Origin: Candidatus Latescibacterota bacterium
GTDB taxonomy: Bacteria > Latescibacterota > UBA2968
Length of the DNA stretch: 64,000 bases
Direction: 5' to 3'
Assembly: GCA_965205975.1 (NCBI GenBank)
Contig: OZ242195.1
Span: 2,240,001 to 2,304,000, forward strand
Each line of letters opens with the position of its first letter. Position 1 is the stretch's first letter. The position numbers were made by a program, and so were the translations under genes. The notes under the pieces were generated by a model. That model ran no database searches. It worked only from the letters and a program-made list of their open reading frames with translations, and was not told where the DNA came from. Shown piece after piece: positions 1 through 64,000 of the stretch.

Positions 1-1
1 T

Positions 2-880
2 ATTTTAGTACTCATCGACGACCCCAAAAAAGAAATTATCGAACCTCTCTTTGACGAAGGCCATCCCAAGATCGTCGATTTCGAACTCATGATGAATGGG
101 GGACACCTCAAATATCACTTAATCGACAATAAAAAAGACATCGCGCGTATTGCCCAAAAACTCGCCAAACGCATTGAACCCAATTACATCCATCAAAAGT
201 ACGGCGTCGGAAACGAAACACTCCTCTACGCCATGGGGGATGGCAACCACTCATTTGCCGCCGCGCAAAAAGCATGGAAAAAAATCAAATCAACACTCAA
301 TGATACACAACGCACAACACGACATCCGGCCAGACACGCCATGGTCGAATTGATCAACCTGCACGACGACGCGATAGATATAGAGCCAATCCACAGATTG
401 ATCACCCGCATTGATCCAAAGACCACATGCAACACCCTCGTCGCACTGCTCAACACATCGGGCACCCGGGCGCATCTGGAAAAAGTCTCATCGCCCGACG
501 CGCAACATCAGCGCACCGCAGCCCTATCATCTGCATCCACCCATTGCCTCCCCTATCGCGCCGCGGGAGACCTGGGCATACTCGTAATTGAAAACCCATC
601 CCAAAGAACCATACCCGAAACAATGGAAGCCGCGCTCGACCTGTTCACGCGAGAAAACACCGAAGCCGAAGTCGGATTTATCCACGGCGAAGACGTGATT
701 GACGACCTCGGCAACAAACCCGACGCCCTCGGCTTTTACATGCCACCCATTTCAAAGGACAGTGTCTTCGAATCTATCGTTCGTTACGGCGCCTATCCCC
801 GAAAATCCATATCCATCGGCCACGCCGACGAAAAGCGTTACTATATGGAATGCCGAAGCCTTATCCCTGCTAAACGATAA
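2..880 (+). CDS. DUF1015-family protein (5'-truncated by window edge)
   Basis: Frame is open from base 2. YAMGDGNHS motif, HRL motif and C-terminal PRKS.S.G...EKRYY.E are typical of DUF1015 proteins. Confidence 0.7.
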   Translation: MLVLIDDPKKEIIEPLFDEGHPKIVDFELMMNGGHLKYHLIDNKKDIARIAQKLAKRIEPNYIHQKYGVGNETLLYAMGDGNHSFAAAQKAWKKIKSTLNDTQRTTRHPARHAMVELINLHDDAIDIEPIHRLITRIDPKTTCNTLVALLNTSGTRAHLEKVSSPDAQHQRTAALSSASTHCLPYRAAGDLGILVIENPSQRTIPETMEAALDLFTRENTEAEVGFIHGEDVIDDLGNKPDALGFYMPPISKDSVFESIVRYGAYPRKSISIGHADEKRYYMECRSLIPAKR

Positions 881-920
881 TATATGATGATTTCAATTGC
901 AATTCAGATATAGGAGATAT

Positions 921-2162
921 ATGACTGAGATATACGACATGATCATTGTTGGCGCGGGACCAGCAGGCGCGACAGCGGCGTTATACGCCCATCGCGCGGG
1001 ACTCAATGTCTGTCTGGTGGATAAGGCGCGATTTCCGCGAGATAAAATCTGTGGTGATGCGCTATCGGGCAAAGTCGTGTCGATTTTACACGAACTCGAC
1101 TTATTCGATCAGATCGCGCGATTGCCTGGCGCGACCATTCGAGAAGTCGTATTTGGCAGCCCGAATCACGTGGATGCGCGTGTGGATTTGCGGCGGTATG
1201 ACCACCGGGATCAGGCCACGGGCAAAATACTGCCGATGGAAGGGTTTGTGATCCGGCGCGAGATACTGGATAATTTTCTCTTTGAAGAAGCCCAAAAAAT
1301 TGTACGCACCTGTTATGAGGGATTTGCCGTTAAAGACCTGATACTGGAAAACGAGCAAATTGTGGGCGTGCGCGGCGTGGTGGATGGCCGGGAACGCGAA
1401 ATACATGGCCGCGTCGTGCTCGGCTGCGATGGTTTTAATTCAATGGTCGCACGCAAAGCGGGATTGTACGCCCATGATGCCGTCCATTGGGTCGTAGCGA
1501 TTCGCTGTTATTACGAAAATGTGGCGGGTCTGGGGGATCAAATCGAGTTACATTTTGTGGATGAAGTCTTGCCTGGCTATTTCTGGATTTTCCCGCTGGA
1601 AAATGGGACGGCAAATGTGGGCATTGGCATGCGTCACGATGTATTGAAAAAGCGGCGTGTGGATTTAAAAGTAGCACTAAACGAAGTAATCAACCGCTCG
1701 CCTTATGCCCATCGGTTCAAAAATGCGCGTCCAACAGAAGACCCGGTGGGATGGAATCTGCCAGTGGGAAGTACTCGTCGAAAAAGTTATGGAAATGGCG
1801 TATTGCTTTTGGGCGATGCCGCGGGATTGATCGACCCCTTTACGGGCGAGGGAATTGGCAATGCACTGTATTCCGCGCGTTTCGCCGTAGATGCCGTGCA
1901 AGAAGCCATTGCAGCAGACAATTATTCAGCAGCTTTTCTAAGGCATTACGAAGACCGATTATGGGATGCAATAGGCGATGAATTGGCGACCAGCACGCGA
2001 ATGCAAAAATTGGGACAATGGCGTCCCCTCCTCAATTTTACCATCCACAAAGCCGCACACAACGACAAAGTGCGCGATCTAATCTGTGGCATGATGGCCA
2101 ATGCCGTCCCCAAAAAACAACTCACCAATCCCCTGTTTTATTTGAAACTGCTGTTTAGTTGA
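921..2162 (+). CDS. Geranylgeranyl reductase-family FAD-dependent oxidoreductase
   Basis: GAGPAG Rossmann motif, FPRDKICGD, GYFWIFP, LLGDAAGLIDPFTGEGI. ATG at 921 follows AGGAG. Confidence 0.85.
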   Translation: MTEIYDMIIVGAGPAGATAALYAHRAGLNVCLVDKARFPRDKICGDALSGKVVSILHELDLFDQIARLPGATIREVVFGSPNHVDARVDLRRYDHRDQATGKILPMEGFVIRREILDNFLFEEAQKIVRTCYEGFAVKDLILENEQIVGVRGVVDGREREIHGRVVLGCDGFNSMVARKAGLYAHDAVHWVVAIRCYYENVAGLGDQIELHFVDEVLPGYFWIFPLENGTANVGIGMRHDVLKKRRVDLKVALNEVINRSPYAHRFKNARPTEDPVGWNLPVGSTRRKSYGNGVLLLGDAAGLIDPFTGEGIGNALYSARFAVDAVQEAIAADNYSAAFLRHYEDRLWDAIGDELATSTRMQKLGQWRPLLNFTIHKAAHNDKVRDLICGMMANAVPKKQLTNPLFYLKLLFS

Positions 2163-2181
2163 ACCATTTGTATTCTCAGGT

Positions 2182-2366
2182 AACGTCATGTGTGACTTCA
2201 AGATCAGTGGCCAATTAGCCCTGTCATTCTGAGCGGAGCGCAGCGGAGTCGAAGAATCTGCTGCCTCAACGGCGTTTATGGGTAACAGATGCTTCGTCAG
2301 CCTATCGGCTTCCTCAGCATGACATGGTGTAGTAGCACATTTACTTTTAAAGTCACACATCGCGTT
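2182..2366. mobile_element. MITE-like element with internal REP-like hairpin
   Basis: 22-bp terminal inverted repeats AACGTCATGTGTGACTTCAAGA / TTTTAAAGTCACACATCGCGTT (18/22). Flanking direct repeat TCTCAGGT (2174-2181 and 2367-2374). Internal stems TGTCATTCTGAG/CTCAGCATGACA and CGAAGAATCTG/CAGATGCTTCG. Confidence 0.75.
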
Positions 2367-2385
2367 TCTCAGGTAATGAAAAACC

Positions 2386-3900
2386 ATGAAACGAATTTTA
2401 ATATGCTGGATCGGCAACACAGACTTGCTAGCCTCTGAAGGGGAAGATGTAGGTGTGGGACCTATCGCTCAGGCACTGGACAAGCGCGAATTTGACGAGG
2501 TCTTTTTCATCTCAGATTATGAAGATACCCGCGTAAAGCCTTACATCAACTGGATAAAAAAAAGAGTCCCAACACCACACAAACTATTTTATCGACAACT
2601 TTCAAGCCCCACCCACTTTGGAGAAATTTACGAGATTGCCGCAAGCGTCTGTCAGGAAGCCCTAAACCAATATGGTGATCAAACAGAACTGACCTTCCAC
2701 CTCAGCCCCGGCACGCCAGCAATGGCCGCGGTATGGATCATCTTGTCGAAAACGCGCTTTCCCGCTGAATTGATTGAATCCTCAAGAGCGCACGGCGTTC
2801 AAACCACCTCTGTTCCCTTCGATATTTCTGCAGAATTTTTGCCGACCCTCCTGCAAAAGCCCGATGCAGAACTCCGCTCATTAAACGAAGAAAAGCCCAC
2901 AGAATCAGCGAACTTTGGAGACATAATATACAGAAGCCCAGTCATAGCTCGCGTGGTCAAAAAAGCGCGACGTGCTGCCGTGCGAGATATTCCCGTCTTA
3001 TTCGAAGGGGAATCTGGCACGGGAAAAGAACTCTTTGCACGCGCCATTCACCAGAACAGTCCGCGAAAAGAGGGACCATTTATCGCCGTAAATTGCGGTG
3101 CAATTCCCCCCAATCTCGTGGAATCTGAACTGTTTGGGCACAAGGGAGGTGTGTTCACAGGTGCCCCTGATGATCGCAAAGGCCACTTTGAAGAGGCAAA
3201 TAAAGGCACCATCTTTTTGGATGAAATTGGCGAATTGCCCAAAGATATACAGGTAACAATATTGCGCGTCTTACAAGAAGGAGAGGTCGTGCGACTCGGT
3301 GAATCCAAACCCAGAAAAGTAGATGTACGCATTGTTGCGGCGACAAACCGGAATCTCATTGAGGAAGTTGGTGAAGGACGGTTCCGCGAGGACCTGTTCT
3401 ATCGGCTTGTAGTAGCCTATCTCAAATTGCCCCCACTGCGCGAACGCGAGGGAGATATGGGGCTGTTGATTGACCATTCGCTCGAATTGATTAACCAGGA
3501 GAATGAAACGCAACCCGGCTACAAACATAAAAAAATTTCCGCTGGCGCAAGAAATCTTATCTTCAATTACCATTGGCCCGGCAATATACGCGAGTTACAA
3601 AACACGCTCAGACGCGCAATGGTGTGGACAGATGGAGAAACTCTTACACGACAGGACATTGAAGAAGCCCTCTTACCTCCGTTTGGAAAACGAGATGACG
3701 GTATCCTGAATCGCCCTCTGGATGCGAATTTCAGCTTGCCCGATCTGATTGATGAAGTTGCAAAACACTATCTTAATCGCGCTTTACAAGAATCAAAAAC
3801 AAAAAAAGAAGCCGCCGAACTCGTTGGCCTACCCAGTTACCAGACCCTCGCCAACTGGGCAAAAAAATACGGCGTAGCAATTGAAAAAAAAAGAAAATAG
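2386..3900 (+). CDS. Sigma54-dependent enhancer-binding protein with N-terminal RtcR/CARF-like sensor domain
   Basis: Walker A GESGTGKE, ESELFGH, GVFTGA (GAFTGA variant), FLDEIG, FREDLFYRL, WPGNIREL and a C-terminal HTH. N-terminal MKRILICWIGNTD...HLSPGTPAM resembles RtcR-type CARF domains. Confidence 0.85.
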   Translation: MKRILICWIGNTDLLASEGEDVGVGPIAQALDKREFDEVFFISDYEDTRVKPYINWIKKRVPTPHKLFYRQLSSPTHFGEIYEIAASVCQEALNQYGDQTELTFHLSPGTPAMAAVWIILSKTRFPAELIESSRAHGVQTTSVPFDISAEFLPTLLQKPDAELRSLNEEKPTESANFGDIIYRSPVIARVVKKARRAAVRDIPVLFEGESGTGKELFARAIHQNSPRKEGPFIAVNCGAIPPNLVESELFGHKGGVFTGAPDDRKGHFEEANKGTIFLDEIGELPKDIQVTILRVLQEGEVVRLGESKPRKVDVRIVAATNRNLIEEVGEGRFREDLFYRLVVAYLKLPPLREREGDMGLLIDHSLELINQENETQPGYKHKKISAGARNLIFNYHWPGNIRELQNTLRRAMVWTDGETLTRQDIEEALLPPFGKRDDGILNRPLDANFSLPDLIDEVAKHYLNRALQESKTKKEAAELVGLPSYQTLANWAKKYGVAIEKKRK

Positions 3901-3936
3901 AAAAATTTTTAAAAAAATATCCAATTTTAGCGTGTA

Positions 3937-3953
3937 TTGGCACGAAATATGCA
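3937..3953 (+). promoter_or_regulatory. Sigma54 (-24/-12) promoter
   Basis: TTGGCACGAAATATGCA versus consensus YTGGCACG-N4-TTGCW with correct GG-to-GC spacing. Lies just downstream of the sigma54 activator and points into the ATPase array. Confidence 0.8.
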
Positions 3954-4042
3954 TGAACAATGGGCGTGACAGCGACGCGGACTCCCGTCACCTGAAAGAA
4001 TTTCTTGACAAAACTGATGTGTTAGCGAAAAAATCAGTATGC

Positions 4043-4141
4043 TGACCCATTCCAAATCGTAGAAAGTTGGATATTCCCAAAATTTGTCAACCTCAAGTGT
4101 TTCAGACAAGCCTGAACGTTTTTTTCACCTTGTGAGAAATT
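4043..4141 (+). repeat. Conserved cassette leader, copy 1
   Basis: 99 bp, colinear and about 90% identical with 6915-7013. Last 75 bp match 9771-9845. Ends at the ATPase ATG. Confidence 0.9.
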
Positions 4142-5860
4142 ATGGCTATTACATCTATCACCATTGAGAACTTCAAGGGCATTGGCGATGCCGTGACCAT
4201 TCCCATTCGCCCCGTCACCTTGTTGTTTGGTAAAAACAACTCGGGCAAGTCAACAGTGTTGCAGGCATTGCGTTATTTACGCAAAATTTACGAATGCGAA
4301 TATCTAAAATTTGAAGAAAAGTTAGAGGCATTACAAGATCAAGAAAGAGGCGAATCAAAATTGGAGGCCCACTACTCTCTACTCACTTTGTTGCAGGAGT
4401 TACCCAATCTTCGTACCCACCTCAGTACTCGTAATTTTCGCGAAATTCAAAAAATTATATCGCAAGAGATATTAAATCTTGATCTATCCAACTTTGACTC
4501 CCTACGCGACAAAGCTCTAAAATCCATGCAAGAAGAATTCTACTCAACATACGTTGAGCTTGCCTCAGAAGACGATTTTCTTAACGAAGATTCCGATTAT
4601 GGGGAATATGGAGAAATCAATCCAGATCACTTTACTGCGTTGGGGAATTTTTCATCCCTTGTGCATCGCCATGAGTTAGATCGGAAAATTCGAATTCGTC
4701 TTGAATTTGACATAAAACCCGAACAATTGACAAGTTCGAATAGTATTTTGCATCGTGCTATAAGGCCGGAGGAAGTGACGAATCCAAAGTCCGCGTGGAT
4801 AGAAATGATAACAGGTTGGGACGAAAAACAAGGGATTATTTATCTCGATTCATACAAGTACGCTTTGAACGGCGTAGAATGGATTTGTCTTACACCAATG
4901 GATAGACCATTACCTGATAAAGACAGATGGAATTATGAAAGGCGGTTTACAGACCTAAACATATATTCAAATCCTAATCATCCGTTCACAGTCACCCAGG
5001 CAATTGAGTTTGGTCTGAGTCAAAGTGAATTTCTGAAAGATTTCTCTTGGCTTCTCGGCACTGATAGTAGTGAGGGTAAAAAATTGGGTTTGAGCGAAAG
5101 TAATAAAAAAAAGATACGATCTTGGTTGGAGGCACATGAGAGCGAAGATATCGTAAAGAATATAGTTGAAGAATTACATCGCATTTTGGGAGAATTATGT
5201 GATATACAACATTTAGGACCTGTGCGAGATATTCCACGTCGGGATTATGCCCCATACTCATATGAAGAATTGCGATGGGCAACAGGACTACAGGCATGGG
5301 ATGTACTGGTAGGAAAACCTCAATTGGTCAAAAAGATAAACCAATATATGAAAAATTTAGCTCTTGGATATAGCTTCAAGCTATCTGAAGACCGCAAACA
5401 GAGGATGCAACTTTATGATGAGACCCATAAAATATACCTTCATCCCTTAGATATCGGTTTTGGTATCTCTCAAGTTATTCCAGTCGTGGTCGGTGCGTTA
5501 GATGACACATCTCAGATTTTCGCGGTTGAACAACCAGAGCTTCACGTTCACCCTGCCGTTCAAGTGGCTTTAGGCGATGTGTTCATTGATGGCATACAAA
5601 ACAGCAATCGCACTATCCTCATTGAAACGCATTCAGAGCACTTGCTACTGAGGATTATGAGGCGGATGCGTGAGACTTTTGAAGATAGGATTGAAGAAAA
5701 TCGTTTCCCTATAACCCCCGATGATATTGCCGTGCTATTCGTCGAATGGCATGATTCGCAAACAATCATACGAGAAATGCCTGTTAATGAACGCGGAGAA
5801 TTGGTAAAAGCCTGGCCGGGCGGTTTCTTTGAAGAAGATATAGAAGAGGTATTTGCTTAA
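4142..5860 (+). CDS. ABC/AAA-type ATPase (AAA_15/AAA_21 with DUF3696-like C-terminus), cassette 1
   Basis: ITIENFK, Walker A GKNNSGKS, signature IGFGISQ, AVEQPELHVHP, IETHSEH, C-terminal WPGGFF. Confidence 0.85.
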   Translation: MAITSITIENFKGIGDAVTIPIRPVTLLFGKNNSGKSTVLQALRYLRKIYECEYLKFEEKLEALQDQERGESKLEAHYSLLTLLQELPNLRTHLSTRNFREIQKIISQEILNLDLSNFDSLRDKALKSMQEEFYSTYVELASEDDFLNEDSDYGEYGEINPDHFTALGNFSSLVHRHELDRKIRIRLEFDIKPEQLTSSNSILHRAIRPEEVTNPKSAWIEMITGWDEKQGIIYLDSYKYALNGVEWICLTPMDRPLPDKDRWNYERRFTDLNIYSNPNHPFTVTQAIEFGLSQSEFLKDFSWLLGTDSSEGKKLGLSESNKKKIRSWLEAHESEDIVKNIVEELHRILGELCDIQHLGPVRDIPRRDYAPYSYEELRWATGLQAWDVLVGKPQLVKKINQYMKNLALGYSFKLSEDRKQRMQLYDETHKIYLHPLDIGFGISQVIPVVVGALDDTSQIFAVEQPELHVHPAVQVALGDVFIDGIQNSNRTILIETHSEHLLLRIMRRMRETFEDRIEENRFPITPDDIAVLFVEWHDSQTIIREMPVNERGELVKAWPGGFFEEDIEEVFA

Positions 5861-6813
5861 TGGCTTTATTTTCTGAGTATGCTGTAACACCTGATGTATT
5901 CAATGAGAGTTGTTATGATTCTCCGGCATTGTGTGACGTACATTTTAAACAATTGCTGGAAGTTTTTTTGAGTGAAGGGCTCGTTCGAAATCTTCGCAAT
6001 GGCGAATGGCAAGCGTTCTTTTCAACCCATGCAAGACCCTGGCACGGCCGTACAAAGCATATTTTGAAAAATTTGATAGATGCTGGTCGTTTGGTACCAA
6101 GTGACCCAGCATCAAGTCACACTCCTCAGACTGATCGTGGATGGTGCAACGAGGCGTTAGAGTCACATAAAACCATACCTTTGAATGGCATTATAGTAAG
6201 CGATGACATTCAAAGGACCTATCGCAGAAATCAGTTGGTTGAAAGTGTGAGCAGACTATCGCAATCTACCTGCGCGTGGTGGGAACCCACAAATAGTTCG
6301 CTTCGATTAGAACGTACTATCAGTCAGTATATAGACGCTCTTAAACTGATTCTCAAACACGCTAAATCCATTATGTTTATCGACCCCAATATCGATCCGG
6401 CAAAGAACAACTATGCTGATTTTGTACAATTACTTGAAGCAGCAGGTAATAGACCATCACAATCACCCCAGCCACTCGTTGAGATACACCGCAAAAGTCT
6501 TCGCGGCTCTGGGAAAAATGCTCCTGTATGGGATCAACAAGATATGGAGAATACATTTCGAACCGAATTTGGCCCAGTTCTTTCGCAGTCAAACTTAAAA
6601 GCAGAAGTCTTTATATGGGATGATTTTCATGATCGTTATCTGATCAGCAATTTAGGGGGAATACTGGTCCCCTATGGATTTGACACGTCAAGCAAGCCTG
6701 ATGACTTAACTACCTGGTCACGACTTGGACGATCAGATCGAGATGATGTACAGCGCGAATTTGCTCGCGAGAGTAATAAACACAAACTGCAGTTTAATTT
6801 TACTATACCGTGA
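5860..6813 (+). CDS. Hypothetical protein with PLD-like (MIT_C-type HDR) domain, cassette 1 partner
   Basis: TAATG overlap with the ATPase. IMFIDPN and FHDRYLISNLGG motifs are shared with the other two partners. Confidence 0.6.
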   Translation: MALFSEYAVTPDVFNESCYDSPALCDVHFKQLLEVFLSEGLVRNLRNGEWQAFFSTHARPWHGRTKHILKNLIDAGRLVPSDPASSHTPQTDRGWCNEALESHKTIPLNGIIVSDDIQRTYRRNQLVESVSRLSQSTCAWWEPTNSSLRLERTISQYIDALKLILKHAKSIMFIDPNIDPAKNNYADFVQLLEAAGNRPSQSPQPLVEIHRKSLRGSGKNAPVWDQQDMENTFRTEFGPVLSQSNLKAEVFIWDDFHDRYLISNLGGILVPYGFDTSSKPDDLTTWSRLGRSDRDDVQREFARESNKHKLQFNFTIP

Positions 6814-6914
6814 AATAGATACCTGACCGAACAATGGCTTGAAGGCGTCCGGGACCAATTGTATTTTTTATTTCACTACTCCCCGACTTTATAGGGTAAC
6901 ATTGATTGGTTTGT

Positions 6915-7013
6915 TGACCCATTCCTAATCGGAGAGAGTTGGATATTCCAAAAGTTTGTCAACCTCAAGCGTTTCGGACAAACCTGAACATTTTTTTCAG
7001 CTTGTGAGAAATC
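6915..7013 (+). repeat. Conserved cassette leader, copy 2
   Basis: Colinear with 4043-4141. Confidence 0.9.
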
Positions 7014-8720
7014 ATGGCTATTACATCTATCACCATTGAAAATTTCAAAGGCATCGGCGATAAAGCCGTGACGATTCCCCTTCGCCCCATCACCTTATTA
7101 TTTGGCAAAAACAGCGCGGGCAAGTCAACAGTGTTGCAGGCAATGCGCTATTTACGTGAAATATACGAAAGTCTGAAAATTGAAGAACCATTGCCGGAAA
7201 TGCGTGATCGCGAAAAAAACGAAGATATGGAACTTGAGCCAAGGTTGCGTAAAATTTATAAACTACATGACCGGTTGAAAGCAGCGCACTTTTTATATTT
7301 AGACGACCCATCTAACTATAGTAAAATTTCAAGTTCTGTACAAAAAATTATATCAGAAGATATATCAAATATATCGCAGACTGATCCTCTAGACTTTGAA
7401 TCTCTACGTGGCGAAGCTCTAAAATTCCTACAAACAGTAGAAGATGATATAGATGATTGGGTAGATGATTGGATAGATGATTGGGTAGATAAAAAAGGAG
7501 TAAGTGATCTAGACCACCTTACTAAGTTGGGCGATTTTCATTCTCTGGTACATTGCCAGGATCTGAGTCGGAAAATTCGAATTCGTCTTGAATTTGACAT
7601 AAAATCCGAACAATTGGAAAATTTGAACGATATTTTGAATCTTGCGATGAAATCGATGAAGGGAACAAATCCGGAGTCCGCCTGGATAGAAATGATAACA
7701 GGTTGGGACAAAAAACATCAGAAAGTCTATCTTGATTCATATACGTATGCTTTGAACGGCGAAGAGTGGATTTGTCTCACGATGAACAGATCCAGGCAAG
7801 ATGAAGCGGAATGGAATCATGAAGGGCAGTTTATAAATTTAGACATATATTCAAAGAATTTCGGCTTGAGTGAATGGATGAAAGACCTCTCTTGGCTTCT
7901 CGGCACTAATAATAGTGAGGGTAAAAAATTCGGCCTGAATGAAAGTAAGGTAAAAAATATAAGGCCTTGGTTGAAGCAGTGTGTATTCGAAGATAGATCA
8001 AAGGGTATACTAAAAAATTTGCATAATATTGTACTCGGAGCATTGAAGGACATACGATATTTAGGGCCAGTGCGAGGTGTGCCACGTCGCACTGGCGACT
8101 CATCAGATGGGTCCGAAGATCCAAAGGGATTATGGGCCTGGCGTGATCTTAAACAAGATCCTCAATTGCTGAAAAAGACAAATCACTATATAAAAAAGTT
8201 AGCCCTTGGATACAGCATCAGGCAACCTAAAGATGACGATCATGAGGTTCAACTTTATGATGAAACTCATAAGATATACCTCCATCCCTTAGATGTTGGC
8301 TTTGGCATCTCTCAGGTCATTCCAGTTATGGTCGGTGTGTTAGATGACACGTCTCATATTTTTGCAGTTGAACAGCCAGAGCTTCACGTTCACCCTGCCC
8401 TTCAAGTCGCTTTGGGCGACTTATTCATTGACGGCATAAAAAACAGCAATCGCACCCTGCTTATTGAAACGCATTCTGAGCACTTGATGTTGCGATTGCT
8501 GCGGCGCGTGCGTGAAACAACCCGTCGTAGCAGACGCCGCCAGACCACCGACTTAGAACAGACAGCTCACGAATTGACACCTAATGACCTTTCTGTGGTC
8601 TATGTTCGGCCAACGCCAGCAGGCGTTAAATTCACGCCACTCACTGTAACGAATGACGGTGATTTTGATGCACCATGGCCAGAAGGCTTTTTCGAAGAAC
8701 GTGATTCGGAGTTGTTTTAA
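7014..8720 (+). CDS. ABC/AAA-type ATPase (DUF3696-like), cassette 2
   Basis: GKNSAGKS, VGFGISQ, AVEQPELHVHP, IETHSEH, WPEGFF. Paralog of 4142-5860. Confidence 0.85.
   Translation: MAITSITIENFKGIGDKAVTIPLRPITLLFGKNSAGKSTVLQAMRYLREIYESLKIEEPLPEMRDREKNEDMELEPRLRKIYKLHDRLKAAHFLYLDDPSNYSKISSSVQKIISEDISNISQTDPLDFESLRGEALKFLQTVEDDIDDWVDDWIDDWVDKKGVSDLDHLTKLGDFHSLVHCQDLSRKIRIRLEFDIKSEQLENLNDILNLAMKSMKGTNPESAWIEMITGWDKKHQKVYLDSYTYALNGEEWICLTMNRSRQDEAEWNHEGQFINLDIYSKNFGLSEWMKDLSWLLGTNNSEGKKFGLNESKVKNIRPWLKQCVFEDRSKGILKNLHNIVLGALKDIRYLGPVRGVPRRTGDSSDGSEDPKGLWAWRDLKQDPQLLKKTNHYIKKLALGYSIRQPKDDDHEVQLYDETHKIYLHPLDVGFGISQVIPVMVGVLDDTSHIFAVEQPELHVHPALQVALGDLFIDGIKNSNRTLLIETHSEHLMLRLLRRVRETTRRSRRRQTTDLEQTAHELTPNDLSVVYVRPTPAGVKFTPLTVTNDGDFDAPWPEGFFEERDSELF
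7443..7490 (+). repeat. 12-bp in-frame tandem repeat (DDIDDWVDDWIDDWVD)
   Basis: GATGATTGGRTA x3 preceded by GATGATATA. Confidence 0.85.
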
Positions 8721-8722
8721 TT

Positions 8723-9706
8723 ATGCTGAATATTTTTGCTATTGATCCCAAAATATGTCAAAATTTGGAGTGGTTTCGATATTGCACGGAGCACTGTCAG
8801 CCGTCACAAGGACGTGCAATTGCAGATTTACCGTATGACCAATGGTATGAAAATGCGTTTGCGATCATTCAAGACCTTCAACTTCCTCCTATGGAAGAAA
8901 AAAGCCTGAAAAGGCGTCTGGATCTGGTGCGAGCACAACTGGTAAATCGTCCAAGAACTGATTGGACAGATTGGTATTATGATGATTTTTCAAAATTTCC
9001 CTGGATTGCCGAAGTAGAGAAGGAGCATCAGCGAGCGCGTTTTTCTGCCGTTGTCAGCCCTGATTACGAGGGGGCTGATGATACGGAACTCAAGTATCAT
9101 CCTGATGAACTCAATAGAACCGTAGAGGCCTAGAATACTCCCAGTGGCGTTTCAATTACGCGCAGCCCTGGAGACTTCGTAAATGCCATTCTGCCAATGC
9201 TTCGGATTGCTCGGAATATTCACTTTTTGGATCGATATTTTAACGTGGACAGTAACAGTTCATTTACCCAAAATTACACGCAGATGATCCAGGATTTAGC
9301 CTCATATTGTGATTCCTTTCCATCACTGACAATCCATTGCTGCCCAGACGAAAATGATACGCCTGATTCACGTTACTTTGAAAATGAACTGAATAAGCAC
9401 TACGCGTCCTTAATACCAACAGGAAAATCTGTAAAGGTTCTTTTGTGGCAAACAAATCAAGATGCCCAAATAGAAAGAGGTGCTCATCCCTTTCACAATC
9501 GCTATGTGCTATCTAATCATTGCGGTGTCATTGCGGGATATGGTACGGATAGTGCAAAAGCACCGACTGATGCACCAGATGTCCTTCAGATTGTTGACCA
9601 CAAAATATATTTAGAAATGTGGAATCAAATTCGGGATGAAACATTTCCTATGATCCACATTGAGGAGGAAAACAAGTTTGTGATTAACGGTACTAAAAGC
9701 GCGTGA
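8723..9706 (+). pseudogene. PLD-like partner of cassette 2, interrupted by in-frame TAG at 9131-9133
   Basis: ORFs 8723-9133 and 9197-9706 are in the same frame with an open linker (NTPSGVSITR...). The stop aligns with the Trp of paralogs (AWDDPPSS, AWWEPTNSS), consistent with TGG>TAG. IHFLDRYF and FHNRYVL motifs present. Confidence 0.8.
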
Positions 9707-9739
9707 TTAACAGCGTATAATACGATACCGAAAAATTGA

Positions 9740-9765
9740 GACCTGTCATAAACGACGGGCTGCAA
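9740..9765 (+). repeat. Truncated copy of the array terminator 5' arm
   Basis: GACCTGTCATAAACGACGGGCTGCAA is 22/26 identical to 12039-12064. Confidence 0.75.
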
Positions 9766-9770
9766 TTGTT

Positions 9771-9845
9771 TTAGATATTCCAAAAATTTGTCAACCCCAA
9801 GCGTTTTAGACAAACCTGAACGCTTTTTTCACCTTGTGAGAAATC
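9771..9845 (+). repeat. Conserved cassette leader, copy 3 (5'-truncated)
   Basis: Colinear with 4067-4141. Confidence 0.9.
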
Positions 9846-11072
9846 ATGGCTATTACATCTATAACTATTGAAAATTTCAAGTGCATCGGCGATGCCGTGA
9901 CCGTTCCCATACGCCCCATCACCTTGTTATTTGGCAAAAACAGTTCGGGCAAGTCAACTGTGTTGCAGGCACTCCTCTATCTACGCAAAATATGCAAAGC
10001 AGAACCAGAACCCTGGGAATTAGGTGGCAGAGGCGAGGGCTATGGCAGTGGTAGTGGCGAGCTTTTTGGCGGAGACTCTGATAGAGTTAGTAGCGATAGC
10101 AATAGAGAAATCGATCCAAACCACTTTAGAGGATCGGACGATTTTCGTTCTCTGGTGCATCGCCAGGAATTAGATCGGAAAATTCGAATTCGTCTTGAGT
10201 TTGGCATAAAATCAGAGGATGTGACGAAGTCGAAATCCGCATGGATAGAAATAATAACAGGATGTGACGGAGAACTACACATCAAACCTGATAAAACTGC
10301 GTTGCAGCAGTGTAGGCGCGAATTGCGAGACCTATTAGAGTTAGGACCAGTGCGAGATGTGCCAAAGCAGGCTCTTGGATCAACGTCTGATTTTGCTAAA
10401 GGTACCTGGACAACAGGGTTAGAGGCCTGGTATATACTTGCACAAGATCCCCAATTGCGAGAAAAGACAAACCACTATATGAAAAAGTTAGCACTTGGAT
10501 ACAGTTTCAGGTGTTCTGAAAACGGTGAACACGAAATTCAACTTTATGATGAAACCCATAAGATAGACGTTCATCCTTTACATGTTGGTTTTGGCATTTC
10601 GCAAGTCATTCCAGTCGTGGTAGGTGCATTAGAAAGTTCCCGTCGGCTTTTCGCAGTTGAACAGCCAGAGCTTCACGTTCACCCTGCCCTTCAAGTCGCT
10701 TTGGGCGACTTATTCATTGATGGAATAAAAAATAGCAATCGCACCATGCTCATTGAAACGCATTCTGAACACTTGTTGTTGCGATTGCTGCGACGTGTAC
10801 GTGAGACTAATGTTCGTAACTCGAAAAAATACGAATGGCGACAAAGTTCAATGTCCCCTCTACACCAAGAGATGTCAGAGGCCGCCATTCGTGACGCAGA
10901 AAATCAAGACTCAAAAGATCACCAATTGACGCCAGACGATCTGTCTGTGGTCTATGTTCGACCAACGCCAGCAGGAGTTAAATTCACTCCACTCGCTGTA
11001 ACGAATGACGGCGATTTTAATGCACCATGGCCAGAAGGCTTCTTCGACGAGCGAGTGGAGGAACTTTTATGA
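9846..11072 (+). CDS. ABC/AAA-type ATPase (DUF3696-like), cassette 3, shorter central region
   Basis: GKNSSGKS, VGFGISQ, AVEQPELHVHP, IETHSEH, WPEGFF. Confidence 0.85.
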   Translation: MAITSITIENFKCIGDAVTVPIRPITLLFGKNSSGKSTVLQALLYLRKICKAEPEPWELGGRGEGYGSGSGELFGGDSDRVSSDSNREIDPNHFRGSDDFRSLVHRQELDRKIRIRLEFGIKSEDVTKSKSAWIEIITGCDGELHIKPDKTALQQCRRELRDLLELGPVRDVPKQALGSTSDFAKGTWTTGLEAWYILAQDPQLREKTNHYMKKLALGYSFRCSENGEHEIQLYDETHKIDVHPLHVGFGISQVIPVVVGALESSRRLFAVEQPELHVHPALQVALGDLFIDGIKNSNRTMLIETHSEHLLLRLLRRVRETNVRNSKKYEWRQSSMSPLHQEMSEAAIRDAENQDSKDHQLTPDDLSVVYVRPTPAGVKFTPLAVTNDGDFNAPWPEGFFDERVEELL

Positions 11073-12001
11073 CAAAAGAACAGCGCGATAATAAAAAGCT
11101 GATTCATGATTATGCGTTAGAACCCGAACTGATCGCAAATTGCGATCAATTCTTATTTCGATACCTTACCCAATACAAAAAATTTGGCTGGGACACAGGC
11201 TGCATCGTAGTTCAATACCCCAATCACTGGCGAGAACTGGTTGAGAGACTATTCAATGATAACAAACGGTCCGAACTATTGCTGACGCGTTTGCTTAGAA
11301 CAAAGGCCGTACGCCATGACTCCACGTGGAACGATTTATTCCCTTGGATTGAAAACGCTGCAAACGAAAAAAGTCCCCATCCGTTTCATGTGATCTTGGC
11401 CCACAATAATCCTAACCCACAGAAATGGTCCAACATCGTATGCGCGGAAGATATTTCTCTCGGAGATGATAGAGCTTGGGACGATCCTCCTTCTTCAGCC
11501 ACAGTAAATCGGACTGCTACTTCAATGGCAGCTTGCATTGAGCCTCTGCTAAGATATGCAACGCAAATTCATTTCATTGATCCACATTTTTGCCCGTTGC
11601 AAGATAGATTCAAGAATCCTTTAAGTAAATTCCTAAAAATCATTTGTCACGATAGCCATGAGGTCTCACTCGAATATCACACCTTAGCTGACAACACATT
11701 GTGCTGGAAAGATTTTCAACAGAAATGCGAAGATGAGCTTCCTCATCTAATTCCTAAAGGTTTTACGCTCACTGTCCGCCGTTGGAAAAACAGGGTCGGA
11801 GGTGAGCGTTTTCATAATCGCTATATCCTCACTAACATCGGTGGTGTAGCTTTCGGTAATAGTATCGCCGAAGCTCCGAAAGGAGAGGATAATATCTCCC
11901 GCTTGAGTGAAATTGATTCTCAAAGATGGCTCAATAAGTACTCTGGTGACTCACCTGCATTTGATCTGGAGGGAGAAGTAAATATAAAAAGCACACTATG
12001 A
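11069..12001 (+). CDS. PLD-like (HNR) hypothetical protein, cassette 3 partner
   Basis: ATGA overlap with the ATPase stop. DYALEPE, IHFIDPHF and FHNRYILTNIGG motifs. Confidence 0.6.
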   Translation: MTKEQRDNKKLIHDYALEPELIANCDQFLFRYLTQYKKFGWDTGCIVVQYPNHWRELVERLFNDNKRSELLLTRLLRTKAVRHDSTWNDLFPWIENAANEKSPHPFHVILAHNNPNPQKWSNIVCAEDISLGDDRAWDDPPSSATVNRTATSMAACIEPLLRYATQIHFIDPHFCPLQDRFKNPLSKFLKIICHDSHEVSLEYHTLADNTLCWKDFQQKCEDELPHLIPKGFTLTVRRWKNRVGGERFHNRYILTNIGGVAFGNSIAEAPKGEDNISRLSEIDSQRWLNKYSGDSPAFDLEGEVNIKSTL

Positions 12002-12038
12002 AGAATCAGATAATTGGTGGAAAATAAGACAGAAGAGT

Positions 12039-12089
12039 GACTTGTCACAAACAACGGGTTGCAAGTATTCGAGGCAAGTCTCTTTTTTT
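12039..12089 (+). terminator. Probable intrinsic terminator closing the array
   Basis: GACTTGTC...GGCAAGTC stem with a large loop, followed by a T7 run. Confidence 0.55.
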
Positions 12090-12122
12090 ATTAGTGGGAG
12101 GAATGGGCGGACTAACAACTAC

Positions 12123-12149
12123 GGGCGGGCACAGGAGCACCGCCCCTAC
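12123..12149 (-). repeat. GTAG-type REP-like palindrome
   Basis: Minus strand reads GTAGGGGCGGTGCTCCTGTGCCCGCCC, with a GGGCGG/CCGCCC stem after GTAG. Confidence 0.55.
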
Positions 12150-12197
12150 AGCCTTGGAATGGCTGGATGGACTAATAACTGACTGCTGATCACTACT

Positions 12198-13703
12198 CTA
12201 ACCAAACGCCTCTTGCAAATACCCCAAATCGAGTTCGGGATAAACCGGGAATCGCTCGAGAAGATTGGCGATCCTCTGTTGGGCGTCTTCGAGCACACCA
12301 TCCTGAATCCTGTATTGGACCTTACTAAACTGTCCCGCACTTCTGCCCTTCGTGAACTTCAATGGCCGTGCATGGGTGAGCACATTGCCCATGACCGCGC
12401 CGATCTCTCGCATCTCTTCTGCCCCCATACCAAGCGTCGTAAGCGCCGGTGTCCCAACCCTGAGACCACTGGTGTACCATGGACCATTGGGATCAAAGGG
12501 AATCGTATTTTTATTCAGCGTAATCCCGGCATCGCGGAGCAAGGTTTCGGCCTGGCGACCCGTGAGATTAAAAGGCGTAACATCAATCTGCAGCAAATGA
12601 TTGTCAGTACCCCCAGTAAGAACTGTAAGCCCCGCATCCATACACGCCTGTGCGAGCACCCGGGCATTATCGACAATACTGGCGGCATAAGCACAAAATT
12701 CAGGCGTACTCGCCTCCTCAAACGCGACAGCTTTGGCCGCCATCACATGAGGCAGTGGACCACCGAGCACCATCGGGCAGCCTTTATCGACCTGTTCGGC
12801 AAATTCTTCCGTACACAAAACCATACCCCCTCTGGGACCGCGCAGGGTTTTGTGTGTGGTCGTCGTAACGACATGGGCATGGGCAACCGGATCAAAATCG
12901 CCCGCGAAAACTTTGCCAGCAACCAGCCCGGCAAAATGCGCCATATCGACCATAAAAACAGCCCCCACTTCATCGGCGATTTCCCGGAAAATGCGGAAAT
13001 TAATTTTGCGCGGATATGCACTATAACCCGCTAAAAGAATCAAAGGTTTGATCTCTCTGGCCTGGTCGCGGACTTCATCGTAGTCGATCAGGCCAGTTTC
13101 TTTATTCACCGTGTATGCATGTGCCTCAAACATGCGCCCAGACACATTGATGCGATAGCCGTGCGTGAGATGCCCCCCGGATGAAAGATCCAGCCCCAGG
13201 AGCTTTTGATTGCCCAATTGCGTGCGAAGCACGCCCCATGCTTCATCCGAAAGATCAAACGGCGATTTTTTCCCCATTTCTTCGAGTGCGACATCTTGAA
13301 CGCGCCCCGAAAGAATCGCCCAAAAAGCGACCATATTGGCATCTGCGCCCGAATGGGGTTGAACATAAGCGTGATCCGCACCAAAGAGATCGCACGCCAG
13401 TTTTGCAGCCTGACTTTCGATCGCATCTACATTATCACAACCCGCGTAAAAGCGGTGATCGGGAATCCCCTCGGCGTATTTGTCAGTCAGCAAATTGCCC
13501 ATAGCCAGTTGCGTGGGCAAAGAACAATAATTCTCGCTCGCAATCATTTTGAGATTGGAACGCTGGTCGGCCAACTCGCGTACAATATTTTTTGCCACAT
13601 CGGGCGATACGGAGGCGACCTGTTCCAGCGAGGCCAAATAGGCGACAAATCCGGGATTTGGGGTGGAATTTTGAGACAGATAGTTGGCAAGGGTGCTGGA
13701 CAT
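12198..13703 (-). CDS. glyA: Serine hydroxymethyltransferase
   Basis: [48 protein letters not shown]. Confidence 0.97.
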
Positions 13704-13732
13704 GGATGTTCTCCTCGTATTTGGCCCGATAC

Positions 13733-13775
13733 AAAAATAGCCCGGGCTGTGTGTGGATTTTCATAAGCCCAGGCG
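13733..13775 (-). terminator. Riboswitch-controlled intrinsic terminator upstream of glyA
   Basis: Minus strand GCCTGGGCT...AGCCCGGGC followed by TATTTTT. The 5' arm overlaps the aptamer 3' stem. Confidence 0.7.
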
Positions 13776-13848
13776 ATCGGCTATCGGATGAAGAGCGCTG
13801 CGCTTCCCCGTGGTCGATTCCACGTTCATTCGCCAGTCACGCAGACCC
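13767..13848 (-). ncRNA. ZMP/ZTP (pfl) riboswitch
   Basis: Minus strand GCGTGACTGGCGAA..GTGGAATCGACCACGGGGAAGCGC...GCCGATCGCCTGGGC matches the pfl consensus. Lies upstream of glyA, a typical target. Confidence 0.9.
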
Positions 13849-13860
13849 TTGTCAAAAATC

Positions 13861-13888
13861 AATATACAGAATTGCAGACCAAAGTCAA
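13861..13888 (-). promoter_or_regulatory. Putative sigma70 promoter for riboswitch-glyA
   Basis: TTGACT-16nt-TATATT with TG just before the -10. Confidence 0.5.
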
Positions 13889-13895
13889 CGGTTTG

Positions 13896-15323
13896 TTAGG
13901 ACGTAAAAAAACGCCAGCCCCACAAAATAAGGGGATAGCCCGCAACAAAAATAACACGCGCAATAACACCCTCTATTGACGTATCGTGAAGATATGGGGA
14001 TAACACCAAAAAAACGACTGCCCCCGCAATACATATTTTCCCCAAACGCCCGTACTCGTAGGGAACCGGATAAAACCGACGCACGATGAGATAAAGCAAA
14101 ACTGTCATCAAAACATGCGCGACAAGCGTACTATAAGCAGCGGCAATAAATCCGAGTTTGGGTAAAAGGAAAATATTAATAGCGATATTCACACACGCAC
14201 CCATCCCCACAATAAACGGCAGAGATCCTGCCCGACCTTCGGCATATACACCCGCGGTGAGAATGATATAAAGACCGTGAAAGAAAAATGCCAGCCCCAC
14301 CAGCGGGACAACCCGTATGCCTTCGAGATAAGTCTGTGCATTGTCGCCAGTGATCAGAACGATTATTTCGCGTGCAAAAGTGGCTAATATCAGACAGCCA
14401 AAAATACCGAACAACGTGAAATACGTGGTGACACGCGCACACATCTGCCGCGTATCTTCCTCTGTATTTTCATCCTCGGTTTCGTCGAGCACGGCAGGTG
14501 CCCAGGCAGAGCGAAACGCTTTAACCACAAAATAGATGGGCAAACCGAGTTTATAGGTAATGCCGTAAATACCCAGATCGTCGAGGTCCAAAAAAAAGCG
14601 GATTAGAAAGCGGTCAGACAGGCTAATGATGAGAAAAGAAAAGGCCGAGGGTACAAAAGGCAGGCCAAAATGCAGAAGTTCGCGCAACGCGCGCATATCA
14701 AAAGTTGGACGAATTAAGCGCAGTCCAACGGGAAACATGACAATAAGTGCAAAGAGAGAACTGATGAAATTGGCTTCAAAAACCGCGACAGGCCCGCGTC
14801 CAAGACCGGCGATGAAATACGCGGTGAGACCGAGTTGTAGCGTGTGTTGAATCACCCGCACAATCGCATAGTGAAAGGATCGCTGTCGAGCGCGACAAAG
14901 CGTGAAAAGGGGTTCTGACAGCGCGTCCAAAAGGACAACGGCGGCAATAAGTTCGAAGATCGCACTGTAATCCGAACTGCCCAAAAGATGATGCGCGAGA
15001 CTCTCCGCATTGATCCAGACCAGACTCGACAGAATAACACCTGTGGCGAATAGTGCCCAAAATGCGGAGCTAAATGCGGCGCGATATTTGCCGAGATCGG
15101 CCTTGCCAGATAAGAGGCGGACCAGCGCGGGATTGAGACCGAGAGAATAAAAAACCGCGCTAAATCCAATAAATGCAAATGCCAGGGACAAAATGCCATT
15201 ATCAGCAGGTGTGAGATGCCTGGCATAGATGGGTACGAGCAAAATGGACACAGCGCGACCGAGCAGATCGCCCATGCCATAGACTGCCGTGTGTTGTGCG
15301 AGGGATTTAATTCGAGAGAACAT
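13896..15323 (-). CDS. Oligosaccharide flippase (Wzx/MOP family)
   Basis: Polytopic membrane protein with LLVPIYARHL, SDRFLI...LGIY and NIAINIFLLPKLGFIAAA. Confidence 0.85.
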   Translation of the reverse strand: MFSRIKSLAQHTAVYGMGDLLGRAVSILLVPIYARHLTPADNGILSLAFAFIGFSAVFYSLGLNPALVRLLSGKADLGKYRAAFSSAFWALFATGVILSSLVWINAESLAHHLLGSSDYSAIFELIAAVVLLDALSEPLFTLCRARQRSFHYAIVRVIQHTLQLGLTAYFIAGLGRGPVAVFEANFISSLFALIVMFPVGLRLIRPTFDMRALRELLHFGLPFVPSAFSFLIISLSDRFLIRFFLDLDDLGIYGITYKLGLPIYFVVKAFRSAWAPAVLDETEDENTEEDTRQMCARVTTYFTLFGIFGCLILATFAREIIVLITGDNAQTYLEGIRVVPLVGLAFFFHGLYIILTAGVYAEGRAGSLPFIVGMGACVNIAINIFLLPKLGFIAAAYSTLVAHVLMTVLLYLIVRRFYPVPYEYGRLGKICIAGAVVFLVLSPYLHDTSIEGVIARVIFVAGYPLILWGWRFFTS

Positions 15324-15333
15324 AATTCACCGC

Positions 15334-17778
15334 TCAAAGCATCGACATCGGATCGACATTGATCGCCAGGGTGACACCACGAGATCGGCGTTTATTGGGA
15401 GCAAATTGCGTGGCGGCACTGCGGGCGGCGGCATTGAGATGGCTGTGCGAATTGGACTTGAGCAAAACCTGCCAGCGATAGGTGCCCTGGATACGCGCGA
15501 GAGGAGCCTGTACGGGACCCAGAATTTCGACATCGGGAGATGTTTGTTCGCGCAAAGCCTGCGCGATTATGCCAGCCGTGCGTGCAACTTCGTGTTCATC
15601 TTTGCCCTTAAAGAGCAAAAGCACCACGCGCCCAAAGGGCGGATAACCCAGACTTTGACGCGCACTGAGTTCGCGCTGTGCAAAAGCTTCAAAATCGTGG
15701 TGCTGCGCGCATTGCACGGCTTCGCCATCGGGCATATAAGTTTGAATAACGACTTCCCCCGGAATCTCGCCCCGCCCGGCGCGTCCACTGACCTGAGTCA
15801 GCAATTGGAATGTGCGTTCACTGGCACGAAAATCCGGCAAATGGATACTCGTATCCGCAGAAATAACGCCGACGAGTGTCACGCCGGGAAAATCGAGTCC
15901 CTTGGCAATCATCTGTGTGCCGAGTAAAATATCAGCCTCGCCTCGGGAAAAGCGACTGAGTATGCGATCATGCGCGCCCTTGCGGCTCGTGGTATCCACA
16001 TCCATTCGCAAAACGCGCACACCGGGAAATTGCGCTTCGAGGGTCTCTTCAACGCGCTGTGTCCCCACGCCCAACAAATGAAAATTGCTGCTGTTACACG
16101 ACGGACACGCCGAGGGCGATGGCTCAATATAACCGCAATAATGACAGAGCATCAGGCGTCGCGTCGCGTGATAGGTAAGAGTGACCTGGCAGTGATCGCA
16201 CTGAATACTATGCCCGCAGTCGGCGCATTGAACCGCAGGTGCATATCCGCGCCGGTTTTGAAGCAAAATGGTGCGTTGACCCTTTGCAATGCGTTCGCGC
16301 ATCTTTTCCCGAAGCGGGCGAGAAAACAAGCTGCCACCTTCGTGCCGCATATCGACCAGTGTGACAGTGGGCAATGGACGATTGTCGATACGCTCTGGCA
16401 ATATGAGTTCGTTGAATTTTTGCGTCTTTGCATTGTGATGCGACTCGAGAGAAGGGGTTGCCGACCCCAGCACAATGGGCAAATTTTGCAGATGGGCGCG
16501 CATCACAGCGACATCCCGCGCATTGTAGCGAGGTGCGGGATCGTCTTGTTTGTACGAACCATCGTGTTCTTCGTCGATGATGATAAGACCCAGATTTTCC
16601 ACAGGTGCAAAAATAGCTGAGCGCGCACCAATAACAACGGCGCGTTTTCCCCTGCGAACCTCGCGCCAGGCATCGTAGCGTTCCCCAGGGGATAATGCAC
16701 TGTGCAAAACTGCGACGCGATCGCCAAAATGGGCGCGAAAGCGGCGGACGGTCTGCGGCGTCAGAGTGATTTCCGGCACCAGAACAATCGCGCCTTTTCC
16801 CGATGCGAGTGCGTGTGCAACCGCCCGAATATAGACCAGTGTTTTGCCGCTACCCGTCACCCCGCGCAAAAGGTGAACCCGAAAGGTGTTTTCATCAATG
16901 CTCTGTCTAATCGCCTGGATACCCCGCGCTTGATGAGGCGTAAGCGTTACATCCTCTGGCGGAGGAAGATCGGCATCGGCATAAGGGTCGCGCACCACTT
17001 CGCGATCTATAAAACAGATCAAATTGCGCCTGACCATTTCTCTCAGTACGCTCGAAGAAATCCCTTCTGCGGATAGCTGTGAGGCCAAAAGGGAACGATT
17101 TGCCGAACGCAGACGGCGAATACATTGCGCCTGTCGTGGGGCGCGTTTTTCCAGTGTGGGCAATTCCAGATCAAACCAGCGCGGATCATTGGGCACAAGT
17201 GCCACTGCACGCTGGGTTTTTGTTTTTACTTTTGGGGCTGACATCTTTTGAAACGCGACCAGAACACCCCGCCTCAAAAGACCGTATATCGCGGGCTGTA
17301 CGCCCTGTTTTCCAAGTCGTTTTTGGAGTTGGCGCATCGATGCCGAACCGAGTTCGCCCAGTGCAGTGACGACCTCCCGCTGGCGTGGGGAAAGCAGGCG
17401 AATGATCGCGTCGTCAAAGTTTTTTTCAAGGGCAAAATGCTGTCCACTATCCAGGTGAATACCCGATGGAAGAGCTGCAGAAAGCACTTCCGAGAGACTA
17501 CATAGATAATACCAGGCCATCCACTTGCACAATTCGAGCATCGGCGGTATTACAAGCGGGTAGGAATCGAGGATTTGTGCAATGGTCTTAATGCGATTGG
17601 AGGGCAGATCGCACGTTTCGCAAAAGCCGACGACAATACCCGTAACCCAGCGTTCTCCAAAAGGAACGAGAACGCGGTAGCCCGTTTGCAGATCGTTCTG
17701 GAGATCGTCGGGAATGCGGTAGGTAAATGTATCGAGGGACGTGCCCAGAGGAACGATGTGTGCAAAGGGGTGTGCCAT
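15334..17778 (-). CDS. priA: Primosomal protein N'
   Basis: GVTGSGKT, LVPEITLTPQ, IIDEEHDGSYKQ, Zn-finger cysteines, GTQMIAKGLDF, QVSGRAGR. Confidence 0.97.
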   Translation of the reverse strand: MAHPFAHIVPLGTSLDTFTYRIPDDLQNDLQTGYRVLVPFGERWVTGIVVGFCETCDLPSNRIKTIAQILDSYPLVIPPMLELCKWMAWYYLCSLSEVLSAALPSGIHLDSGQHFALEKNFDDAIIRLLSPRQREVVTALGELGSASMRQLQKRLGKQGVQPAIYGLLRRGVLVAFQKMSAPKVKTKTQRAVALVPNDPRWFDLELPTLEKRAPRQAQCIRRLRSANRSLLASQLSAEGISSSVLREMVRRNLICFIDREVVRDPYADADLPPPEDVTLTPHQARGIQAIRQSIDENTFRVHLLRGVTGSGKTLVYIRAVAHALASGKGAIVLVPEITLTPQTVRRFRAHFGDRVAVLHSALSPGERYDAWREVRRGKRAVVIGARSAIFAPVENLGLIIIDEEHDGSYKQDDPAPRYNARDVAVMRAHLQNLPIVLGSATPSLESHHNAKTQKFNELILPERIDNRPLPTVTLVDMRHEGGSLFSRPLREKMRERIAKGQRTILLQNRRGYAPAVQCADCGHSIQCDHCQVTLTYHATRRLMLCHYCGYIEPSPSACPSCNSSNFHLLGVGTQRVEETLEAQFPGVRVLRMDVDTTSRKGAHDRILSRFSRGEADILLGTQMIAKGLDFPGVTLVGVISADTSIHLPDFRASERTFQLLTQVSGRAGRGEIPGEVVIQTYMPDGEAVQCAQHHDFEAFAQRELSARQSLGYPPFGRVVLLLFKGKDEHEVARTAGIIAQALREQTSPDVEILGPVQAPLARIQGTYRWQVLLKSNSHSHLNAAARSAATQFAPNKRRSRGVTLAINVDPMSML

Positions 17779-17787
17779 AGAAACAAA

Positions 17788-18744
17788 CTATCGGCCTATC
17801 TGCGAGTTAGAAGGCTTTTCGTCGAGTTCTTCGACTTTGATGAGCGTGCGGGAAATGGTCAAGCGAAGGCCGCGTTCGGGTGGGCTGGCAAATTCGAGAG
17901 GCTGGTTCTGCAGTGAAAGCGAAATTGAGCCAGCACGCTGTATCTCCACTTGAAAGCGGTCATGGGCCAGCCAGCGTTGCTCCAGGTCGGGTGAAAGCAC
18001 ACCAGTAAAAACCCCGCGACCATCGGCAGTAATGGATAGATGCACGGTTTCACTTGCAACGCCAGAAAGAGTCATGATTTGCTCCGCAGCAATGACGCCG
18101 GGAATGGGCAAATTATATGTGGAGAGCACAGCGAGTGCTGGTTGGGAAGTTGGCGTCTCCTCCACAATATCCGGTGGCATCATCTGGTTTTCCAATAGAG
18201 GTTGAGATGGCATAACAGACTCCGTGCTGTCTCGTAGTTGCATCTCTTGTACGGCGTTCGCACTGTCCTTCTCTGCTTCGGAAATATTTATTTCTTCGAG
18301 TGGGATAACCGATTCCGTGCTATCTGGTATTGGAAGAGGTGATGTGGTTGTATCGAGCGGCACTGTGAGCGGTGTTTCTTCACGCGAGTTAAGAATGATG
18401 ATCACCACTGCAATCACCGCGAATGCGAGTAAAGAGATAAATATTGCGCTGCGGTTTATCCCGCGTTCTGGAGGGGACTGTACTGTGACCCGCTCGCGCG
18501 GCAACGCAACGCTTCTGTCAAAAAGAATAAGGATGTCCCGAACATTGAGGTTGAGTTCTTGGGCATAAGTTTTGAGAAACAAACGCGCGTAAGCTAAGGG
18601 CAATAAATCAAATTGCCCCGCTTCAAGCACTTTGATAAACTCGGGATTGATCCGCGTGTGTTCATATATATCACCGATACTCAAACCCAGATTCTCGCGC
18701 TGCGTTTTGAGTAATTCACCAATGTCTTGTTTTTCATCTGTCAT
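17788..18744 (-). CDS. RodZ-like HTH membrane protein (DUF4115 C-terminus)
   Basis: N-terminal HTH (IGELLKTQRE...YARLFLKTYAQEL), single TM helix, periplasmic C-terminus. Confidence 0.8.
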   Translation of the reverse strand: MTDEKQDIGELLKTQRENLGLSIGDIYEHTRINPEFIKVLEAGQFDLLPLAYARLFLKTYAQELNLNVRDILILFDRSVALPRERVTVQSPPERGINRSAIFISLLAFAVIAVVIIILNSREETPLTVPLDTTTSPLPIPDSTESVIPLEEINISEAEKDSANAVQEMQLRDSTESVMPSQPLLENQMMPPDIVEETPTSQPALAVLSTYNLPIPGVIAAEQIMTLSGVASETVHLSITADGRGVFTGVLSPDLEQRWLAHDRFQVEIQRAGSISLSLQNQPLEFASPPERGLRLTISRTLIKVEELDEKPSNSQIGR

Positions 18745-19372
18745 AGATGGTTGTATTCCCGTTATTTGTTAGATCTATTTCGGGTATAATCGCCCAAAGC
18801 GATTGCCCGATCAGACGGTGATAAAGGCTCCAAAAACTCGCAAGTGGCAAACCCACCACATTGTAGAAGCAGCCAGAGATGGATTGAATAAATGCAGATG
18901 CACGTCCCTGCGCACCATAAGCACCGGCTTTGTCCATAGAATCGCCAGTGGCGACATAGCGCGAGATATCCTCCGATGAGAGCACGCGCATGGTGACGTG
19001 AGTAGTAGCAACCTCTGTGAGGGTCTGACCGGTTTCCGTATCTGTAAGGGCCAGCCCGGTATAGACTTGATGGGTTTTTCCCGAAAGTTGCGCCAGCATG
19101 TCTTCGGCGTGTTTGGCGTCATTCGGTTTCTCAAAAATCGCATTTTCCAATACCACAACTGTATCGGCACCCAAAATGAGCGCGTGGTCAAAACGATGGA
19201 CAACTGCCTGTGTTTTGCGCTGCGCGATTTCCCTCACATATTCAGCGGGTGGCAAAATAGTATCCAAAGACTCATTCGCATTGCTCGGCGCAATCTCAAA
19301 TGGAATATCCAACAAACGCAACAAACGCGCACGCCTGGGCGAAGCAGACGCGAGAATTAGTCTCTTCTTCAT
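18734..19372 (-). CDS. maf: Maf-family nucleotide pyrophosphatase
   Basis: [29 protein letters not shown]. Confidence 0.95.
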
Positions 19373-19824
19373 ATCTCTGAGTCAATCATCAATGTAACGG
19401 GGCCTGTATTGTAAATTTCGACCTGCATATACGCGCCAAAAACGCCGGTTTCAGTATGAATGCCAAGAGCACAGAAGTGCTGGACAAATTGCTCGTACAG
19501 GGATTTGGCAATATCTGGTGGAGCAGCCCGATTAAAACTCGGACGGCGGCCTTTGCGGGTGTCGGCGTGCAGGGTAAATTGCGAAACCACCAGCGCCTGC
19601 CCACCCGTGTCGAGCAGGGATCTATTCATTTTTCCACGATCGTCCTCAAAAATTCTCAAATTCGCACATTTCTCAGCAACATATTCCATATCCGGCAGAC
19701 CATCGGTATCGCTAATACCCAGCAAAATCAAAAGACCGCCATCAATTTGCCCAACGATTTGTTCTTCAACGCGAACCGTTGCCTCGCACACCCGCTGAAT
19801 CAATGCCCGCACGCTGCCCTCCAT
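19369..19824 (-). CDS. dtd: D-aminoacyl-tRNA deacylase
   Basis: RALIQRV, LRIF, SQFTL, KGRRPSF, GPVT. Confidence 0.95.
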
Positions 19825-19839
19825 TGCTTAAGATGCATG

Positions 19840-19883
19840 TATCATTTATAACTTATTTATGGCATGTGTGCAAGGTGAAAGAT
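19840..19883. repeat. Left direct repeat of sterol island (contains putative dtd promoter on minus strand)
   Basis: 36/44 identical to 27699-27742, including a perfect 14-bp GCAAGGTGAAAGAT. Minus strand reads TTGCAC-17-TATAAA. Confidence 0.8.
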
Positions 19884-20063
19884 GTAAGAGGAGTGAAATG
19901 TGAAGTTGTCATTGTAGCCTGATGTTAAGCCGCAATCCATTAACAGGAATACAACGAGCCAAACGGCTTGTATTTTATTAGAGATATTCGTATTATGGAC
20001 GGTCATAGATTTTAGAATCTGTAAGACGGCTTCTCAGGATTATTTCTGATCGAATGAGGAAAA

Positions 20064-23000
20064 ATGAACACAGGTGACAATTTCCACGGTGAACGCCCCG
20101 GACCGATAGCCTACATGGCTGGTAACAGTGTAGCCGCCAATCTACTGATGTGGGCCATTATCGCCGCCGGGCTGGTGTCGCTGACCGGACTCGACCGGGA
20201 AGCGTGGCCCACCACTCCCTTCTACCATATTGAAGTGTCGATGGCCTATCCCGGCGCCACACCGGAGGAGATCGAGGAGTCGATCGTCGTCAAGATCGAA
20301 GATCAGGTCAGTGGATTGGATGACGTGAAGGCGGTCAAGTCCGTATCGGCCCCGGGTATGGCATCCGTGCGGGTTCAAATGGATTTCGATACGGACATGG
20401 CTCGGGCGTTGAACGATATCGAGTCTGCCGTCAATCGCATACAGTCTTTCCCGATCAGTGCCGAACGTCCCAGTTTCAGGGAGATGACTAACCGCATGAG
20501 CATGATGCGGCTCATTGTTTATGGCGATGTGCCCGAGCGTGCGCTGAAGGAATTGGCGTATCAGATCAAGGATGAACTCACGGCTCTTCCCTCCGTCTCC
20601 CAGGTCGAGGTCAGCGGTATTCGGAAATACGAGATCTCTATCGAGGTACCGCTTCATCGGCTAAGAGCACTTGGACTCACCCTCACCGACATAGCCAACA
20701 CGATTCGTCGCAGTTCACTGGACTTATCTGCCGGCAGTATCAATACCCGGGAATCCCAGGTGCGGGTCCGGACTCTCGGTCAGAACTACGACCAAAAGGA
20801 TTTCGAAGAGATCGTCCTTCTCAGTGGCAGCGACGGCACGGTTTTGCGCGTTGGCGATATCGCCGAGGTTCGCGACGGTTTTCAGGAAACCGACCTGATT
20901 GTCCGGCATCAGAACCATCCCGCTGTATTCGTCGAGGTCTATCGGGCCGATGGTGAGCAAGTGATGGATGTCGCCACGACCGTTCGAGAGCACCTGGCGA
21001 ACGAGGTGATCCCATCTCTACCGGACGGTGTGGGCGTCACCATGTGGAATGACGAATCCCAGGTCTATGAGGAACGCGCCGATCTTCTCCTCAAGAACGG
21101 GATCCTGGGCCTGTTGCTGGTGCTGATCGCACTCAGCCTGTTTCTCGAAATCCGGCTCGCGCTTTGGGTCGCCGTGGGCCTCGCCGTTTCGGGAATCGGT
21201 GCCCTTGCCATCATGATGGCATTCGACGTGGCGATCAACACCATCAGCCTGTTCTCCTTTGTCCTCGCCATAGGAATCATCGTCGACGATGCCATCGTCG
21301 TAGCCGAGTACATCCACTACGAACGCAAGCGGGGAACACCCGGGGTCACGGCCGCGATCCGAGGCGTACGGCGGATCAAGGTGCCGTTGACGTTCGCAGT
21401 TCTGACGTCGGTGGTGGCCTTCGTCCCGTTGCTGTTCATTCCCGGCGGCGTCGGTGAGGTGTGGCGGGCCCTGCCGATCATCATGATCGCCATGCTGCTG
21501 GTTTCCCTGGTCGAATCGCTGTTCGTGCTGCCCAACCACCTGTCTCACCTGCACGGCCCGGAGTGGGTGCCGGCCAATGCCTTCGACCGGTTCTTCGCGC
21601 GGCTCCAGGGGCGCGTTGACGCGCTGCTGAACAGGTTCGTCCAAGGCCCGCTGGATCGGGCCCTGCAGTTCGCCACCGACCAGCCCGTGGTGACGATGTC
21701 GGGGGCTGTGGGAATGCTCGTGCTGAGCATCTCCCTGTTGCCCGCGGGGATCGTTCCTACCACGCTGGCCGCTGACGTGGAGGGGGATATCGCGACGGTC
21801 GTCCTGGAGATGCCCGATGGGGCGACCGCTCCGAGGACGTACGAAGTGGCGCAGGAACTGGAGGCCGCAGGCCACCGGGTCATCGAACGACTCTCGCGCG
21901 GCCGGCCCGGGGATGCGCCACCGCTGCTGACTGGCGTAACGGTGACTGTCGGACAGGGCTCGAGACTCGGGGGCGGACTCAATCCGGAGCCGACCCTCAA
22001 TCCGCAAGCCAACATCGCCACCATTGAGTTCAAACTCCTGGGCGCACAACAGAGAGAAATCTCCACCGGAGAGGTCGTGCAGGCATGGCGGGAGGAGGTG
22101 GGTGTGCTACCCCACGTACGCGGCATCACCTTCAGCGGCGAGGTCTTTGACTTGGGCAACCCGGTGGAGGCCGTGTTGTCGCATCCGGACCCGGAGCGCC
22201 TTGCCCGGATTGCAGACTCCGTGGTCGATGGTCTCCGTGGAGTGGGAGGCGTCTTCGATATACGCTCGGATCACACCCCGGGCATCCCGGAAGTTCAACT
22301 GGAGCTGCAGCCAGAAGGTCGAACTCTCGGTCTCACACTCCACGACCTGGCCGGGCAGGCACGGGCGGCGTTCTTCGGCGCAGAGGCCGTTCGGGTGCAG
22401 CGCGACCGGGAAGAGGTCCGGGTCTATGTGCGCCTGCCCTCCGATGAACGAAAATCCATCACCGATGTCGAAGGATACCTGCTCCGTACTCCGAGTGGTG
22501 CCGAGGTCCCGGTTATGAGTGTGGCCTCCCTGAACCCGGGGGTGTCGCCGCCGGCCATTCGACGGAAGGACGGCCAGCGCGTCGTCACGGTCACTGCGGA
22601 CGTGGATGCTTCGGTGATTTCAGGCGACGAAGCCAACGACATCCTGGCCAATTCGATCCTCGCGGATCTGACCGCCCTGCACCCGGACCTGACATACAGC
22701 TTCGGAGGGGAACAACAACAGCAGCTCGAATCCCTGGATGCGCTGTATCGCGGATTTGCGATTGCCATGCTCCTGATCTTCGCGCTGCTCGCCATCCCCC
22801 TCCGATCCTATACAAAGCCGTTCATCATCATGGCCGTCATCCCCTTCGGGTTCATCGGAGTGATCCTGGGTCACTGGGTCCTGGGAGTAGCCCTGAGTGC
22901 CGTATCTTTCATGGGTATCTTCGGCCTGAGTGGGGTGGTCGTGAACGATTCCCTGGTCATGATCGATTTCATCGATCAGGAACTCGAGGAAGGCATGCCG

Positions 23001-23246
23001 GCGCAAACTGCAATCATAGAGGGCGCAAAAGGGCGATTTCGCCCAATTATGCTCACTTCCGTGACTACGTTCCTCGGCTTCACTCCCCTTATTCTGGAAC
23101 GTGCCATCCAAGCCCAGTTCCTGATCCCCTTTGCCGCGTCTCTCGGTTTCGGCATTCTCATTACCACGGCCATACTTATGATGATCGTTCCCGCGCTATA
23201 CGCGATCCATTTGCATCTGATTTCTCTGCGCAGTAATACGAGTTAG
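20064..23246 (+). CDS. RND efflux transporter permease (AcrB/AcrD/AcrF family)
   Basis: AANLLM, YPGATPEEIE, GIIVDDAIVVAE, GVVVNDSLVM, RFRPIMLTS. 1060 aa with GC-rich codon usage. Confidence 0.93.
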   Translation: MNTGDNFHGERPGPIAYMAGNSVAANLLMWAIIAAGLVSLTGLDREAWPTTPFYHIEVSMAYPGATPEEIEESIVVKIEDQVSGLDDVKAVKSVSAPGMASVRVQMDFDTDMARALNDIESAVNRIQSFPISAERPSFREMTNRMSMMRLIVYGDVPERALKELAYQIKDELTALPSVSQVEVSGIRKYEISIEVPLHRLRALGLTLTDIANTIRRSSLDLSAGSINTRESQVRVRTLGQNYDQKDFEEIVLLSGSDGTVLRVGDIAEVRDGFQETDLIVRHQNHPAVFVEVYRADGEQVMDVATTVREHLANEVIPSLPDGVGVTMWNDESQVYEERADLLLKNGILGLLLVLIALSLFLEIRLALWVAVGLAVSGIGALAIMMAFDVAINTISLFSFVLAIGIIVDDAIVVAEYIHYERKRGTPGVTAAIRGVRRIKVPLTFAVLTSVVAFVPLLFIPGGVGEVWRALPIIMIAMLLVSLVESLFVLPNHLSHLHGPEWVPANAFDRFFARLQGRVDALLNRFVQGPLDRALQFATDQPVVTMSGAVGMLVLSISLLPAGIVPTTLAADVEGDIATVVLEMPDGATAPRTYEVAQELEAAGHRVIERLSRGRPGDAPPLLTGVTVTVGQGSRLGGGLNPEPTLNPQANIATIEFKLLGAQQREISTGEVVQAWREEVGVLPHVRGITFSGEVFDLGNPVEAVLSHPDPERLARIADSVVDGLRGVGGVFDIRSDHTPGIPEVQLELQPEGRTLGLTLHDLAGQARAAFFGAEAVRVQRDREEVRVYVRLPSDERKSITDVEGYLLRTPSGAEVPVMSVASLNPGVSPPAIRRKDGQRVVTVTADVDASVISGDEANDILANSILADLTALHPDLTYSFGGEQQQQLESLDALYRGFAIAMLLIFALLAIPLRSYTKPFIIMAVIPFGFIGVILGHWVLGVALSAVSFMGIFGLSGVVVNDSLVMIDFIDQELEEGMPAQTAIIEGAKGRFRPIMLTSVTTFLGFTPLILERAIQAQFLIPFAASLGFGILITTAILMMIVPALYAIHLHLISLRSNTS

Positions 23247-23328
23247 CAATCTCTCCGACCTGCGGTCGGTCTCAGCTACGTAGCAGACCAGTTCCACTGT
23301 TTCAAATGAGAATAAGACTTGCCTTCCC

Positions 23329-23357
23329 TTGACCAAATATTTGTATTTATTTATATT
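23329..23357 (+). promoter_or_regulatory. Putative sigma70 promoter for P450-SMT operon
   Basis: TTGACC-17nt-TATATT in an AT-rich gap. AAGGAGG precedes ATG 23421. Confidence 0.5.
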
Positions 23358-23420
23358 TGCCATAAGTACAGTAAGGGCAAGTGCCTTATGGTATTGAAGT
23401 AATGCAAGGAGGCCGAGGCT

Positions 23421-25448
23421 ATGGCTAATACTACCGAGGGTTTCCAATCGCTAAGTCTCACCGAAGAGCTCATCCTGATGCTCCTCAACGAGGAGACTGG
23501 TTACTTTCACCAGGTACCCGGCTGGCATTTGCACTGCGCCGTGGTCGGTGCCGTGCTCGCGGAGCTTTCACTCAGATCGCGCATCGACACGGACCTGGAA
23601 TCCCTGTTCCTCGTGGACGAGTCGGAAACGGGGAGACCTGCCCTGGACCCCATTCTGAAAGAAATCGCAGCCGAATCTGTTCAACGGAACGCCCAGTACT
23701 GGATCGAACGGCTCGCTCCCCGTGCGGAATCGATCATTGATTCGGTTCTGGACCGCCTGGTTGACCTGAAGATCCTGGAATATCACGACGGTGAATTCTG
23801 GACACTGGCTCCTACCGTCTGGCGTGGAGAACTGTCCAGCAAGTCGGAAGAGAGCACTGCAGGCCAGTTCATAAAAACGCGGATCAGCAGGGTCATCTTC
23901 ACCGACGAGATTCCCGATCCGAGAGATGTCATCATTATCTGCCTCGTCAATACCTGCGACGTCTTTCGTTTCATATTCCAGCTCGACGACGAGGCGGAGG
24001 AGCGCATCGAGTTCATCTGCAAGATGGATCTGATCGGCCGCTCCCTGGCCTCTGCGGTCTCTCAGAACCTCGCCCGCCGAGCCCTTCGCCGTCCTGCCCT
24101 TGCCAGGAAAATTCCGACGGTTTCGCTGCCCAAGCTGCTGCTGAACCCGCATAGTCGAGACGGCAACCTGAACGCGCTCTTCGGGAACCTTGCGGAGGAG
24201 TACGGTCCGGTGTTCCAGATCCGCCCACCCTTCTCGAAGCCCATGATCTTCCTGGCCGGACTCGAGACAAACCGCTGGGTGCACAAGCGCGGGCGCATGT
24301 ACCTGAGAGCCAGGGACTACTTCAGCGACTTCGAGAAGGTCTATGGCGCGTCCGGCGTCCTGCCCGCCCTGGACGGAGCCGATCACTTCCGGCTTCGCCA
24401 GTCTCTGTCGCCCGCCTATTCTGCCGTGAGGCTGGGAGGGCAGCTAGGCCAGCTCTACAATCAGGGGCGCAAGTACATGGCGAGCTTGACGGTTGGGGAC
24501 TCATACCGCGCCACGTCCATGTGTCGGGAGATGGTGAACGCCCAGCTCTCCCCACTGTTCATCGGCGTCGATACCCAGGACCTCATGGACGACCTGATGG
24601 CGTACAAGGAACGGGCCCTCAGCGTGCACGTCGCCAAGCTTCTGCCCAGATTCACGCTGAACACCCCGGGCATGAGACGCCGGGCGAAAGCCCTGGACAC
24701 ACTGATGCAGCGGGTCCAGGACATCCATACCTCCGCCCAACGGGCGGACAGCCCGCGGGATCTGGTGGACGATTACCTCAGCCTGCACGCGAGCGACCCG
24801 CAGTTTCTCCCAGAGTCCAACCTGCTGTTCTCCTTTTCCGCGGCCTTGATTGCCAGCGTGTACCTCGGCGATACGTTCAGCCTCGTAGTCTACGCCATGG
24901 CGTCACAGCCCGACCTCTACGCCAGAATCCAGGCCGAAGCAGATGCCCTGTTCGCCAAGGGAGACCCCGAGAGAGAGGATTTCACCCCCGCCAACATTGA
25001 CGTTACCCACCGCTTCCTCATGGAGTGCATGCGCATGTACCCGATCGTCTCCATGTCCATTCGGAACGTGATGAATACGTGCGTGGTCGAGGACTACGAG
25101 CTGCCCATGGGGGAACGTATCCACATCGCCATGACCGCCACGCATTACATGAGCGAGGTCTTTCCCGATCCCTACAAGTTCGACATCGACCGCTACCTGC
25201 CATCGCGCCATGAACACCGAAGCCCCGGGTACGCCCCGTACGGGCTGGGCACGCACAAGTGTCTCGGCACCCGGTGGATGGAACTGCACCTGGCGGCCAA
25301 CTTGTTGATGCTGGCGCACTACTTCACGATTGAGGTGTCGCCGGTGAAGTACAATCACAAGCTCCGTTTCAGTCCGTTCCCGTCGCTGAAACCGAGCAAG
25401 AAGCTGAAGTTCCGCATCTCCCAGCAGAGACGGGAGCTGTTCACCTGA
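23421..25448 (+). CDS. GPP34 (GOLPH3/Vps74-like) domain fused to cytochrome P450
   Basis: N-terminal ~220 aa LTEELILMLLNEETG...GAVLAELSLRSRID resembles the GPP34 family. C-terminal P450 has ECMR (ExxR), FPDPYKFDIDRY and the heme motif YGLGTHKCLG. Confidence 0.8.
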   Translation: MANTTEGFQSLSLTEELILMLLNEETGYFHQVPGWHLHCAVVGAVLAELSLRSRIDTDLESLFLVDESETGRPALDPILKEIAAESVQRNAQYWIERLAPRAESIIDSVLDRLVDLKILEYHDGEFWTLAPTVWRGELSSKSEESTAGQFIKTRISRVIFTDEIPDPRDVIIICLVNTCDVFRFIFQLDDEAEERIEFICKMDLIGRSLASAVSQNLARRALRRPALARKIPTVSLPKLLLNPHSRDGNLNALFGNLAEEYGPVFQIRPPFSKPMIFLAGLETNRWVHKRGRMYLRARDYFSDFEKVYGASGVLPALDGADHFRLRQSLSPAYSAVRLGGQLGQLYNQGRKYMASLTVGDSYRATSMCREMVNAQLSPLFIGVDTQDLMDDLMAYKERALSVHVAKLLPRFTLNTPGMRRRAKALDTLMQRVQDIHTSAQRADSPRDLVDDYLSLHASDPQFLPESNLLFSFSAALIASVYLGDTFSLVVYAMASQPDLYARIQAEADALFAKGDPEREDFTPANIDVTHRFLMECMRMYPIVSMSIRNVMNTCVVEDYELPMGERIHIAMTATHYMSEVFPDPYKFDIDRYLPSRHEHRSPGYAPYGLGTHKCLGTRWMELHLAANLLMLAHYFTIEVSPVKYNHKLRFSPFPSLKPSKKLKFRISQQRRELFT

Positions 25449-25487
25449 CGACTTGGCTCCTTGTGGAGCCAGGGGAAACACCACAAA

Positions 25488-26522
25488 ATGCGGCTGTGCA
25501 AACTATCGAGAGAGCTGAGAGATGCGTACCGGGGATCGGGCGTCGCACGTCGAGTGCAGCACTTCGACGGCTGGCTTGACCGGGCGGCGCTGGAACCCGG
25601 TGGCCCGGGCGGGTACGATCACACGGAAACAGTGAAAGACTATTACGACCTTTGCAGCGGGTTCATGGTGTGGGGCTGGGGCCAGTCCCTGCACTTCGCG
25701 CCCCTCACGCCTCATGAGAGTCTGGAGGAGTCTCAGGTCCGGCATCAGCGGCTGATGATTTCCAAGTTGGAACTGCAACAGGGTATGACAGTGATCGACG
25801 TTGGTTGTGGAGTCGGCGCCCCCATGCGCCGCGTCGTCCGTGAGGCTGGTGTCAGGGTTGTAGGAATCAACATCAATGAGATCCAGTTGGAAGAGGCGAA
25901 GAGGTTGAACGCCGAGGCAGGGCTTGATCACATGGTCGATTTCGAGACGTGCAGCTTCATGGACATGAGCATCATTGAGGACGACACCTTCGACCGGGGT
26001 TATGCCATAGAGTCAACGTGCCATGCACCGGACAAGCAACGCGCCTTCGAAGAGGTATTCCGCGTGCTGAAACCCGGTGCCCTGTTCTGGGGGCAGGAAA
26101 TGTGTCTGACGGGCAAGTTCAATCCGAAGGACGACCGGCATCGGGCCATCAAGGAGGATCTCATGCGCGGCATTGCGCTGAGGGACATCGCCACCTTCGA
26201 GGAAGTGAATCACGCGCTCGGAGCCGCGGGATTCCAAGTCATGGAAGGGATGGACCGGGCGATCCAGGAAGGACCCTCCACACCTTGGTATCAACCCATG
26301 GAGAGTCGCCATGGGACGGTTGGAAACGCCTTGCGCAGGCTTCCTTGGGGCCGTAAAGCGGTCATCACAGGATCGAAGCTGGCTGAAGTACTGCGGCTCT
26401 TTCCGAAGGGCTCCGCGGAAGTCATCCGACTCCTGGATCGGACCGCGGAGGCTTATATCGCGGGCGGCAAGGCGGGTATCTTTACGCCGCTGTACTGTTT
26501 CTTGGCTCGCAAGCCTCTTTAG
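25488..26522 (+). CDS. Sterol C-24 methyltransferase (ERG6/SMT-like)
   Basis: YYDL..F..WGWGQSLHFAP, IDVGCGVGAP, YAIESTCHAP, VLKPG, PWY, C-terminal GIFTPLY..LARKP. Alternative start at 25461. Confidence 0.85.
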   Translation: MRLCKLSRELRDAYRGSGVARRVQHFDGWLDRAALEPGGPGGYDHTETVKDYYDLCSGFMVWGWGQSLHFAPLTPHESLEESQVRHQRLMISKLELQQGMTVIDVGCGVGAPMRRVVREAGVRVVGININEIQLEEAKRLNAEAGLDHMVDFETCSFMDMSIIEDDTFDRGYAIESTCHAPDKQRAFEEVFRVLKPGALFWGQEMCLTGKFNPKDDRHRAIKEDLMRGIALRDIATFEEVNHALGAAGFQVMEGMDRAIQEGPSTPWYQPMESRHGTVGNALRRLPWGRKAVITGSKLAEVLRLFPKGSAEVIRLLDRTAEAYIAGGKAGIFTPLYCFLARKPL

Positions 26523-26540
26523 GCGCGCCTAGGCGCGCCT
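26521..26540. repeat. Tandem duplicated 10-bp palindrome between convergent genes
   Basis: AGGCGCGCCT AGGCGCGCCT. Confidence 0.8.
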
Positions 26541-26555
26541 TCGCGCGGGCCCCTC

Positions 26556-27653
26556 TTAGTCGGAGACCGAGTCCCCACTTCCCTTCGCAATCGTCGGATC
26601 GGGATAGAACTGCTGGCAATACCGGCGGTACTTCCCTATGGGGCCGTCGGCCCTACACAGCCTGGGGGGAGACCGATACCGCTTCCGTTCCCAGATCACC
26701 ACATCCTGCAGGACATCCCGTTTCTGTTGTGACATTAAAATACGATTCATTAACCTGTGCCGCAGCTTCATCGGCAGAAACCCCAGACCTGAGATAAATC
26801 GCCGGGGCTTGCGGATTTCCCTCAGTTGGCTGACCAGTACAAGATCGATGAGGGTGCCATCAATGGGCGTTGCGAGTACCCACAACCTCGCATTCATATC
26901 AATAGTTTTCTCGTGGATCTCGACGAAGGAGTAGCCCAGTCCATAGACATGGGTGATAGCCGAGGGTTCGTACACGAGGTCCTTTACACCCAGGATCCTG
27001 CGAACGCGTTTGAAGTCGAAGCAACTCTTCAGGTAGGCGCCCTCCACCTTTACCGAACCGACCGGATTCACATTGTCGTAACCATGCACATAGCGCAGGT
27101 GTCCCAGATCTACTGAGTTCTCGGTTGTTTCCTGGGGATGTCCACGGAACCGGAATATGTTGAATCTCAGTTCACACCACTCTTGTCCAGTGGTTGGCTC
27201 AGCTGGTAGATCCCACTGCGACGACCGTCCGCCGCTCCCAAACCAGGCGAAGACCATGCCGAGGATCTCTCGCGTCTCATATACTTTCAGCCTCGCGGCT
27301 CTCGGTGCCGGGGCGTTCGGAGTCGCAACGCATTGACCGGTCGTATCGTACTCAAATCCGTGAAACGGACAGACGAGCCTACCATTGCATATCTTCCCAC
27401 CGACCTCCGGTCCCATGTGCGAGCCCAGGTGCGGACATACCGCGTCGGCCACACAGACACGGCCTGCATCGTCGCACCATGCGACGATTTCCTCCCCCAG
27501 CCACGTCTTCTCGATCAGTTTCTCTCGCAAAATGGAATCGCGGCTTGCGACGAAATACCACCCTTCAGGGAACGGCGGTAGCGCATCAGCGCCATTCATG
27601 ACCGGTCGATTAGTATCACTGGTTCGTAAATCCGCAGATTCTGTCAAAGACAT
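26556..27653 (-). CDS. Rieske [2Fe-2S] non-heme iron oxygenase (Neverland/DAF-36/KshA-like steroid oxygenase)
   Basis: FPEGWY, CPHLG...CPFHG, ENSVDLGHLRYVH, C-terminal DVVIWERKRY..PPRLC..DGPI..YRRYCQQFY. Start 27653 follows GAGGT; the ORF extends to 27704. Confidence 0.8.
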   Translation of the reverse strand: MSLTESADLRTSDTNRPVMNGADALPPFPEGWYFVASRDSILREKLIEKTWLGEEIVAWCDDAGRVCVADAVCPHLGSHMGPEVGGKICNGRLVCPFHGFEYDTTGQCVATPNAPAPRAARLKVYETREILGMVFAWFGSGGRSSQWDLPAEPTTGQEWCELRFNIFRFRGHPQETTENSVDLGHLRYVHGYDNVNPVGSVKVEGAYLKSCFDFKRVRRILGVKDLVYEPSAITHVYGLGYSFVEIHEKTIDMNARLWVLATPIDGTLIDLVLVSQLREIRKPRRFISGLGFLPMKLRHRLMNRILMSQQKRDVLQDVVIWERKRYRSPPRLCRADGPIGKYRRYCQQFYPDPTIAKGSGDSVSD

Positions 27654-27698
27654 AAAGGGTCTTACCTCATATTTAAAACATACAAAGCCATATCGCAT

Positions 27699-27742
27699 TA
27701 TCATCTATAAGATATCTACGGCAGATGAGCAAGGTGAAAGAT
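27699..27742. repeat. Right direct repeat of sterol island (putative promoter for Rieske gene)
   Basis: Matches 19840-19883. Minus strand reads TTGCTC-17-TATAGA. Abuts the lptD-like stop codon. Confidence 0.8.
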
Positions 27743-27743
27743 T

Positions 27744-30095
27744 TTATATTCCAAATCCCCCGCGTCGGTGTTCAAACTTTATTTGCGGGATGTCCTTAAT
27801 ATTGATCTTAAAAAAGAACCCCTTATTAAAACCCGCGGGATACCACGAAAATCGCGCTTCCCAACAGTGCAGATCGCGGTAAAGCGATAGGCTTTGCGCC
27901 GAGATTTTGGCATCGGGCAGAACATCGATATTGATCGAATAGTCAATTCTTATAAATTGGCGAGGATTGATGCCAACATCTGCTTTGATCCAGGATGTTT
28001 TGCTCGTTGTACTGCCAAACCGCCGCATCGCAATATAGTGTGAGAGATTGAATCGCCAGGGTTGGCTGGTGCCACCGAAATCGCTATATAGATCGCGTTC
28101 AAAGCCAAAATCTGCGCCATATCCCCCCCCGTATCCACCGCCATATCCAGCATCATACCCAGGGTCGTATCCATCGGGAAGAGCGGACTGGATAACCATA
28201 TTGCCTCGTCCAGCTCGACCGCCAGAAAAACGGAAATTGGAGGTAATGGTCAGATTCTGCATGCGCGGATGCAAAAGCGAACGCTGGCCTGTACTGTCAT
28301 AGAGCGTATGGGTCATCGCAATGCGAACATCCACGCGGCGATCTGGTTTGAGAGACGCGCTGGCACGAAGCGGACGCCATTTTTGTCTCGGCGCGTCAAA
28401 ATCATATCCCGTTGACAAATTGAGCGTCGCCAGGGTAAAGCGACGCACATCGTCGTCGCGCTGGGTTTTGAGTTCAAAAGTATTGCCGATATTAAAATTT
28501 ATGCTGCGTCTGGCATCGTCCCATCTGCGATTGCCCCCAAAACCCAGAGTTCCTTGAAATATGCTTCCCGATTGATTGTAATTGAAATTGATTCGAGGCT
28601 GAAAACGATGTCGGATGCCGCGCAACTGGCCAATTTGCGGTTGGAAGATGCCGTATAATGTCGTACCCGAAGACAGTGCCGCATTGTAAGACGTGCGTCG
28701 GGTTGTCGAATCGGTATCGCTATATATAAACTCTTCGCCAAAATTAAAGCCCGGCGTGAGATCGAGCCAGCCCATGGGACGGTGTTGGCTGTTGACCGTG
28801 ACGCGGTTTTGAAGAGAGACGCGCTCCGTATTGGGCGCTGGATCGGGGTTGCGCGCAAAGTTATTCGACAAGGTACTCGAAACACCATAATAAAAGGCAC
28901 GATACCACGGTCCCGTAACAGATGTGGGTTCATTACCTCCAAATATGCGGCGTCTGTTTTGTCGAAAGCTGAGGCGGGGAAAGCCCTGAAAACTATTATT
29001 TTTTGTCCTCAGGTCGCGGTAATACGTTAGACTGCCGTCAATGCTGCGCCCGGATTCTATCCAGCGTTTGTCAAAAGAAAAACTGGACCTCAGTTGCCGA
29101 TTGAGATAGCGATAGAGATTATTGCTATTGCGTCGATCAAAGTTGGTACTGGTCGAAAACTGCCCGCTCCCCCTGATATTGGTCGTGGCGTTGAGGCGTT
29201 GCTGATGTTGCAAATTAAAGCGCCAATTGTGAGCCGTAGCATCGCCTGAGGTATCGTGGTCGTATCCGATATCCATTGAGCCACTGAATCGATTGCGTCT
29301 GGCATAAGCAAATCGCGATTCGAGCAAGAATCCACCACGCTCGCGCAAAGTACTCTTAACCGTGGCATCCCAGTATTCACTCGGCGCAAAATAATATCCC
29401 AAATTGTGAACAAAAATGCCATCGCGGCTGTTGCTGCCCACGCCCGGCGTGAGCAAGCCCGATTGCCGCCCGCGCTTGACTGGAAATACAAAAAAAGGAA
29501 CCCAGAAAACGGGAATCGGGCCAATGCGAAAAGTAACAGATCGCCCAATCGCCTTATCATCTTGCAAAATACGCACATTTTTGCACAAAAAATCGTAGTG
29601 TACATGGTCGCGGTCACAGGTACTCAAAGAGAGGTCCAGAGCATTTAGCGCTTTTTGACCATCGAGTACAATGCGGGCACCGCGATAGTGTTTGCGCTGA
29701 TGTGACGCGCGTCCATCTCGCACCCTACCGCGTTCTGTATCCAGGTTATAGATCATGTACTCACCCGATATTTTTTCGCTGCCGCGGGTAAATTGGGGTA
29801 GTCCCACGGTTTTTGCCCCGGTGGAATCGGGCAATGCGCGTGCCGTAACATGCCGGATGTTTTGATCGTATGTGATATAACCGGCTTTGAGTTGCAAATC
29901 GCGATAGCGCAAGATGGCATTGCCGATCAATTCGACGCGCCTGGTCTGTACGTGATAAACAACCTCGTCGGCGTCAAATGTTATGGAATCGCCAGCCACT
30001 TTTTGCGGCAAAACGGGTTGGCACCATCCCGGCGTAATCGCAAATAGCAGGAACAAAACGAGCCACACGGCTTGTATTTTATTACAAGTATTCAT
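27744..30095 (-). CDS. Putative LPS-assembly protein LptD-like outer-membrane protein
   Basis: Signal peptide, OstA-like N-terminus, PVFWVPFFVFP...RQSGLL.P, GYYFAPSEYWD, RDLHCWE. Start uncertain; the ORF extends to 30131. Confidence 0.8.
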   Translation of the reverse strand: MNTCNKIQAVWLVLFLLFAITPGWCQPVLPQKVAGDSITFDADEVVYHVQTRRVELIGNAILRYRDLQLKAGYITYDQNIRHVTARALPDSTGAKTVGLPQFTRGSEKISGEYMIYNLDTERGRVRDGRASHQRKHYRGARIVLDGQKALNALDLSLSTCDRDHVHYDFLCKNVRILQDDKAIGRSVTFRIGPIPVFWVPFFVFPVKRGRQSGLLTPGVGSNSRDGIFVHNLGYYFAPSEYWDATVKSTLRERGGFLLESRFAYARRNRFSGSMDIGYDHDTSGDATAHNWRFNLQHQQRLNATTNIRGSGQFSTSTNFDRRNSNNLYRYLNRQLRSSFSFDKRWIESGRSIDGSLTYYRDLRTKNNSFQGFPRLSFRQNRRRIFGGNEPTSVTGPWYRAFYYGVSSTLSNNFARNPDPAPNTERVSLQNRVTVNSQHRPMGWLDLTPGFNFGEEFIYSDTDSTTRRTSYNAALSSGTTLYGIFQPQIGQLRGIRHRFQPRINFNYNQSGSIFQGTLGFGGNRRWDDARRSINFNIGNTFELKTQRDDDVRRFTLATLNLSTGYDFDAPRQKWRPLRASASLKPDRRVDVRIAMTHTLYDSTGQRSLLHPRMQNLTITSNFRFSGGRAGRGNMVIQSALPDGYDPGYDAGYGGGYGGGYGADFGFERDLYSDFGGTSQPWRFNLSHYIAMRRFGSTTSKTSWIKADVGINPRQFIRIDYSINIDVLPDAKISAQSLSLYRDLHCWEARFSWYPAGFNKGFFFKINIKDIPQIKFEHRRGGFGI

Positions 30096-30294
30096 AATTT
30101 TAAAGTGTGTTGTGGATTTTGTGGAGTACAAACGTAAATTCGAGGATTGGAAAAGTCAACAGAGGTTCTATGGTAGAATCCTCTGGATCAATGCTTTGCG
30201 TCATGTCCTGTACAAACAAGGGAATACCTCGGTTGTTCCGTTTTTATTGATATATTTCAGCGGAATCTGTATCTTTACTTTTCGCAACAAATAT

Positions 30295-30381
30295 GCGGAC
30301 GTGGTGGAATTGGCAGACACGCCAGATTTAGGATCTGGTGGGGTAAAACCCGTGGGGGTTCGAGTCCCCCCGTCCGCACCA
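30295..30381 (+). tRNA. tRNA-Leu (TAG)
   Basis: GCGGACG acceptor stem, D-loop GGAATTGGCAGAC, anticodon arm CCAGA-TTTAGGA-TCTGG, long variable arm, GGTTCGAGTCC, 3' CCA. Confidence 0.95.
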
Positions 30382-30426
30382 AAGAACAATCAGGCGATTT
30401 GAGATCACGCCCCGAATTGCTGGCGA

Positions 30427-30460
30427 GAGAACTCCCTCTGGGGAGCTTTTTTATTTTTTT
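30427..30460 (+). terminator. Intrinsic terminator after tRNA
   Basis: CTCCC-TCTG-GGGAG stem followed by long T runs. Confidence 0.65.
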
Positions 30461-30501
30461 ACATATCCAATAACAAAAAACAACGTGAAAGCGAGGAATT
30501 T

Positions 30502-31773
30502 GTGGCAGCATTTTTGAATGACGATCAAGTGCGAACAATTCGAGAGGAATTTGGCACCCCTGTATATGTTTACGACCAGCGCACGCTGGAAGCACAGGCC
30601 GAGGCAGTATTGAATTTCCCCAATGCTTTTGGACTAACCGCGCGCTATGCGATGAAGGCATTGCCCAACAGCACCGTAATTCGCATCTTAACGCAAAAGG
30701 GATTGCACATCGACGCCAGCAGTGGATATGAGGCCGAGCGCGCCATGCGGGTTGGTGTGCCTGGTCCGCACATCATGCTTACGGCGCAGCAGATACCCAA
30801 TAATTTGAAACACCTGATCGAACAAGGCGTGATTTTTAATGCGTGTTCCTTGAACCAATTGCGAACTTATGGCGATCTGTTCCCCGGGCGATCCCTTTCC
30901 GTGCGTATCAATCCCGGCATGGGATCCGGGCACAGCAAGCGCACCAATGTGGGAGGACCGACGGCGAGTTTTGGGATCTGGCATGAATATATCTCCGATG
31001 TTCATAAAATTTGCAAACAGCGCGATTTGACAATAACGACCATGCACACGCATATCGGATCGGGCAGCGATCCCGAAGTATGGGAACGCGTCGCACTGAT
31101 GTCATTGAAAATTTGCGTTGGATTTGAAAACGCCACCACATTGAGCCTGGGAGGTGGGTACAAGATTGGGCGTATGTCGGGTGAAGTATCAACGGATTTA
31201 CAGGTGATCGGACAACACATGGCAGAAGCCTTTGAAATGACCGCGAGACAAACCGGACGATCGTTGCGTTTGGAAGTGGAACCCGGCACATATCTGGTCG
31301 CAAATGCCGGCGCAATCGTTGCAACGGCGATTGATGTGGTAGATACCGGGAAAGACGGGTACAAATTCATCAAAACCGATACCGGTATGACCGAAGTGAT
31401 TCGACCGAGCATGTACGGGGCGCAGCACCCTATTGCCGTGGTGCCCGCCGAGAAAGAAGAACGCGGGATTGACGAATATATTGTCGTAGGACATTGTTGT
31501 GAAAGCGGCGACGTATTAACCCCTGCGCCCGATGATCCCGAAGGATTACTGCCCCGGTTATTGACAAAAACAAAAGAGGGAGACGCAGTGGTCATTGACG
31601 GAGCGGGAGCGTATTGTGCGGGCATGTCCTCTAAAAATTACAATTCCTTTCCCGAAGCAGCCGAAGTATTATTGGACAGAGACGGCGCATTGCACTTAAT
31701 TCGGAAACGCCAGACATTAGATCAGGTTTTGGAAAACGAAATTGTACCGGATTTTTTGACCTCTGAGAGCTAA
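30502..31773 (+). CDS. lysA: Diaminopimelate decarboxylase
   Basis: GTPVYVYD, YAMKA, HIGSG, LGGG, EPGTY, CESGD, GAYC...NYNS. Confidence 0.92.
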   Translation: MAAFLNDDQVRTIREEFGTPVYVYDQRTLEAQAEAVLNFPNAFGLTARYAMKALPNSTVIRILTQKGLHIDASSGYEAERAMRVGVPGPHIMLTAQQIPNNLKHLIEQGVIFNACSLNQLRTYGDLFPGRSLSVRINPGMGSGHSKRTNVGGPTASFGIWHEYISDVHKICKQRDLTITTMHTHIGSGSDPEVWERVALMSLKICVGFENATTLSLGGGYKIGRMSGEVSTDLQVIGQHMAEAFEMTARQTGRSLRLEVEPGTYLVANAGAIVATAIDVVDTGKDGYKFIKTDTGMTEVIRPSMYGAQHPIAVVPAEKEERGIDEYIVVGHCCESGDVLTPAPDDPEGLLPRLLTKTKEGDAVVIDGAGAYCAGMSSKNYNSFPEAAEVLLDRDGALHLIRKRQTLDQVLENEIVPDFLTSES

Positions 31774-31776
31774 TCT

Positions 31777-32916
31777 ATGACTTATGACGCAATTGTATTG
31801 GGCGCCGGGATCAATGGATGCGGTATCGCGCGAGAACTCGCCGAGCGCGGGCAACGGGTGCTGGTACTGGACAAAGGCGCGATTGGCGGCGGCACATCAT
31901 CCAAATCGTCGCGATTGATCCACGGTGGATTGCGCTATTTGGAAACGCGACAATTTGGGCTGGTGCGAGAGGCTTTGGCTGATCGGTTGGAGCTTTTGGG
32001 ACGCTATCCCGAACTGGTCTCAATGCGACCGTTTTATCTGCCGATTTATCGCAAGAGTCCGCGTCCCGTCTGGAGGTTGTGGACGGGCATCAAGCTCTAC
32101 GACGCACTGGCGGGGCGACACAATATCTATCGGTCTCGCAAAATATCTCGAAAGCGATTTACGCGTGAATTCCCCGCATTAAAGCGAGAAGGAATTCGGG
32201 CGGTACTGCGCTATTACGACGGCAAGACAAATGATCTCGCACTCACAAAGCGCGTGGCAGAAGACGCGCAAGAACTGGGATGCGTATTTCGCGAAGGGAT
32301 AGACATTCAATACGTGGCATGGGACGAAACCGAATTTGTAGTGTCGGTTGGGGAAACAAAATACCGCAGTCACACCCTGATCAATGCTACAGGACCGTGG
32401 ATTGATGAAGTCATAGCGCGCTATCAGTTCCCCTCGCGATTTCAGATTCGCAAAGTGAGCGGCATCCACATTTTTGCAGATGGACTGCTTACACCCCACC
32501 CCTTGTTTTTGCAAACCCAGGGCAAGCGCATCTTTTTTCTTATACCCGAACCAGAACGCGATCAGACAATAATTGGCACAACCGAGCGCGAAGAGCACGG
32601 ACGGATTGATGACGTAGTGGTTCAAGAGGAAGATATCGAGTATTTGATTCGGGCAGTAAATGCGTACCTGACCCCAAACCGCCAACTTCGACGTACAGAT
32701 ATAACAGATGCCATTGTGGGCGTTCGTCCTCTCGTAGAAAAAAAAGGCGACGCAACCGCGCTCTCGCGGGAATACGAACTGGACTTGCACACGCGCGGGC
32801 AAACTCAATTACTCAATATATTCGGCGGAAAACTGACGACGTACTTATCGCTATCGCGTCGCGTCGCCAAAACACTCGGCATCAAAGAAATTGTGTCGAT
32901 AGCACTGCGGGCTTAA
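31777..32916 (+). CDS. FAD-dependent glycerol-3-phosphate dehydrogenase/oxidase-like protein (short form)
   Basis: GAGINGCGIA, GTSSKSSRLIHGGLRYLE, INATGPW, IGTTE, GVRPL, GGKLTTY. Confidence 0.8.
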   Translation: MTYDAIVLGAGINGCGIARELAERGQRVLVLDKGAIGGGTSSKSSRLIHGGLRYLETRQFGLVREALADRLELLGRYPELVSMRPFYLPIYRKSPRPVWRLWTGIKLYDALAGRHNIYRSRKISRKRFTREFPALKREGIRAVLRYYDGKTNDLALTKRVAEDAQELGCVFREGIDIQYVAWDETEFVVSVGETKYRSHTLINATGPWIDEVIARYQFPSRFQIRKVSGIHIFADGLLTPHPLFLQTQGKRIFFLIPEPERDQTIIGTTEREEHGRIDDVVVQEEDIEYLIRAVNAYLTPNRQLRRTDITDAIVGVRPLVEKKGDATALSREYELDLHTRGQTQLLNIFGGKLTTYLSLSRRVAKTLGIKEIVSIALRA

Positions 32917-32928
32917 CCGGAGGAATAG

Positions 32929-34341
32929 ATGCTAAAAAAATTGGACAATTTCAAAACAGCCGTTCTGCCCGAACGCAAATTTGGATTTTGGCAAATGGTG
33001 GGACCGGGTGCCATCCTGGTCGGGCTATCCATCGGCGCGGGCGAGATCATTGTGTGGCCTCTTGTAGTCGCCGAATACGGAGCGAGCATGATCTGGGCTG
33101 CGGTACTCGGTGTATTTTTGCAAATGTGGATCAACTTTGAGGTCGGGCGATGGACAATTGCCACGGGTGAAACAGTATATACGGGATTTGCGCGCGTGTG
33201 GCGTGGTTTTGCACCGCTATTTATACTGATCACATTATTCTCCTGGATCGCCCCGGGATGGGGACGCGCTTCGGGATTGGCTCTCAAAGCACTGCTGGTC
33301 GGTCCCCATGGTTGGGGATCGGACACGTTTTGGACCGTGATTACATTTATCGGCGTCGCACTGATATTGTTTGGCCCCAAGCTCATTTACAATTCAATGG
33401 AAAAAGCCGTTGAACTGATGGTGGCGATTGTCACCATAGGATTAATTATGGTAGCTTTTGCCGTGGGCACGGCAGAAACGTGGATCGACCTGGGAAAAGG
33501 AATCGCGAACATCGGTTACAAAGATCCAAATATGTCCGTAAAGGCACTATTTATCGCCATCGTATTTGCCGGCGCTGGAGGAACGGCAAATTTGTTTTAC
33601 ACCTTCTATTTGCGCGACAAACACATCGGCATGGGCGCGCATGTGCCAGTCATGCAAAATCCATTGCGAAGCCGCGCAGAAGCCGTTCCATCTACCGGAT
33701 TTGTATTTGAAGAAACAGAAGAAAACGCAACGCGGTTCAAGGCGTGGTGGGATTATATAAAAAAAGATCAGATGTTGTTTTTCTGGGGATTAAACTCCGT
33801 TACAATGATGTTATTCATCTTTGGATCCCTCGCAGTCCTGCATCCCCAGGGCATTGTTCCCGCGCGCGGCACGCTGATTTGGGACGAAGCCGCTATTCTG
33901 GGCGAAATTTGGGGCGACATAGGCCGCGTTATCTTTCTCCTGGTGGGGCTGGCAACGCTGTTTGGCACACAACTCGCCCTCGTAGATGGGGTCTCGCGAT
34001 CAATCGCAGACATTGTATATACCAATTTTAAAGGCGCGCAAAAACGAGAACTGAGCTGGTGGTATCTTCTGGTCGCGGGAATATGGATTGTGGCCGGTTG
34101 TGTGATCACTTTTGTGATGGAACAATACGGTGTAAGTGAATTGGGCTTTCTGTTCAATGCGGCCTATATGGGCGGATTTGCCATGGCGATTTACGTACCG
34201 CTGATGCTGTACATAAATTATCGCTACTTGCCAAAAACCGCCCGACCGGGCAAAGGATGCACCGCGATGATGGCGATTGCATCACTGGTCTATGTGGTAT
34301 TTGCCATAGCCTGTATTTTGTGGGAAGTGGGTATTGTATAG
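32929..34341 (+). CDS. Nramp-like (YcsG-type) divalent cation/solute transporter
   Basis: GPGAILVGLSIGAGE, EVGRWTIATGET and multiple TM helices. Confidence 0.7.
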   Translation: MLKKLDNFKTAVLPERKFGFWQMVGPGAILVGLSIGAGEIIVWPLVVAEYGASMIWAAVLGVFLQMWINFEVGRWTIATGETVYTGFARVWRGFAPLFILITLFSWIAPGWGRASGLALKALLVGPHGWGSDTFWTVITFIGVALILFGPKLIYNSMEKAVELMVAIVTIGLIMVAFAVGTAETWIDLGKGIANIGYKDPNMSVKALFIAIVFAGAGGTANLFYTFYLRDKHIGMGAHVPVMQNPLRSRAEAVPSTGFVFEETEENATRFKAWWDYIKKDQMLFFWGLNSVTMMLFIFGSLAVLHPQGIVPARGTLIWDEAAILGEIWGDIGRVIFLLVGLATLFGTQLALVDGVSRSIADIVYTNFKGAQKRELSWWYLLVAGIWIVAGCVITFVMEQYGVSELGFLFNAAYMGGFAMAIYVPLMLYINYRYLPKTARPGKGCTAMMAIASLVYVVFAIACILWEVGIV

Positions 34342-34350
34342 GAGATCTTT

Positions 34351-35502
34351 ATGCCCAGAGAAATAGAAGCATCGTGGGAAAATGGGATTCGCAGCGTGCG
34401 CCGCGATGAAATGGGGCGTTTGTGTCAGCTACTCGACAACGTATTTTTTGAGGGGCTGTCAGATATGCAACCACACGCCTTCAATGACGATAATATGCAC
34501 AATTTGCGCGTGGTCGTGGAAAACGGCGAAGTCGTATCGCACATCGGCACAATTCGGCGGAACATATCCATTATGGGATGCACACTCCGCGTAGCGTCTC
34601 TGGGAGGGGTGGCGACTTGCGAAGCCCATCGGGGCAAGGGCTATGCCACGGCACTCCTGCGAGATACCATGCACCACTGCCGCAAAGATGACGTAGATTA
34701 TATCATGGTATCGGGCTATCGCAACATGTACCACCGATATGGGTGTCGATATGTGGGGCGAGACTGGATGTTTCAAATCGCGCGTGAGAGAACAAACGAT
34801 TTTGACGATACAACCTGGACGATAACACAGGCATCAAAGGCAGATGTCGAAACTATTGGAACCATCTACCGACGCGAACCCGTGCGCTGGCTGCGCCCGC
34901 CTTCGGACATCGCCTTTGGCATAGATGGATGGGTGCAGAACCGTCCGGCAAAAACCTATCTGATTTATCGTGGAGACCAACCCGTCGCTTTTGGGGTCAT
35001 GCAGCAGGCACGCGAGCGAGATGATGGGCAAGTGCACTTGCTCGATTATGCCGGTGAGCGGTCTGCAATCGTCGGCGCATTGGGCAAGTTTATCGAAAAG
35101 CAGCATTTGAATCGACTATCAGTGCACGTCAAAGAATTCGACACCGTATTGCGCGGCTTGCTCGAAGCGCGCGATTTGCCAGGCGAACCAGCCAATCTAC
35201 CCGGCACGACGATGATCATTCATTTCGAACAATTACTCAAAAAAATGCGTCCTTATTTTGTCGAACGAGTCGGAGAACACGCCGCCTATGGGCTGGTATT
35301 TCGGGAATCAGGTGATGAATATCACATCTACTACGGCGGTGACCGCGTGGTGGCCGAAAGCCGCGGTGCAGCGGCACAACTGATTTTTGGAACCCAAGAA
35401 GAAACTGAGAACGCGATGTTGGATGCCGGCGGACATGCAGGTGAGATTTTGCGCGCCTGCCTACCGATTCCGGGAGTTTGGTACGGGGTGAATCATCTTT
35501 GA
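34351..35502 (+). CDS. GNAT (Eis-like) acetyltransferase
   Basis: LGGVATCEAHRGKGYATALL and MYHRYG. Confidence 0.8.
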   Translation: MPREIEASWENGIRSVRRDEMGRLCQLLDNVFFEGLSDMQPHAFNDDNMHNLRVVVENGEVVSHIGTIRRNISIMGCTLRVASLGGVATCEAHRGKGYATALLRDTMHHCRKDDVDYIMVSGYRNMYHRYGCRYVGRDWMFQIARERTNDFDDTTWTITQASKADVETIGTIYRREPVRWLRPPSDIAFGIDGWVQNRPAKTYLIYRGDQPVAFGVMQQARERDDGQVHLLDYAGERSAIVGALGKFIEKQHLNRLSVHVKEFDTVLRGLLEARDLPGEPANLPGTTMIIHFEQLLKKMRPYFVERVGEHAAYGLVFRESGDEYHIYYGGDRVVAESRGAAAQLIFGTQEETENAMLDAGGHAGEILRACLPIPGVWYGVNHL

Positions 35503-35616
35503 GCGAGCCAGATAGCTAATCCGCATCTCAAACTCTATTTTATCTTGCTATCTTATATTGTGTGCCTTATAATTACGGTGCAAATCTAATTTTCATAAAT
35601 TTGTAAGGATATTTTC

Positions 35617-36018
35617 ATGGCAACTCCAGATGGTGATTCCACAGACATACTCTATGAGCAAGTCCTCGATAATGCACGTCGGGAAATTGAAGATGCACTG
35701 GCTATGATGGACGAATTACGCCAATCGATTCGTCAGATAGAAGCCCGGGTCGAAGCTGCCCAATCGATTTATAACGCCGTTACCGCGAGATTGAATTTGG
35801 AAGATGAACTCGCCGAGGAAATACAACTGGACATACCTCCTGTTGCGCCACCTGAAGTAGCGCCAGAACCGTCGCCACCATCCGAGCCATCTGAACCGGA
35901 AGAACCCCTGGAGGTCGATGAGGTAGAATCCCCATCCGAACAAGAGGATACGCCAGTGCTCTCTGAAGCTGAGCGCGCGCTTATCAGTGAGCATCTGCGC
36001 TCAAAGCGCAAAGGATAA
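35617..36018 (+). CDS. Hypothetical coiled-coil, Pro/Glu-rich protein
   Basis: 133-aa ORF with AAGGA RBS, followed by a hairpin. Confidence 0.7.
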   Translation: MATPDGDSTDILYEQVLDNARREIEDALAMMDELRQSIRQIEARVEAAQSIYNAVTARLNLEDELAEEIQLDIPPVAPPEVAPEPSPPSEPSEPEEPLEVDEVESPSEQEDTPVLSEAERALISEHLRSKRKG

Positions 36019-36043
36019 GTACCCATATACCTATCATTTTCAT

Positions 36044-36088
36044 AGAACAGGGCTTCTCATCTTGCAGAAATCCCTGTTCTTTATATTT
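36044..36088 (+). terminator. Hairpin/terminator
   Basis: AGAACAGGG...CCCTGTTCT followed by a T-rich tract. Confidence 0.55.
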
Positions 36089-36137
36089 TAGGGGATGGCT
36101 TTTAGAAAATGCAAACACGCCAATCGAAGGAATTTTT

Positions 36138-37580
36138 ATGAGCATGTGTGACACGGAGAAATCCGTTGACGAGATGGACGCCCGGGAACGGGCACGCTAT
36201 ATTGACGCTCTGACGCCCAGAGGTGGTTTATATACCGAAGTACAACGCGAGGTACATCCGCAGTCGAATAGTTCGTGGCGCGTATCGCCCGATCCGTGGT
36301 GGCTACCGCCCCCGGTTCTATCACACCTCGAGGCATTGGGGCAGCATCTCTATCAGTTTTACAAAGCACTGAATCTATTGTATTCGCAAAGTATAAGGGG
36401 TATTCAGCCCACATGGATCGCACGGTATCTGGATCAAGGCAAATCGGAAGAAGTGATCAAATTTGGACAAATGAGCCGATTCAAAAGCCATGTGCCCCTC
36501 GTGATTCGGCCCGATGTGATACCCACGCGAGCGGGAATGATTGCAACGGAATTGGATTCCGTACCCGGTGGGATTGGATTTACTGCAAGCCTGGCAGAGC
36601 GATATGCCAAACTCGGCGATCAAATTGTGGGCGGCGCGAACGGGATGGTCACTGGATTTGCACAGATGGTTCGTGACGTTGCCAACACAGACGCGCCTGT
36701 GTTGGGCATAGTGGTCTCGGAAGAAGCATCGGCTTATCGACCCGAAATGGCGTACCTGGGCGAACGATTGAATGCCGCCGGTCTGGAAACATATGTCATT
36801 GGCCCCGAAGCAATATCTTTTATCGAAGATGGGCTATTTGTCGATGGAGAGCATGGTCGCCGACGCATAAACGTGATATACAGATTTTTTGAGTTATTCG
36901 ATTTGCGGAACCTGCCCCAAATAGATTTGATTTTATACGCAGTGCGTAAAGGCCTCGTCAAAATCACGCCCCCCTTAAAAGCATATCACGAAGAAAAGAT
37001 GATGATGGCACTATTCCACCATCCCTTGCTATCGAATTTCTGGCATCAACATTTGGGCAAAAAATCCGTGGCCTTTTTGCAACAAACCTTTCCCAAAACG
37101 TGGATCTTAGATCCCGCGCCATTGCCACCTCAGGGCATTATTGCGGGGTTGGAAATTGATGGGCAATCCTTTTCCGATTGGCGTGCGCTGGGGCACCTGG
37201 GGCAAAAACACCGGCAACTGGTCATCAAACCCTCGGGATATTCGGAAATGGCCTGGGGCAGTCGCGGTGTAACCATTGGGCACGACATGGCCGAGCGCGA
37301 TTGGCAAGGCGTGATCGACGAGGTGCTATGCGCTTTTGAACAAACGCCCCATATCATGCAGGAATTTCACAATGGCGCGACTTTTTCTGCTTCGTATTAC
37401 GATTACGAAACCGATCAAATCGAAACATTCAGAGGACGGGTGCGATTGCAACCCTATTATTTTGTCATAAAAAACAAAGCAGTACTTTCGGGCTTACAGG
37501 CGACAGTCTGTCCCGCAGACAAAAAAATATTGCACGGAATGGTAGATGCAGTGGTGATACCTGGCGCGGTTAAGAAGTGA
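36138..37580 (+). CDS. Hypothetical ATP-grasp-like ligase (glutathionylspermidine synthase-like fold)
   Basis: IRPD....ATELDSVPGG, VIYRFFE, LVIKPSG...GSRGV.IG, IMQEF. Confidence 0.55.
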   Translation: MSMCDTEKSVDEMDARERARYIDALTPRGGLYTEVQREVHPQSNSSWRVSPDPWWLPPPVLSHLEALGQHLYQFYKALNLLYSQSIRGIQPTWIARYLDQGKSEEVIKFGQMSRFKSHVPLVIRPDVIPTRAGMIATELDSVPGGIGFTASLAERYAKLGDQIVGGANGMVTGFAQMVRDVANTDAPVLGIVVSEEASAYRPEMAYLGERLNAAGLETYVIGPEAISFIEDGLFVDGEHGRRRINVIYRFFELFDLRNLPQIDLILYAVRKGLVKITPPLKAYHEEKMMMALFHHPLLSNFWHQHLGKKSVAFLQQTFPKTWILDPAPLPPQGIIAGLEIDGQSFSDWRALGHLGQKHRQLVIKPSGYSEMAWGSRGVTIGHDMAERDWQGVIDEVLCAFEQTPHIMQEFHNGATFSASYYDYETDQIETFRGRVRLQPYYFVIKNKAVLSGLQATVCPADKKILHGMVDAVVIPGAVKK

Positions 37581-37586
37581 GCGAGG

Positions 37587-38426
37587 ATGAAAAACATGAC
37601 ACTTGATGAAAAACTCACACGGCTGAATGATTTGTTCAAAGACATGGGCAGTGTAGTCGTGGCATTTTCGGGCGGAGTTGACAGCGCGTTTTTGGCAGCG
37701 GCAGCGCATCGGGTTCTGGGCGACCGCGCACTGGCAGTAACCGCGGTCTCCGCGAGCTATGCCTCTGGCGAACTCGAAAAAGCGCAATCACTGGCCGAGC
37801 AAATTGGCATTCGACTCGACATTGTCTATACCCGGGAGATGGAAAACCCCGACTACGTAAAAAACGATCCCGATCGGTGTTTTCACTGCAAAAGCGCGCT
37901 GGCCGATAAGCTGGACGAAGTAATCAAACACTATGCAGGAAAGTTCGAGTATCTGCTCTACGGCGCAATAGCCGACGATGTAGGCGACTATCGCCCGGGT
38001 ATGGCTGCCGCTGAATCCCGGGGTATTCGCGCGCCGATGGTCGAATTGGGATTCACCAAAGACGATGTCAGAACATTGTCAAAGCAATGGCAGCTCCCCA
38101 CCTGGGACATGCCCGCATCGGCGTGTTTGTCTTCTCGAATACCCTATGGCACAGCCGTCACAGAGGAAGCATTGCGTAAAATTGATCGCGCCGAACAATT
38201 TTTGAAATCCCGTGGATTTGTGCAAGTGCGCGTTCGGCATCACGAAGACATTGCCCGAATTGAAGTTCCGCCTGAGGATCTGGCGCTGTTTTTTCAAGAT
38301 GGTACAAACGAGGTAGTGGCCCAGGCACTCAAAAATATCGGGTATCGCTATGTCACTTTGGATATTCAGGGATATCGCACGGGCAGCTTAAATGAAGCGT
38401 TATTAAGGATAGATATGAAGGACTAA
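37587..38426 (+). CDS. larE: ATP-dependent sulfur transferase LarE
   Basis: PP-loop SGGVDS, RCFHCK, DYRPG, SACLSSRIPYG, VRVRHH..IARIEV. Confidence 0.9.
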   Translation: MKNMTLDEKLTRLNDLFKDMGSVVVAFSGGVDSAFLAAAAHRVLGDRALAVTAVSASYASGELEKAQSLAEQIGIRLDIVYTREMENPDYVKNDPDRCFHCKSALADKLDEVIKHYAGKFEYLLYGAIADDVGDYRPGMAAAESRGIRAPMVELGFTKDDVRTLSKQWQLPTWDMPASACLSSRIPYGTAVTEEALRKIDRAEQFLKSRGFVQVRVRHHEDIARIEVPPEDLALFFQDGTNEVVAQALKNIGYRYVTLDIQGYRTGSLNEALLRIDMKD

Positions 38427-38436
38427 ACTGATAAAC

Positions 38437-38973
38437 ATGGCCTTACTCGAAATAAAAAAATTCGGTTGCCCAACATTGCGAAAAAAAGCAACTCCCGTTC
38501 AAGATATAACCGATGAAGTGCGGCAGCTTGTTGAGGACATGTTCGCAACAATGTATGAGGCGGAAGGCGTTGGCCTTGCGGCGCAACAGGTGGGCTATAC
38601 AGGACGACTTCTGGTACTGGATGTGCGCCCGCGCGATCCCATGTCGGAACCTCTGGTATTTATCAACCCGGAAATTTTATGGACAGAGGGTGAATGTGCT
38701 GGCGAAGAAGGTTGTTTGAGTTTGCCGGAAATTGTCGGAGATGTCAAACGCCCGGCACAGGTGCGTGTACGCGCGCTCAATGAGAATGGAGGTGCATTTG
38801 AGACGACACTGGATGGCATTGCCGCCAAAGCACTTCAGCACGAAATTGACCACCTGGATGGCGTGCTAATCCTCGAACATTTCAACGCGATCAAGCGCAA
38901 TTTGTTGCGAGGTCAATTGCGCAAACTACAGCGCGAAGGCAAAAAACAGACACCGGGATTGACGTACGTATAA
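38437..38973 (+). CDS. def: Peptide deformylase
   Basis: GVGLAAQQVG, EGCLS, QHEIDHLDG. Confidence 0.96.
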   Translation: MALLEIKKFGCPTLRKKATPVQDITDEVRQLVEDMFATMYEAEGVGLAAQQVGYTGRLLVLDVRPRDPMSEPLVFINPEILWTEGECAGEEGCLSLPEIVGDVKRPAQVRVRALNENGGAFETTLDGIAAKALQHEIDHLDGVLILEHFNAIKRNLLRGQLRKLQREGKKQTPGLTYV

Positions 38974-38993
38974 CACTGACCACTGACTTTTCT

Positions 38994-39815
38994 ATGACAT
39001 CTTATATTGATTTGCACCTGCATTCGACGCAATCGGATGGCTCTTTCTCCCCCACACAGGTTGTTCAGCGAGCAGCCAAATTGGGACTATCGGCCATCAG
39101 TCTGACGGATCACGATTCGGTTGCCGGCGTGCAAGAGGCTCAGAATATCGGTCAGGATATCGGTGTAGAAGTAATTCCCGGCATCGAATTGAGCGCACAG
39201 GAAGCCGGTATAGACATCCATATTTTGGGCTATTTTATCGATCCTGAAAATTCGAATTTGCTGGTGTATTTGCAAAAATTTCAAGATGCGCGGCGCAATC
39301 GCGCTGAAAAAATAGTGGCCCGGCTCAATCGTCTGGGCGTGCGGATCACAATGGCGCAGGTGTTATACAAAGCGGGCGATGCTACTATCGGACGCCCCCA
39401 TGTGGCAGACGTGCTGGTCGAAGAGGGTTTTGTGTTTTCCCATAATCACGCATTCCAAAAATATCTGGGATATGGCAAACCCGCGTACCAACCCAAATTT
39501 GTATTGACGCCGCGCGAAGCGGTAGAAGTCATCCACGCGGCTGGTGGGCTGGCCAGTCTGGCACATCCCATTTTATATCGCCGCGACGCTCTGATTCCCG
39601 ACTTGATCAAACAGAGATTAGACGGTATAGAAGTGATGCATGTCAAACACGACCGCTCGGATATGCGTCACTATTCAGATATGGCAAAACACTATGGCTT
39701 GCTCACAACGGGCGGATCAGATTGCCACGGTGATGGTCGCGGTCAAGCCGTAATGGGAACCGTTCGGGTTCCTTCGACATTTTTGGATGTAATGAAGGAA
39801 AAATTGACGCAGTAG
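38994..39815 (+). CDS. PHP-domain phosphoesterase
   Basis: DLHLHSTQSDG, TDHD, HILGY, LAHP, GGSDCHG. Confidence 0.9.
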   Translation: MTSYIDLHLHSTQSDGSFSPTQVVQRAAKLGLSAISLTDHDSVAGVQEAQNIGQDIGVEVIPGIELSAQEAGIDIHILGYFIDPENSNLLVYLQKFQDARRNRAEKIVARLNRLGVRITMAQVLYKAGDATIGRPHVADVLVEEGFVFSHNHAFQKYLGYGKPAYQPKFVLTPREAVEVIHAAGGLASLAHPILYRRDALIPDLIKQRLDGIEVMHVKHDRSDMRHYSDMAKHYGLLTTGGSDCHGDGRGQAVMGTVRVPSTFLDVMKEKLTQ

Positions 39816-39854
39816 AGGCGGCATCTTTTTGCCTGCCTACTCCGTATTTTAGAT

Positions 39855-40829
39855 ATGAATGACATCCCATTCCTGGACAGACACCGGACAGATCAGTATT
39901 TTCTAAATACCCTCGAAGTACTTAAAGCCGAAAACCGCAATCCATCGGTAGTTATGGAGGTATTTCCCAATGCCGATGGACTCTTATGCGGCATCCGCGA
40001 GGTCCTGGAAATTTTGCGTCAGACATTGCCCAAAGATGCAGAAATTTGGTCGCTGGATGAAGGATCACCAATAGCGCGCAAAGAAGTAGTATTGCGCCTT
40101 CACGCAGATTATTGCGCTATCGGAATTTTTGAAACGGCATTGCTGGGCACGCTCGCGCATGGCAGCGGCTGGGCCTCTGCGGCGCGCGCCTGTGTGGAAG
40201 CTGCGGGAGAGATTCCCGTGATCAGTTTTGGCGCGCGGCACGTACATCCCGCCGTATCAGACCGCATGGAATACGCCGCATTGATCGGGGGTTGTGCTGG
40301 CTGTGCAACACCGGCAGGCGCTGCCCTATCCGATCAAAAAGCATCGGGCACCATGCCACACGCTTTGATGTTGATTTACGGCGATACAGTAGCCGCTGCC
40401 CGAGCTTTTGATACCCACATGCCCGATTCCGTACGGCGTGTTGTACTGGTAGATACATTTCGCGACGAAGCCGAAGAAAGCGTGCGCGTTGCGCGTGCAA
40501 TGGCCGGGCGGTTGTGGGGCGTCCGCCTGGATACACCCTCGGAATTGGGTGGGGTAACACCCGATCTGGTCTGGCGCGTACGCAAAGCATTGGATAGCGC
40601 GGGCTTTGACCAGGTGGGGATTTTTGTAAGTGGTGGATTAACGCCCGAGCGGATTTCAGAATTTGTGCGGTTGAAATGTCCAATTGCCGGTTTTGGTGTG
40701 GGCAGCGCGATCAGCGGCGCATCGCCAATTGATTTTACGGCAGATATTAAACAAATTGACGGCAAACCCATCGCCAAACGCGGTCGCAAAGCGGGTCTTC
40801 AGGATAACCCGAGGCTTAAAAAAAATTAA
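39855..40829 (+). CDS. Nicotinate phosphoribosyltransferase (archaeal-like type)
   Basis: TDQYF, FGARHVHP, GTMPH, LVDTF, VRLDTPS, IFVSGG, FGVG, AKRG. Confidence 0.85.
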   Translation: MNDIPFLDRHRTDQYFLNTLEVLKAENRNPSVVMEVFPNADGLLCGIREVLEILRQTLPKDAEIWSLDEGSPIARKEVVLRLHADYCAIGIFETALLGTLAHGSGWASAARACVEAAGEIPVISFGARHVHPAVSDRMEYAALIGGCAGCATPAGAALSDQKASGTMPHALMLIYGDTVAAARAFDTHMPDSVRRVVLVDTFRDEAEESVRVARAMAGRLWGVRLDTPSELGGVTPDLVWRVRKALDSAGFDQVGIFVSGGLTPERISEFVRLKCPIAGFGVGSAISGASPIDFTADIKQIDGKPIAKRGRKAGLQDNPRLKKN

Positions 40830-40854
40830 AAAATCGTCTCTTGTGGAGTAAAAA

Positions 40855-41100
40855 TTGAATATTAAAGTACTTTTTTTTGCATCTTGTCGCGATTTGATTG
40901 GCACTGGTGCGCGGGAAATGACACTGCCAGACAGCGCGACAGTAACGGATTTGATATCAAAGCTCGCATCGGAACAGGCGCGATTTATAGACATGGCACC
41001 GAGTTTGATGGTATCGATCAATCAAGCGTATGTGGAACGGGATGCGAAACTTCAAGATGGCGATGAGGTGGCATTTATCCCACCTGTAAGTGGTGGATAG
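40855..41100 (+). CDS. moaD: Molybdopterin synthase sulfur carrier
   Basis: VLFFA and C-terminal DGDEVAFIPPVSGG. Confidence 0.92.
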   Translation: MNIKVLFFASCRDLIGTGAREMTLPDSATVTDLISKLASEQARFIDMAPSLMVSINQAYVERDAKLQDGDEVAFIPPVSGG

Positions 41101-41132
41101 GGCCTACTTGTTAGTCTTTAGGGGAAATTATT

Positions 41133-41576
41133 ATGGCTGGTGATGTGTATAAAATCCAGGACAAAAAAATAACACCAGATGCGTTATACAATGCGGTACT
41201 GGCGGATTCGGACGGCGCAGTAACCACATTTGCGGGCGTGGTGCGAGACAATACAAAAGGGCGCGGAACCTCCTATCTCGTCTATGATGCGTATAGAGAT
41301 ATGGCTAAAAAGAAAATGCGGGAAATTGGAGATGAAGTAAAAGAAAAGTGGGAGGTGGATTGCGTGGGAATACTACACCGCGTAGGACGGTTGGAAATTG
41401 GGGAAATCAGCGTCCTAATTGCGATTTCTTCTCCACATCGCAAAGCGTCTTTGAAAGCGTGTCACTACGCGATTGATCGGTTAAAACAGACCGTGCCTAT
41501 CTGGAAAAAAGAAGTGTGGACAGACGGAGGTGAAGCCTGGATCGAGGGCGACCCATCTGCTCTGACTTCGCGCTGA
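41133..41576 (+). CDS. moaE: Molybdopterin synthase catalytic subunit
   Basis: GAVTTFAGVVRD, HRVGRL, SSPHR, LKQTVPIWKKE. Confidence 0.93.
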   Translation: MAGDVYKIQDKKITPDALYNAVLADSDGAVTTFAGVVRDNTKGRGTSYLVYDAYRDMAKKKMREIGDEVKEKWEVDCVGILHRVGRLEIGEISVLIAISSPHRKASLKACHYAIDRLKQTVPIWKKEVWTDGGEAWIEGDPSALTSR

Positions 41577-41595
41577 AAAAATAGCGGAGAATTTC

Positions 41596-41611
41596 AAAAA
41601 AACCGCAGGAC
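41596..41611. repeat. Left arm of inverted repeat (probable split bidirectional terminator)
   Basis: AAAAAAACCGCAGGAC; its reverse complement matches 43039-43054 at 15/16. Confidence 0.7.
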
Positions 41612-41665
41612 TTACATATAAGCTATGGGACTTCCCTTGCATCACCACCTTCCCGCTTCGCTGCA

Positions 41666-42886
41666 TCAATCACCTCTGACCGCAGTCCGCACCACCATGC
41701 CTTCAGTTGCGACCTGAATCCCGCCTATGACGACCGCCTGGCCGGCTTCCAGAGTGCCGGTTACGAACACTTTATCATCGGAACGCTGAAGGACGCGCAC
41801 CGGGACGATGGTCAATCGTTTGTCATCGCGCACTGCCCAAATCTCGTTGCCTGGCCTGAGTGCTGACCGTCGCAGGATGAAGTACCGGTCTGGGATGATT
41901 CCCTCAATTCGTACTTTCACAAACTTACCCACAAGAAGGGGCGGACCTGGACCAGCATTTGCATTATCGCCATCTGCTCCAGCCCAGGTGCCGCTTGCAA
42001 AGGGGTCCGGAACGCGTACGATGACGTTGATGGTGCGCGTCTGTTCGTCCAAGGATGCCTCCGCCCGATCTACATAGCCCTCCCAGGCATAGCTCCCTTT
42101 GCCGTATTCAGCTATGACGTGAGCCTTGACCCGCCGGTCTCCGTCGCCCGCTTCCAACTCCCATAGGCCGGGGATGAGAACCGCGTTGGCGTCGGACAGG
42201 GGAACCACTACTTCGACGGCGTTGGCCGCGTAAAGTCGCCCTGCGCTCTGGCCAGCTACCACGAACTGCCCCACATCTATCGACTCGATCCGCACGACTC
42301 CGCTGAAGGGCGCACGTATCTCTGTGCGGGACAAAGCCAATTCAGCGTCAGCGAGCATGGCACTATCTCTACCTAAAGCGGCTTGGGCAGCCTCGAGCTG
42401 AGGCTGCCGCAATACCAGAGGACTGGCCTCCGTCAGAGACGTGCGATCCGCCTGACGGCGTTTATATTGTGCGTATTCAGCGCGTGCGATCCGGGCCTCT
42501 TCCTCCTCCTGAAGAAGTACTACCTGCTGTGCGGCCACGTTGGCACGTGCCTGCTGCACTCTGTTGCGATAGTCGGCGTCCTCAATGCGGAAGAGAACCT
42601 GCCCTTCGCGAACTCGTCCGCCACTCTGAAAGGCCGGATCCACCCAAACAACCTTACCATTGATTTCGGCAGCGACATCTATCTCTGCGACAGGTCGAAC
42701 CGTCCCGGCTCCGTACACGGGAATTGCACTGGTACCGACCACTGCAGGCGTTGCGGTTACGAAGGGAATCTGGGTGGGAAGAGGTCGGAGTTCCGGATTG
42801 GGCTTCAACCAGACCATAAGGCTGGCAAAAAACAAGGATATGAGAAGGACGGCACCGGCCGTGAGTAAGCTTCTTCCTCGATTCAT
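41666..42886 (-). CDS. RND efflux periplasmic adaptor (membrane fusion protein)
   Basis: N-terminal TM, GTVRP...EINGKVV, GGRVREGQVLFRIE, coiled coil, LSRTEIRAPFSGVV. GC-rich like the sterol island. Confidence 0.9.
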   Translation of the reverse strand: MNRGRSLLTAGAVLLISLFFASLMVWLKPNPELRPLPTQIPFVTATPAVVGTSAIPVYGAGTVRPVAEIDVAAEINGKVVWVDPAFQSGGRVREGQVLFRIEDADYRNRVQQARANVAAQQVVLLQEEEEARIARAEYAQYKRRQADRTSLTEASPLVLRQPQLEAAQAALGRDSAMLADAELALSRTEIRAPFSGVVRIESIDVGQFVVAGQSAGRLYAANAVEVVVPLSDANAVLIPGLWELEAGDGDRRVKAHVIAEYGKGSYAWEGYVDRAEASLDEQTRTINVIVRVPDPFASGTWAGADGDNANAGPGPPLLVGKFVKVRIEGIIPDRYFILRRSALRPGNEIWAVRDDKRLTIVPVRVLQRSDDKVFVTGTLEAGQAVVIGGIQVATEGMVVRTAVRGD

Positions 42887-43038
42887 CTCTTTTCTCTTTT
42901 CAGTACAGGCTGATTCGGTGTGCGGCTTGGCATTGATAAGCTAAAAGGGAATGTAAACGTGCCAATTACTTGTCCCTATATACCATAGCATACACTTTTA
43001 CAAAATGCAAGATTTTTAAATCTGATTAGTATTAGAAT

Positions 43039-43054
43039 GTCTTGCGGTTTTTTT
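43039..43054. repeat. Right arm of inverted repeat (probable split bidirectional terminator)
   Basis: GTCTTGCGGTTTTTTT. Confidence 0.7.
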
Positions 43055-44495
43055 ATGCTTCTTGCAATGCGGCGTGGAAGGTCCAGAGACGCCATTGGGC
43101 ATTATCGAAATTTGAGAGTTTGATTCGTATTTCAGAAGGTCCAACGGGAAGTTCACATGGAATATAGTCGATGGCGAACCCATTCTCATGTTCCTCCGCA
43201 TGGATCTCCGCACCATTGACCCACACGCGCATCCAGTCGTCATAACCGATGGCGAGGGTGTACGCGCCCGCTTCAGGCGGAGTAATTTGTCCTACTGCAT
43301 AAGCGGAGACATTGGCGGGTTGAGTACCGACATTGGTGCGTTTGCGACCTCGAAGGTGCCGCGTAAAATCGCACCAGCCGCGTTCTGAATCCGCTTGAAT
43401 GGGCAGAGAAAGTGTAGTGGGCGCATTATCACCCATGTAAATGTCAAAATCAGCAGTATGCGTGTTGGGCCAATCGGAGACGGATTTTTCGGCCCATTCG
43501 GACCGATTGAAATCTTCGCGTGTATTGCAGGGAAAAGGCCCGGCGATTTGCCATTGATCTGGGGTGAGAATAGCCGGAGGATCAGCGGGATTGACATAGG
43601 CGTAAATAACGCTTTCGAGATCATTCCCACGAGATCCAAAACGAATAATAGCCGAGTGATCAAACCATATTGGATCGGGACCGAAAAAGCGGTACATCAC
43701 CCCTTCGTAACCAGAACCTCCCGCTGTGTGTTCAGCACTCCGATGGATATGCGGCGCGCCTACCCAATCGGTTTGTATCTTCCATATCCCAAAGCTCATA
43801 TTGAAAATATCCTCACCCCCAATGCCGCGCAGGGCGTGAGGATCGCTTTCTCCATCAAGCAGCCACAAGTCTCCGCCGGTATGATACCAGCTATCAGCGC
43901 GATCCCTTACGACCACCCCCTTGACCATACCCGCGATAAATCCACTGCCCGAATAGTCAGCCATCAGCATACTACCCAGCGATTGAGCGGGGTATTCGCC
44001 GCGGGGCGTGACGTGGAGGCGCAATGGAGTTAATTCGGTATTGTCATACGACGACCAATCGGCCATAAACCAGAGCGGAATAGCGCGACCACTATTATTC
44101 GTAATTTCGAGACGCAGCGATTTGAAAGGGATGGGCAAATAACAATTGAGCGCGTTTTTGGGAAGGATTTTGATGACCGCGCTATCAATGGGATAAATAT
44201 CGTGTTCAAAGAGAATGGCAAAAAAACGGGCGAGGGGAAGATCGACAGCGGGATCGTCCTCCCCATCGCAATAGAGGCGGAGTTGCAAATCGTGGATGGG
44301 ATCGCGCGCATCGCCTTCGCGCTTATACCCATAAGTGAGCCACCAGTGATGGATGCACCCTGGACCCTCTTCATCAAAGAGAACTGCCGTTTCGCCAGAA
44401 GCCACATTGGGACGACGGGTAACGCGCTGACTTTTCCCGCGAATGGGCAATTCGAGCTCTGCGTGAAAAAGGCGATTCATCACTGGAATATTCAA
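43053..44495 (-). CDS. DUF2961-family protein (putative glycoside hydrolase-like)
   Basis: EGPGCIHHWWLT, LRLYCDGE..P.VD.P, NCYLPIPF, GGED.FN, YRF..PDPI.F. Confidence 0.7.
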   Translation of the reverse strand: MNIPVMNRLFHAELELPIRGKSQRVTRRPNVASGETAVLFDEEGPGCIHHWWLTYGYKREGDARDPIHDLQLRLYCDGEDDPAVDLPLARFFAILFEHDIYPIDSAVIKILPKNALNCYLPIPFKSLRLEITNNSGRAIPLWFMADWSSYDNTELTPLRLHVTPRGEYPAQSLGSMLMADYSGSGFIAGMVKGVVVRDRADSWYHTGGDLWLLDGESDPHALRGIGGEDIFNMSFGIWKIQTDWVGAPHIHRSAEHTAGGSGYEGVMYRFFGPDPIWFDHSAIIRFGSRGNDLESVIYAYVNPADPPAILTPDQWQIAGPFPCNTREDFNRSEWAEKSVSDWPNTHTADFDIYMGDNAPTTLSLPIQADSERGWCDFTRHLRGRKRTNVGTQPANVSAYAVGQITPPEAGAYTLAIGYDDWMRVWVNGAEIHAEEHENGFAIDYIPCELPVGPSEIRIKLSNFDNAQWRLWTFHAALQEA

Positions 44496-44587
44496 TCTGA
44501 TTTTTTGTGTTCAGAAGAAATAACAATAAAACCAATGACGAACAAAGTCACTATAAATGTCATAAACAGCATCATTCCAACAGGCAT
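44492..44587 (-). CDS. Small single-TM protein (31 aa), not in ORF track
   Basis: AAGGAG 7 nt upstream of ATG. Translates MPVGMMLFMTFIVTLFVIGFIVISSEHKKSD. Its TGA overlaps the TTG start of the DUF2961 gene. Confidence 0.6.
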   Translation of the reverse strand: MPVGMMLFMTFIVTLFVIGFIVISSEHKKSD

Positions 44588-44779
44588 TGTGTGTCTCCTT
44601 TTAAAATGTGAATGTCAAATCAGCATATTAATCGAAACTATGCGACAAATTTGAGCAGGGTATGGCTTTCCAATGTCAGCAATGTTGTGATCTACATCCA
44701 TCTTTAAATTTGTTCAGTTTTCTGCTGTATAACTGTCCAATGCAACTCCAACGAATTATTAGCAGAACAGGATAGTGCC

Positions 44780-45352
44780 CTATGTTTCTTCAAGAGGTGT
44801 GTATAGAACACCATCTTTCCTGTCCCCACTGATCTCACCTATGCAATTCAAGAATCTTATACCAACACTGTTTGTATCAACGAGAACAAATTGTTGATTT
44901 GTACGCATACCTATTGTCACCGAATGCATTTCTATTCTTTTTATTGAGTTCACTACCTGTTGTCCAGCTTGGTAGGTCAAATTCAGTAGGCAATTTTCAG
45001 CCTCAAGCTTTTGTTGAATACGGGGCCACTGGGCATTGACAGATTTGATCAACTCGGCATTGAAATGCTGTCGGGCACAAGAGAAGGTCGCTTCTTTTGA
45101 GCAATTATGAAGGTCAAGGATAACTTGATACCCAAGAACCTGACGTCTTTGCCACTCGGCATCAAAGTGTTCGACAACTTCCTTCTCTGGATTAGTCGTC
45201 ACTGGAAGCGAAAATGAAGAAAGATAGTCCTGATAAAAGTCATTGAGGCTTCCGGAACCGGTGTAATACCTTGCCACAACAGCATAACTGCTTAGGACAC
45301 ACGATCCGTATCGCTGGATAAAATCTTTAGGCAGCCTTGTAATATCAATCAT
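44780..45352 (-). CDS. Hypothetical protein, possible papain-like Cys-His-Asp fold
   Basis: GSCVLSS, MHSVTI and VLVDTN occur in catalytic-triad order. AT-rich. Start uncertain; the ORF extends to 45385. Confidence 0.5.
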   Translation of the reverse strand: MIDITRLPKDFIQRYGSCVLSSYAVVARYYTGSGSLNDFYQDYLSSFSLPVTTNPEKEVVEHFDAEWQRRQVLGYQVILDLHNCSKEATFSCARQHFNAELIKSVNAQWPRIQQKLEAENCLLNLTYQAGQQVVNSIKRIEMHSVTIGMRTNQQFVLVDTNSVGIRFLNCIGEISGDRKDGVLYTPLEET

Positions 45353-45381
45353 TTTGTTTATCCTACATTTAAAAATCCGAT

Positions 45382-45624
45382 TCAAACAGTTGTGTACTTA
45401 TGTCCAGGGGGTGTGGAGACCGGCTTCAGTATGTATATCTTGCCCTGCCGTGCTGCTGACTCAATATCTCCGCGGCGAAGAGCTGCTCTTACCTCGTCGA
45501 GCTTGTAAGCGTCTTGCAAAGAAAGATAAGGCGACCACTCATCCTCGGTTTCCAACAACTCGACATCAACCTCAGCGACATACTGACCTTCATGAATCAG
45601 TTTTGTACGGCTTCGCTTTTTCAT
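45382..45624 (-). CDS. Putative antitoxin partner of DUF4258 protein
   Basis: TGATG overlap. MKKRSRTKLIHEGQYVAEVDVEL...WSPYLSLQDAYKLDEVR. Confidence 0.6.
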   Translation of the reverse strand: MKKRSRTKLIHEGQYVAEVDVELLETEDEWSPYLSLQDAYKLDEVRAALRRGDIESAARQGKIYILKPVSTPPGHKYTTV

Positions 45625-45944
45625 CAGCGTCTCCTGAGAAAATCGTTTTCCCACAACTCTATATCTGGCCTATAAGCCGTCACCAGAACCGCAGGACTGG
45701 CATGGCCTTTCGGTATCCCCCAGACAACATGGACTGGCTGACTGTTCGTGTCTCGTTGAAGCACGAGAACACAAGGACCTTTTGGATAGTGCGGATAATC
45801 TTCCACAACGACGGCATCAGTGACCCCCTCCACCAATTCCCGAGCTAAGAGAGCGTCCTCCGAAAGTTCACTGTATCCATGGACTGAAATACGCACTTCG
45901 CCTTTTTGGATCAACATCTGGATATTTGCAAGCGTTTCGCTCAA
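45624..45944 (-). CDS. DUF4258-family putative toxin
   Basis: ISVHG, VVEDYP, PVHVVWG, LVTAYRPD...W. Confidence 0.75.
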   Translation of the reverse strand: MSETLANIQMLIQKGEVRISVHGYSELSEDALLARELVEGVTDAVVVEDYPHYPKGPCVLVLQRDTNSQPVHVVWGIPKGHASPAVLVTAYRPDIELWENDFLRRR

Positions 45945-45980
45945 CAGATTCTCTCATTTTTTGAACGAGTTAGAATCCCA

Positions 45981-47705
45981 TTACGCGGTGAAGATAGCGA
46001 CGACGGTCCAGCAGATTGCGGCGAGTCCGGCGGCAATAGAGGCTTGCGGAATTTGCGTTTTGACGTGATCCATCAGGTCGCAACCCGTACACATAGAACT
46101 TAGAACCGTAGTATCTGAAATTGGCGAACACTGATCGCCGTAAACACTACCGTCTATGACAGCGGCAAAACACAGCGTCATAAAAAGTTCGGGATGTGAC
46201 AGGCCATTTGCCATTGCGACCGCCCAGGCCAGTGGCATAGCCAGTGGAAAAGCCACCGCATACGTGCCCCAACTCGTACCTGTGGAAAAGGCAATCGCCA
46301 TCGTGAGAATTTGGAGCAAAACCGGCAAAATGAAATACGGAATGGTATCCCCGAGTTGCTCGACCAGGAAGATGCCTCCACCCGTTTCCTTGCTGATGCC
46401 ACCAATAGTAATAGCCAGCAAGAGAATAACCGAGCCGAGCACCACGCCTTTGAGACCATCGTGAAATCCCGAGACAATATCCTTAAGCGACATGCCCTTG
46501 GCAAGAGCCATACCCACGGCTATCAGAAGTGCGATGCCAAAAGCCCATTGCACATTCGGAGATCCGCTGATGATAAAAGTCCCGATAGCAATGGCGATAA
46601 GCGCGCCCAGAGGCAGGAAAAACTCGAGAACATGCGGCGTGTAGCCTTCGGGCACATTGCTTCCCTGCAGTTCTTTGGCACTCAAAGGATCGGCATCGTC
46701 GGCGTCGAGTTGCCCTGTCTCTCGAGAGCGCTGCATAGCATCCTTGAGTTGCTTGCCCAAAAAGAGGGGTTTTTCAATACTGAGCAAGAACGTGCCCAAC
46801 ACGGCGAAAATCGCGTAGAAGCAGAACGGGACACTCTTAAAAAAGAAGAGAAGACGGTCGGCTTCAGTAGCTAAAAAACTGACACCTGCGACAAAAATAA
46901 AGGCCTGAACATAGCCCGGCCAGGCATTGAAAGCGAGCTGTGAAGCAATCGGTGAAGCGGTCGAATCGACGATGTAGGCCAATTCCTCGTGGCTGATTTT
47001 TTCCTTATCCGCAATGGGTTTGACAGTCGTACCGACCAGCACCGTACTAACGGTGCCGCCCTGAAAGAAGATGACACCGAGCATCCAGGCGACGAGCTTG
47101 GCACTCTTGGGACCGCGAACAAAACGCACAGTCATAAATTCGGCAAAAGCTTGCGCTGCACCCGTGCGCGACCATATCCCCATAAGCCCACCCAGGAGCC
47201 ACAAATAGAGCAATAAGATACTCGCGGCATTTGACGTTGACAATGAAGGGATTAAGACCTCGCCCGTAAAGTCATAGCGGGTCAAAATAAGCGCGCCAGA
47301 GATAATACCACCCAAAAGAGCTGTGACGGGTTCTTTGGTAATCCAGCATAAGAGCACGGCCACCACCGCGGGCAGCAGTGACCAGTAGCCCCAGTGGTGT
47401 TTTGCCAGGAGTTGATAATATTTGATTTCTCCATCCTCTACCGATGAGACAAATTCCTCTTTGATGGGAGGCGTTTCATTCGAGCCGTGTATTCTCGAGC
47501 GATTGAGCTGCGCTTGTTCAATCGGCACCGCATCGAAATAGGCGGGTTTGCCTCTGTAGATGTAATACAGTTGGCCACTATCGTCTGTGAGAACGTCTAA
47601 GGTAATTTGTTCAACGGTCCATGTGGGCGGCACAGTTGACCCCACAATCCACGATACAATTATGGCAACGACAAAAATGACAAAATTGCGAATACCAGTA
47701 GGCAT
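45981..47705 (-). CDS. Na+/H+ antiporter NhaC-family transporter
   Basis: [52 protein letters not shown]. Start 47705 follows GGAGG. Confidence 0.88.
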
Positions 47706-47958
47706 ATACTCCCTCCGGAATAAGGGTATAAAAAATGCGGCGAGAAGGCGCACCAAAATAAGGCGGTAAAATGCACTTGTCAATTGCTTTGGCACAGGAT
47801 AAACATAGAAAAATGGGATAAAACAAGTTGACTTTGTACATAAGTTTGTTACATTATCTTTAAATTTACCCCTTGGCCATGACCACCCCTATTTATGGCC
47901 GAAAGGGTTGTGTGCATGGCGAGATTTTTTTAAAGACGCCAGTGGCGAGGAGGGTCTT

Positions 47959-48150
47959 ATGGAGCAAGCGTTTCCACAGTGTTTGAAGTGCAACACGGGT
48001 ATTTTGCTACCGCTGTCGGATTATGGGCGCGATGGGGCATCTATCATGTACAAAGCATGGGTATGCAACAATCCCAACTGCGGATTTAATTTGCGGATTG
48101 ACAACGGTGAAATTAGCACGGGCCGGGATATTACCGAGTCCTACAAGTAG
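47959..48150 (+). CDS. Small zinc-ribbon protein
   Basis: GAGGAGG RBS. CLKC...LLPLSDYG...KAWVCNNPNCG. Confidence 0.7.
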   Translation: MEQAFPQCLKCNTGILLPLSDYGRDGASIMYKAWVCNNPNCGFNLRIDNGEISTGRDITESYK

Positions 48151-48155
48151 AGCTC

Positions 48156-48196
48156 CCATTTCGGTGGGGTATTCCTCACCGAAATGGTTGTTTTTT
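48156..48196 (+). terminator. Intrinsic terminator
   Basis: CCATTTCGGTGGGG-loop-CCTCACCGAAATGG followed by TTGTTTTTT. Confidence 0.8.
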
Positions 48197-48312
48197 CCCT
48201 CACCGGTTTGCCGTTTCACCTTCTCCCAAAAAGGGCGGCACCGGTTTCTTTCTTTTTTCCCCTTCGTATGCCGATACACTCCCCTTAATTTTTCAACAAC
48301 TGATACATACTT

Positions 48313-49362
48313 ATGAGCATTTCTGATCGGCCCATTTTAGGTATTGAAACATCCTGCGACGAAACTGCAGCTGCCGTGGTAGCCGATGGACATATCTATT
48401 CCAACACAATTTTTTCCCAAACAGAACACAGCCTCTACGGCGGCGTGGTGCCCGAATTGGCATCTCGCAACCACATACGAACACTCCTGCCCATCGTCGA
48501 TCGGGCACTTTCAGAAGCCGACCTGAAACTGGACGACTTAGGTGGTATTGCTGTGACACAGGGGCCAGGATTGGTGGGTTGCCTGCTTGTGGGCATTTCC
48601 GTGGGCAAAGGGCTTGCACTGGGTTCGGGGCTACCCCTCGTAGGTGTGCATCACATAGAAGGACATTTATTTGCAGGCAGTATGGCACATCCCGACCTGG
48701 TGCCGCCTTTTATGGCCCTGGTGGTTTCAGGAGGGCATACGGAATTGATTTATGTCTGTGCATGGGGTAATTACGAGCGCTGGGGACGCACGCGCGACGA
48801 TGCCGCAGGTGAAGCATTTGATAAAGTGGCTAAAATACTGGGACTATTGCGCGAGGGGGAGGTCACCATGGGCGGACCGCGCATTTCGATGCTCGCAGAA
48901 GAGGGAAACCCCGAAGCCTTTGATTTTCCGCGTGCGTTGATCAACAATCCGGGATTTGATTTTAGTTTTAGCGGATTAAAAACGTCTGTACTCTATCGGA
49001 TTCGCGATCTCGCCGTAGAGAATATTGAAGCTATCGGAGCAAATATTGCGGCGAGTTTTCAGGCGGCTGTAGTCGATGTATTGGTGGATAAGACACTCAG
49101 GGCCGCGCGAGAAGCAGGTACAGAGCGGGTATTGCTTTCGGGTGGTGTGGCCGCCAATCGCGCGCTGCGAGCACAACTCGATGATGATGCTTCCAAACTC
49201 GGGATGGGTGTATTTTATCCGCCGACGGCCCTGTGTACAGACAATGCGGCGATGATTGCTGGCGCAGGTGCTTTTCGCCTGGCCCGAGGTGAAATTGCCA
49301 GGGGTAATTTGAATGCGGCCCCGCGGTTGCCACTGCCTGGACTGCGCGAGCGGCAGGTATAA
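48313..49362 (+). CDS. tsaD: tRNA N6-threonylcarbamoyltransferase
   Basis: LGIETSCDET, GGVVPELASRNH, HHIEGH, VSGGHT, DDAAGEAFDK, CTDNAAMI. Confidence 0.97.
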   Translation: MSISDRPILGIETSCDETAAAVVADGHIYSNTIFSQTEHSLYGGVVPELASRNHIRTLLPIVDRALSEADLKLDDLGGIAVTQGPGLVGCLLVGISVGKGLALGSGLPLVGVHHIEGHLFAGSMAHPDLVPPFMALVVSGGHTELIYVCAWGNYERWGRTRDDAAGEAFDKVAKILGLLREGEVTMGGPRISMLAEEGNPEAFDFPRALINNPGFDFSFSGLKTSVLYRIRDLAVENIEAIGANIAASFQAAVVDVLVDKTLRAAREAGTERVLLSGGVAANRALRAQLDDDASKLGMGVFYPPTALCTDNAAMIAGAGAFRLARGEIARGNLNAAPRLPLPGLRERQV

Positions 49363-49364
49363 CA

Positions 49365-51503
49365 ATGCTGCGCGATATTGGGTTTTCCATCTCAGACGGA
49401 TGGCTGCTATTACTCGTTGGCTGCGCCGGAATTTATCTCGCTTTTTTAATGTATCGCTCGCGCCTTACGGGCATACATCAATTGTTGTTGAGCTTACGCG
49501 TCGCGGCACTCGTTTTGTTAATTGGCCTTTTAATAGAGCCGATTCTTGCGCTGACGTTGCACACGCAGCGTTTGCCCTTAGTCGCCGTGCTCATCGACGA
49601 CAGCGAAAGCATGAAAATTGCAGATGGCGATACCGCGCGTTTTGAAGTTGCAAAAGCCGTGCTGGACGATCCCACACTCAAAAATTTGCGTGCGCGAGTG
49701 ACTCAGTTTCGGTTTTCCGATGTTTTAACGCCCCTGCGAGATAAAGAAGAACTTACCTGGGCGGGGCGAGCGACTGATCTGGCAGGTGCATTAGATGGGT
49801 TGCGCGAACGTACAATGGGTGAAGGGCTTGCTGCCGTAGTGCTCATCTCAGACGGCGGACAAAATTTGGGTGGACGCCCCGAGCGGGCAGCGGTCGATCT
49901 GGGCGCGCCTGTGCTCGCGGTGGGAACAGGTGACCCGGTTCCCCCGAAAGACGTGTCCATTGTATCGGTGGTTATTGATCCTCTGGGCTATGTGGGCAGG
50001 TCGCTTGTGATGCAAGTCCGCGTGCTTTCTTCCGGATTTGAACGGGTGCGCGAGCAGGTGCGCGTGCTCTTGGATAATCGGGAAGTAAGTGCCCAAACCA
50101 TTGCGCTGTCCGATGGCGAACAGACCCTTGAATTTGAGATCAGCCCCGAGCGATCCGGGCGGCATGCATTTTCAGTACAGATTGCGGCACAGACAGGCGA
50201 GCGCACAGTGGGCAACAACCGCGTAGTGGCCTCGACAGATGTGCTCGAAAGTCGCGTGCGAATTTTAATACTTGCGGGCAGTCCGAGTGCCGATCTGGGC
50301 TATTTGCGGCGCGTGCTGCAGGAAGATGTCAATCTGGAACTTGAAGTGCTGGTACGCACATTGACGGCCGGGTGGGAAAAAGACGTGCATCGCGCGCTGC
50401 GCTCATTGGACGAGCGCGATATTGTCGTGTTGATCAACTCTCCCTACGAAGTACTTGCAGGTATGCCTGAGCAGACACTTGTCGCCTTTGTGCAAAAAGG
50501 CGGGGGACTGTTGACCCTGGGGGGCAATGCCGCTTTTGGTGATGGATATGCGCGCTCGGCATTGGCCGATGTTTTGCCCGTGCAGTTTTTGGGATCGTCA
50601 GACACATTTCAAGAACGCGCCTTTGCCCTTTCGTTTCCCGATTCTCGCCACCCCATCTTGCGCGTATCCGACGATCCACTAAGCGACCGCGATGCCTGGG
50701 AGGCATTGCCGCCACTACTGTCTTATAATCGCGTGGGAACTGCTGTTTCCAACGCAACTGTGTTAGCGCATCATCCCACAGAGCGCGTTGATGGTAAACC
50801 GATGCCCGTACTGGCAATTCGCCGCGTAGGCGCAGGAAAAACCGCGACTGTAGCGTATCATACATTTTGGCGTCACGGGCTAATGATGTGGGGCGACGGC
50901 AAGACCGATGCCGTGGCACGCGCATTTTGGAAAAATATGGTGCGCTGGCTGGTCACGCGCGACGAGGTCTCACGTCTAAAAATCACGACTGAAAAGCCCA
51001 CGTATCGAAGCGGTGAGGCAGTCGCGGTACATGCAAGCGTTTTTGACCGTCTATTGCAGCCGCGTCCAGGTGCGCGGGTTCTCGCGCGAGTCGGCGACAG
51101 CCTGGGTGTAAGAGAAGTTCTCCTGCGTGATTTGGGCGGTGGACGGTATGCTGGCAATTTGGGGCGTTTTCCACAAGGCGATTATGAGCTTCAGGTACAG
51201 GCACGGGCCGATGATGGTGATCTGGGTACGGGTATGGGGCGTTTTACTGTGGGAAGATACAGCCTGGAATACGAAACCGTGCGCATGCGTGCCGAACTGC
51301 TCGGCGATATTGCGACGCGCAGTGGCGGGCAATATGTGAGACCGGGTGATCTGAAGACCGCGCTCGATTCGCTTATTCTGGCTCCTGAGCCTGTTATCAC
51401 CCATCACCGGTTCATGTTGTGGGGGCATGAGTGGCCGCTATTTTTGCTAGTGGGGCTGCTGGTATTTGAATGGACTATTCGACGAAGATTGGGGATGGTA
51501 TAA
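49365..51503 (+). CDS. Membrane protein with vWA-like and GATase1-like domains
   Basis: N-terminal TMs, LIDDSESM, VLISDG, FVQKGGGLLTLGG, C-terminal EWTIRRRLGM. Confidence 0.7.
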   Translation: MLRDIGFSISDGWLLLLVGCAGIYLAFLMYRSRLTGIHQLLLSLRVAALVLLIGLLIEPILALTLHTQRLPLVAVLIDDSESMKIADGDTARFEVAKAVLDDPTLKNLRARVTQFRFSDVLTPLRDKEELTWAGRATDLAGALDGLRERTMGEGLAAVVLISDGGQNLGGRPERAAVDLGAPVLAVGTGDPVPPKDVSIVSVVIDPLGYVGRSLVMQVRVLSSGFERVREQVRVLLDNREVSAQTIALSDGEQTLEFEISPERSGRHAFSVQIAAQTGERTVGNNRVVASTDVLESRVRILILAGSPSADLGYLRRVLQEDVNLELEVLVRTLTAGWEKDVHRALRSLDERDIVVLINSPYEVLAGMPEQTLVAFVQKGGGLLTLGGNAAFGDGYARSALADVLPVQFLGSSDTFQERAFALSFPDSRHPILRVSDDPLSDRDAWEALPPLLSYNRVGTAVSNATVLAHHPTERVDGKPMPVLAIRRVGAGKTATVAYHTFWRHGLMMWGDGKTDAVARAFWKNMVRWLVTRDEVSRLKITTEKPTYRSGEAVAVHASVFDRLLQPRPGARVLARVGDSLGVREVLLRDLGGGRYAGNLGRFPQGDYELQVQARADDGDLGTGMGRFTVGRYSLEYETVRMRAELLGDIATRSGGQYVRPGDLKTALDSLILAPEPVITHHRFMLWGHEWPLFLLVGLLVFEWTIRRRLGMV

Positions 51504-52360
51504 TGGATAGAATACAAAATTTGGTAAACAAAATGTACTCAGTAGTTCTCGCATTGTTTTGTTATACGACCCTGCTGACCGTGGAAGTCTCCGCACAGGT
51601 GGTGATCAACGAAGTGATGGCACGACCTGTCAATGGATCAGAGTGGGTCGAGCTGTACAATCGCTCGTCAGACGCAGTTCATCTATCCGGGTGGACGCTA
51701 TCCGATTTGCGAACAACGGGACAATTTAAAGCAAGTGCAGTTATTGGTGGCGGAGGATATGTGATCGTCGCAGAAGATGCAGATGCTATTGGTCTGCAAT
51801 TCCCCAACCTCGATGTTCCCATATTGTCGCTTACCCGCTGGCCCCGGCTAAATAATGGAGGCGATGGCCTCATTTTGCGCGATGCGATGGCAACACTTGT
51901 CGATAGCATCTTTTATCCAGCACAAGAGGCTTCTATAAGTCTGGAACGCATTGATCTCACTGTAGCAGGTGATCAGGACAACTGGCTCGACAGCCAGGAT
52001 CCGCGGGGGGCGACCCCTGGGGCTGCAAATAGCGTTCAGTTTAACGACGACATAGCGGAGTTATCTGTGGCGGTTGCCCCCAATCCCTTTGTCGATCAAG
52101 TCGCCATTACATATCGGGTGCCCTCCCCCAGACTCCACGCAAATTTGTGGGTGTTTGATCGCACGGGGAGGCGCGTGGCATCCTTACTTGAAAGTGTTGG
52201 AAGTGGCAGTCAGCGCGTTGTAAATTGGGATGGGAGCAACGATAATGGACAAATTTTGAAGCCCGGTATTTATGTTATCTACCTGGAAGTTGGCACGCCA
52301 GAAGGCAAATTATTCCGCACCCGAAAGCCTGTGGTGCTGGCAAGAGGAATCAGTCAATAA
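51503..52360 (+). CDS. Lamin-tail domain / FlgD-Ig exported protein
   Basis: VVINEVM, EWVELYN, LNNGGD, TPGAANS, PNPF, WDG....G..LKPGIY. Confidence 0.8.
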   Translation: MDRIQNLVNKMYSVVLALFCYTTLLTVEVSAQVVINEVMARPVNGSEWVELYNRSSDAVHLSGWTLSDLRTTGQFKASAVIGGGGYVIVAEDADAIGLQFPNLDVPILSLTRWPRLNNGGDGLILRDAMATLVDSIFYPAQEASISLERIDLTVAGDQDNWLDSQDPRGATPGAANSVQFNDDIAELSVAVAPNPFVDQVAITYRVPSPRLHANLWVFDRTGRRVASLLESVGSGSQRVVNWDGSNDNGQILKPGIYVIYLEVGTPEGKLFRTRKPVVLARGISQ

Positions 52361-52415
52361 AACCGATGTCCCCACATCGGATATATTCTCCCCTTTGATG
52401 CTGTGAGGAACGGAT

Positions 52416-54938
52416 ATGGAACAGTCATCGAAGGCATTACCTGAGACACAAAAAGATCGGCTAGCATTACCCTTTCAAATTTTAGGTGTGTGCTTGATTG
52501 CTATCGCACTATTGATGGCTTTGAGCTTGCTATCGCACTCGCCAGAGGACCCGCCCAATTCGACGCGCCCCAACGAGTTGGCACAAAATCTGGTCGGATG
52601 GCTCGGCGCACACGTCTCCTACCACTTGCTATTTAGCGTGGGCTATGGTGCTTACGCACTGATAGTGTTGGCAGTTGTGTGGGGATGGAACCACCTCAGG
52701 ATGTCGAGCGTCAGATCGCTTGTGATGTACAGTGTCATCCTGTTTTCACTAATGGTGATCTACTGTGGCGCGACAGGCGTGCTTTTTTGGGAGAGGCCCA
52801 CAATGGCCTGGAAATTGGGAGGTTGGCTGGGCTTTATGCTATCGTCTTCCCTGCTGGTCCCCTATTTAGGTGCTGTTGGTTCTTATATTTCTTTGGTAAC
52901 GCTATTTGTGGTGTTGTTAATGGTTGCCACCGATAGTCCGTTTAACCGAATTCCCGAATGGACTTTTTTCAAAAAGCGTGAGGAGAAATCCGACAATAAC
53001 GGGATACCGCCCGAAGCGGTACAAGTTGAGGATACCGATCAAATCGAGGACACCGATCAAAAAAAAAATATAATTGAAGAAGAAATTGTTGCCGATCCCA
53101 TTTTAAATAATTGGGAAAAGGATGAATTGACCGAGGTACCCAAATCCGATATCTCCGATGACATTGATGAATTATTAGAGAAGCACACAAGAGAGACAGT
53201 TGCTGACCCCATTCCAGATATAGCACAGGTTGAGAAAGAAGAAGACGAATTGGTCGAGGTGCCCAAACCTGAGATCGCCGATGACAAGTCAGAAAAGCGC
53301 GAAGAAAAAGAAGAGATTGTTGCTGACCCTATTCCAGATGTGGCACGGGTTGAGCGGGAAGAAGACAAATTACCTGAGGTGGAATTTGAAATAGTAGATG
53401 AAACGCCAGAGCCAGAACCAGAACCTGTTCCGTCAAAACCCAAAAAGAAAAAGAAAATCGTGCGCAAGCGATCTTCGACATATCTGTTACCCAATTTGAA
53501 GCTGCTGGAAGATCCCCCTCCGGGTGATGGGATTATAGACCGCGAAACCCTGTTAAAAGGGGCACAGGCGTTGGAACAAAGCCTGAGCAATTTTGGCGTT
53601 CAGGGCAAAGTGGTACAAGTCAACCCTGGGCCTGTTATTACGACATACGAAGTTGCGCCTCCCCCAGGCGTGAAAGTCAGCAAAATTGTCGGTCTTGCAG
53701 ACGATCTCGCCCTCGTGATGAAAGCGCAGAGCATTCGCATTCAGGCTCCCATTCCCGGCAAGGCTGCGGTTGGTATTGAAGTGCCCAATCCAGAACCTTA
53801 TACAGTCTTATTAAAAGAAATTTTGGAATCGCGCGCATTTGAGCAGTCCGATTCAAAATTGATGCTCGGGTTCGGCAAAACTGCTTCGGGTGACCCCTAT
53901 TGTGCCGATCTGGCAAAAATGCCGCATTTGTTAATTGCCGGCGCGACCGGGGCTGGTAAATCGGGGTGTATCAATGCGTTGATTTCCAGTATTTTGTTCC
54001 GCTGCACGCCAGAAGAAGTGCGTTTTATTATGGTGGATCCCAAAATGCTGGAATTATCAATTTACAACGATATTCCACATCTCTTAGCCCCTGTTGTCGT
54101 CGATCCCAAAATGGCGTCGGGTGCGCTCAAGTGGGCGGTGTCAGAGATGGAAAACCGATATCGCACGATGGCGCAGTTTACAGCGCGCAATATTACTGAT
54201 TTTAATGCCAAGATGGCGCGGCTGCGACAGGAAGCACCCACCGAGGAAGACCGCGACGAGATTCCCGATGCCTTGCCCTATATTGTCGTGGTGATCGATG
54301 AATTGGCCGATTTGATGATGACTGCACCGAGCGATATTGAAAGCTCACTGGCGCGATTGGCACAAATGGCCCGCGCTGTGGGTATCCATCTCATCATTGC
54401 AACCCAGCGTCCTTCAGTAAATGTGATTACTGGTACAATCAAAGCCAATTTCCCAACGCGTATTGCATTTCGCGTGGCGTCCAAGGTCGATTCGCGCACG
54501 ATTATTGACGCCAATGGCGGTGAAAAACTCCTGGGTCGAGGTGATATGCTATTCTTGCCTCCTGGACAACCAGAACCCATTCGCCTTCACGGGGCGTGGA
54601 TCGATACTGAAGAAACCGAACAATTAGTGGCCTGGGTGCGCGATCAGGGCGTCGAACTCGATGGCGTTGAATTTGAGGGTGAAAATAGCGATCTTTCTGT
54701 TGCAGATAACGAGCGCGATGCCCGGTTTGACGAGGCATTGCGATTGGTGGTTATTCATCAACAGGGTTCCGCTTCTCTCCTGCAGCGCCGGATGAAGGTG
54801 GGCTACTCGCGGGCCGCCCGCCTTGTTGACGAACTCGAAGCCGCCGGGATTGTTGGTCCGCCCAATGGGTCGAGCAAGGGGCGCGAAGTCCTCGTTGACG
54901 AAGATTATTTAGAGGAACTCGAGGAGTTAGATGTATGA
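52416..54938 (+). CDS. ftsK: DNA translocase FtsK
   Basis: 4TM N-terminus, PHLLIAGATGAGKS, IDELADLMM, ATQRPS, gamma domain SASLLQRRMKVGYSRAARL. Confidence 0.96.
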   Translation: MEQSSKALPETQKDRLALPFQILGVCLIAIALLMALSLLSHSPEDPPNSTRPNELAQNLVGWLGAHVSYHLLFSVGYGAYALIVLAVVWGWNHLRMSSVRSLVMYSVILFSLMVIYCGATGVLFWERPTMAWKLGGWLGFMLSSSLLVPYLGAVGSYISLVTLFVVLLMVATDSPFNRIPEWTFFKKREEKSDNNGIPPEAVQVEDTDQIEDTDQKKNIIEEEIVADPILNNWEKDELTEVPKSDISDDIDELLEKHTRETVADPIPDIAQVEKEEDELVEVPKPEIADDKSEKREEKEEIVADPIPDVARVEREEDKLPEVEFEIVDETPEPEPEPVPSKPKKKKKIVRKRSSTYLLPNLKLLEDPPPGDGIIDRETLLKGAQALEQSLSNFGVQGKVVQVNPGPVITTYEVAPPPGVKVSKIVGLADDLALVMKAQSIRIQAPIPGKAAVGIEVPNPEPYTVLLKEILESRAFEQSDSKLMLGFGKTASGDPYCADLAKMPHLLIAGATGAGKSGCINALISSILFRCTPEEVRFIMVDPKMLELSIYNDIPHLLAPVVVDPKMASGALKWAVSEMENRYRTMAQFTARNITDFNAKMARLRQEAPTEEDRDEIPDALPYIVVVIDELADLMMTAPSDIESSLARLAQMARAVGIHLIIATQRPSVNVITGTIKANFPTRIAFRVASKVDSRTIIDANGGEKLLGRGDMLFLPPGQPEPIRLHGAWIDTEETEQLVAWVRDQGVELDGVEFEGENSDLSVADNERDARFDEALRLVVIHQQGSASLLQRRMKVGYSRAARLVDELEAAGIVGPPNGSSKGREVLVDEDYLEELEELDV

Positions 54939-55615
54939 TGAGTGAAAAGTACCACAGGCGCAACCTGCATACGTTTCTCGCCATTCTCGGTATTTTATTT
55001 TACACGGGAACTGTGCAGGCCGATACGCGCGGCTCAGAGGTAGTCGAGAAATTGCAAAAAAAATTTGCGGATCTCGAGACGCTTTCCGCTCACTTTGTCA
55101 AGCAACACTACTGGCGCGTGATGGACCAGCACCAAGAAGTCAAAGGCAAGTTGCTGGTTCAGCGCCCCGATCAGTTTCGAATGGATTCGGATGTACAGGT
55201 AGTGGTGAGCGATGGCAAAACCGTGTGGCATTACGCGCCTGCCAATGCCCAGGTGCTGGTGAGCGATTACACCGCGATGGAAAATGATCGAAACTATGAA
55301 AAATTGTTATTTGATCTGATTTTTTGGGGTGGGTACGACGAAAATTATGTGCCTGTTTATGTGGGCGAAGAAAAGATACATCGCAAAACGTGTTACGCGG
55401 TTGATCTATTGGCAAAAAAAGAAGATACGTATATCCATAAAATTCGCCTGTGGATAGACAAACGCCTCTATCTGGTACGGCAGGTAGAATATCGCAATAT
55501 CCACGAAGATGTGACAACATTTGTGTTGTCGGACTTAAAAGTCAATAAAAAAGCCAGGCCCGATCAATTTACATTTCACATACCCAGCGGAGTGGAATTG
55601 ATCGATTTGCGTTGA
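54935..55615 (+). CDS. lolA: Outer-membrane lipoprotein carrier LolA-like
   Basis: Signal peptide, GKLLVQRPDQFR, VVSDGKTVWHY, FTFHIPSGVELID. Follows ftsK. Confidence 0.85.
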   Translation: MMSEKYHRRNLHTFLAILGILFYTGTVQADTRGSEVVEKLQKKFADLETLSAHFVKQHYWRVMDQHQEVKGKLLVQRPDQFRMDSDVQVVVSDGKTVWHYAPANAQVLVSDYTAMENDRNYEKLLFDLIFWGGYDENYVPVYVGEEKIHRKTCYAVDLLAKKEDTYIHKIRLWIDKRLYLVRQVEYRNIHEDVTTFVLSDLKVNKKARPDQFTFHIPSGVELIDLR

Positions 55616-55651
55616 TATGTCGTTATGAATACAATGGGAAAGGAACAAATA

Positions 55652-56768
55652 ATGGCTGTGGAAATTCAGGTGCGCGAACTACAAGACGCACTATCCGATT
55701 ATATCGCACGCGTGGATAAGCTCGGGAGGTATCTTTGACCTCGATCAAAGACGGGTCAAAATTGCCGAATTTGAAAAACTAATGGAAGCACCAGATTTCT
55801 GGAATGACCGCGAAAATGCACAGCAGATTATCGATGCCTGCAATGCGGAGAAATACTGGGTTGAAAGTTGGGAAAATTTAAATGCACAAGCGGACGATCT
55901 GGACGTGCTTTTTCAATTGGCATACGAAGAAGGCGATGCCGAATCTCTATCGGAAGTCGCCGCCGAATTGCCCGATGTTGGCGCAGCTTTAGACGCACTT
56001 GAATTGCAGCACATGTTGGGCGATCGAGAAGATCGCAATGACGCGATATTGACCATTCACCCAGGTGCTGGGGGTACTGAAGCGGCAGATTGGGCGCAAA
56101 TGTTGATGCGTATGTACACGCGATGGGCAGAGCGGCGCGGGTTTCAAACCAATGTCCTGGATACGCTTCCAGGCGAAACAGCAGGGATTAAGAGTGCGAC
56201 AATTGAAGTGAAGGGCGATTACGCTTTTGGCTATCTCAAGTCCGAATCAGGCGTACACAGATTGGTGCGAATTTCGCCTTATGATTCCAACAATCGTCGC
56301 CACACATCATTTGCATCTGTTTTTGTCTATCCCGACGCCGAAGGCGATATCGAGGTGGAGATTAATCCCAATGATTTGAAAGTAGATACCTATCGCGCTG
56401 GGGGTGCCGGAGGACAACACGTGAACAAAACCGATTCAGCAGTGCGTATTACCCACGAACCCACGGGGATTGTGGTGCAATGCCAGAACGAGCGTTCTCA
56501 GCACAAGAACCGCAATACGGCCCTGAAAATTCTCAAGGCGCGATTGTATCAACACATGCGGGAAGAAGAAGACAAAAAGCGTGCCGAACTCGAAAGCACC
56601 AAAAAGCGCATTGAATGGGGTAGTCAAATCCGCAATTACGTTTTCCAGCCCTATCAGATGGTAAAAGACGCGCGAACAGGCTTTGAGACATCGGATGTTT
56701 CGGGAGTTATAGATGGCGATCTCGACCCGTTTATCCGCGCGTATTTACTGACGTCGGACTCCACGTGA
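55652..56768 (+). CDS. prfB: Peptide chain release factor 2 (programmed +1 frameshift at 55733-55739)
   Basis: GGGAGG TAT CTT TGA C slippery site. GVHRLVRISPY, GGQHVN, WGSQIR. Confidence 0.96.
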
Positions 56769-56894
56769 ACTGAGTTTTAAGCGGTGATCGCAAGTGGGCA
56801 ACGCGCTTGACTTGAATATACATATTGGTTATAGTTTTATGACCTTCATAACGTTTAATCTTATAGATATTAGAGGGGTTGGGAGGCTTCTGTC

Positions 56895-58427
56895 TTGACT
56901 CGGGTTGTGGGACAAACGCCAGAATCTCAATTAATCGAACAGCGCCTGCAAAAACTCGACACCATTCGGGATTTGGGCATTGAGCCTTATCCGTATCGCT
57001 TTGAGCCTACGCACTATTCTGTGGATATTGTCGCGTCTTTTGATGCACTGAGCGCATCGGACGACGAGGTGCGGGTTGCCGGTCGATTGATTGTTACGCG
57101 TGGTCATGGAAAAGCGGCCTTTGCCGATTTGCGGGATGCCGTGGGCCGGCTTCAAATTTATGTGCGGCTCGACAATGTTGGCGATGATGCTTTCGCGCTG
57201 TGGAAATTGCTGGATATCGGTGATTTTATCGGCGTATCTGGCCCGGTTTTTAAGACCCGCACGGGGCAAATATCCGTTCAAGTACAAACGATCGTGTTGT
57301 TGACCAAAGCCATTCGTCCGCTGCCCGTCCCAAAAGAAGAAATACGCGATGGCAAGCGCGTTGTACACGATCAATTTAGCGACAAAGAACTGAGATATCG
57401 CCGTCGTTATCTGGACCTGGCGCTTAACCCCGATGTGCAGGCGGTGTTTCGCAAGCGTAGCGCAGTCGTATCTGCAATGCGCGAGTTTTTAGATGCACGC
57501 GGTTTTCTCGAAGTCGAGACACCGGTGTTGCAGCCGCTCTACGGAGGGGCTTCAGCCCGTCCTTTTGTCACACATCACAACGTGCTGGACATGCCGCTGT
57601 ATCTGCGGATATCCGATGAATTATATCTCAAGCGCTTGATCGTAGGCGGGCTTGAGCGAGTTTATGAGATCGGCAAAAATTTTCGCAATGAAGGCATTGA
57701 CCGAACTCATAACCCCGAGTTTTCGATGCTCGAATTGTATCAGGCTTATGCCGATTACTCAGATATGATGGCAATAGCCGAGACACTCTACGCCTTTGTG
57801 GCCGAAAAGGTGAATGGTGCAACAACACTCGAATATCAGGGACAAAAAATTGATCTTACCCCTCCCTGGCCGCGCATTCCCATGCTCGACGCCATCGAAA
57901 AATACGGCGGTATCAATGTGGCGCGTTCCTCAGATACCGACCTGCGTGCTGCATGCAATCGCTTTGATTCCGATATCGAACCGAATGCAGAGCGAGGTTT
58001 GTTGATCAACGCATTGTTCGAAGCGTGTGTCGAGCCTGAATTGATTCAACCGACCTTTATTACCGACTACCCCATTGCAGTGTCTCCCCTGGCCAAACGC
58101 CATCGGACCGAAAAAGGCCTCACCGAGCGGTTTGAAATTTTTATCAATGGTTGGGAAGCGGCCAATGCATTTTCGGAGTTAAACGATCCGATTGATCAGC
58201 GGCAACGGTTCGCCCATCAAAAAACCTTGCGCGATCGAGGCGACGACGAGGCACAAGTTCTCGACGAAGATTTTTTAATGGCACTGGAACACGGGATGCC
58301 GCCGACGGGTGGGTTGGGCATTGGTGTTGACCGGATGGTCATGTTGCTCGCAGACGCGCCTTCGATTCGAGACGCAATTCTGTTTCCGCACATGCGCCCA
58401 AAAGAGGGCCTTAACGACCATGAATAA
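56895..58427 (+). CDS. lysS: Lysyl-tRNA synthetase (class II)
   Basis: RYRRRYLDL, EVETP, FRNEG...HNPEF, GMPPTGGLGIGVDR. Confidence 0.97.
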   Translation: MTRVVGQTPESQLIEQRLQKLDTIRDLGIEPYPYRFEPTHYSVDIVASFDALSASDDEVRVAGRLIVTRGHGKAAFADLRDAVGRLQIYVRLDNVGDDAFALWKLLDIGDFIGVSGPVFKTRTGQISVQVQTIVLLTKAIRPLPVPKEEIRDGKRVVHDQFSDKELRYRRRYLDLALNPDVQAVFRKRSAVVSAMREFLDARGFLEVETPVLQPLYGGASARPFVTHHNVLDMPLYLRISDELYLKRLIVGGLERVYEIGKNFRNEGIDRTHNPEFSMLELYQAYADYSDMMAIAETLYAFVAEKVNGATTLEYQGQKIDLTPPWPRIPMLDAIEKYGGINVARSSDTDLRAACNRFDSDIEPNAERGLLINALFEACVEPELIQPTFITDYPIAVSPLAKRHRTEKGLTERFEIFINGWEAANAFSELNDPIDQRQRFAHQKTLRDRGDDEAQVLDEDFLMALEHGMPPTGGLGIGVDRMVMLLADAPSIRDAILFPHMRPKEGLNDHE

Positions 58428-59094
58428 GTTGCTTCGCGCAACAGGTATTTGCAAGCACTATGTCATGGGGGATACCCACATTGAGGTACTCAAAGGTGTT
58501 GACCTCAGAGTTGTTCGCGGCGAAATTGTAGCAGTGGTTGGGGCTTCCGGTGTTGGAAAAAGTACTTTGTTGCACATTATGGGCGGGTTAGACCATCCGG
58601 TTTCAGGGACGGTTGTCATCGATGGCGTCGATATATTTGCCCTTTCAGATACTGATCGCGCCAAATTTCGCAACCGTCAGATTGGGTTTGTTTTTCAGTT
58701 TCACCACTTATTGCGCGATTTTACCGCGCTTGAAAACGTGATGATGCCCCTGATGATTGCCGGGGTTTCGCCCGATGAAGCGCGAGCACCTGCGCAAAAA
58801 CTGCTACGGGATGTGGGTCTGGAAAAACGGCTTGCACATTTGCCTTCCGAACTTTCTGGCGGGGAAGCACAGCGCGTTGCTGTTGCGCGGGCATTGGTGA
58901 CACAACCCGCTGTTGTTCTGGCTGACGAACCTTCTGGTAATCTTGATGTCGCGCGCAGTGCAGAGCTTCACGCACTAATATGGGAACTTGCCAGAACCCG
59001 ACATCAAACGTGCATTATTGTAACACACGACCAGCATTTGGCCGCTCGCGCTGATCGGGTGGTCGAGATGGAAGACGGTCGTCTCGTTGCTTAA
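58420..59094 (+). CDS. lolD: Lipoprotein-releasing ABC ATPase LolD-like
   Basis: GASGVGKS, GFVFQFHHLL, LSGGEAQRVAVARAL, LADEPSGNLD. ATG at 58420 overlaps the lysS end. Confidence 0.85.
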   Translation: MNKLLRATGICKHYVMGDTHIEVLKGVDLRVVRGEIVAVVGASGVGKSTLLHIMGGLDHPVSGTVVIDGVDIFALSDTDRAKFRNRQIGFVFQFHHLLRDFTALENVMMPLMIAGVSPDEARAPAQKLLRDVGLEKRLAHLPSELSGGEAQRVAVARALVTQPAVVLADEPSGNLDVARSAELHALIWELARTRHQTCIIVTHDQHLAARADRVVEMEDGRLVA

Positions 59095-59209
59095 ATAACA
59101 AAGCATGTGGGACCAAAAGAAACTGTGTTGAGTTTTCCTTTATAAACTGTTATACTGGGAATCAACATCACGCTTCGTCAGATTTCTCGTTAGGCAAGAG
59201 GAGTATTCG

Positions 59210-61801
59210 ATGAATAGTATGTTTTCAGACCAGGTAAAGCAGGTCATGCAACTCGCTCGCGAAGAGGCAGCGCGCCTGGGACACAATTACATCGGTACCG
59301 AGCATTTGCTGCTGGGCATCATACGCGGGGGTAAAAGTACGGCCGTTCAGGTGTTGACAAATCTAAATTTAAATCTCGAAAGTATCAAGCAATCCATTGA
59401 CGATTTTGTCGCTTCTTCTGGCAGTTCAATGACGATGGGTGAAGTGCCTTTTACGCCCCGTGCAAAGCAAATTCTCGAAATCGCTGCCAATGAAGCCAAA
59501 GAAATGAAAAGCCGAGTCGTGAGAACCAGCCATCTGCTGTTGGCACTATTAAAAGATAAAGACGGGGTTGCCGCACAGATTTTGGTCACATTCGGCGTAG
59601 ATCACAGAACCGCTAAGGAGGAGGTGATTGCCGTTTTGCAGGGAAAATCTTCGTCGGGTAGGCGCGAAAAAAGAAAAAGCAAAACGCCTTTCCTCGATCA
59701 TTTCGGACGCGATTTAACCGATCTGGCGCGGCAGGGCAAATTGGATCCGACTATCGGTCGCGATCGCGAAATCGAACGGGTTTCACAGGTGCTGGCCAGA
59801 CGTAAAAAGAACAACCCGGTGCTGGTAGGCGAACCCGGTGTGGGCAAAACTCAGATCATCGAAGGATTGGCACAGCGCATTGTGGAACGGCGAGTCCCAC
59901 AAATTTTGCTGGACAAGCGCGTGGTCACGCTCGATATGGGTGGCATTGTCGCCGGTACAAAATATCGAGGGCAGTTTGAAGAGCGTCTTAAAGCCGTGAT
60001 GAATGAACTGCAACAAAGTCAGAATGTGATCATTTTTATCGATGAGTTGCACACTATTGTCGGCGCCGGCAGTGCCGAGGGTACGCTCGATGCTTCTAAT
60101 ATGTTTAAGCCCTCTCTCTCCCGCGGCGAATTGCAGTGCATTGGTGCAACAACCTTAGACGAATATCGAAAATATATTGAAAAGGATGGCGCGCTTGAGC
60201 GACGGTTCCAGACGATTGTGGTCGATGCGCCTTCAGTGGATGAAACCATTGAAATCCTCAAGGGACTAAAAGACAGTTATGAAACACATCACAAAGTGTC
60301 TTTTTTACCCGAATCTATCGAAGCAGCGGCGCAAATGGCCGACCGCTATATCAGCGATCGGCACTTGCCCGACAAGGCCATTGATGTGATCGATGAAACG
60401 GGAGCGCGGGTGCGATTGTCCCGTCTCAACCCCCCCGAAGAGATCAAAGAAATCGAGATGGCTATTGGCGAGATTACGAGAAAAAAAGATATAGCTGCCG
60501 AAAATCAGCAATTTGAAGAGGCGGCCAGCTTGCGCGACCGCGAGCGAGAACTCAAAAGCGAACTCGAAAATATGCGCCAGGCGTGGGAAGTACAGGTAAC
60601 AGATGATGTGGTAGATGTGACAGAAGAACACATTGCCGAAGTGATTTCGAGCATGACGGGCATTCCCGTGTTTCGGCTGGCACAGGCCGAGTCCGAAAGA
60701 CTGATCAACATGGCGTCCGAGTTACAAAAGCGCGTGATCGGTCAAGAAGAAGCTGTTTCTACGGTGTGTCGCTCCATTCGGCGCACGCGCGCAGGTCTCA
60801 AAGATCCCAATCGCCCAATCGGCACGTTTTTGTTTCTGGGTCCCACGGGTATTGGCAAAACGTATTTGGCGCAAGCACTGGCACAGTATCTGTTTGACGA
60901 TGAAGACGCTCTCGTAACCGTAGATATGTCGGAATATATGGAGAAATTTGCGGTATCTCGGCTCGTGGGTGCACCACCTGGTTATGTGGGATACGACGAG
61001 GGCGGACAGCTAACGGAAAAAGTGCGCCGGCGTCCCTATTCGGTGGTTTTGCTCGATGAAATTGAAAAAGCTCATCCCGATGTGTTCAATATCCTCTTGC
61101 AGGTATTGGATGAAGGGCGTTTGACAGATAGCTTTGGGCGCAAGGTAAATTTCAAAAATACCATTTTGATTATGACATCCAATCTGGGGACCAAAGATCT
61201 GCAAAATGCAGGTGGCTTGGGGTTTGGTCGATCAGATAAAAAATCAATTCGCGAAAAAATGGAAGAGCGCATCAACGAAGAGGTCAAAAAGACATTTAAT
61301 CCCGAGTTTATCAACCGCCTGGATGAAACGGTAATTTTCAATCCGCTGGATCGAAAGGAAATTATTCAGATCGTCGATATCGAGCTTGAAAAAATTCTCG
61401 CGCGCGTTGCAGAACGCGATATCGAGGTACGCCTCACACAAGGAGCCAAGAGCTTAATCGCCGAGAAAGGCTATGATCCGACTTATGGCGCGCGGCATCT
61501 GCGGCGCACCATTCAAAAGATGATTGAAGATCCCCTGGCCGAAGAGATCATTATGGGCCATTTTTCGGATGGATGCAGCGTTCGGGTGAGCAAAAAAGGC
61601 GATGCACTCAACTTTGAGGGACATTCTATCGCGAAAGAAGAACCGGAAGACACGGCCGAAGTGCAGATGAGTGAAAAAAACAATAATCTCAAATTCGCCG
61701 ATGAGAGCGAAGCCAGTGATCTCAGTAAGAAAGTAGGAGACCAGGACAAATCGGGAGATCCTGTCGGCGAAGAGGAAGTGGTAAACAAGGACAAAGCATG
61801 A
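59210..61801 (+). CDS. clpC: ATP-dependent Clp protease ATPase subunit
   Basis: Clp-N repeats, [11 protein letters not shown] region, [17 protein letters not shown]. Confidence 0.95.
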
Positions 61802-61823
61802 TCGTGAAGGTGCGGTCAATACC

Positions 61824-61855
61824 CAAACGGCCCGGACTCCCGTCCGGGCTGTTTG
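61824..61855 (+). terminator. Hairpin after clpC
   Basis: CAAACGGCCCGGAC-TCCC-GTCCGGGCTGTTTG. Confidence 0.65.
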
Positions 61856-61939
61856 TCGTACGGTCGGAACATTTTTCCATGTTGGGCGTTTGAGGCTTAC
61901 AAAGTCCCAATAATCTGTTTTAGATAGGTATTTCGCAAC

Positions 61940-64000
61940 GTGAAAAAATTTTGTACATACAATTTTTTAGTCCTCATTGTACTATTGGGCGGGAGCACGG
62001 GCGCACAAGAAGGCCCGGTGATTCAGGAGATCCGCATTCGAGGCAATGATTGGGTCGAGATTTCTTTTATCGAATCTCAAAGCGGCTTATTCAAAGGACA
62101 GAATCTGGTAGAAGGCGAAGTCGCGCGGGTGATCCGCAATCTTTATAAAAGCGGTCTGTTTTCCGACATAAAGATCTCTATAGATAAGGTGCCAGAGGGT
62201 GTGGCTGTCATTATTGATTTGAAAGCCGTGCCGCGTTTGGGTGAGGTGATCTTTAAGGGCAATCGCGCAATAAAGGATAAGACACTAAAGCGCGAATCGA
62301 AATTGACTGAAGGCCAGTTAATAAAGCACCGAGAAAAAAAGAGAACGGTCAACAAGCTGGTCGCGCTCTATCGCAAAAAGGGCTATTTGCTCGCCTCAGT
62401 AGATGTACAAGAAGAGGCGGTTGATAAAGATGGGCGATTGCCACTGACCTTTGAAATTCACGAGGGCGAAAAGGTCAATTTGAAAAAGATTCGTTTTCAC
62501 GGCAATACGGCATTGACCGGGAAGCAACTGCGCAAGCAAATGAAAGAGACCAAACAAGACGGCTGGTGGTTTGGGGGAGGTAAATACAGCGAGGAGACTT
62601 ATCCCGACGACAAAGAATTGGTCCTGGCCTTTTACCGGCAAAAAGGATATCGAGAAGCGGCAATTGTATCCGATAGCTTGTCCTATGGCCCAGATAAAAA
62701 AAATATGTACCTCGATATTGCGATCGAAGAAGGGCCGCTTTATCGCTTTGGCGCAGTGAGTTGGTCGGGCAATGAGAAAATCACCGATGCCGGTTTTTCT
62801 CACTTTATTGTAGTCGATTCAGGCGCGGTTTACAACGAAGAGCGCGTCTTAAAATCGCGAGAGCAATTGCAAAATGCCTATATGGACATTGGGCATATTG
62901 GCGCGCAGGTTTTTCCACAACAAAAACCCATTGAAGGTCACGTCGTCAATGTGCATTTTGACGTAGTCGAAAAAGATCCGTGGACAATTCGCAAAATTTT
63001 GATTACGGGCAATACCAAAACCAAAGACCGCGTGATTCGACGCGAATTGCGCGTGCGACCAGGTGATACGTTTAGCCGCGCACTTTTGGAACGCAGCGTG
63101 CGCGAAGTCATGCAACTCAACTTTTTCACCAATGTGTTGCCCGAACCTATTGCCGTAGAAGAAACATCAGAGATCGATCTCGAGTTCACCATAGAAGAAA
63201 AGTCAACGGGTACGGCGTCTATTGGGGCGGGGTATAGCGAACGCGACAAGCTCATTGGCACCATTGGATTGCAAATTCCCAATTTTAGAGGCAATGGACA
63301 ACAACTCGATTTTCAGTGGGAGTTTGGATCGCGCCGCGAAACCTTTAGCATTGGATTTACCGAACCGTGGTTCCGCAACACCCCCACGAGTATATCGGCA
63401 TCGCTGTTCCGAAGCACCATACGACTGGCAACTTATGGTGTAGCAGACTTCGACCAGCGTACAGAAGGCGGTGCATTTCGCCTCGGACGCAGACTGCGCT
63501 GGCCAGATTATTCGCGCATTTCTGGAGGATATCGCATCGAGAAGGTTGCTTTTATCAATTTTTCCGACAGTACAGATGTAAACAATCCCTTTTACCAGGA
63601 CAATATAACCAGCAGCATCAGCGCGAACTTGACCCGCGACAGCCGCGATTTGCCGATTTTTCCCACATCTGGAGGCGTAATTTCCTATTCGCCCGCATTG
63701 GCTGGCGGATTTTTGGGCGGTAATAGAGATTTTCACAAGCACGATATTGTCACGAGTTTTTACTTTCCCATATTCTGGCGATTGGCCTTAAATGTGCGAT
63801 CACAATTGGGCTTTGTCGCCAGTTATGGCACCGAGCGTGTCCCGTATCAGGAATTGTATCTGCCGGGTGGCGTTGACATTTTTGAAGGCACCATGTTGCG
63901 CGGTTATCCCGACCGCTCAATTGGCCCTCGTAATATTGCAGGGGAGCCAACTGGAGGTGTCGCCCAGTTGTTGTTTAACGCAGAGATCAGCATTCCCATT
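61940..64000 (+). CDS. bamA: Outer membrane protein assembly factor BamA (3'-truncated by window)
   Basis: Open frame from GTG 61940 to the window end. Signal peptide, POTRA motifs (IRIRGN, ITGNTKTKDRVIRREL), EEKSTG, NFRGNGQ, FTEPW, LRGYP. Confidence 0.92.
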   Translation, partial: MKKFCTYNFLVLIVLLGGSTGAQEGPVIQEIRIRGNDWVEISFIESQSGLFKGQNLVEGEVARVIRNLYKSGLFSDIKISIDKVPEGVAVIIDLKAVPRLGEVIFKGNRAIKDKTLKRESKLTEGQLIKHREKKRTVNKLVALYRKKGYLLASVDVQEEAVDKDGRLPLTFEIHEGEKVNLKKIRFHGNTALTGKQLRKQMKETKQDGWWFGGGKYSEETYPDDKELVLAFYRQKGYREAAIVSDSLSYGPDKKNMYLDIAIEEGPLYRFGAVSWSGNEKITDAGFSHFIVVDSGAVYNEERVLKSREQLQNAYMDIGHIGAQVFPQQKPIEGHVVNVHFDVVEKDPWTIRKILITGNTKTKDRVIRRELRVRPGDTFSRALLERSVREVMQLNFFTNVLPEPIAVEETSEIDLEFTIEEKSTGTASIGAGYSERDKLIGTIGLQIPNFRGNGQQLDFQWEFGSRRETFSIGFTEPWFRNTPTSISASLFRSTIRLATYGVADFDQRTEGGAFRLGRRLRWPDYSRISGGYRIEKVAFINFSDSTDVNNPFYQDNITSSISANLTRDSRDLPIFPTSGGVISYSPALAGGFLGGNRDFHKHDIVTSFYFPIFWRLALNVRSQLGFVASYGTERVPYQELYLPGGVDIFEGTMLRGYPDRSIGPRNIAGEPTGGVAQLLFNAEISIPI

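Follow-up and report, generated by a model that had tools for sequence, protein, structure and literature searches.

Between a reductase-like gene and a glyA-like gene (names that we take from their translations) on a contig of Candidatus Latescibacterota lies an island of about 10 kb, in which a putative sigma54 activator heads three tandem units, each with an ABC ATPase gene and a closely coupled partner gene (Table 1). By "the window" we mean the whole analysed stretch of 64,000 nucleotides. The island is patchy, low in GC and accessory: it was found in 10 of 20 same-genus genomes, its flanking genes adjoin, 16 nt apart, in four of the five island-free genus genomes checked, and its cassettes have 42.3% GC against 50.9% for the genome, a value equally low in 3 of 694 8-kb windows. 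The preliminary description had rightly called the block AT-richer than its surroundings. Of the architecture that it drew, the activator, the promoter and three cassettes stand, but the second effector gene is broken and the claim of a single closing terminator holds only in part.

Table 1. Features of the island and its flanks (positions in the window)
Feature	Position	Strand	Remark or basis
Left flanking gene, reductase-like	897-2162		boundary of island
Accessory island	2164..12197	.	between the two flanking genes
RtcR/PspF2-type CARF-AAA+-HTH sigma54 activator, 504 aa	2386..3900	+	PADLOC, Pfam
Sigma54 -24/-12 promoter-like site, TGGCAC-N5-ATGCA	3938..3953	+	sequence; A-tract 5' of site
GC hairpin remnant and TTGACA box	3965..4010	+	
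Conserved leader 1	4040..4141	+	5'UTR remnant of repeated unit
ATPase 1, NsnB-like ABC ATPase, 572 aa	4142..5860	+	variable insert, partner-1-type DUF3696 tail; Pfam AAA_15/AAA_21/DUF3696, PADLOC
Effector 1, 317 aa	5860..6813	+	PIN-like (about residues 5-144) and MITD1-type PLD (about 145-291); model pLDDT 95
Degenerate copy of terminator-like element	6815..6870	+	aligned to intact element of G019
Conserved leader 2	6912..7013	+	lacks sigma54 site upstream
ATPase 2, NsnB-like, 568 aa	7014..8720	+	Pfam, PADLOC
Effector 2, broken gene	8723..9706	+	in-frame TAG 9131-9133 at interdomain linker
Conserved leader 3 (9771-9845), joined to half of a terminator-like element	9733..9845	+	
ATPase 3, NsnB-like, 408 aa	9846..11072	+	shortest insert; PADLOC NsnB, residues 3-405
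Effector 3, 310 aa	11069..12001	+	same family as effector 1, FHNRY motif; family HMM E 2e-95
Terminator-like hairpin and T-tract	12036..12091	+	-10.8 kcal/mol; coordinates approximate
Right flanking gene, glyA-like	12198-13703	minus	boundary of island

The activator matches the PADLOC model RtcR_PspF2 (PDLC01995) at E 2.9e-196 over residues 2-497, with CARF, AAA+ and HTH regions along its full length, which bears out its earlier reading as a CARF-like sigma54 activator; it also matches Pfam Sigma54_activat, carries a GVFTG loop variant and, in the NCBIfam scan, scores below the RtcR cut-off. The sigma54 site already noticed behind it has a counterpart of identical type in 10 of 10 related arrays, and an RpoN box was detected in the window's genome, where a looser sigma54 pattern gives 48 matches. 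Only cassette 1 has kept its site in the window; the relative G019 has one at each of three cassettes. In a second phylum, Acidobacteriota, the site stands directly 5' of the ATPase in 14 of 16 loci, so that its position recurs as well.

At several cassettes of the relatives, a small-ORF module (GIY-YIG, hydrophobic peptides) occupies the place of the hairpin remnant behind the window's sigma54 site. The peptides presumably resemble Fst/Ldr type I toxins, an assignment that Pfam does not support and that we rejected. The conserved TTGAC(A) box may drive sigma54-independent expression. The three leaders share about 89-90% identity over 74-101 nt and occur nowhere else in the 5.56 Mb genome; they are what is left of a longer promoter unit that was repeated. 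With three copies, no integrase and an alignment as promoter/UTR remnant, a mobile repeat or integron-like site was rejected. The closing hairpin and T-tract are present but were not called by the terminator scan, and behind partner 1 lies a degenerate homologue, behind partner 2 half of a copy. Given the lost sigma54 sites and the degenerate terminator after cassette 1, cassettes 2 and 3 may be weakly expressed.

The ATPases and their partners

Each of the three ATPase genes abuts or overlaps its partner gene. PADLOC NsnB is matched at 9e-41, 6e-40 and 9e-44 by ATPases 1, 2 and 3, and all three match DUF3696, one of them above the Pfam cut-off. Among 83 family ATPases the GxGxSQ signature occurs in most and is unmatched in 10, and the eight commonest Walker B motifs all read EQPE, against ENPE in the genus's three-gene loci.

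The partners had been read as PLD-like, and the model of effector 1 agrees: its C-terminal domain superposes on MITD1 (Z 11.5, rmsd 2.8, 131 aligned). That reading missed a PIN-like domain at residues 5-144, which matches numerous PIN domains, among them that of SMG5 (Z 9.0, rmsd 2.9, 107 aligned). Conserved residues of effector 1 are D175, E208-x-H210, H257-D-R259 and D275; D175, E208, H257 and R259 are nearly invariant in 132 homologues. In the PIN-like domain, acidic positions 6 and 12 alone are conserved across both partner groups, which differ at position 10 (T or D/E), in a numbering not mapped onto the structure. Effector 3 probably has the same fold as effector 1. The three partners are only 19-23% identical to each other, yet all three contain the [YF]A..P, I.F[IL]D and FH[DN]RY motifs reported earlier. 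Scans against Pfam, PADLOC and NCBIfam gave no informative match for the window's partners, and a profile search of PDB sequences found nothing significant; a DddA-like match (E 0.099) was dismissed as chance. The PADLOC NsnC model is matched weakly, over the PLD domain, by 12 of the 132 partner homologues (best 1.3e-4).

The TAG in effector 2 is a genuine nonsense codon, so that of the three units first described the window has the first and third pairs intact and the second broken. Contigs of all four runs examined span it with no alternative letter, making sequencing error unlikely, although these runs come from one study and at most two samples, possibly the same source as the window. Intact orthologues are 66-87% identical; in relatives the frame is open, with Trp at the codon in 5 of 7, those where the motif matched. 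Because of this Trp, and because other genes read normally, recoding was set aside. Joints from 4150 to 7019 in three runs skip cassette 1, but their sides reach only 24-30 letters within the repeat; since they may have arisen in the assembly graph, they were not counted as deletions. Sponge-metagenome matches made up small shares only.

Reshuffling and distribution

Where does the variability of these arrays lie? It had been placed in the partners, but within a slot the reverse holds: between species, effectors are 88-92% identical and ATPases 34-84%, with ATPase inserts at 33-36% against 81-85% for the N-terminal core. The core tree groups by host lineage, grouping by partner being rejected (AU p 0.005), whereas the tail tree separates the partner classes, requiring one change (support 99). 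In the relative G011, the DNA of ATPase paralogues is 89-100% identical up to the tail and their partners are 25% identical. ATPase bodies are mosaic or homogenised between paralogues, whereas the C-terminal tails follow the type of partner, in different phyla alike. Between species, the order of slots and the types of effector are kept. Broken genes in the 11 genus arrays comprise 4 of 24 effectors and 0 of 24 ATPases, small numbers from related arrays. The co-segregation of tail and partner is equally expected from physical linkage alone, and the variable inserts could stem from relaxed selection.

The obligate coupling of ATPase and partner recurs in 69 of 72 loci (the remaining three have no upstream DNA) and in 16 of 19 evenly drawn loci. 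Type I restriction-modification (RM) genes lie upstream in 32 of 72 loci and, among evenly drawn loci, in 12 of 16, and further PADLOC defence families occur nearby, in keeping with the proposed defence context; a single pair is mostly carried by type I RM operons, in many phyla. Pairs directly behind an activator, in arrays of two to three copies, occur in the Latescibacterota-related genus and, separately, in Acidobacteriota, so the tandem array too is present in relatives. An annotated plasmid carries WYL+hsdRMS+ATPase+partner+SIR2+DUF87; plasmid records number four for effector 3 and none for effector 1, and phage carriage is represented by one viral contig, on which the pair adjoins RM-like genes.

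Relation to known systems

The claim of an undescribed system is not supported by the literature. NsnB and NsnC (inPIN+PB-PLD1), as described for Menshen (PMC12065111), match the ATPase and effector, and RtcR-like activators heading defence operons are known (PMC11090510). Menshen shares with the pair an ABC ATPase with a GxG signature and DUF3696 tail, an effector layout (NsnC) of PIN-like and MIT_C-like PLD domains, the latter having an HDR motif and a D/E following strand 2, and a frequent type I RM link (PMC12065111). In Menshen, the PIN domain of NsnC is described as catalytically inactive, lacking the D-E-D-D residues, and as bound by the ATPase via DUF3696. The effector PLD is likened to PB-PLD1 via fold and motifs, not via sequence identity to the published set. 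Menshen differs in having NsnA (ParB-DUF262 + ParBDB) directly upstream of the ATPase; the pair loci examined lack NsnA and DUF262. An HMM of DUF262 from 30 loci gave 0 matches at E<=0.1 in ORFs of window positions 1-20000 and of loci L031-L050, L058-L129 and L132-L150, and as a positive control found the NsnA-like genes of two same-genus three-gene loci at 1e-9. The Walker B dyad is EN in S. silvestris NsnB and EQ in the pair ATPases, which are also larger, with hypervariable inserts, and stand in tandem arrays under a direct CARF-sigma54 promoter. Since the Menshen loci were collected by seeding on DUF262 (Li et al. 2025, PMC12065111), pairs lacking NsnA fall outside that survey. The parts, an NsnB-like ATPase, an NsnC-like effector and an RtcR/PspF2 activator, are known, but their combination differs from Menshen.

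HEC-03 and PDC-M55 share the two-gene format of ABC ATPase and effector (bioRxiv 2024.01.29.577857), and PADLOC matches of the ATPase reach 4e-48 for PDC-M55A, obtained with ATPase 1, and 4e-35 for the HEC-03 model. For HEC-03, which has a PIN partner, protection was demonstrated and variable Inserts 1 and 2 were proposed as specificity determinants (Payne et al., bioRxiv 2024.01.29.577857). HEC-03B is described there as a VapC-like PIN nuclease, the portion consulted mentioning no PLD domain, unlike the PIN-like plus PLD effector of the pair, and the name PDC-M55 is absent from the main text as searched. None of the 132 partner homologues matches the HEC-03 or PDC-M55 models at E<=0.01. In PARIS (AriAB), Septu (PtuAB) and PrrC, a nuclease is likewise under the control of an ABC ATPase. 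Both PARIS and PrrC react to anti-restriction proteins, the latter from within a type I RM operon. The PARIS effector is TOPRIM, unlike the pair's PIN+PLD, that of Septu HNH and that of PrrC HEPN, and their ATPases resemble the pair ATPases at motif level only.

RtcR-like CARF-AAA+-HTH genes upstream of co-oriented defence genes, type I RM included, are reported in the CoCoNuT paper, in which induction by cyclic-phosphate RNA ends is proposed (PMC11090510). Compared with the superoperons described in the consulted parts of that paper, the cargo here consists of ATPase-effector pairs only, without McrBC or CoCoNuT genes, and in relatives of the window the sigma54 promoter is duplicated per cassette. 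The literature searched holds no description of an NsnB+PLD pair lacking NsnA or of such arrays, although Krishnan 2020 (ABC ATPases), Makarova 2020 (CARF) and the Menshen supplement may list the pairing. Overall, the initial interpretation was sound on PLD fold, coupling, defence context, promoter position and arrays, but was not supported on novelty and missed the site of variability.

Proposed mechanism and alternatives

We consider it fairly probable that the locus encodes an inducible, abortive-infection-type anti-phage system, in which a Menshen-related NsnB-like ATPase and an inPIN-PLD effector operate without NsnA and the ATPase is the sensor. The CARF domain would bind a stress signal, probably RNA ends with 2',3'-cyclic phosphate by analogy with RtcR, and the AAA+ domain would open the sigma54 promoter. 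ATPase dimers might hold the PIN-like domain of the effector via their DUF3696 tails, keeping it off, with the hypervariable inserts of the ATPase body as a phage sensor in place of NsnA, as AriA in PARIS; a trigger would then free or activate the HxR-type PLD domain, leading to nucleic acid cleavage and cell arrest. For the most part the pair is carried by type I RM operons, presumably as a back-up; where it stands directly behind an activator, in two lineages, it has multiplied, with recombination between paralogues swapping ATPase bodies while tail and effector stay joined. A more far-reaching version, which we offer tentatively and think rather less probable than not, is a bacterial immune-receptor array that arose separately in two phyla: recombining, hypervariable ATPase-body phage sensors with a conserved tail would be set on fixed, ancient PLD effectors, gene conversion between neighbours would yield new sensor-effector combinations, and a CARF-sigma54 switch sensing RNA damage would control them.

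Could the ATPase instead be a transducer only, as proposed for Menshen, with a type I RM complex or a DUF262 protein elsewhere as sensor and the arrays triggered mainly by induction through the CARF activator? We think this unlikely, though it is the strongest competitor. Type I RM genes are frequent upstream (32/72 and 12/16 loci), and 54 of 74 pair-bearing genomes have some DUF262, two such genes (585-640 aa) being present in the window's genome; these, however, are stand-alone and about 1.8 Mb from the island, and 20 of the 74 genomes, many of them incomplete, have no DUF262 match. Li et al. give the sensing role to NsnA, yet in the consulted part of their paper NsnA is not predicted to bind NsnB (PMC12065111). 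Moreover, the arrays lack RM genes, yet the ATPases are their most diversified part.

Less probable again is a toxin-antitoxin-like module, or a selfish one for dormancy, that is induced by stress, partly decaying and not specifically anti-phage, the ATPase mosaicism being a side effect of the tandem repeats. Four of 11 arrays contain broken effectors and insertion sequences, which would suit such a module, as would the promoter deletions in the window, the ORFs for small hydrophobic peptides, accompanied by hairpins, in relatives and the reported general response of RtcR-type regulators to RNA damage; the strong defence neighbourhood in many phyla, the near-invariance of catalytic-type residues in 132 homologues and the conservation of slot order and effector types across species speak against it. 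Most improbable, in our estimate, is a PLD domain whose substrate is membranes or other phosphodiesters, or one that, like MITD1, binds without catalysing. A PLD fold alone does not show nuclease activity, MITD1, the best structural match, has no proven catalysis, the top matches include FAM83 and true phospholipases D besides nucleases, and HxR replaces HxK. Yet the nucleases SauUSI, NucT, Nuc, Zucchini, NgoAVII and BfiI lie within about 1-4 Z units, a BrxL HKD variant with a K-to-R change has been read as a DNase (PMC12839542), and related ABC ATPase systems employ nucleases.

If the proposed anti-phage system is real, the NsnB-NsnC core of Menshen functions without NsnA as a widespread two-gene system, present in about 3% of the genomes sampled from two phyla, the effector side of which current PADLOC, Pfam and NCBIfam models miss. 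The locus would also offer a minimal case for asking whether RtcR-like CARF activators induce defence genes and whether HxR-type PLD domains of the MIT_C/BrxL kind are catalytic. ATPases with swapped bodies on near-identical effectors form a natural series in which the gain of specificity by ABC ATPase sensors could be mapped.

Architecture and protein families of the array

On the forward strand of the window an activator gene is followed by a sigma54-type site and three tandem ATPase genes, each adjoined by a partner gene, as the preliminary description had it, and the block is indeed AT-richer than its surroundings (cassettes 42.3% GC versus 50.9%; 3 of 694 8-kb windows are equally low). 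The three leader copies are 89-90% identical and occur nowhere else in the genome. The proposed single closing terminator stands in part: the final hairpin and T-tract form a plausible candidate, but a terminator scan of the window made no call there, and a degenerate copy lies 3' of partner 1 and a half copy 3' of partner 2. Partner 2 is interrupted by a TAG codon, with which contigs of all four runs agree (one study, possibly the source of the window sequence), and its frame is open in seven orthologues. Contig joints from 4150 to 7019 that omit cassette 1, found in three of four runs with short sides within the repeat, may be assembly-graph artefacts or deletion recombinants.

The activator matches PADLOC RtcR_PspF2 (CARF-AAA-HTH) along its length (E 2.9e-196), confirming a CARF-like sigma54 activator. 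The ATPases carry AAA_15/AAA_21 and DUF3696 domains (Pfam), with NsnB, PDC-M55A and the HEC-03 model as top PADLOC matches; Pfam, PADLOC and NCBIfam scans of the window partners returned nothing informative. The partner family is large (662 proteins with partner 1 as query, 119 with partner 3; E<=0.001). A confident partner 1 structure model (pLDDT 95; 132-row alignment) shows a PIN-like domain at the N-terminus (best matched by SMG5 PIN, Z 9.0, rmsd 2.9, 107 aligned) and, as had been anticipated, a C-terminal PLD fold (MITD1, Z 11.5, rmsd 2.8, 131 aligned; SauUSI, Z 10.3; NucT, Z 9.9). D175, E208, H210, H257, R259 and D275 (partner 1 numbering) are almost invariant in the family alignment; 12 of 132 homologues weakly match PADLOC NsnC and six match MIT_C.

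Features of the window (positions without a handle) and of loci from other genomes (L-numbers)
Feature	Location	Strand	Remarks
Activator	2386-3900	+	first gene of locus
sigma54-type site	3938-3953	+	from sequence
TAG in partner 2	9131-9133
Dispersed repeats	2213-2325; 12100-12190		at both edges of the island; 25 and 28 genome BLAST matches
Short inverted arms	2182-2201; 2347-2366
Complete Menshen-type loci	L188:1222-4491; L189:1176-4376		DUF262, EN-type ATPase, ~320-aa effector
Other NsnB-like ATPase + partner pairs	L048:5391-8492; L049:6204-9045; L050:7494-10439		same genus; without DUF262
Micro-operon directly behind sigma54 site	L040:10478-10942; L036:11495-11957; L035:6809-6880; L032:13371-13900; L080:6024-6095
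Micro-operon directly behind sigma54 site	L037:7997-8906	-
Conserved ~94-aa ORF	L059:660-941; L100:806-1087; L146:2188-2535		sigma54 site to hsdR, loci of RM type; matches neither Pfam nor PADLOC families
PDC-S26 (PD-(D/E)XK) gene	L040:14153-15364; L037:3704-4933; L033:12890-13552		added to array in three relatives
Second ATPase family (~580 aa)	L063:4531-6270; L090:4525-6264; L093:4477-6216; L111:122-1918		directly upstream of pair

Relation to Menshen and genomic context

The layout of partner 1 is exactly the inPIN+PB-PLD1 layout of some Menshen NsnC proteins, and NsnB DUF3696 tails are predicted to grip the inPIN domain (PMC12065111). Menshen is defined, however, by an upstream NsnA, the DUF262 sensor, and a DUF262 HMM matched no ORF of window 1-20000 or of loci L031-L050, L058-L129 and L132-L150; the array locus is therefore not Menshen proper. 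The same HMM detected NsnA-like genes in two three-gene loci of same-genus genomes that also hold the array, where the ATPases have an EN Walker B and the effectors are unrelated. Across 74 pair-bearing genomes, many of them incomplete, at least 54 have a DUF262 match somewhere and 20 show none among the matches listed (34 matches lie outside these). The family HMM failed to match the partners of the other same-genus NsnB-like pairs; a GHDR/GHGR motif is present in two of these partners, and the third looks different.

Among 20 same-genus genomes, ten have partners; nine of these carry a full-length activator and one a frameshifted copy, and no activator was found in the ten genomes without partners. 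The flanking genes adjoin each other in four of five island-free genomes checked. Arrays hold one to three cassettes, and effectors are broken in 4/24 cases, ATPases in 0/24.

Further afield, the best 80 of 174 relatives gave 79 loci (nearest titled records, Candidatus Latescibacterota MAGs), and, leaving aside the seven closest, we examined the remaining 72. In 69 of them the ATPase is immediately upstream of the partner, the other three lacking upstream DNA, so that the suspected coupling holds widely. Upstream of the pair stand type I RM genes (32 loci), a CARF activator (18), an activator fragment (3) or neither (19). All 16 true two-pair arrays lie behind an activator (14 Acidobacteriota, 2 Latescibacterota); L119, a candidate for another, was rejected as a split gene. 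Because this set is skewed to partner-1 relatives, even samples were drawn, centres included: matches came from 13 of 401 genomes in one phylum, from 12 of 301 in another (three of these being weak, partial hits) and from 13 of 301 in an Acidobacteriota order. The ATPase was upstream in 16 of 19 loci examined, 12 of those 16 with type I RM genes, in keeping with the defence context expected of homologues. One such locus reads activator, sigma54 site, hsdRMS, pair; an annotated Methylocella plasmid reads WYL, hsdR/M/S, ATPase, partner, SIR2, DUF87. Neighbours in a hand-picked set (n=78) matched many PADLOC families.

Promoters and modular evolution

In 14 of 16 Acidobacteriota loci the sigma54 site comes 3-43 nt past the stop codon of the activator and is closely followed by the start of the ATPase gene; this placement argues that the site is intended for the ATPase-partner pair. 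Some same-genus arrays have three sites for three cassettes (genome G019) or two sites (each of four other genomes); judged from these sequences, the repeat unit in this genus originally contained a promoter. Several relatives carry a micro-operon between site and ATPase: a 103-aa GIY-YIG ORF, 24-45-aa hydrophobic ORFs with strong SD, and a GC hairpin (-24 to -30 kcal/mol). A TTGAC(A) box also lies in this stretch. The peptide ORFs resemble type I toxin peptides and have no Pfam match; in the window these elements have been deleted.

Across five genomes slot-1 effectors are 88-92% identical and activators similarly 85-93%, whereas slot-1 ATPases share 34-84% identity with that of the window. 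In a comparison of 23 ATPases, identity is 81-85% in the N-terminal core and 33-36% in the central insert (180-371 aa); the last 45 residues are 77-88% identical within a partner type but 30-31% when type 1 is set against types 2/3, with a smaller difference between types 2 and 3 (72%). An extra 65-194-aa insert precedes the H-loop in 8/24 ATPases, and 6/24 have N-terminal extensions. A quick effector tree has three deep clades, whereas all ATPase cores of the genus fall into one clade (support 98-99). In trees of 47 chosen rows, that of the core (145 columns, LG+G4) requires six partner-class changes, and a partner-based grouping is rejected (AU p 0.005), versus one change in the tail tree (48 columns; support 99). 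The two ATPase genes of genome G011 are 89-100% identical in DNA up to the tail, including a 255-nt exact tract, with partners 25% identical, and the first ATPase of G019 is a mosaic. This identity switch, located within the ATPase gene near the H-loop, fits a tail-effector interface without proving it; linkage alone could explain the tracking of tail and partner.

Proposed function

Components and regulatory theme are already published (NsnB-like ATPase, inPIN+PB-PLD1, RtcR-like activator before defence genes), and the claim of an undescribed system is not supported. A literature search of limited coverage did not find the NsnA-less pairing, the RM-cargo habit, the arrays or the body/tail mosaicism. 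RtcR-like activators precede defence superoperons, their induction by cyclic-phosphate RNA ends being a hypothesis (PMC11090510).

Why should the inserts be so variable? We read them as putative sensors because that role has been proposed for other ABC ATPase systems (bioRxiv 2024.01.29.577857); that the ATPase is instead a transducer needing another sensor is conceivable but doubtful. An HxR motif in BrxL has been read as a DNase site (PMC12839542), and a non-nuclease effector seems very improbable here. That the locus is a general stress or selfish module we consider unlikely. Our analysis favours, as reasonably probable, an abortive infection locus: a signal would trigger sigma54 transcription of the cassettes, the ATPase tail would hold the effector, the variable inserts would sense a phage product, and the PLD domain would then cleave nucleic acid and abort the infection.

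Follow-up and report, generated by a model that had tools for sequence, protein, structure and literature searches.

A horizontally acquired sponge-symbiont gene cassette with a probable role in oxidising scavenged sterols and pumping out the products

What might a bacterium that appears to make no sterols do with a compact set of enzymes from sterol-acting families? This question is raised by the genome of Candidatus Latescibacterota bacterium (GCA_965205975.1), in which a 64,000-nucleotide stretch of contig OZ242195.1 (hereafter the window) holds, at positions 19840-27742, four full-length open reading frames (ORFs) in the order RND permease, GPP34-cytochrome P450 fusion, sterol methyltransferase (SMT)-like protein, and Rieske oxygenase, the last encoded on the minus strand and convergent with the SMT gene. 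The best explanation, to which we assign a probability of roughly 0.6, is that an old, horizontally acquired sponge-symbiont cassette modifies a scavenged sterol or steroid by oxidation and then pumps out the product, the SMT using a substrate generated by the P450. This sterol-tailoring reading draws on family placement and linkage. The observations cover the insertion, its spread, the linkage of the genes, selection on them, their family placement, and changes in their motifs; from there we infer all substrate-handling steps.

The insert sits between dtd (19369-19824, minus strand; PF02580) and an lptD-like gene (27744-30095, minus strand; PF19838), the host genes flanking it on the left and right. 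It is bounded by a 44-nt direct repeat, the left copy of which (19840-19883) occupies the dtd-lptD intergenic stretch and the right copy (27699-27742) lies directly below the lptD stop; the copies agree at 36/44 positions, and no other place in the 5.56-Mb genome exceeds 28/44. Six same-genus genomes show an empty site in which the repeat occurs once between dtd and lptD, and the two copies here therefore represent a target-site duplication. The insertion also left behind 52 nt from the start of lptD (19941-19992, minus strand; 44/52 to 30045-30096), which correspond to about the first 17 codons in decayed form; a second lptD 5′ copy next to dtd recurs in 8/8 other filled-site loci and is absent from empty sites. 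Both this relic and a displaced adaptor gene at 41666-42886 (see below) were overlooked in the initial annotation. The tRNA-Leu gene (30295-30381) was rejected as the integration site, as it lies on the far side of lptD and the repeat falls in the gap between dtd and lptD; the tRNA was the only match in an Rfam scan of 19000-31000, a promoter scan of the left gap gave a result at chance level, and a domain scan found no integrase or transposase among the genes of the island. The GC content of the island is 58.1%, compared with 50.9% for the genome, and is equalled in 0.8% of 7.9-kb genome windows, with GC3 values of 0.62-0.79 in the island genes and 0.50-0.54 in nine flank genes. Atypical composition, target duplication, and an empty site in relatives together mark the locus as a genomic island. 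The initial description of four higher-GC genes bounded by a direct repeat was therefore borne out, and horizontal acquisition is supported by GC content, the empty sites, and a cross-phylum tree (this first tree being a quick version, and both trees carrying SH-aLRT support only).

The co-occurrence survey that had been proposed at the outset showed that the genes do travel together: among the best 80 SMT loci, a P450 is found in 75, a Rieske gene in 69, and an RND gene in 41, although such counts are inflated by kinship and physical linkage. Loci devoid of RND often carry instead MMPL transporters with over-cut-off sterol-sensing-domain matches (two families, 12 loci each), and sterol synthesis genes (SMO-OSC, CYP51, ERG24, or sdmA) lie alongside in 7/80 loci, an ERG24-like gene in one more. 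In a set of 41 genomes, all 14 with an SMT of the same clade as the window protein (the MVW clade, described below) also possess the Rieske protein and a P450 of at least 80% identity, and the P450 subtype defined at this identity (at least 80%) occurs in no genome lacking the MVW SMT. The SMT is present in 14/25 cassette-bearing relatives; it is an accessory gene, the core being pump, P450, and Rieske oxygenase. The cassette genes co-occur in sponge symbionts bearing 11 phylum labels, and a sponge habitat, which the initial annotation had hinted at, was corroborated in that 6/6 plainly labelled DNA-type runs holding the stretch are sponge metagenomes. No plasmids carrying the SMT were found at E 1e-30. 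Synonymous divergence (dS) of P450 and SMT is 0.05-0.12, compared with 0.22-0.38 for lptD and lysA, in 3/5 comparisons, which suggests that the two genes were swapped as a unit; in the other 2/5, host genes show no higher dS than this pair. All four genes are intact and under purifying selection (dN/dS 0.11-0.32; 0.12-0.18 for RND in five comparisons), which, together with the sharing of the SMT change G132A by 11/75 loci, rules out pseudogene decay. Metatranscriptome contigs from four runs (three studies) match segments of RND, P450, and SMT with 90-99% identity, and those of two of these runs also match a segment of the Rieske gene; since they cover flank genes as well and contigs may derive from DNA, they are not counted as expression evidence. 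A TPR protein occurs in 13 related loci and is absent from the window island; a Bst-like sterol carrier role for it found no support in a PDB sequence search, which gave no match. The GPP34-P450 fusion and SMT relatives have been published, but we did not find the cassette as a whole in print.

The source of any sterol substrate would lie outside the cell. As initially noted, no squalene epoxidase or triterpene (oxidosqualene) cyclase family is represented among the 45 window ORFs scanned, and the whole-genome search that had been suggested was likewise negative for both (98% completeness), with no triterpene cyclase in 20 congeners. Genes of de novo sterol clusters (OSC, CYP51, ERG24) were not found in the genome, the PF01222 search, run without a positive control, being uninformative on its own, and the absence of de novo sterol synthesis from the host bacterium is supported. 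Neither a KshB-type reductase nor the 9,10-seco pathway was found in the genome with PF00970, PF08028, and NF005882. As the only FAD_binding_6 match sits in an Nqr-like operon and neither PF08028 nor an over-cut-off PRK07843 match occurs, sterol ring degradation in the source genome is unlikely. The clusters of steroid genes (CSGs) of Ircinia symbionts, unlike the cassette, are ERG24-CYP51-OSC synthesis operons; they resemble it in their horizontal spread, which spans many phyla of symbionts, and in being under purifying selection (PMC9531527), and they adjoin it in some loci.

The Rieske non-heme iron oxygenase (26556-27653, minus strand; 365 aa counted from the likely ATG, in a frame open to 27704) carries Pfam Rieske and KshA_C domains, the latter at 77.7 bits against a cut-off of 23.3, and is the sole KshA_C protein found in the genome. 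Its CxH...CxxH motif, iron-ligand DxxHxxxxH motif, and C-terminal Asp are all intact, and its best PDB matches are KshA (E 1.5e-20), in agreement with the sterol-acting family motifs first ascribed to it. This architecture and the metal ligand motifs are common to KshA, Neverland/DAF-36, and SdmA. The fact that KshA is the best solved relative could be taken to indicate 9alpha-hydroxylation of androstenedione-type substrates; however, the protein is distant from KshA, the genome yielded none of the partner matches listed above, and the gene is linked to a methyltransferase and an exporter, making such a role extremely improbable. SdmA is also remote (NF052579 30 bits against a cut-off of 600, a cluster SdmA scoring 415; 25% identity to a neighbouring SdmA). 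The two nearest Atlas clusters carry the automatic name cholesterol 7-desaturase (0.97), and it is these names that suggest a possible likeness to Neverland/DAF-36.

The GPP34-P450 fusion (23421-25448, plus strand; 675 aa; Pfam GPP34 and p450) is the sole P450 found in the genome. Combining a GPP34 domain with a P450 in a sponge symbiont, it belongs to, and shares its architecture with, the GPP34_L proteins, which Ferreira et al. (2025, PMC11706023) found in 92.6% of 27 Latescibacterota symbiont genomes. The ExxR motif and heme Cys614 are kept, the latter with an equivalent in 75/75 matches, but the I-helix reads IASVY-LG (Tyr481) with a one-residue deletion, and the AGx(D/E/H)T oxygen-activation motif is absent. 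Tyr stands in place of the acid-threonine pair in 75/75 P450 matches, whereas distant (33-35%) non-cassette GPP34-P450 paralogues keep the pair in 3/3 examined. This substitution makes ordinary hydroxylation doubtful and speaks against the conventional side-chain P450 of the initial annotation. In profile searches, the best PDB match is Methylococcus CYP51 (118 bits versus 92 for the next family), with identity of only ~20%; Foldseek ranked fatty-acid-binding CYP184A1 first and CYP51 second, as fold-level matches only, so that a sterol-family ancestry is weakly indicated. Ferreira et al. proposed, in a model framed as needing validation, that GPP34_L is a secreted PI4P-binding effector blocking phagosome maturation, which would leave the other genes as passengers. 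The restriction of the fusion to sponge symbionts and its position next to an export pump fit that published hypothesis, yet no signal-peptide-like stretch is apparent by eye at the N-terminus, a P450 normally requires cytoplasmic electron donors, and the similarity of the GPP34 domain to Vps74 is faint (E 0.16), the alignment being too weak to compare PI4P-binding residues. The linkage to lipid-modifying enzymes in the best 80 SMT loci also argues against it, and the words "sterol" and "methyltransferase" have 0 occurrences in that paper; we regard an effector function as very improbable for this cassette.

The third gene (25488-26522, plus strand; 344 aa counted from the ATG, in a frame open from TTG 25461) encodes Pfam methyltransferase and Sterol_MT_C domains, the latter at 56.7 bits against a cut-off of 21.7, and its MVW clade is nested within the SMT family (support 100, stem 0.78), vindicating its assignment to a sterol-acting family. 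The best folds for its model were the natural-product methyltransferases TleD and AtmM, fold-level matches only; to our knowledge, no true SMT structure exists. With numbering anchored on published motifs and canonical paralogues, the protein keeps 22 of the 25 residues that Brown and Welander (2025, 10.64898/2025.12.19.695621) list as common to every active SMT, including H90, D125, G129, P133, and E195, which are essential in yeast SMT. An ERG6-type C-24 alkylase, working with a conventional side-chain P450 and a ring oxygenase to yield biomarker-relevant 24-alkyl sterols, might be read from these residues and from the fold, Sterol_MT_C domain, and SAM motif common to active C-24 SMTs. The three altered residues (T78S, F89L, G132A), the separate long-stemmed clade, and Region I stand against it: the Y81-E82-Y/F83 aromatic block reads M-V-W, with M81 in 75/75 clade loci parsed from the best 80, whereas T78/Y81/E82/F89 are present in 64/68 distant matches. 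Ile occupies the propylation Gly position 249 in 73/75 loci, and the propylating signature (Gly249 with Phe81 and/or Phe83) is replaced by Ile238, Met69, and Trp71 in window protein numbering; a G249I mutant of a propylating SMT yielded only C28 sterols. Further evidence comes from locus L041, tied by gene spacing (sdmB, SMT, three genes, SMT) to the "Nitrospira sp., coral reef 2 of 2" SMT (IMG 2682229270) in the available part of Brown et al. 2023 (PMC10070321), which does not describe the cassette. The second SMT of L041 belongs to the MVW clade, is 79% identical to the window protein, and adjoins the same Rieske and GPP34-P450 genes; in contrast to the window genome, which has an RND pump and no cyclase, these adjoin a complete sterol synthesis cluster. 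The canonical paralogues that L041 and L061 carry share 44% identity with the window protein. The 79% relative breaks residues stated as kept in every active SMT and, by this correspondence, would be inactive on desmosterol and 24-methylenecholesterol, two substrates put forward in the initial annotation. Inactive homologues may need other substrates, as Brown and Welander allow, a point in favour of the ERG6-type reading, but such an activity is quite unlikely, and the suggested bearing on 24-alkyl biomarkers is unsupported. In our best reading, the MVW SMT would be a derived type acting on a substrate other than the standard C-24 ones. By analogy only, the sterol auxotroph C. elegans pairs the Rieske 7-desaturase DAF-36 with the SMT-family enzyme STRM-1 (4-SMT), which has lost the aromatic Region I signature, ignores zymosterol, and methylates C-4 of 3-oxo sterols (PMC6997595).

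The AcrB/HAE1-type RND permease (20064-23246, plus strand; 1060 aa; PF00873 (ACR_tran) 531 bits) has its periplasmic adaptor (MFP) displaced by 14 kb (41666-42886, minus strand; TIGR01730 over cut-off; GC 58.6%). This MFP is 78-80% identical to those preceding RND at the same site in relatives and 51-62% identical to other cassette MFPs, and it occupies the displaced position in 1/6 relatives' loci, namely the one without an MFP before RND. Of a tripartite HAE1 pump, the permease and displaced adaptor are present, the best outer-membrane channel (OMF) match reaching 31% identity, and no close outer-membrane channel, redox partner, or sterol importer is encoded in the island. Given its AcrB export type, the pump more likely moves cargo outward than inward, and of the sterol transport through RND initially envisaged, only outward movement is favoured. 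AcrB-type pumps have a wide substrate range. The cassette might instead confer tolerance to a lipophilic sponge metabolite other than a sterol (a terpenoid, meroterpenoid, oxylipin, or polyacetylene) that is oxidised, methylated, and pumped out by recruited sterol-family enzymes. A core of pump and two oxygenases, a spread over 11 phylum labels within a single habitat that fits a private benefit, active sites that are rebuilt or distant in all three enzymes, an accessory flavoenzyme resembling LkcE, and the fatty-acid P450 as top Foldseek match are compatible with this idea. Nevertheless, the repeated placement beside de novo sterol clusters, the replacement of the pump by sterol-sensing-domain transporters, and the indication of steroid-acting families by three independent enzymes make it unlikely, though plausible, and detoxification of host steroids would itself belong to the sterol-tailoring explanation.

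Under the sterol-tailoring explanation, a sterol supplied by the host or by co-symbionts able to make sterols would partition into the inner membrane, where the Rieske enzyme may oxidise or desaturate the ring system, most likely in a Neverland-like manner at C-7. Tethered to the membrane through its GPP34 domain, the P450 would then perform a non-standard oxidation, most likely a desaturation, considering that Tyr replaces the acid-threonine pair; housekeeping ferredoxins would supply electrons to the oxygenases. Where present, the MVW methyltransferase would add a SAM-derived methyl group to the resulting olefin or oxo-steroid rather than to C-24 of desmosterol, and the RND pump, displaced adaptor, and a borrowed outer-membrane channel would export the product. 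The initial idea of a module tailoring scavenged sterols accordingly stands as regards sterol-family ancestry (SMT, Rieske, and weakly P450) and lack of de novo synthesis, and falls as regards C-24 alkylation and a conventional P450. A more specific and rather unlikely version is that the MVW clade represents the missing sterol C-26 methyltransferase: the P450 would introduce a C-25(26) double bond into 24-alkyl sterols of the host, or codisterol or clerosterol would come from a canonical SMT, and the MVW enzyme would lengthen the side chain to aplysterol- and 26-methylstigmastane-type skeletons for export to the sponge. In Brown et al. 2023 (PMC10070321), 26-SMTs are called undiscovered; (epi)codisterol, named there as their likely substrate, is absent from the two substrates tested and is made by the canonical SMT beside the L041 copy. 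Against this version, 6/16 metagenome copies lie on contigs with a prefix listed under Sarcotragus foetidus, and Sarcotragus has no 26-methyl major sterol in the sterol table of that study.

The cassette would provide a biochemical context for the sponge-specific GPP34-P450 fusion, until now read as a host-manipulating effector, and its P450 family, in which Tyr occupies the oxygen-activation site, may catalyse unusual reactions. "Inactive" bacterial SMT homologues would be explained as members of an enzyme clade of their own that acts on a different substrate, and C-24 alkylation capacity should not be read from SMT counts in sponge metagenomes. Finally, the cassette offers a short candidate list for orphan sponge sterol chemistry, including ring desaturation and C-26 extension, and candidates for the latter bear on the 26-methylstigmastane biomarker of early animals.

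The initial annotation described 19840-27742 as a four-gene island of raised GC bounded by a direct repeat, and this description holds. The forward strand encodes an RND permease, a GPP34-P450 fusion and a Sterol_MT_C-domain methyltransferase, the reverse strand a KshA_C-domain Rieske protein; all four open reading frames are intact, have Pfam support and show dN/dS of 0.11-0.32 against five related loci. GC content is 58.1% versus 50.9% for the genome (top 0.8% of genome windows), and GC3 is 0.62-0.79 versus 0.50-0.54 in nine flank genes. Identity of flank genes to counterparts in loci titled Candidatus Latescibacterota is 91-97%. A GC-rich palindromic stretch between the convergent methyltransferase (SMT) and Rieske stops (26520-26555) may be a terminator. 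Elsewhere in the window, 4142-12001 (38-45% GC) looks like a defence island: it carries three genes for AAA_15/AAA_21 ATPases, and behind each of them come one or two genes lacking a Pfam match.

The insertion site lies between lptD and dtd, the latter belonging to a row dtd-maf-rodZ-priA. Of 21 genomes in the genus, dtd was found in 19. Among these, G007 aside, cassette genes occupy the site in nine genomes (the host G000 and its relatives G002, G003, G004, G005, G008, G009, G010 and G020), the gap from dtd to lptD is just some 65-140 nt in six (G001, G006, G012, G015, G017 and G019), about 1 kb separates the two in G016, and the site is rearranged in G011 and G018. Since one repeat copy is present in each of the four empty sites whose sequence was inspected, the island end repeat (36/44 nt identical; runner-up place in the genome, 28/44) is a target duplication that has since decayed. 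A remnant of the 5′ end of lptD (19941-19992), with counterparts in all eight other filled loci, may stem from lptD duplication during insertion; in locus L117 it is longer (96 nt) and lacks a clear match to the lptD promoter. No integrase was found among the island genes. Other P450 subtypes (70% and 53%) occur at the site in L125 (G004) and L119 (G005), and the SMT is missing there in G004.

A GTDB genome scan confirmed at least 556 SMT relatives, of which the best 80 (73-96% identity) were used. Within up to 10 kb of the SMT in these best 80 loci, the P450 occurs in 75, a Rieske gene in 69 and the RND gene in 41. Clustering of the output of a simple ORF caller added an LkcE-like flavoenzyme (not found in the host genome) in 35 loci, adaptors in 19, outer-membrane channels in 13 and, in 12 each, two MMPL families with sterol-sensing-domain matches; sterol synthesis genes are also present in seven. 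Among 41 genomes of the order, the Rieske gene is found in 25, a cassette-type P450 (53% or more) in 22 and the SMT in 14; these 14 coincide with the genomes in which P450 identity reaches 80% or above. The proposed co-occurrence elsewhere is seen in both samples, in counts that are non-independent through kinship and physical linkage. Because SMT-less cassettes comprise pump, P450 and Rieske, the SMT co-occurs with the 80% P450, and dS of P450 and SMT is far below that of lptD and lysA in three of five comparisons, the cassette core is pump, P450 and Rieske, with the SMT accompanying one P450 subtype. In L017, L043, L050, L073 and G012:C22, P450 or Rieske matches are split, through decay or assembly error.

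On a quick SMT tree of the best 80 of at least 556 relatives (65 labelled by the tool, 15 unlabelled; submitter labels are imperfect), 11 phylum labels need 21 changes, and Acidobacteriota and Rhodothermota copies, so labelled, are nested among Longimicrobiales copies (support 99). A full-length SMT, 96% identical, occurs in three genomes of another family. All six DNA-type runs that hold the stretch and carry a plain habitat label are sponge metagenomes.

The phylogeny of the methyltransferase supports descent from the sterol family, while its residues do not support an ERG6-type C-24 alkylase. In a 91-row tree, its derived MVW clade is monophyletic (support 100) on a long stem and falls within the SMT family beside other canonical-motif homologues. 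According to Brown and Welander (10.64898/2025.12.19.695621), 25 residues are present in every active SMT, and Ile at 249 eliminated the second and third methylation in a mutant. The island SMT retains 22 of the 25 (changed at T78, F89 and G132), has Region I as M-V-W with D79 and E82 gone, and has Ile at 249; T78/Y81/E82/F89 are retained in 64 of 68 distant SMT matches. The MVW clade takes in 16 of 80 metagenome loci (61-81% identity), the other 64 lying at 45% or less. [quoted passage not shown] (PMC10070321); its second SMT, 79% identical to the island's, has S78 and L89, which break the preprint's residue rule, and we infer that it cannot belong to the active enzymes. L061 likely supplies a second tested member, judging from a gene order that is that of the Aplysina cluster in the same paper and from a canonical SMT with G225 and F81. 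A literal C-24 activity, at odds with the altered residues, is improbable. The boldest reading, C-26 methylation by the MVW SMT, is improbable too; Brown et al. (PMC10070321) call this activity undiscovered, and a 2025 PNAS paper still leaves open the location of the relevant SMTs.

The P450 has a confidently predicted fold (pLDDT 83), with the loop bearing the heme Cys below 50 at 606-613. The best solved relative of its family profile is a bacterial CYP51 at only about 20% identity, and Foldseek of the model does not distinguish CYP51 from fatty-acid P450s. The oxygen-activation motif AGxDT (PMC6464246) is replaced by IASVY-LG, with one residue deleted. Tyr481 is found in 75/75 P450 matches, including the 42% subfamily, and the acid-Thr pair is kept by three distantly related GPP34-P450 paralogues that lie elsewhere than in the cassette. 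P450s without this Thr include sterol C-22 desaturases and isomerases. The fusion is what Ferreira et al. (PMC11706023) call GPP34_L, which that paper proposes to be a secreted PI4P effector, never mentioning sterols; such an effector role for the island protein is very improbable. A stand-alone short GPP34 gene at L116:6679-7332 (G000:C1:5436678-5437331) shares 37% identity with the GPP34 domain of the fusion.

The Rieske metal ligand motifs are intact, the nearest Atlas clusters bear the automatic name cholesterol 7-desaturase, and Neverland-like chemistry would be a sensible conjecture. An SdmA identity was excluded. KshA is the best solved relative; catabolism is very improbable, and the host genome gave no match to a KshB-type reductase, PF08028 or, over cut-off, PRK07843. 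Its seven 2Fe-2S matches could serve as electron source.

At most filled dtd-lptD sites, a periplasmic adaptor (MFP) gene comes first; it is missing from that position in the host and one other filled locus. Both have an adaptor between moaE and a DUF2961 gene (in the host at 41666-42886, 78-80% identical to site-start adaptors), a position without one in five other loci, so the island pump probably retains its adaptor. At L115:7459-13085 (G000:C1:393458-399084) lie an MpaB/Lcp-type oxygenase, two exported proteins and a transporter of HAE3/MMPL type that shares 65% identity with the MMPL adjoining the SMT in other symbionts; these genes are candidate partners in lipid import or export.

The search for sterol synthesis genes called for initially found neither triterpene cyclase nor squalene epoxidase in the host genome (98% complete), where SMO-OSC and ERG24 representatives had zero tblastn matches, nor a cyclase in 20 congeners. 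The sterol substrate, if any, must be of external origin. Although no cyclase was found, L138:3-2331 (G000:C1 near 3.70 Mb) encodes a pair of squalene/phytoene synthases plus a flavoprotein, in a row we take to be hpnCDE-like. The FAD-dependent protein at 897-2162 is geranylgeranyl-reductase-like, Pfam excluding squalene epoxidase. L152-L155, from sister-family genomes without a full-length cyclase match, carry canonical-motif-clade SMTs 41-43% identical to the island's, one adjoining another Rieske gene.

The GPP34-P450 fusion and single SMT relatives are already published; in the open-licence literature, nothing was found describing the cassette, tying GPP34 to sterols or reporting a 26-SMT. 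An analogy may be drawn with C. elegans (PMC6997595), which combines DAF-36 with an SMT that has a remodelled Region I and needs 3-oxo sterols. We consider that the cassette tailors and exports scavenged sterol, with a probability of roughly 0.6: the Rieske protein would act on sterol rings, the P450 would produce an olefin or oxo group, the SMT would methylate that product and the RND pump would export the result. Tolerance to a non-sterol metabolite is unlikely. Tailoring and export of sterol would explain the coupling of SMT to P450 and the apparent inactivity of the SMT by itself, as well as the ties of the cassette to sterol clusters and sterol-sensing transporters.

Follow-up and report, generated by a model that had tools for sequence, protein, structure and literature searches.

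Introduction

To activate O2, a P450 usually relies on the acid-alcohol pair of its I-helix for protons (PMC12937128). In a 64,000-nucleotide stretch of DNA from a Candidatus Latescibacterota bacterium (contig OZ242195.1, positions 2,240,001 to 2,304,000; called the window here), a preliminary description had pointed to a P450 with a non-canonical I-helix that is fused to a GPP34-like domain. How could such an enzyme activate O2, and on what would it act? Our tentative answer is that the P450 oxidises an imported, probably pre-oxygenated sterol by way of a non-standard proton relay.

The GPP34-P450 fusion of sponge symbionts is already in print (PMC11706023). Ferreira et al. 2025 call this architecture GPP34_L (656 of their 663 long forms) and describe it as exclusive to sponge symbionts, Latescibacterota being one of the phyla rich in it; the role that they propose, for GPP34 proteins as a whole, is PI4P-mediated phagosome evasion. 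The protein in the window resembles GPP34_L in its two-domain architecture and length, and probably in its type of host. However, the I-helix and the gene cassette discussed below are not treated in the accessible text of that paper, whose main text holds the words "sterol" and "methyltransferase" 0 times, and the PI4P pocket that it invokes is absent in the present branch. In a literature search that lay mostly outside subscription journals, we found no other paper on GPP34-P450 proteins; the branch with the rebuilt I-helix and its cassette, which we did not find in print, would be what is new here.

Results and Discussion

The fusion gene (23421..25448, + strand) is a single reading frame of 675 residues, with an ATG start and a purine-rich ribosome site just 5' of it; the ORF, Pfam, the structural model and the tree place it in the rebuilt-I-helix branch of the GPP34_L type. 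The preliminary description of a GPP34-like N-terminus joined to a complete P450 is borne out by Pfam, which finds GPP34 at residues 13–214 (E 4e-29, 102.5 bits against a cut-off of 29.1 bits) and p450 C-terminal to it (E 1.9e-34). The ExxR motif (E535/R538), the meander and the heme-binding motif with Cys614 (25236..25268, + strand, from P450 alignments) are all intact, and E535, R591 and C614 are invariant in a 124-sequence alignment.

An AlphaFold model from a 124-sequence alignment has a mean pLDDT of 91 and a pTM of 0.86, with the I-helix (residues 465–494) unbroken. Foldseek searches with it returned P450s exclusively, at a TM score of 0.8 and identities of at most 20%; no family-level relative was found in the PDB by sequence or fold, no NCBIfam model matched above its cut-off, and an atlas search gave unnamed P450 clusters and nothing else. 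Membership of a P450 family takes about 40% identity, and the fusion P450 stays below this level for CYP51, with 23% to the CYP51-like protein of locus L153 (see below) and 19–20% to solved CYP51 structures.

Both domains are present in all of the 120 best homologues listed (identity 74–98%), so the fusion is no assembly accident, and both are under purifying selection in 5/5 relatives (dN/dS 0.16–0.32 for GPP34 and 0.14–0.24 for the P450). The nearest loci (93–98%) belong to Latescibacterota MAGs, and sponge-metagenome-labelled runs contain 0.35–0.40 of the sequence words. A promoter and terminator scan gave counts like those of shuffles (3 vs 3.5 and 7 vs 6.1), with one candidate at 23329–23357. 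Contigs from RNA runs cover parts of the surrounding island in 4/4 runs, and one spans the end of the fusion gene and the start of the following methyltransferase gene; flanking genes are also covered and DNA carry-over is possible, so that we do not take this as evidence of expression.

The rebuilt I-helix

The unusual I-helix noted in the preliminary description is confirmed by the alignments. The segment 475–487 (24843..24881, + strand) is one residue shorter than in relatives, has Tyr481 at the position of the threonine, and contains no acid. In a profile alignment the gap falls one or two columns further on, but in either register both the acid and the threonine are missing. Residues 475–484 are near-invariant (198–200 of 201 per position, in close and partly redundant sequences with one row masked). 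Residue 485, which was considered as a shifted catalytic threonine, is T in 145, A in 44 and M in 11 of the 201 close relatives, and was rejected for this role because of the variation.

Most GPP34-P450 fusions and free relatives, taken as representatives at 50% identity, keep AGxDT. Among 293 aligned P450 domains, 111 are without the deletion and retain the threonine in 106 cases (DT 91, ET 8, HT 7), while the 182 with the one-residue deletion have tyrosine in that column in 178 cases and the F-helix arginine, Arg398, in 181. In a midpoint-rooted FastTree tree of 145 rows, the 44 rebuilt-helix rows form a single clade with support 1.0, which sits inside the AGxDT fusions, the deeper nodes being weak. 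Where Tyr481 and Arg398 lie with respect to the heme is deduced from alignment, the available structures having at most 20% identity. Among the relatives there is also a P450 fused to cyclic-nucleotide-binding domains (P0265, 711 aa), whose I-helix is likewise non-canonical.

The sterol C-22 desaturases CYP61/CYP710 had been offered as an analogy. They are alike in that they are P450s with an altered I-helix, and a sterol substrate is probable here too. However, their SRS4 motif, given as F(L/M)F(A/S)QDA(S/T)(S/T)S (PMC9368853), is absent from the window's P450, and as far as motifs can be compared they replace the threonine alone, keeping the acid and having no deletion, whereas here both acid and threonine are gone, with a deletion and a tyrosine. 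The analogy is therefore loose.

The island and its cassette

The fusion gene is part of an island (19900..27742) between dtd and lptD, delimited by GC3 and same-genus comparison. It holds an RND transporter gene of the AcrB type (20064..23246, + strand; Pfam and neighbour comparison), followed by the fusion, a methyltransferase gene with a Sterol_MT_C domain (25461..26522, + strand, likely start ATG 25488) and, on the opposite strand, a Rieske/KshA_C gene (26556..27704, − strand). The GC3 of these four genes is 0.62–0.79, compared to 0.50–0.55 for the flanking ones. As dtd and lptD lie within 100 bp of each other in 5/7 same-genus genomes without the cassette, the island is an insertion of ~7.8 kb; an eighth same-genus genome has the cassette at another site, and two genomes share the site of the window. 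Elsewhere in the window, at 2386–12001, there is a stretch of low GC (0.40–0.44) in which an activator, which we take to be of the sigma-54 type, precedes three ATPase genes that resemble one another and are each accompanied by a small partner; the set is presumably a repeated defence module.

A cassette gene lies within 9 kb of 161/169 P450 matches with the rebuilt helix, as against 0/21 matches without the deletion. The loci behind these counts are related and partly redundant, matches with fewer than 300 aligned residues having been dropped, and the 21 controls, one of them an unfused P450, were chosen by hand within a single phylum. The cassette loci, from genomes and metagenomes, carry the labels Latescibacterota, Gemmatimonadota, Chloroflexota, Binatia, Acidimicrobiia, Rhodothermales, Vicinamibacteria and Gammaproteobacteria.

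The composition of the cassette was followed in long loci (at least 16 kb), binned by identity to the window's P450. At 75% identity or more, the sterol methyltransferase (SMT) is present in 28/29 loci, the Rieske gene in 26/29 and a transporter in 27/29. At 60–75% the corresponding numbers are 39/59, 51/59 and 44/59, and in the deep loci, below 60%, they are 2/15, 13/15 and 11/15. The Rieske gene is thus the steadiest enzyme partner over the whole branch. Judged by this gene content, the core of the cassette is the Rieske enzyme and the transporter, with the SMT, a flavoenzyme and a 3Beta_HSD-like enzyme as exchangeable parts.

The transporter is either an RND protein with a membrane-fusion protein and an outer-membrane protein, or an MMPL protein with a sterol-sensing match. 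In the window, a membrane-fusion protein with 60% identity to that of the relatives' cassettes is encoded alone at 41666..42886 (− strand), 14 kb from the island and its RND gene, and the best outer-membrane partner in the genome has 31% identity to that of the cassette; the island's pump may be split or borrowing parts. At L083 346–2350 and L084 518–5731, an SMT-less cassette has as its neighbours a CmlS-type halogenase, short-chain reductases and an AMP-binding enzyme, and in L083 the pump is flanked by two fusion copies. Another version has an HSD-like gene instead of the SMT (L090 7567–10684, at the same dtd site, and L092 7506–9530). The fusions of these two loci are 78–79% identical to the window's in GPP34 but 53% in the P450, which suggests that the two domains have been recombined.

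The methyltransferase and Rieske partners

The divergent SMT homologue has a SAM motif and lacks a glycine at position 249. It has 22 of the 25 residues that a preprint gives as common to all functional SMTs (10.64898/2025.12.19.695621), the deviations being T78→S, F89→L and G132→A, as read by eye on an alignment scaffolded by canonical-type SMTs rather than by the yeast sequence. The sterol-binding Region I is altered throughout this family, with M for Y81 and L for F89 in 93/93 members. Such a protein likely acts on a different substrate or position, and it is possible that it is inactive. Judging from the gene order, the SMT gene marked "2 of 2" in PMC10070321 is probably of this divergent type.

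The Rieske gene encodes an oxygenase subunit of the KshA/cholesterol 7-desaturase group, according to Pfam, PDB and atlas searches. Its best PDB matches are KshA (E 1e-20), and the atlas clusters are named cholesterol 7-desaturase at 0.97. It has the Rieske and KshA_C domains of KshA and of the Neverland/DAF-36-type steroid enzymes, but, unlike in KshA systems, no KshB reductase gene is found near it. In the cyclase-free locus L113 (5846–7997), a canonical-type SMT gene stands directly behind another Rieske/KshA_C gene, 27% identical to the window's; these two may constitute a second small sterol-modifying pair.

The closeness of the fusion and SMT genes, which are 12–39 bp apart, brings up the scenario in which the P450 is a side-chain desaturase: it would introduce a double bond, at C-24 or C-25 for instance, into a host sterol with a saturated side chain, and the divergent SMT would then methylate this alkene, possibly at C-26. 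SMTs are stated to need an isolated double bond (10.64898/2025.12.19.695621). The near-constant presence of the SMT in the nearest subgroup fits this scenario, and a SAM motif, most of the functional residues and a Region I of its own are consistent with an SMT that takes another substrate. However, the motif is unlike that of CYP710, and the deep loci keep the Rieske gene and the transporter but seldom the SMT. The rebuilt helix is thus older than the SMT partnership, and supplying the alkene to the SMT, as had been proposed, is not supported as the reason for the change in the I-helix. Furthermore, a de novo sterol pathway gives a C-24 alkene, and in locus L153 the fusion is present although such a pathway already supplies it. 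We therefore regard the desaturase scenario as unlikely.

Sterol or another lipid

The sterol-related setting that had been noted for the fusion gene stands, since Sterol_MT_C and KshA_C Rieske genes adjoin it. Over all cassette loci, the sterol-type partners comprise Sterol_MT_C, KshA_C, the MMPL protein with its sterol-sensing match, the 3Beta_HSD-like enzyme and ERG4/ERG24, the last in eight Chloroflexota loci. In seven of these (L046, L047, L055, L061, L068, L071 and L077, at 1200–4600), two tandem ERG4/ERG24 genes with about 71% mutual identity lie upstream of the cassette, and in L057 there is a single one.

Locus L153 has a fusion gene (70% identity) and a divergent SMT gene (78%) beside a Rieske remnant, together with a canonical SMT, a squalene epoxidase-cyclase fusion, a CYP51-like P450 and ERG24, that is, a de novo sterol cluster. 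Its genes stand in the same order as those of a cluster with two SMTs that Brown et al. 2023 list in their Supplementary Data 1 (PMC10070321). The L126 contig, where a canonical SMT gene precedes the cassette by 2.3 kb, is among those whose SMT was assayed in the same work. What counts against our own reading, besides the missing electron donors (see below), is that a de novo cluster, or any cyclase, is found in 1/161 cassette loci and a canonical SMT in 4/161, and that the flavoenzyme is not sterol-like.

It is important to point out that the window's genome, which is 98% complete, has no cyclase and no P450 besides the fusion, and that searches in it for the epoxidase-cyclase and ERG24 of L153 gave no match. 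Any sterol must thus come from outside. The sterol clusters and SMTs described for sponge symbionts (PMC10070321, PMC9531527, 10.64898/2025.12.19.695621) share the mobility and probably the habitat; in contrast to those clusters, the island in the window is cyclase-free and has an SMT that deviates from the functional consensus, and in their accessible text these papers do not mention GPP34-P450 proteins. Outside the island, a flavin-dependent reductase is encoded at 897–2162 of the window. It resembles, we assume, the geranylgeranyl reductase family, a homologue from which has reportedly been implicated in myxobacterial cholesterol synthesis (10.1101/2024.11.01.621555).

Could the substrate be a lipid other than a sterol, such as a fatty acid or a hopanoid-type triterpenoid, the sterol-type labels reflecting ancestry? 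The matches of the flavoenzyme partner are LkcE and a fatty-acid isomerase (2b9w, which we take to be the polyunsaturated-fatty-acid isomerase), and not a sterol enzyme; the top fold match of the fusion, CYP184A1, has an oleic-acid complex, and the branch-invariant Arg398 could anchor a carboxylate. In addition, 12/32 cassette genomes, all labelled Chloroflexota, have a full-length cyclase that scores far above the sterol cyclase of L153 and, by this score, is probably of the hopene type. However, the other 20/32 have no full-length cyclase, and three independent sterol-type partners, the eight loci with ERG4/ERG24 and the L153 cluster all speak for sterols, which makes a non-sterol substrate improbable.

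Electron supply

As the preliminary description stated, no reductase or ferredoxin gene stands next to the fusion; the adjacent Rieske protein is the oxygenase subunit and not an electron donor. Profile searches of the window's genome found no typical P450 ferredoxin, ferredoxin reductase or flavodoxin, with 0 matches to PF14759, PF13459 and PF00258. There are seven Fer2 matches, all in frames of 175–648 residues that look like subunits of other enzymes, which we presume them to be, and the one PF00970 match falls in the 488-residue frame among them. A 94-residue Fer4 frame (PF00037; G000:C1:96701) is the sole candidate donor in the genome.

The missing donors, together with the absence of any reductase family among the recurrent cassette neighbours, keep alive the alternative that the enzyme is driven by peroxide, as a reductase-free peroxygenase or hydroperoxide isomerase. 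The loss of both residues of the proton relay (for their role, see PMC12937128) would agree with this. Nevertheless, the Rieske partner requires electrons anyway, so that some donor must exist. The acid-base residue typical of the I-helix in known peroxygenases is also missing, and we consider the peroxide-driven alternative quite improbable.

A heme protein without catalysis is a further option, in which the sterol is bound and passed on to the RND/MMPL transporter while Tyr481 blocks or ligates the distal site. A transporter is present in 82/103 long rebuilt-helix loci, and tandem or paired divergent fusion copies occur in L083, L132, L184 and L186, both of which could suit a binding protein. 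The heme motif, the ExxR motif and the meander are, however, conserved as in active relatives, and this option is very unlikely.

The GPP34 domain

The N-terminal domain (residues 13–214, 23457..24062, + strand) has the GPP34/GOLPH3 fold, as had been supposed, its profile matching 3KN1 at E 8.8e-6 and Vps74 at E 7e-5. With GOLPH3 and Vps74 (PDB 3KN1, 9QPQ, 2ZII) it shares homology and a hydrophobic hairpin, here at residues 126–129. The membrane targeting through PI4P that had been suggested from this homology is not supported. The PI4P pocket of GOLPH3 is formed by W81, R90, R171 and R174 (PMC2806290). Opposite the three arginines stand V42, E103 and I106, while the conserved Trp35 is two residues off W81; the alignment is weak (28 bits) and its register could shift, but the domain has a net charge of −18. 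Over 174 branch members, the tallied residues at the three arginine positions are not basic, and the mean net charge is −17. The domain differs from GOLPH3/Vps74 in being strongly acidic and fused to an enzyme and, by this alignment, in having other residues for the pocket arginines.

The hairpin, on the other hand, is kept, with F126 in 167 and W127 in 155 of the 174 members. Attachment to a membrane or to a protein through it is plausible, whereas PI4P reading is not. With respect to a possible metal site, C39 (173/174) and C179 (169/174) are well kept, C200 and H30 not. A relative with a doubled GPP34 domain (P0193, 872 aa) was also seen. The genome of the window has a stand-alone GPP34 gene of 217 residues with no P450 near it (L081 1486–2139; G000:C1:5436693), which keeps an arginine at the R174-equivalent position.

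A secreted effector that binds PI4P and blocks phagosome maturation in sponge cells, after the proposal in PMC11706023, is extremely unlikely for this branch, given its non-basic pocket and negative charge, even though the homology to GOLPH3/Vps74 (E about 1e-5) and the described restriction of GPP34_L to sponge symbionts are in its favor; the R174-equivalent arginine is kept in 36/53 AGxDT-type fusions, and the proposal may fit those better.

Proposed mechanism

Returning to the oxidation of an imported sterol, the fusion P450 would act as the heme-thiolate oxidase within a lipid-tailoring cassette that spreads horizontally and consists of the Rieske oxygenase, the RND or MMPL transporter and the fusion itself, with an SMT, flavoenzyme or HSD-like enzyme as extras. 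Since the host appears unable to make sterols, the substrate would be a sterol supplied by the sponge or by fellow symbionts. The Rieske enzyme would most likely act first, and the P450 would oxidise its product further, by hydroxylation or C−C cleavage. P450s that lack the threonine can draw protons via a substrate hydroxyl or another residue, as in CYP107A1 and CYP7A1/8B1. By analogy, a substrate hydroxyl and two residues specific to the branch, Tyr481 and Arg398, might here take over from the acid-alcohol pair as the proton source for O2 activation, which would suit a branch whose most constant enzyme partner is a steroid-type Rieske oxygenase. The product of the P450 would be diversified by the SMT or another extra, the transporter would carry the lipid in or out, and the GPP34 domain, rather than reading PI4P, would use its hairpin to attach the enzyme to a membrane or a protein.

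One can speculate further that the cassette allows cyclase-less symbionts of many phyla to make the hallmark "sponge" sterols out of those of the host. The P450 would then be a new kind of Tyr/Arg-assisted side-chain desaturase or C−C cleaver and the SMT a C-26 methyltransferase (giving aplysterol and the biomarker 26-methylstigmastane), and the host would receive the product back through the pump. We think this extended version rather improbable.

Conclusion

Whether the sponge or the symbiont makes the unusual side-chain-alkylated sterols that are used as the oldest animal biomarkers is stated to be open (PMC12541326), and the four-gene, cyclase-free mobile cassette offers directly testable enzymes for this question. 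The branch is also a natural case of a P450 that is without both residues of the proton relay and yet strongly conserved, with the AGxDT sisters as built-in controls. For the GPP34_L family, it argues that at least these members are metabolic proteins and not phagosome effectors.
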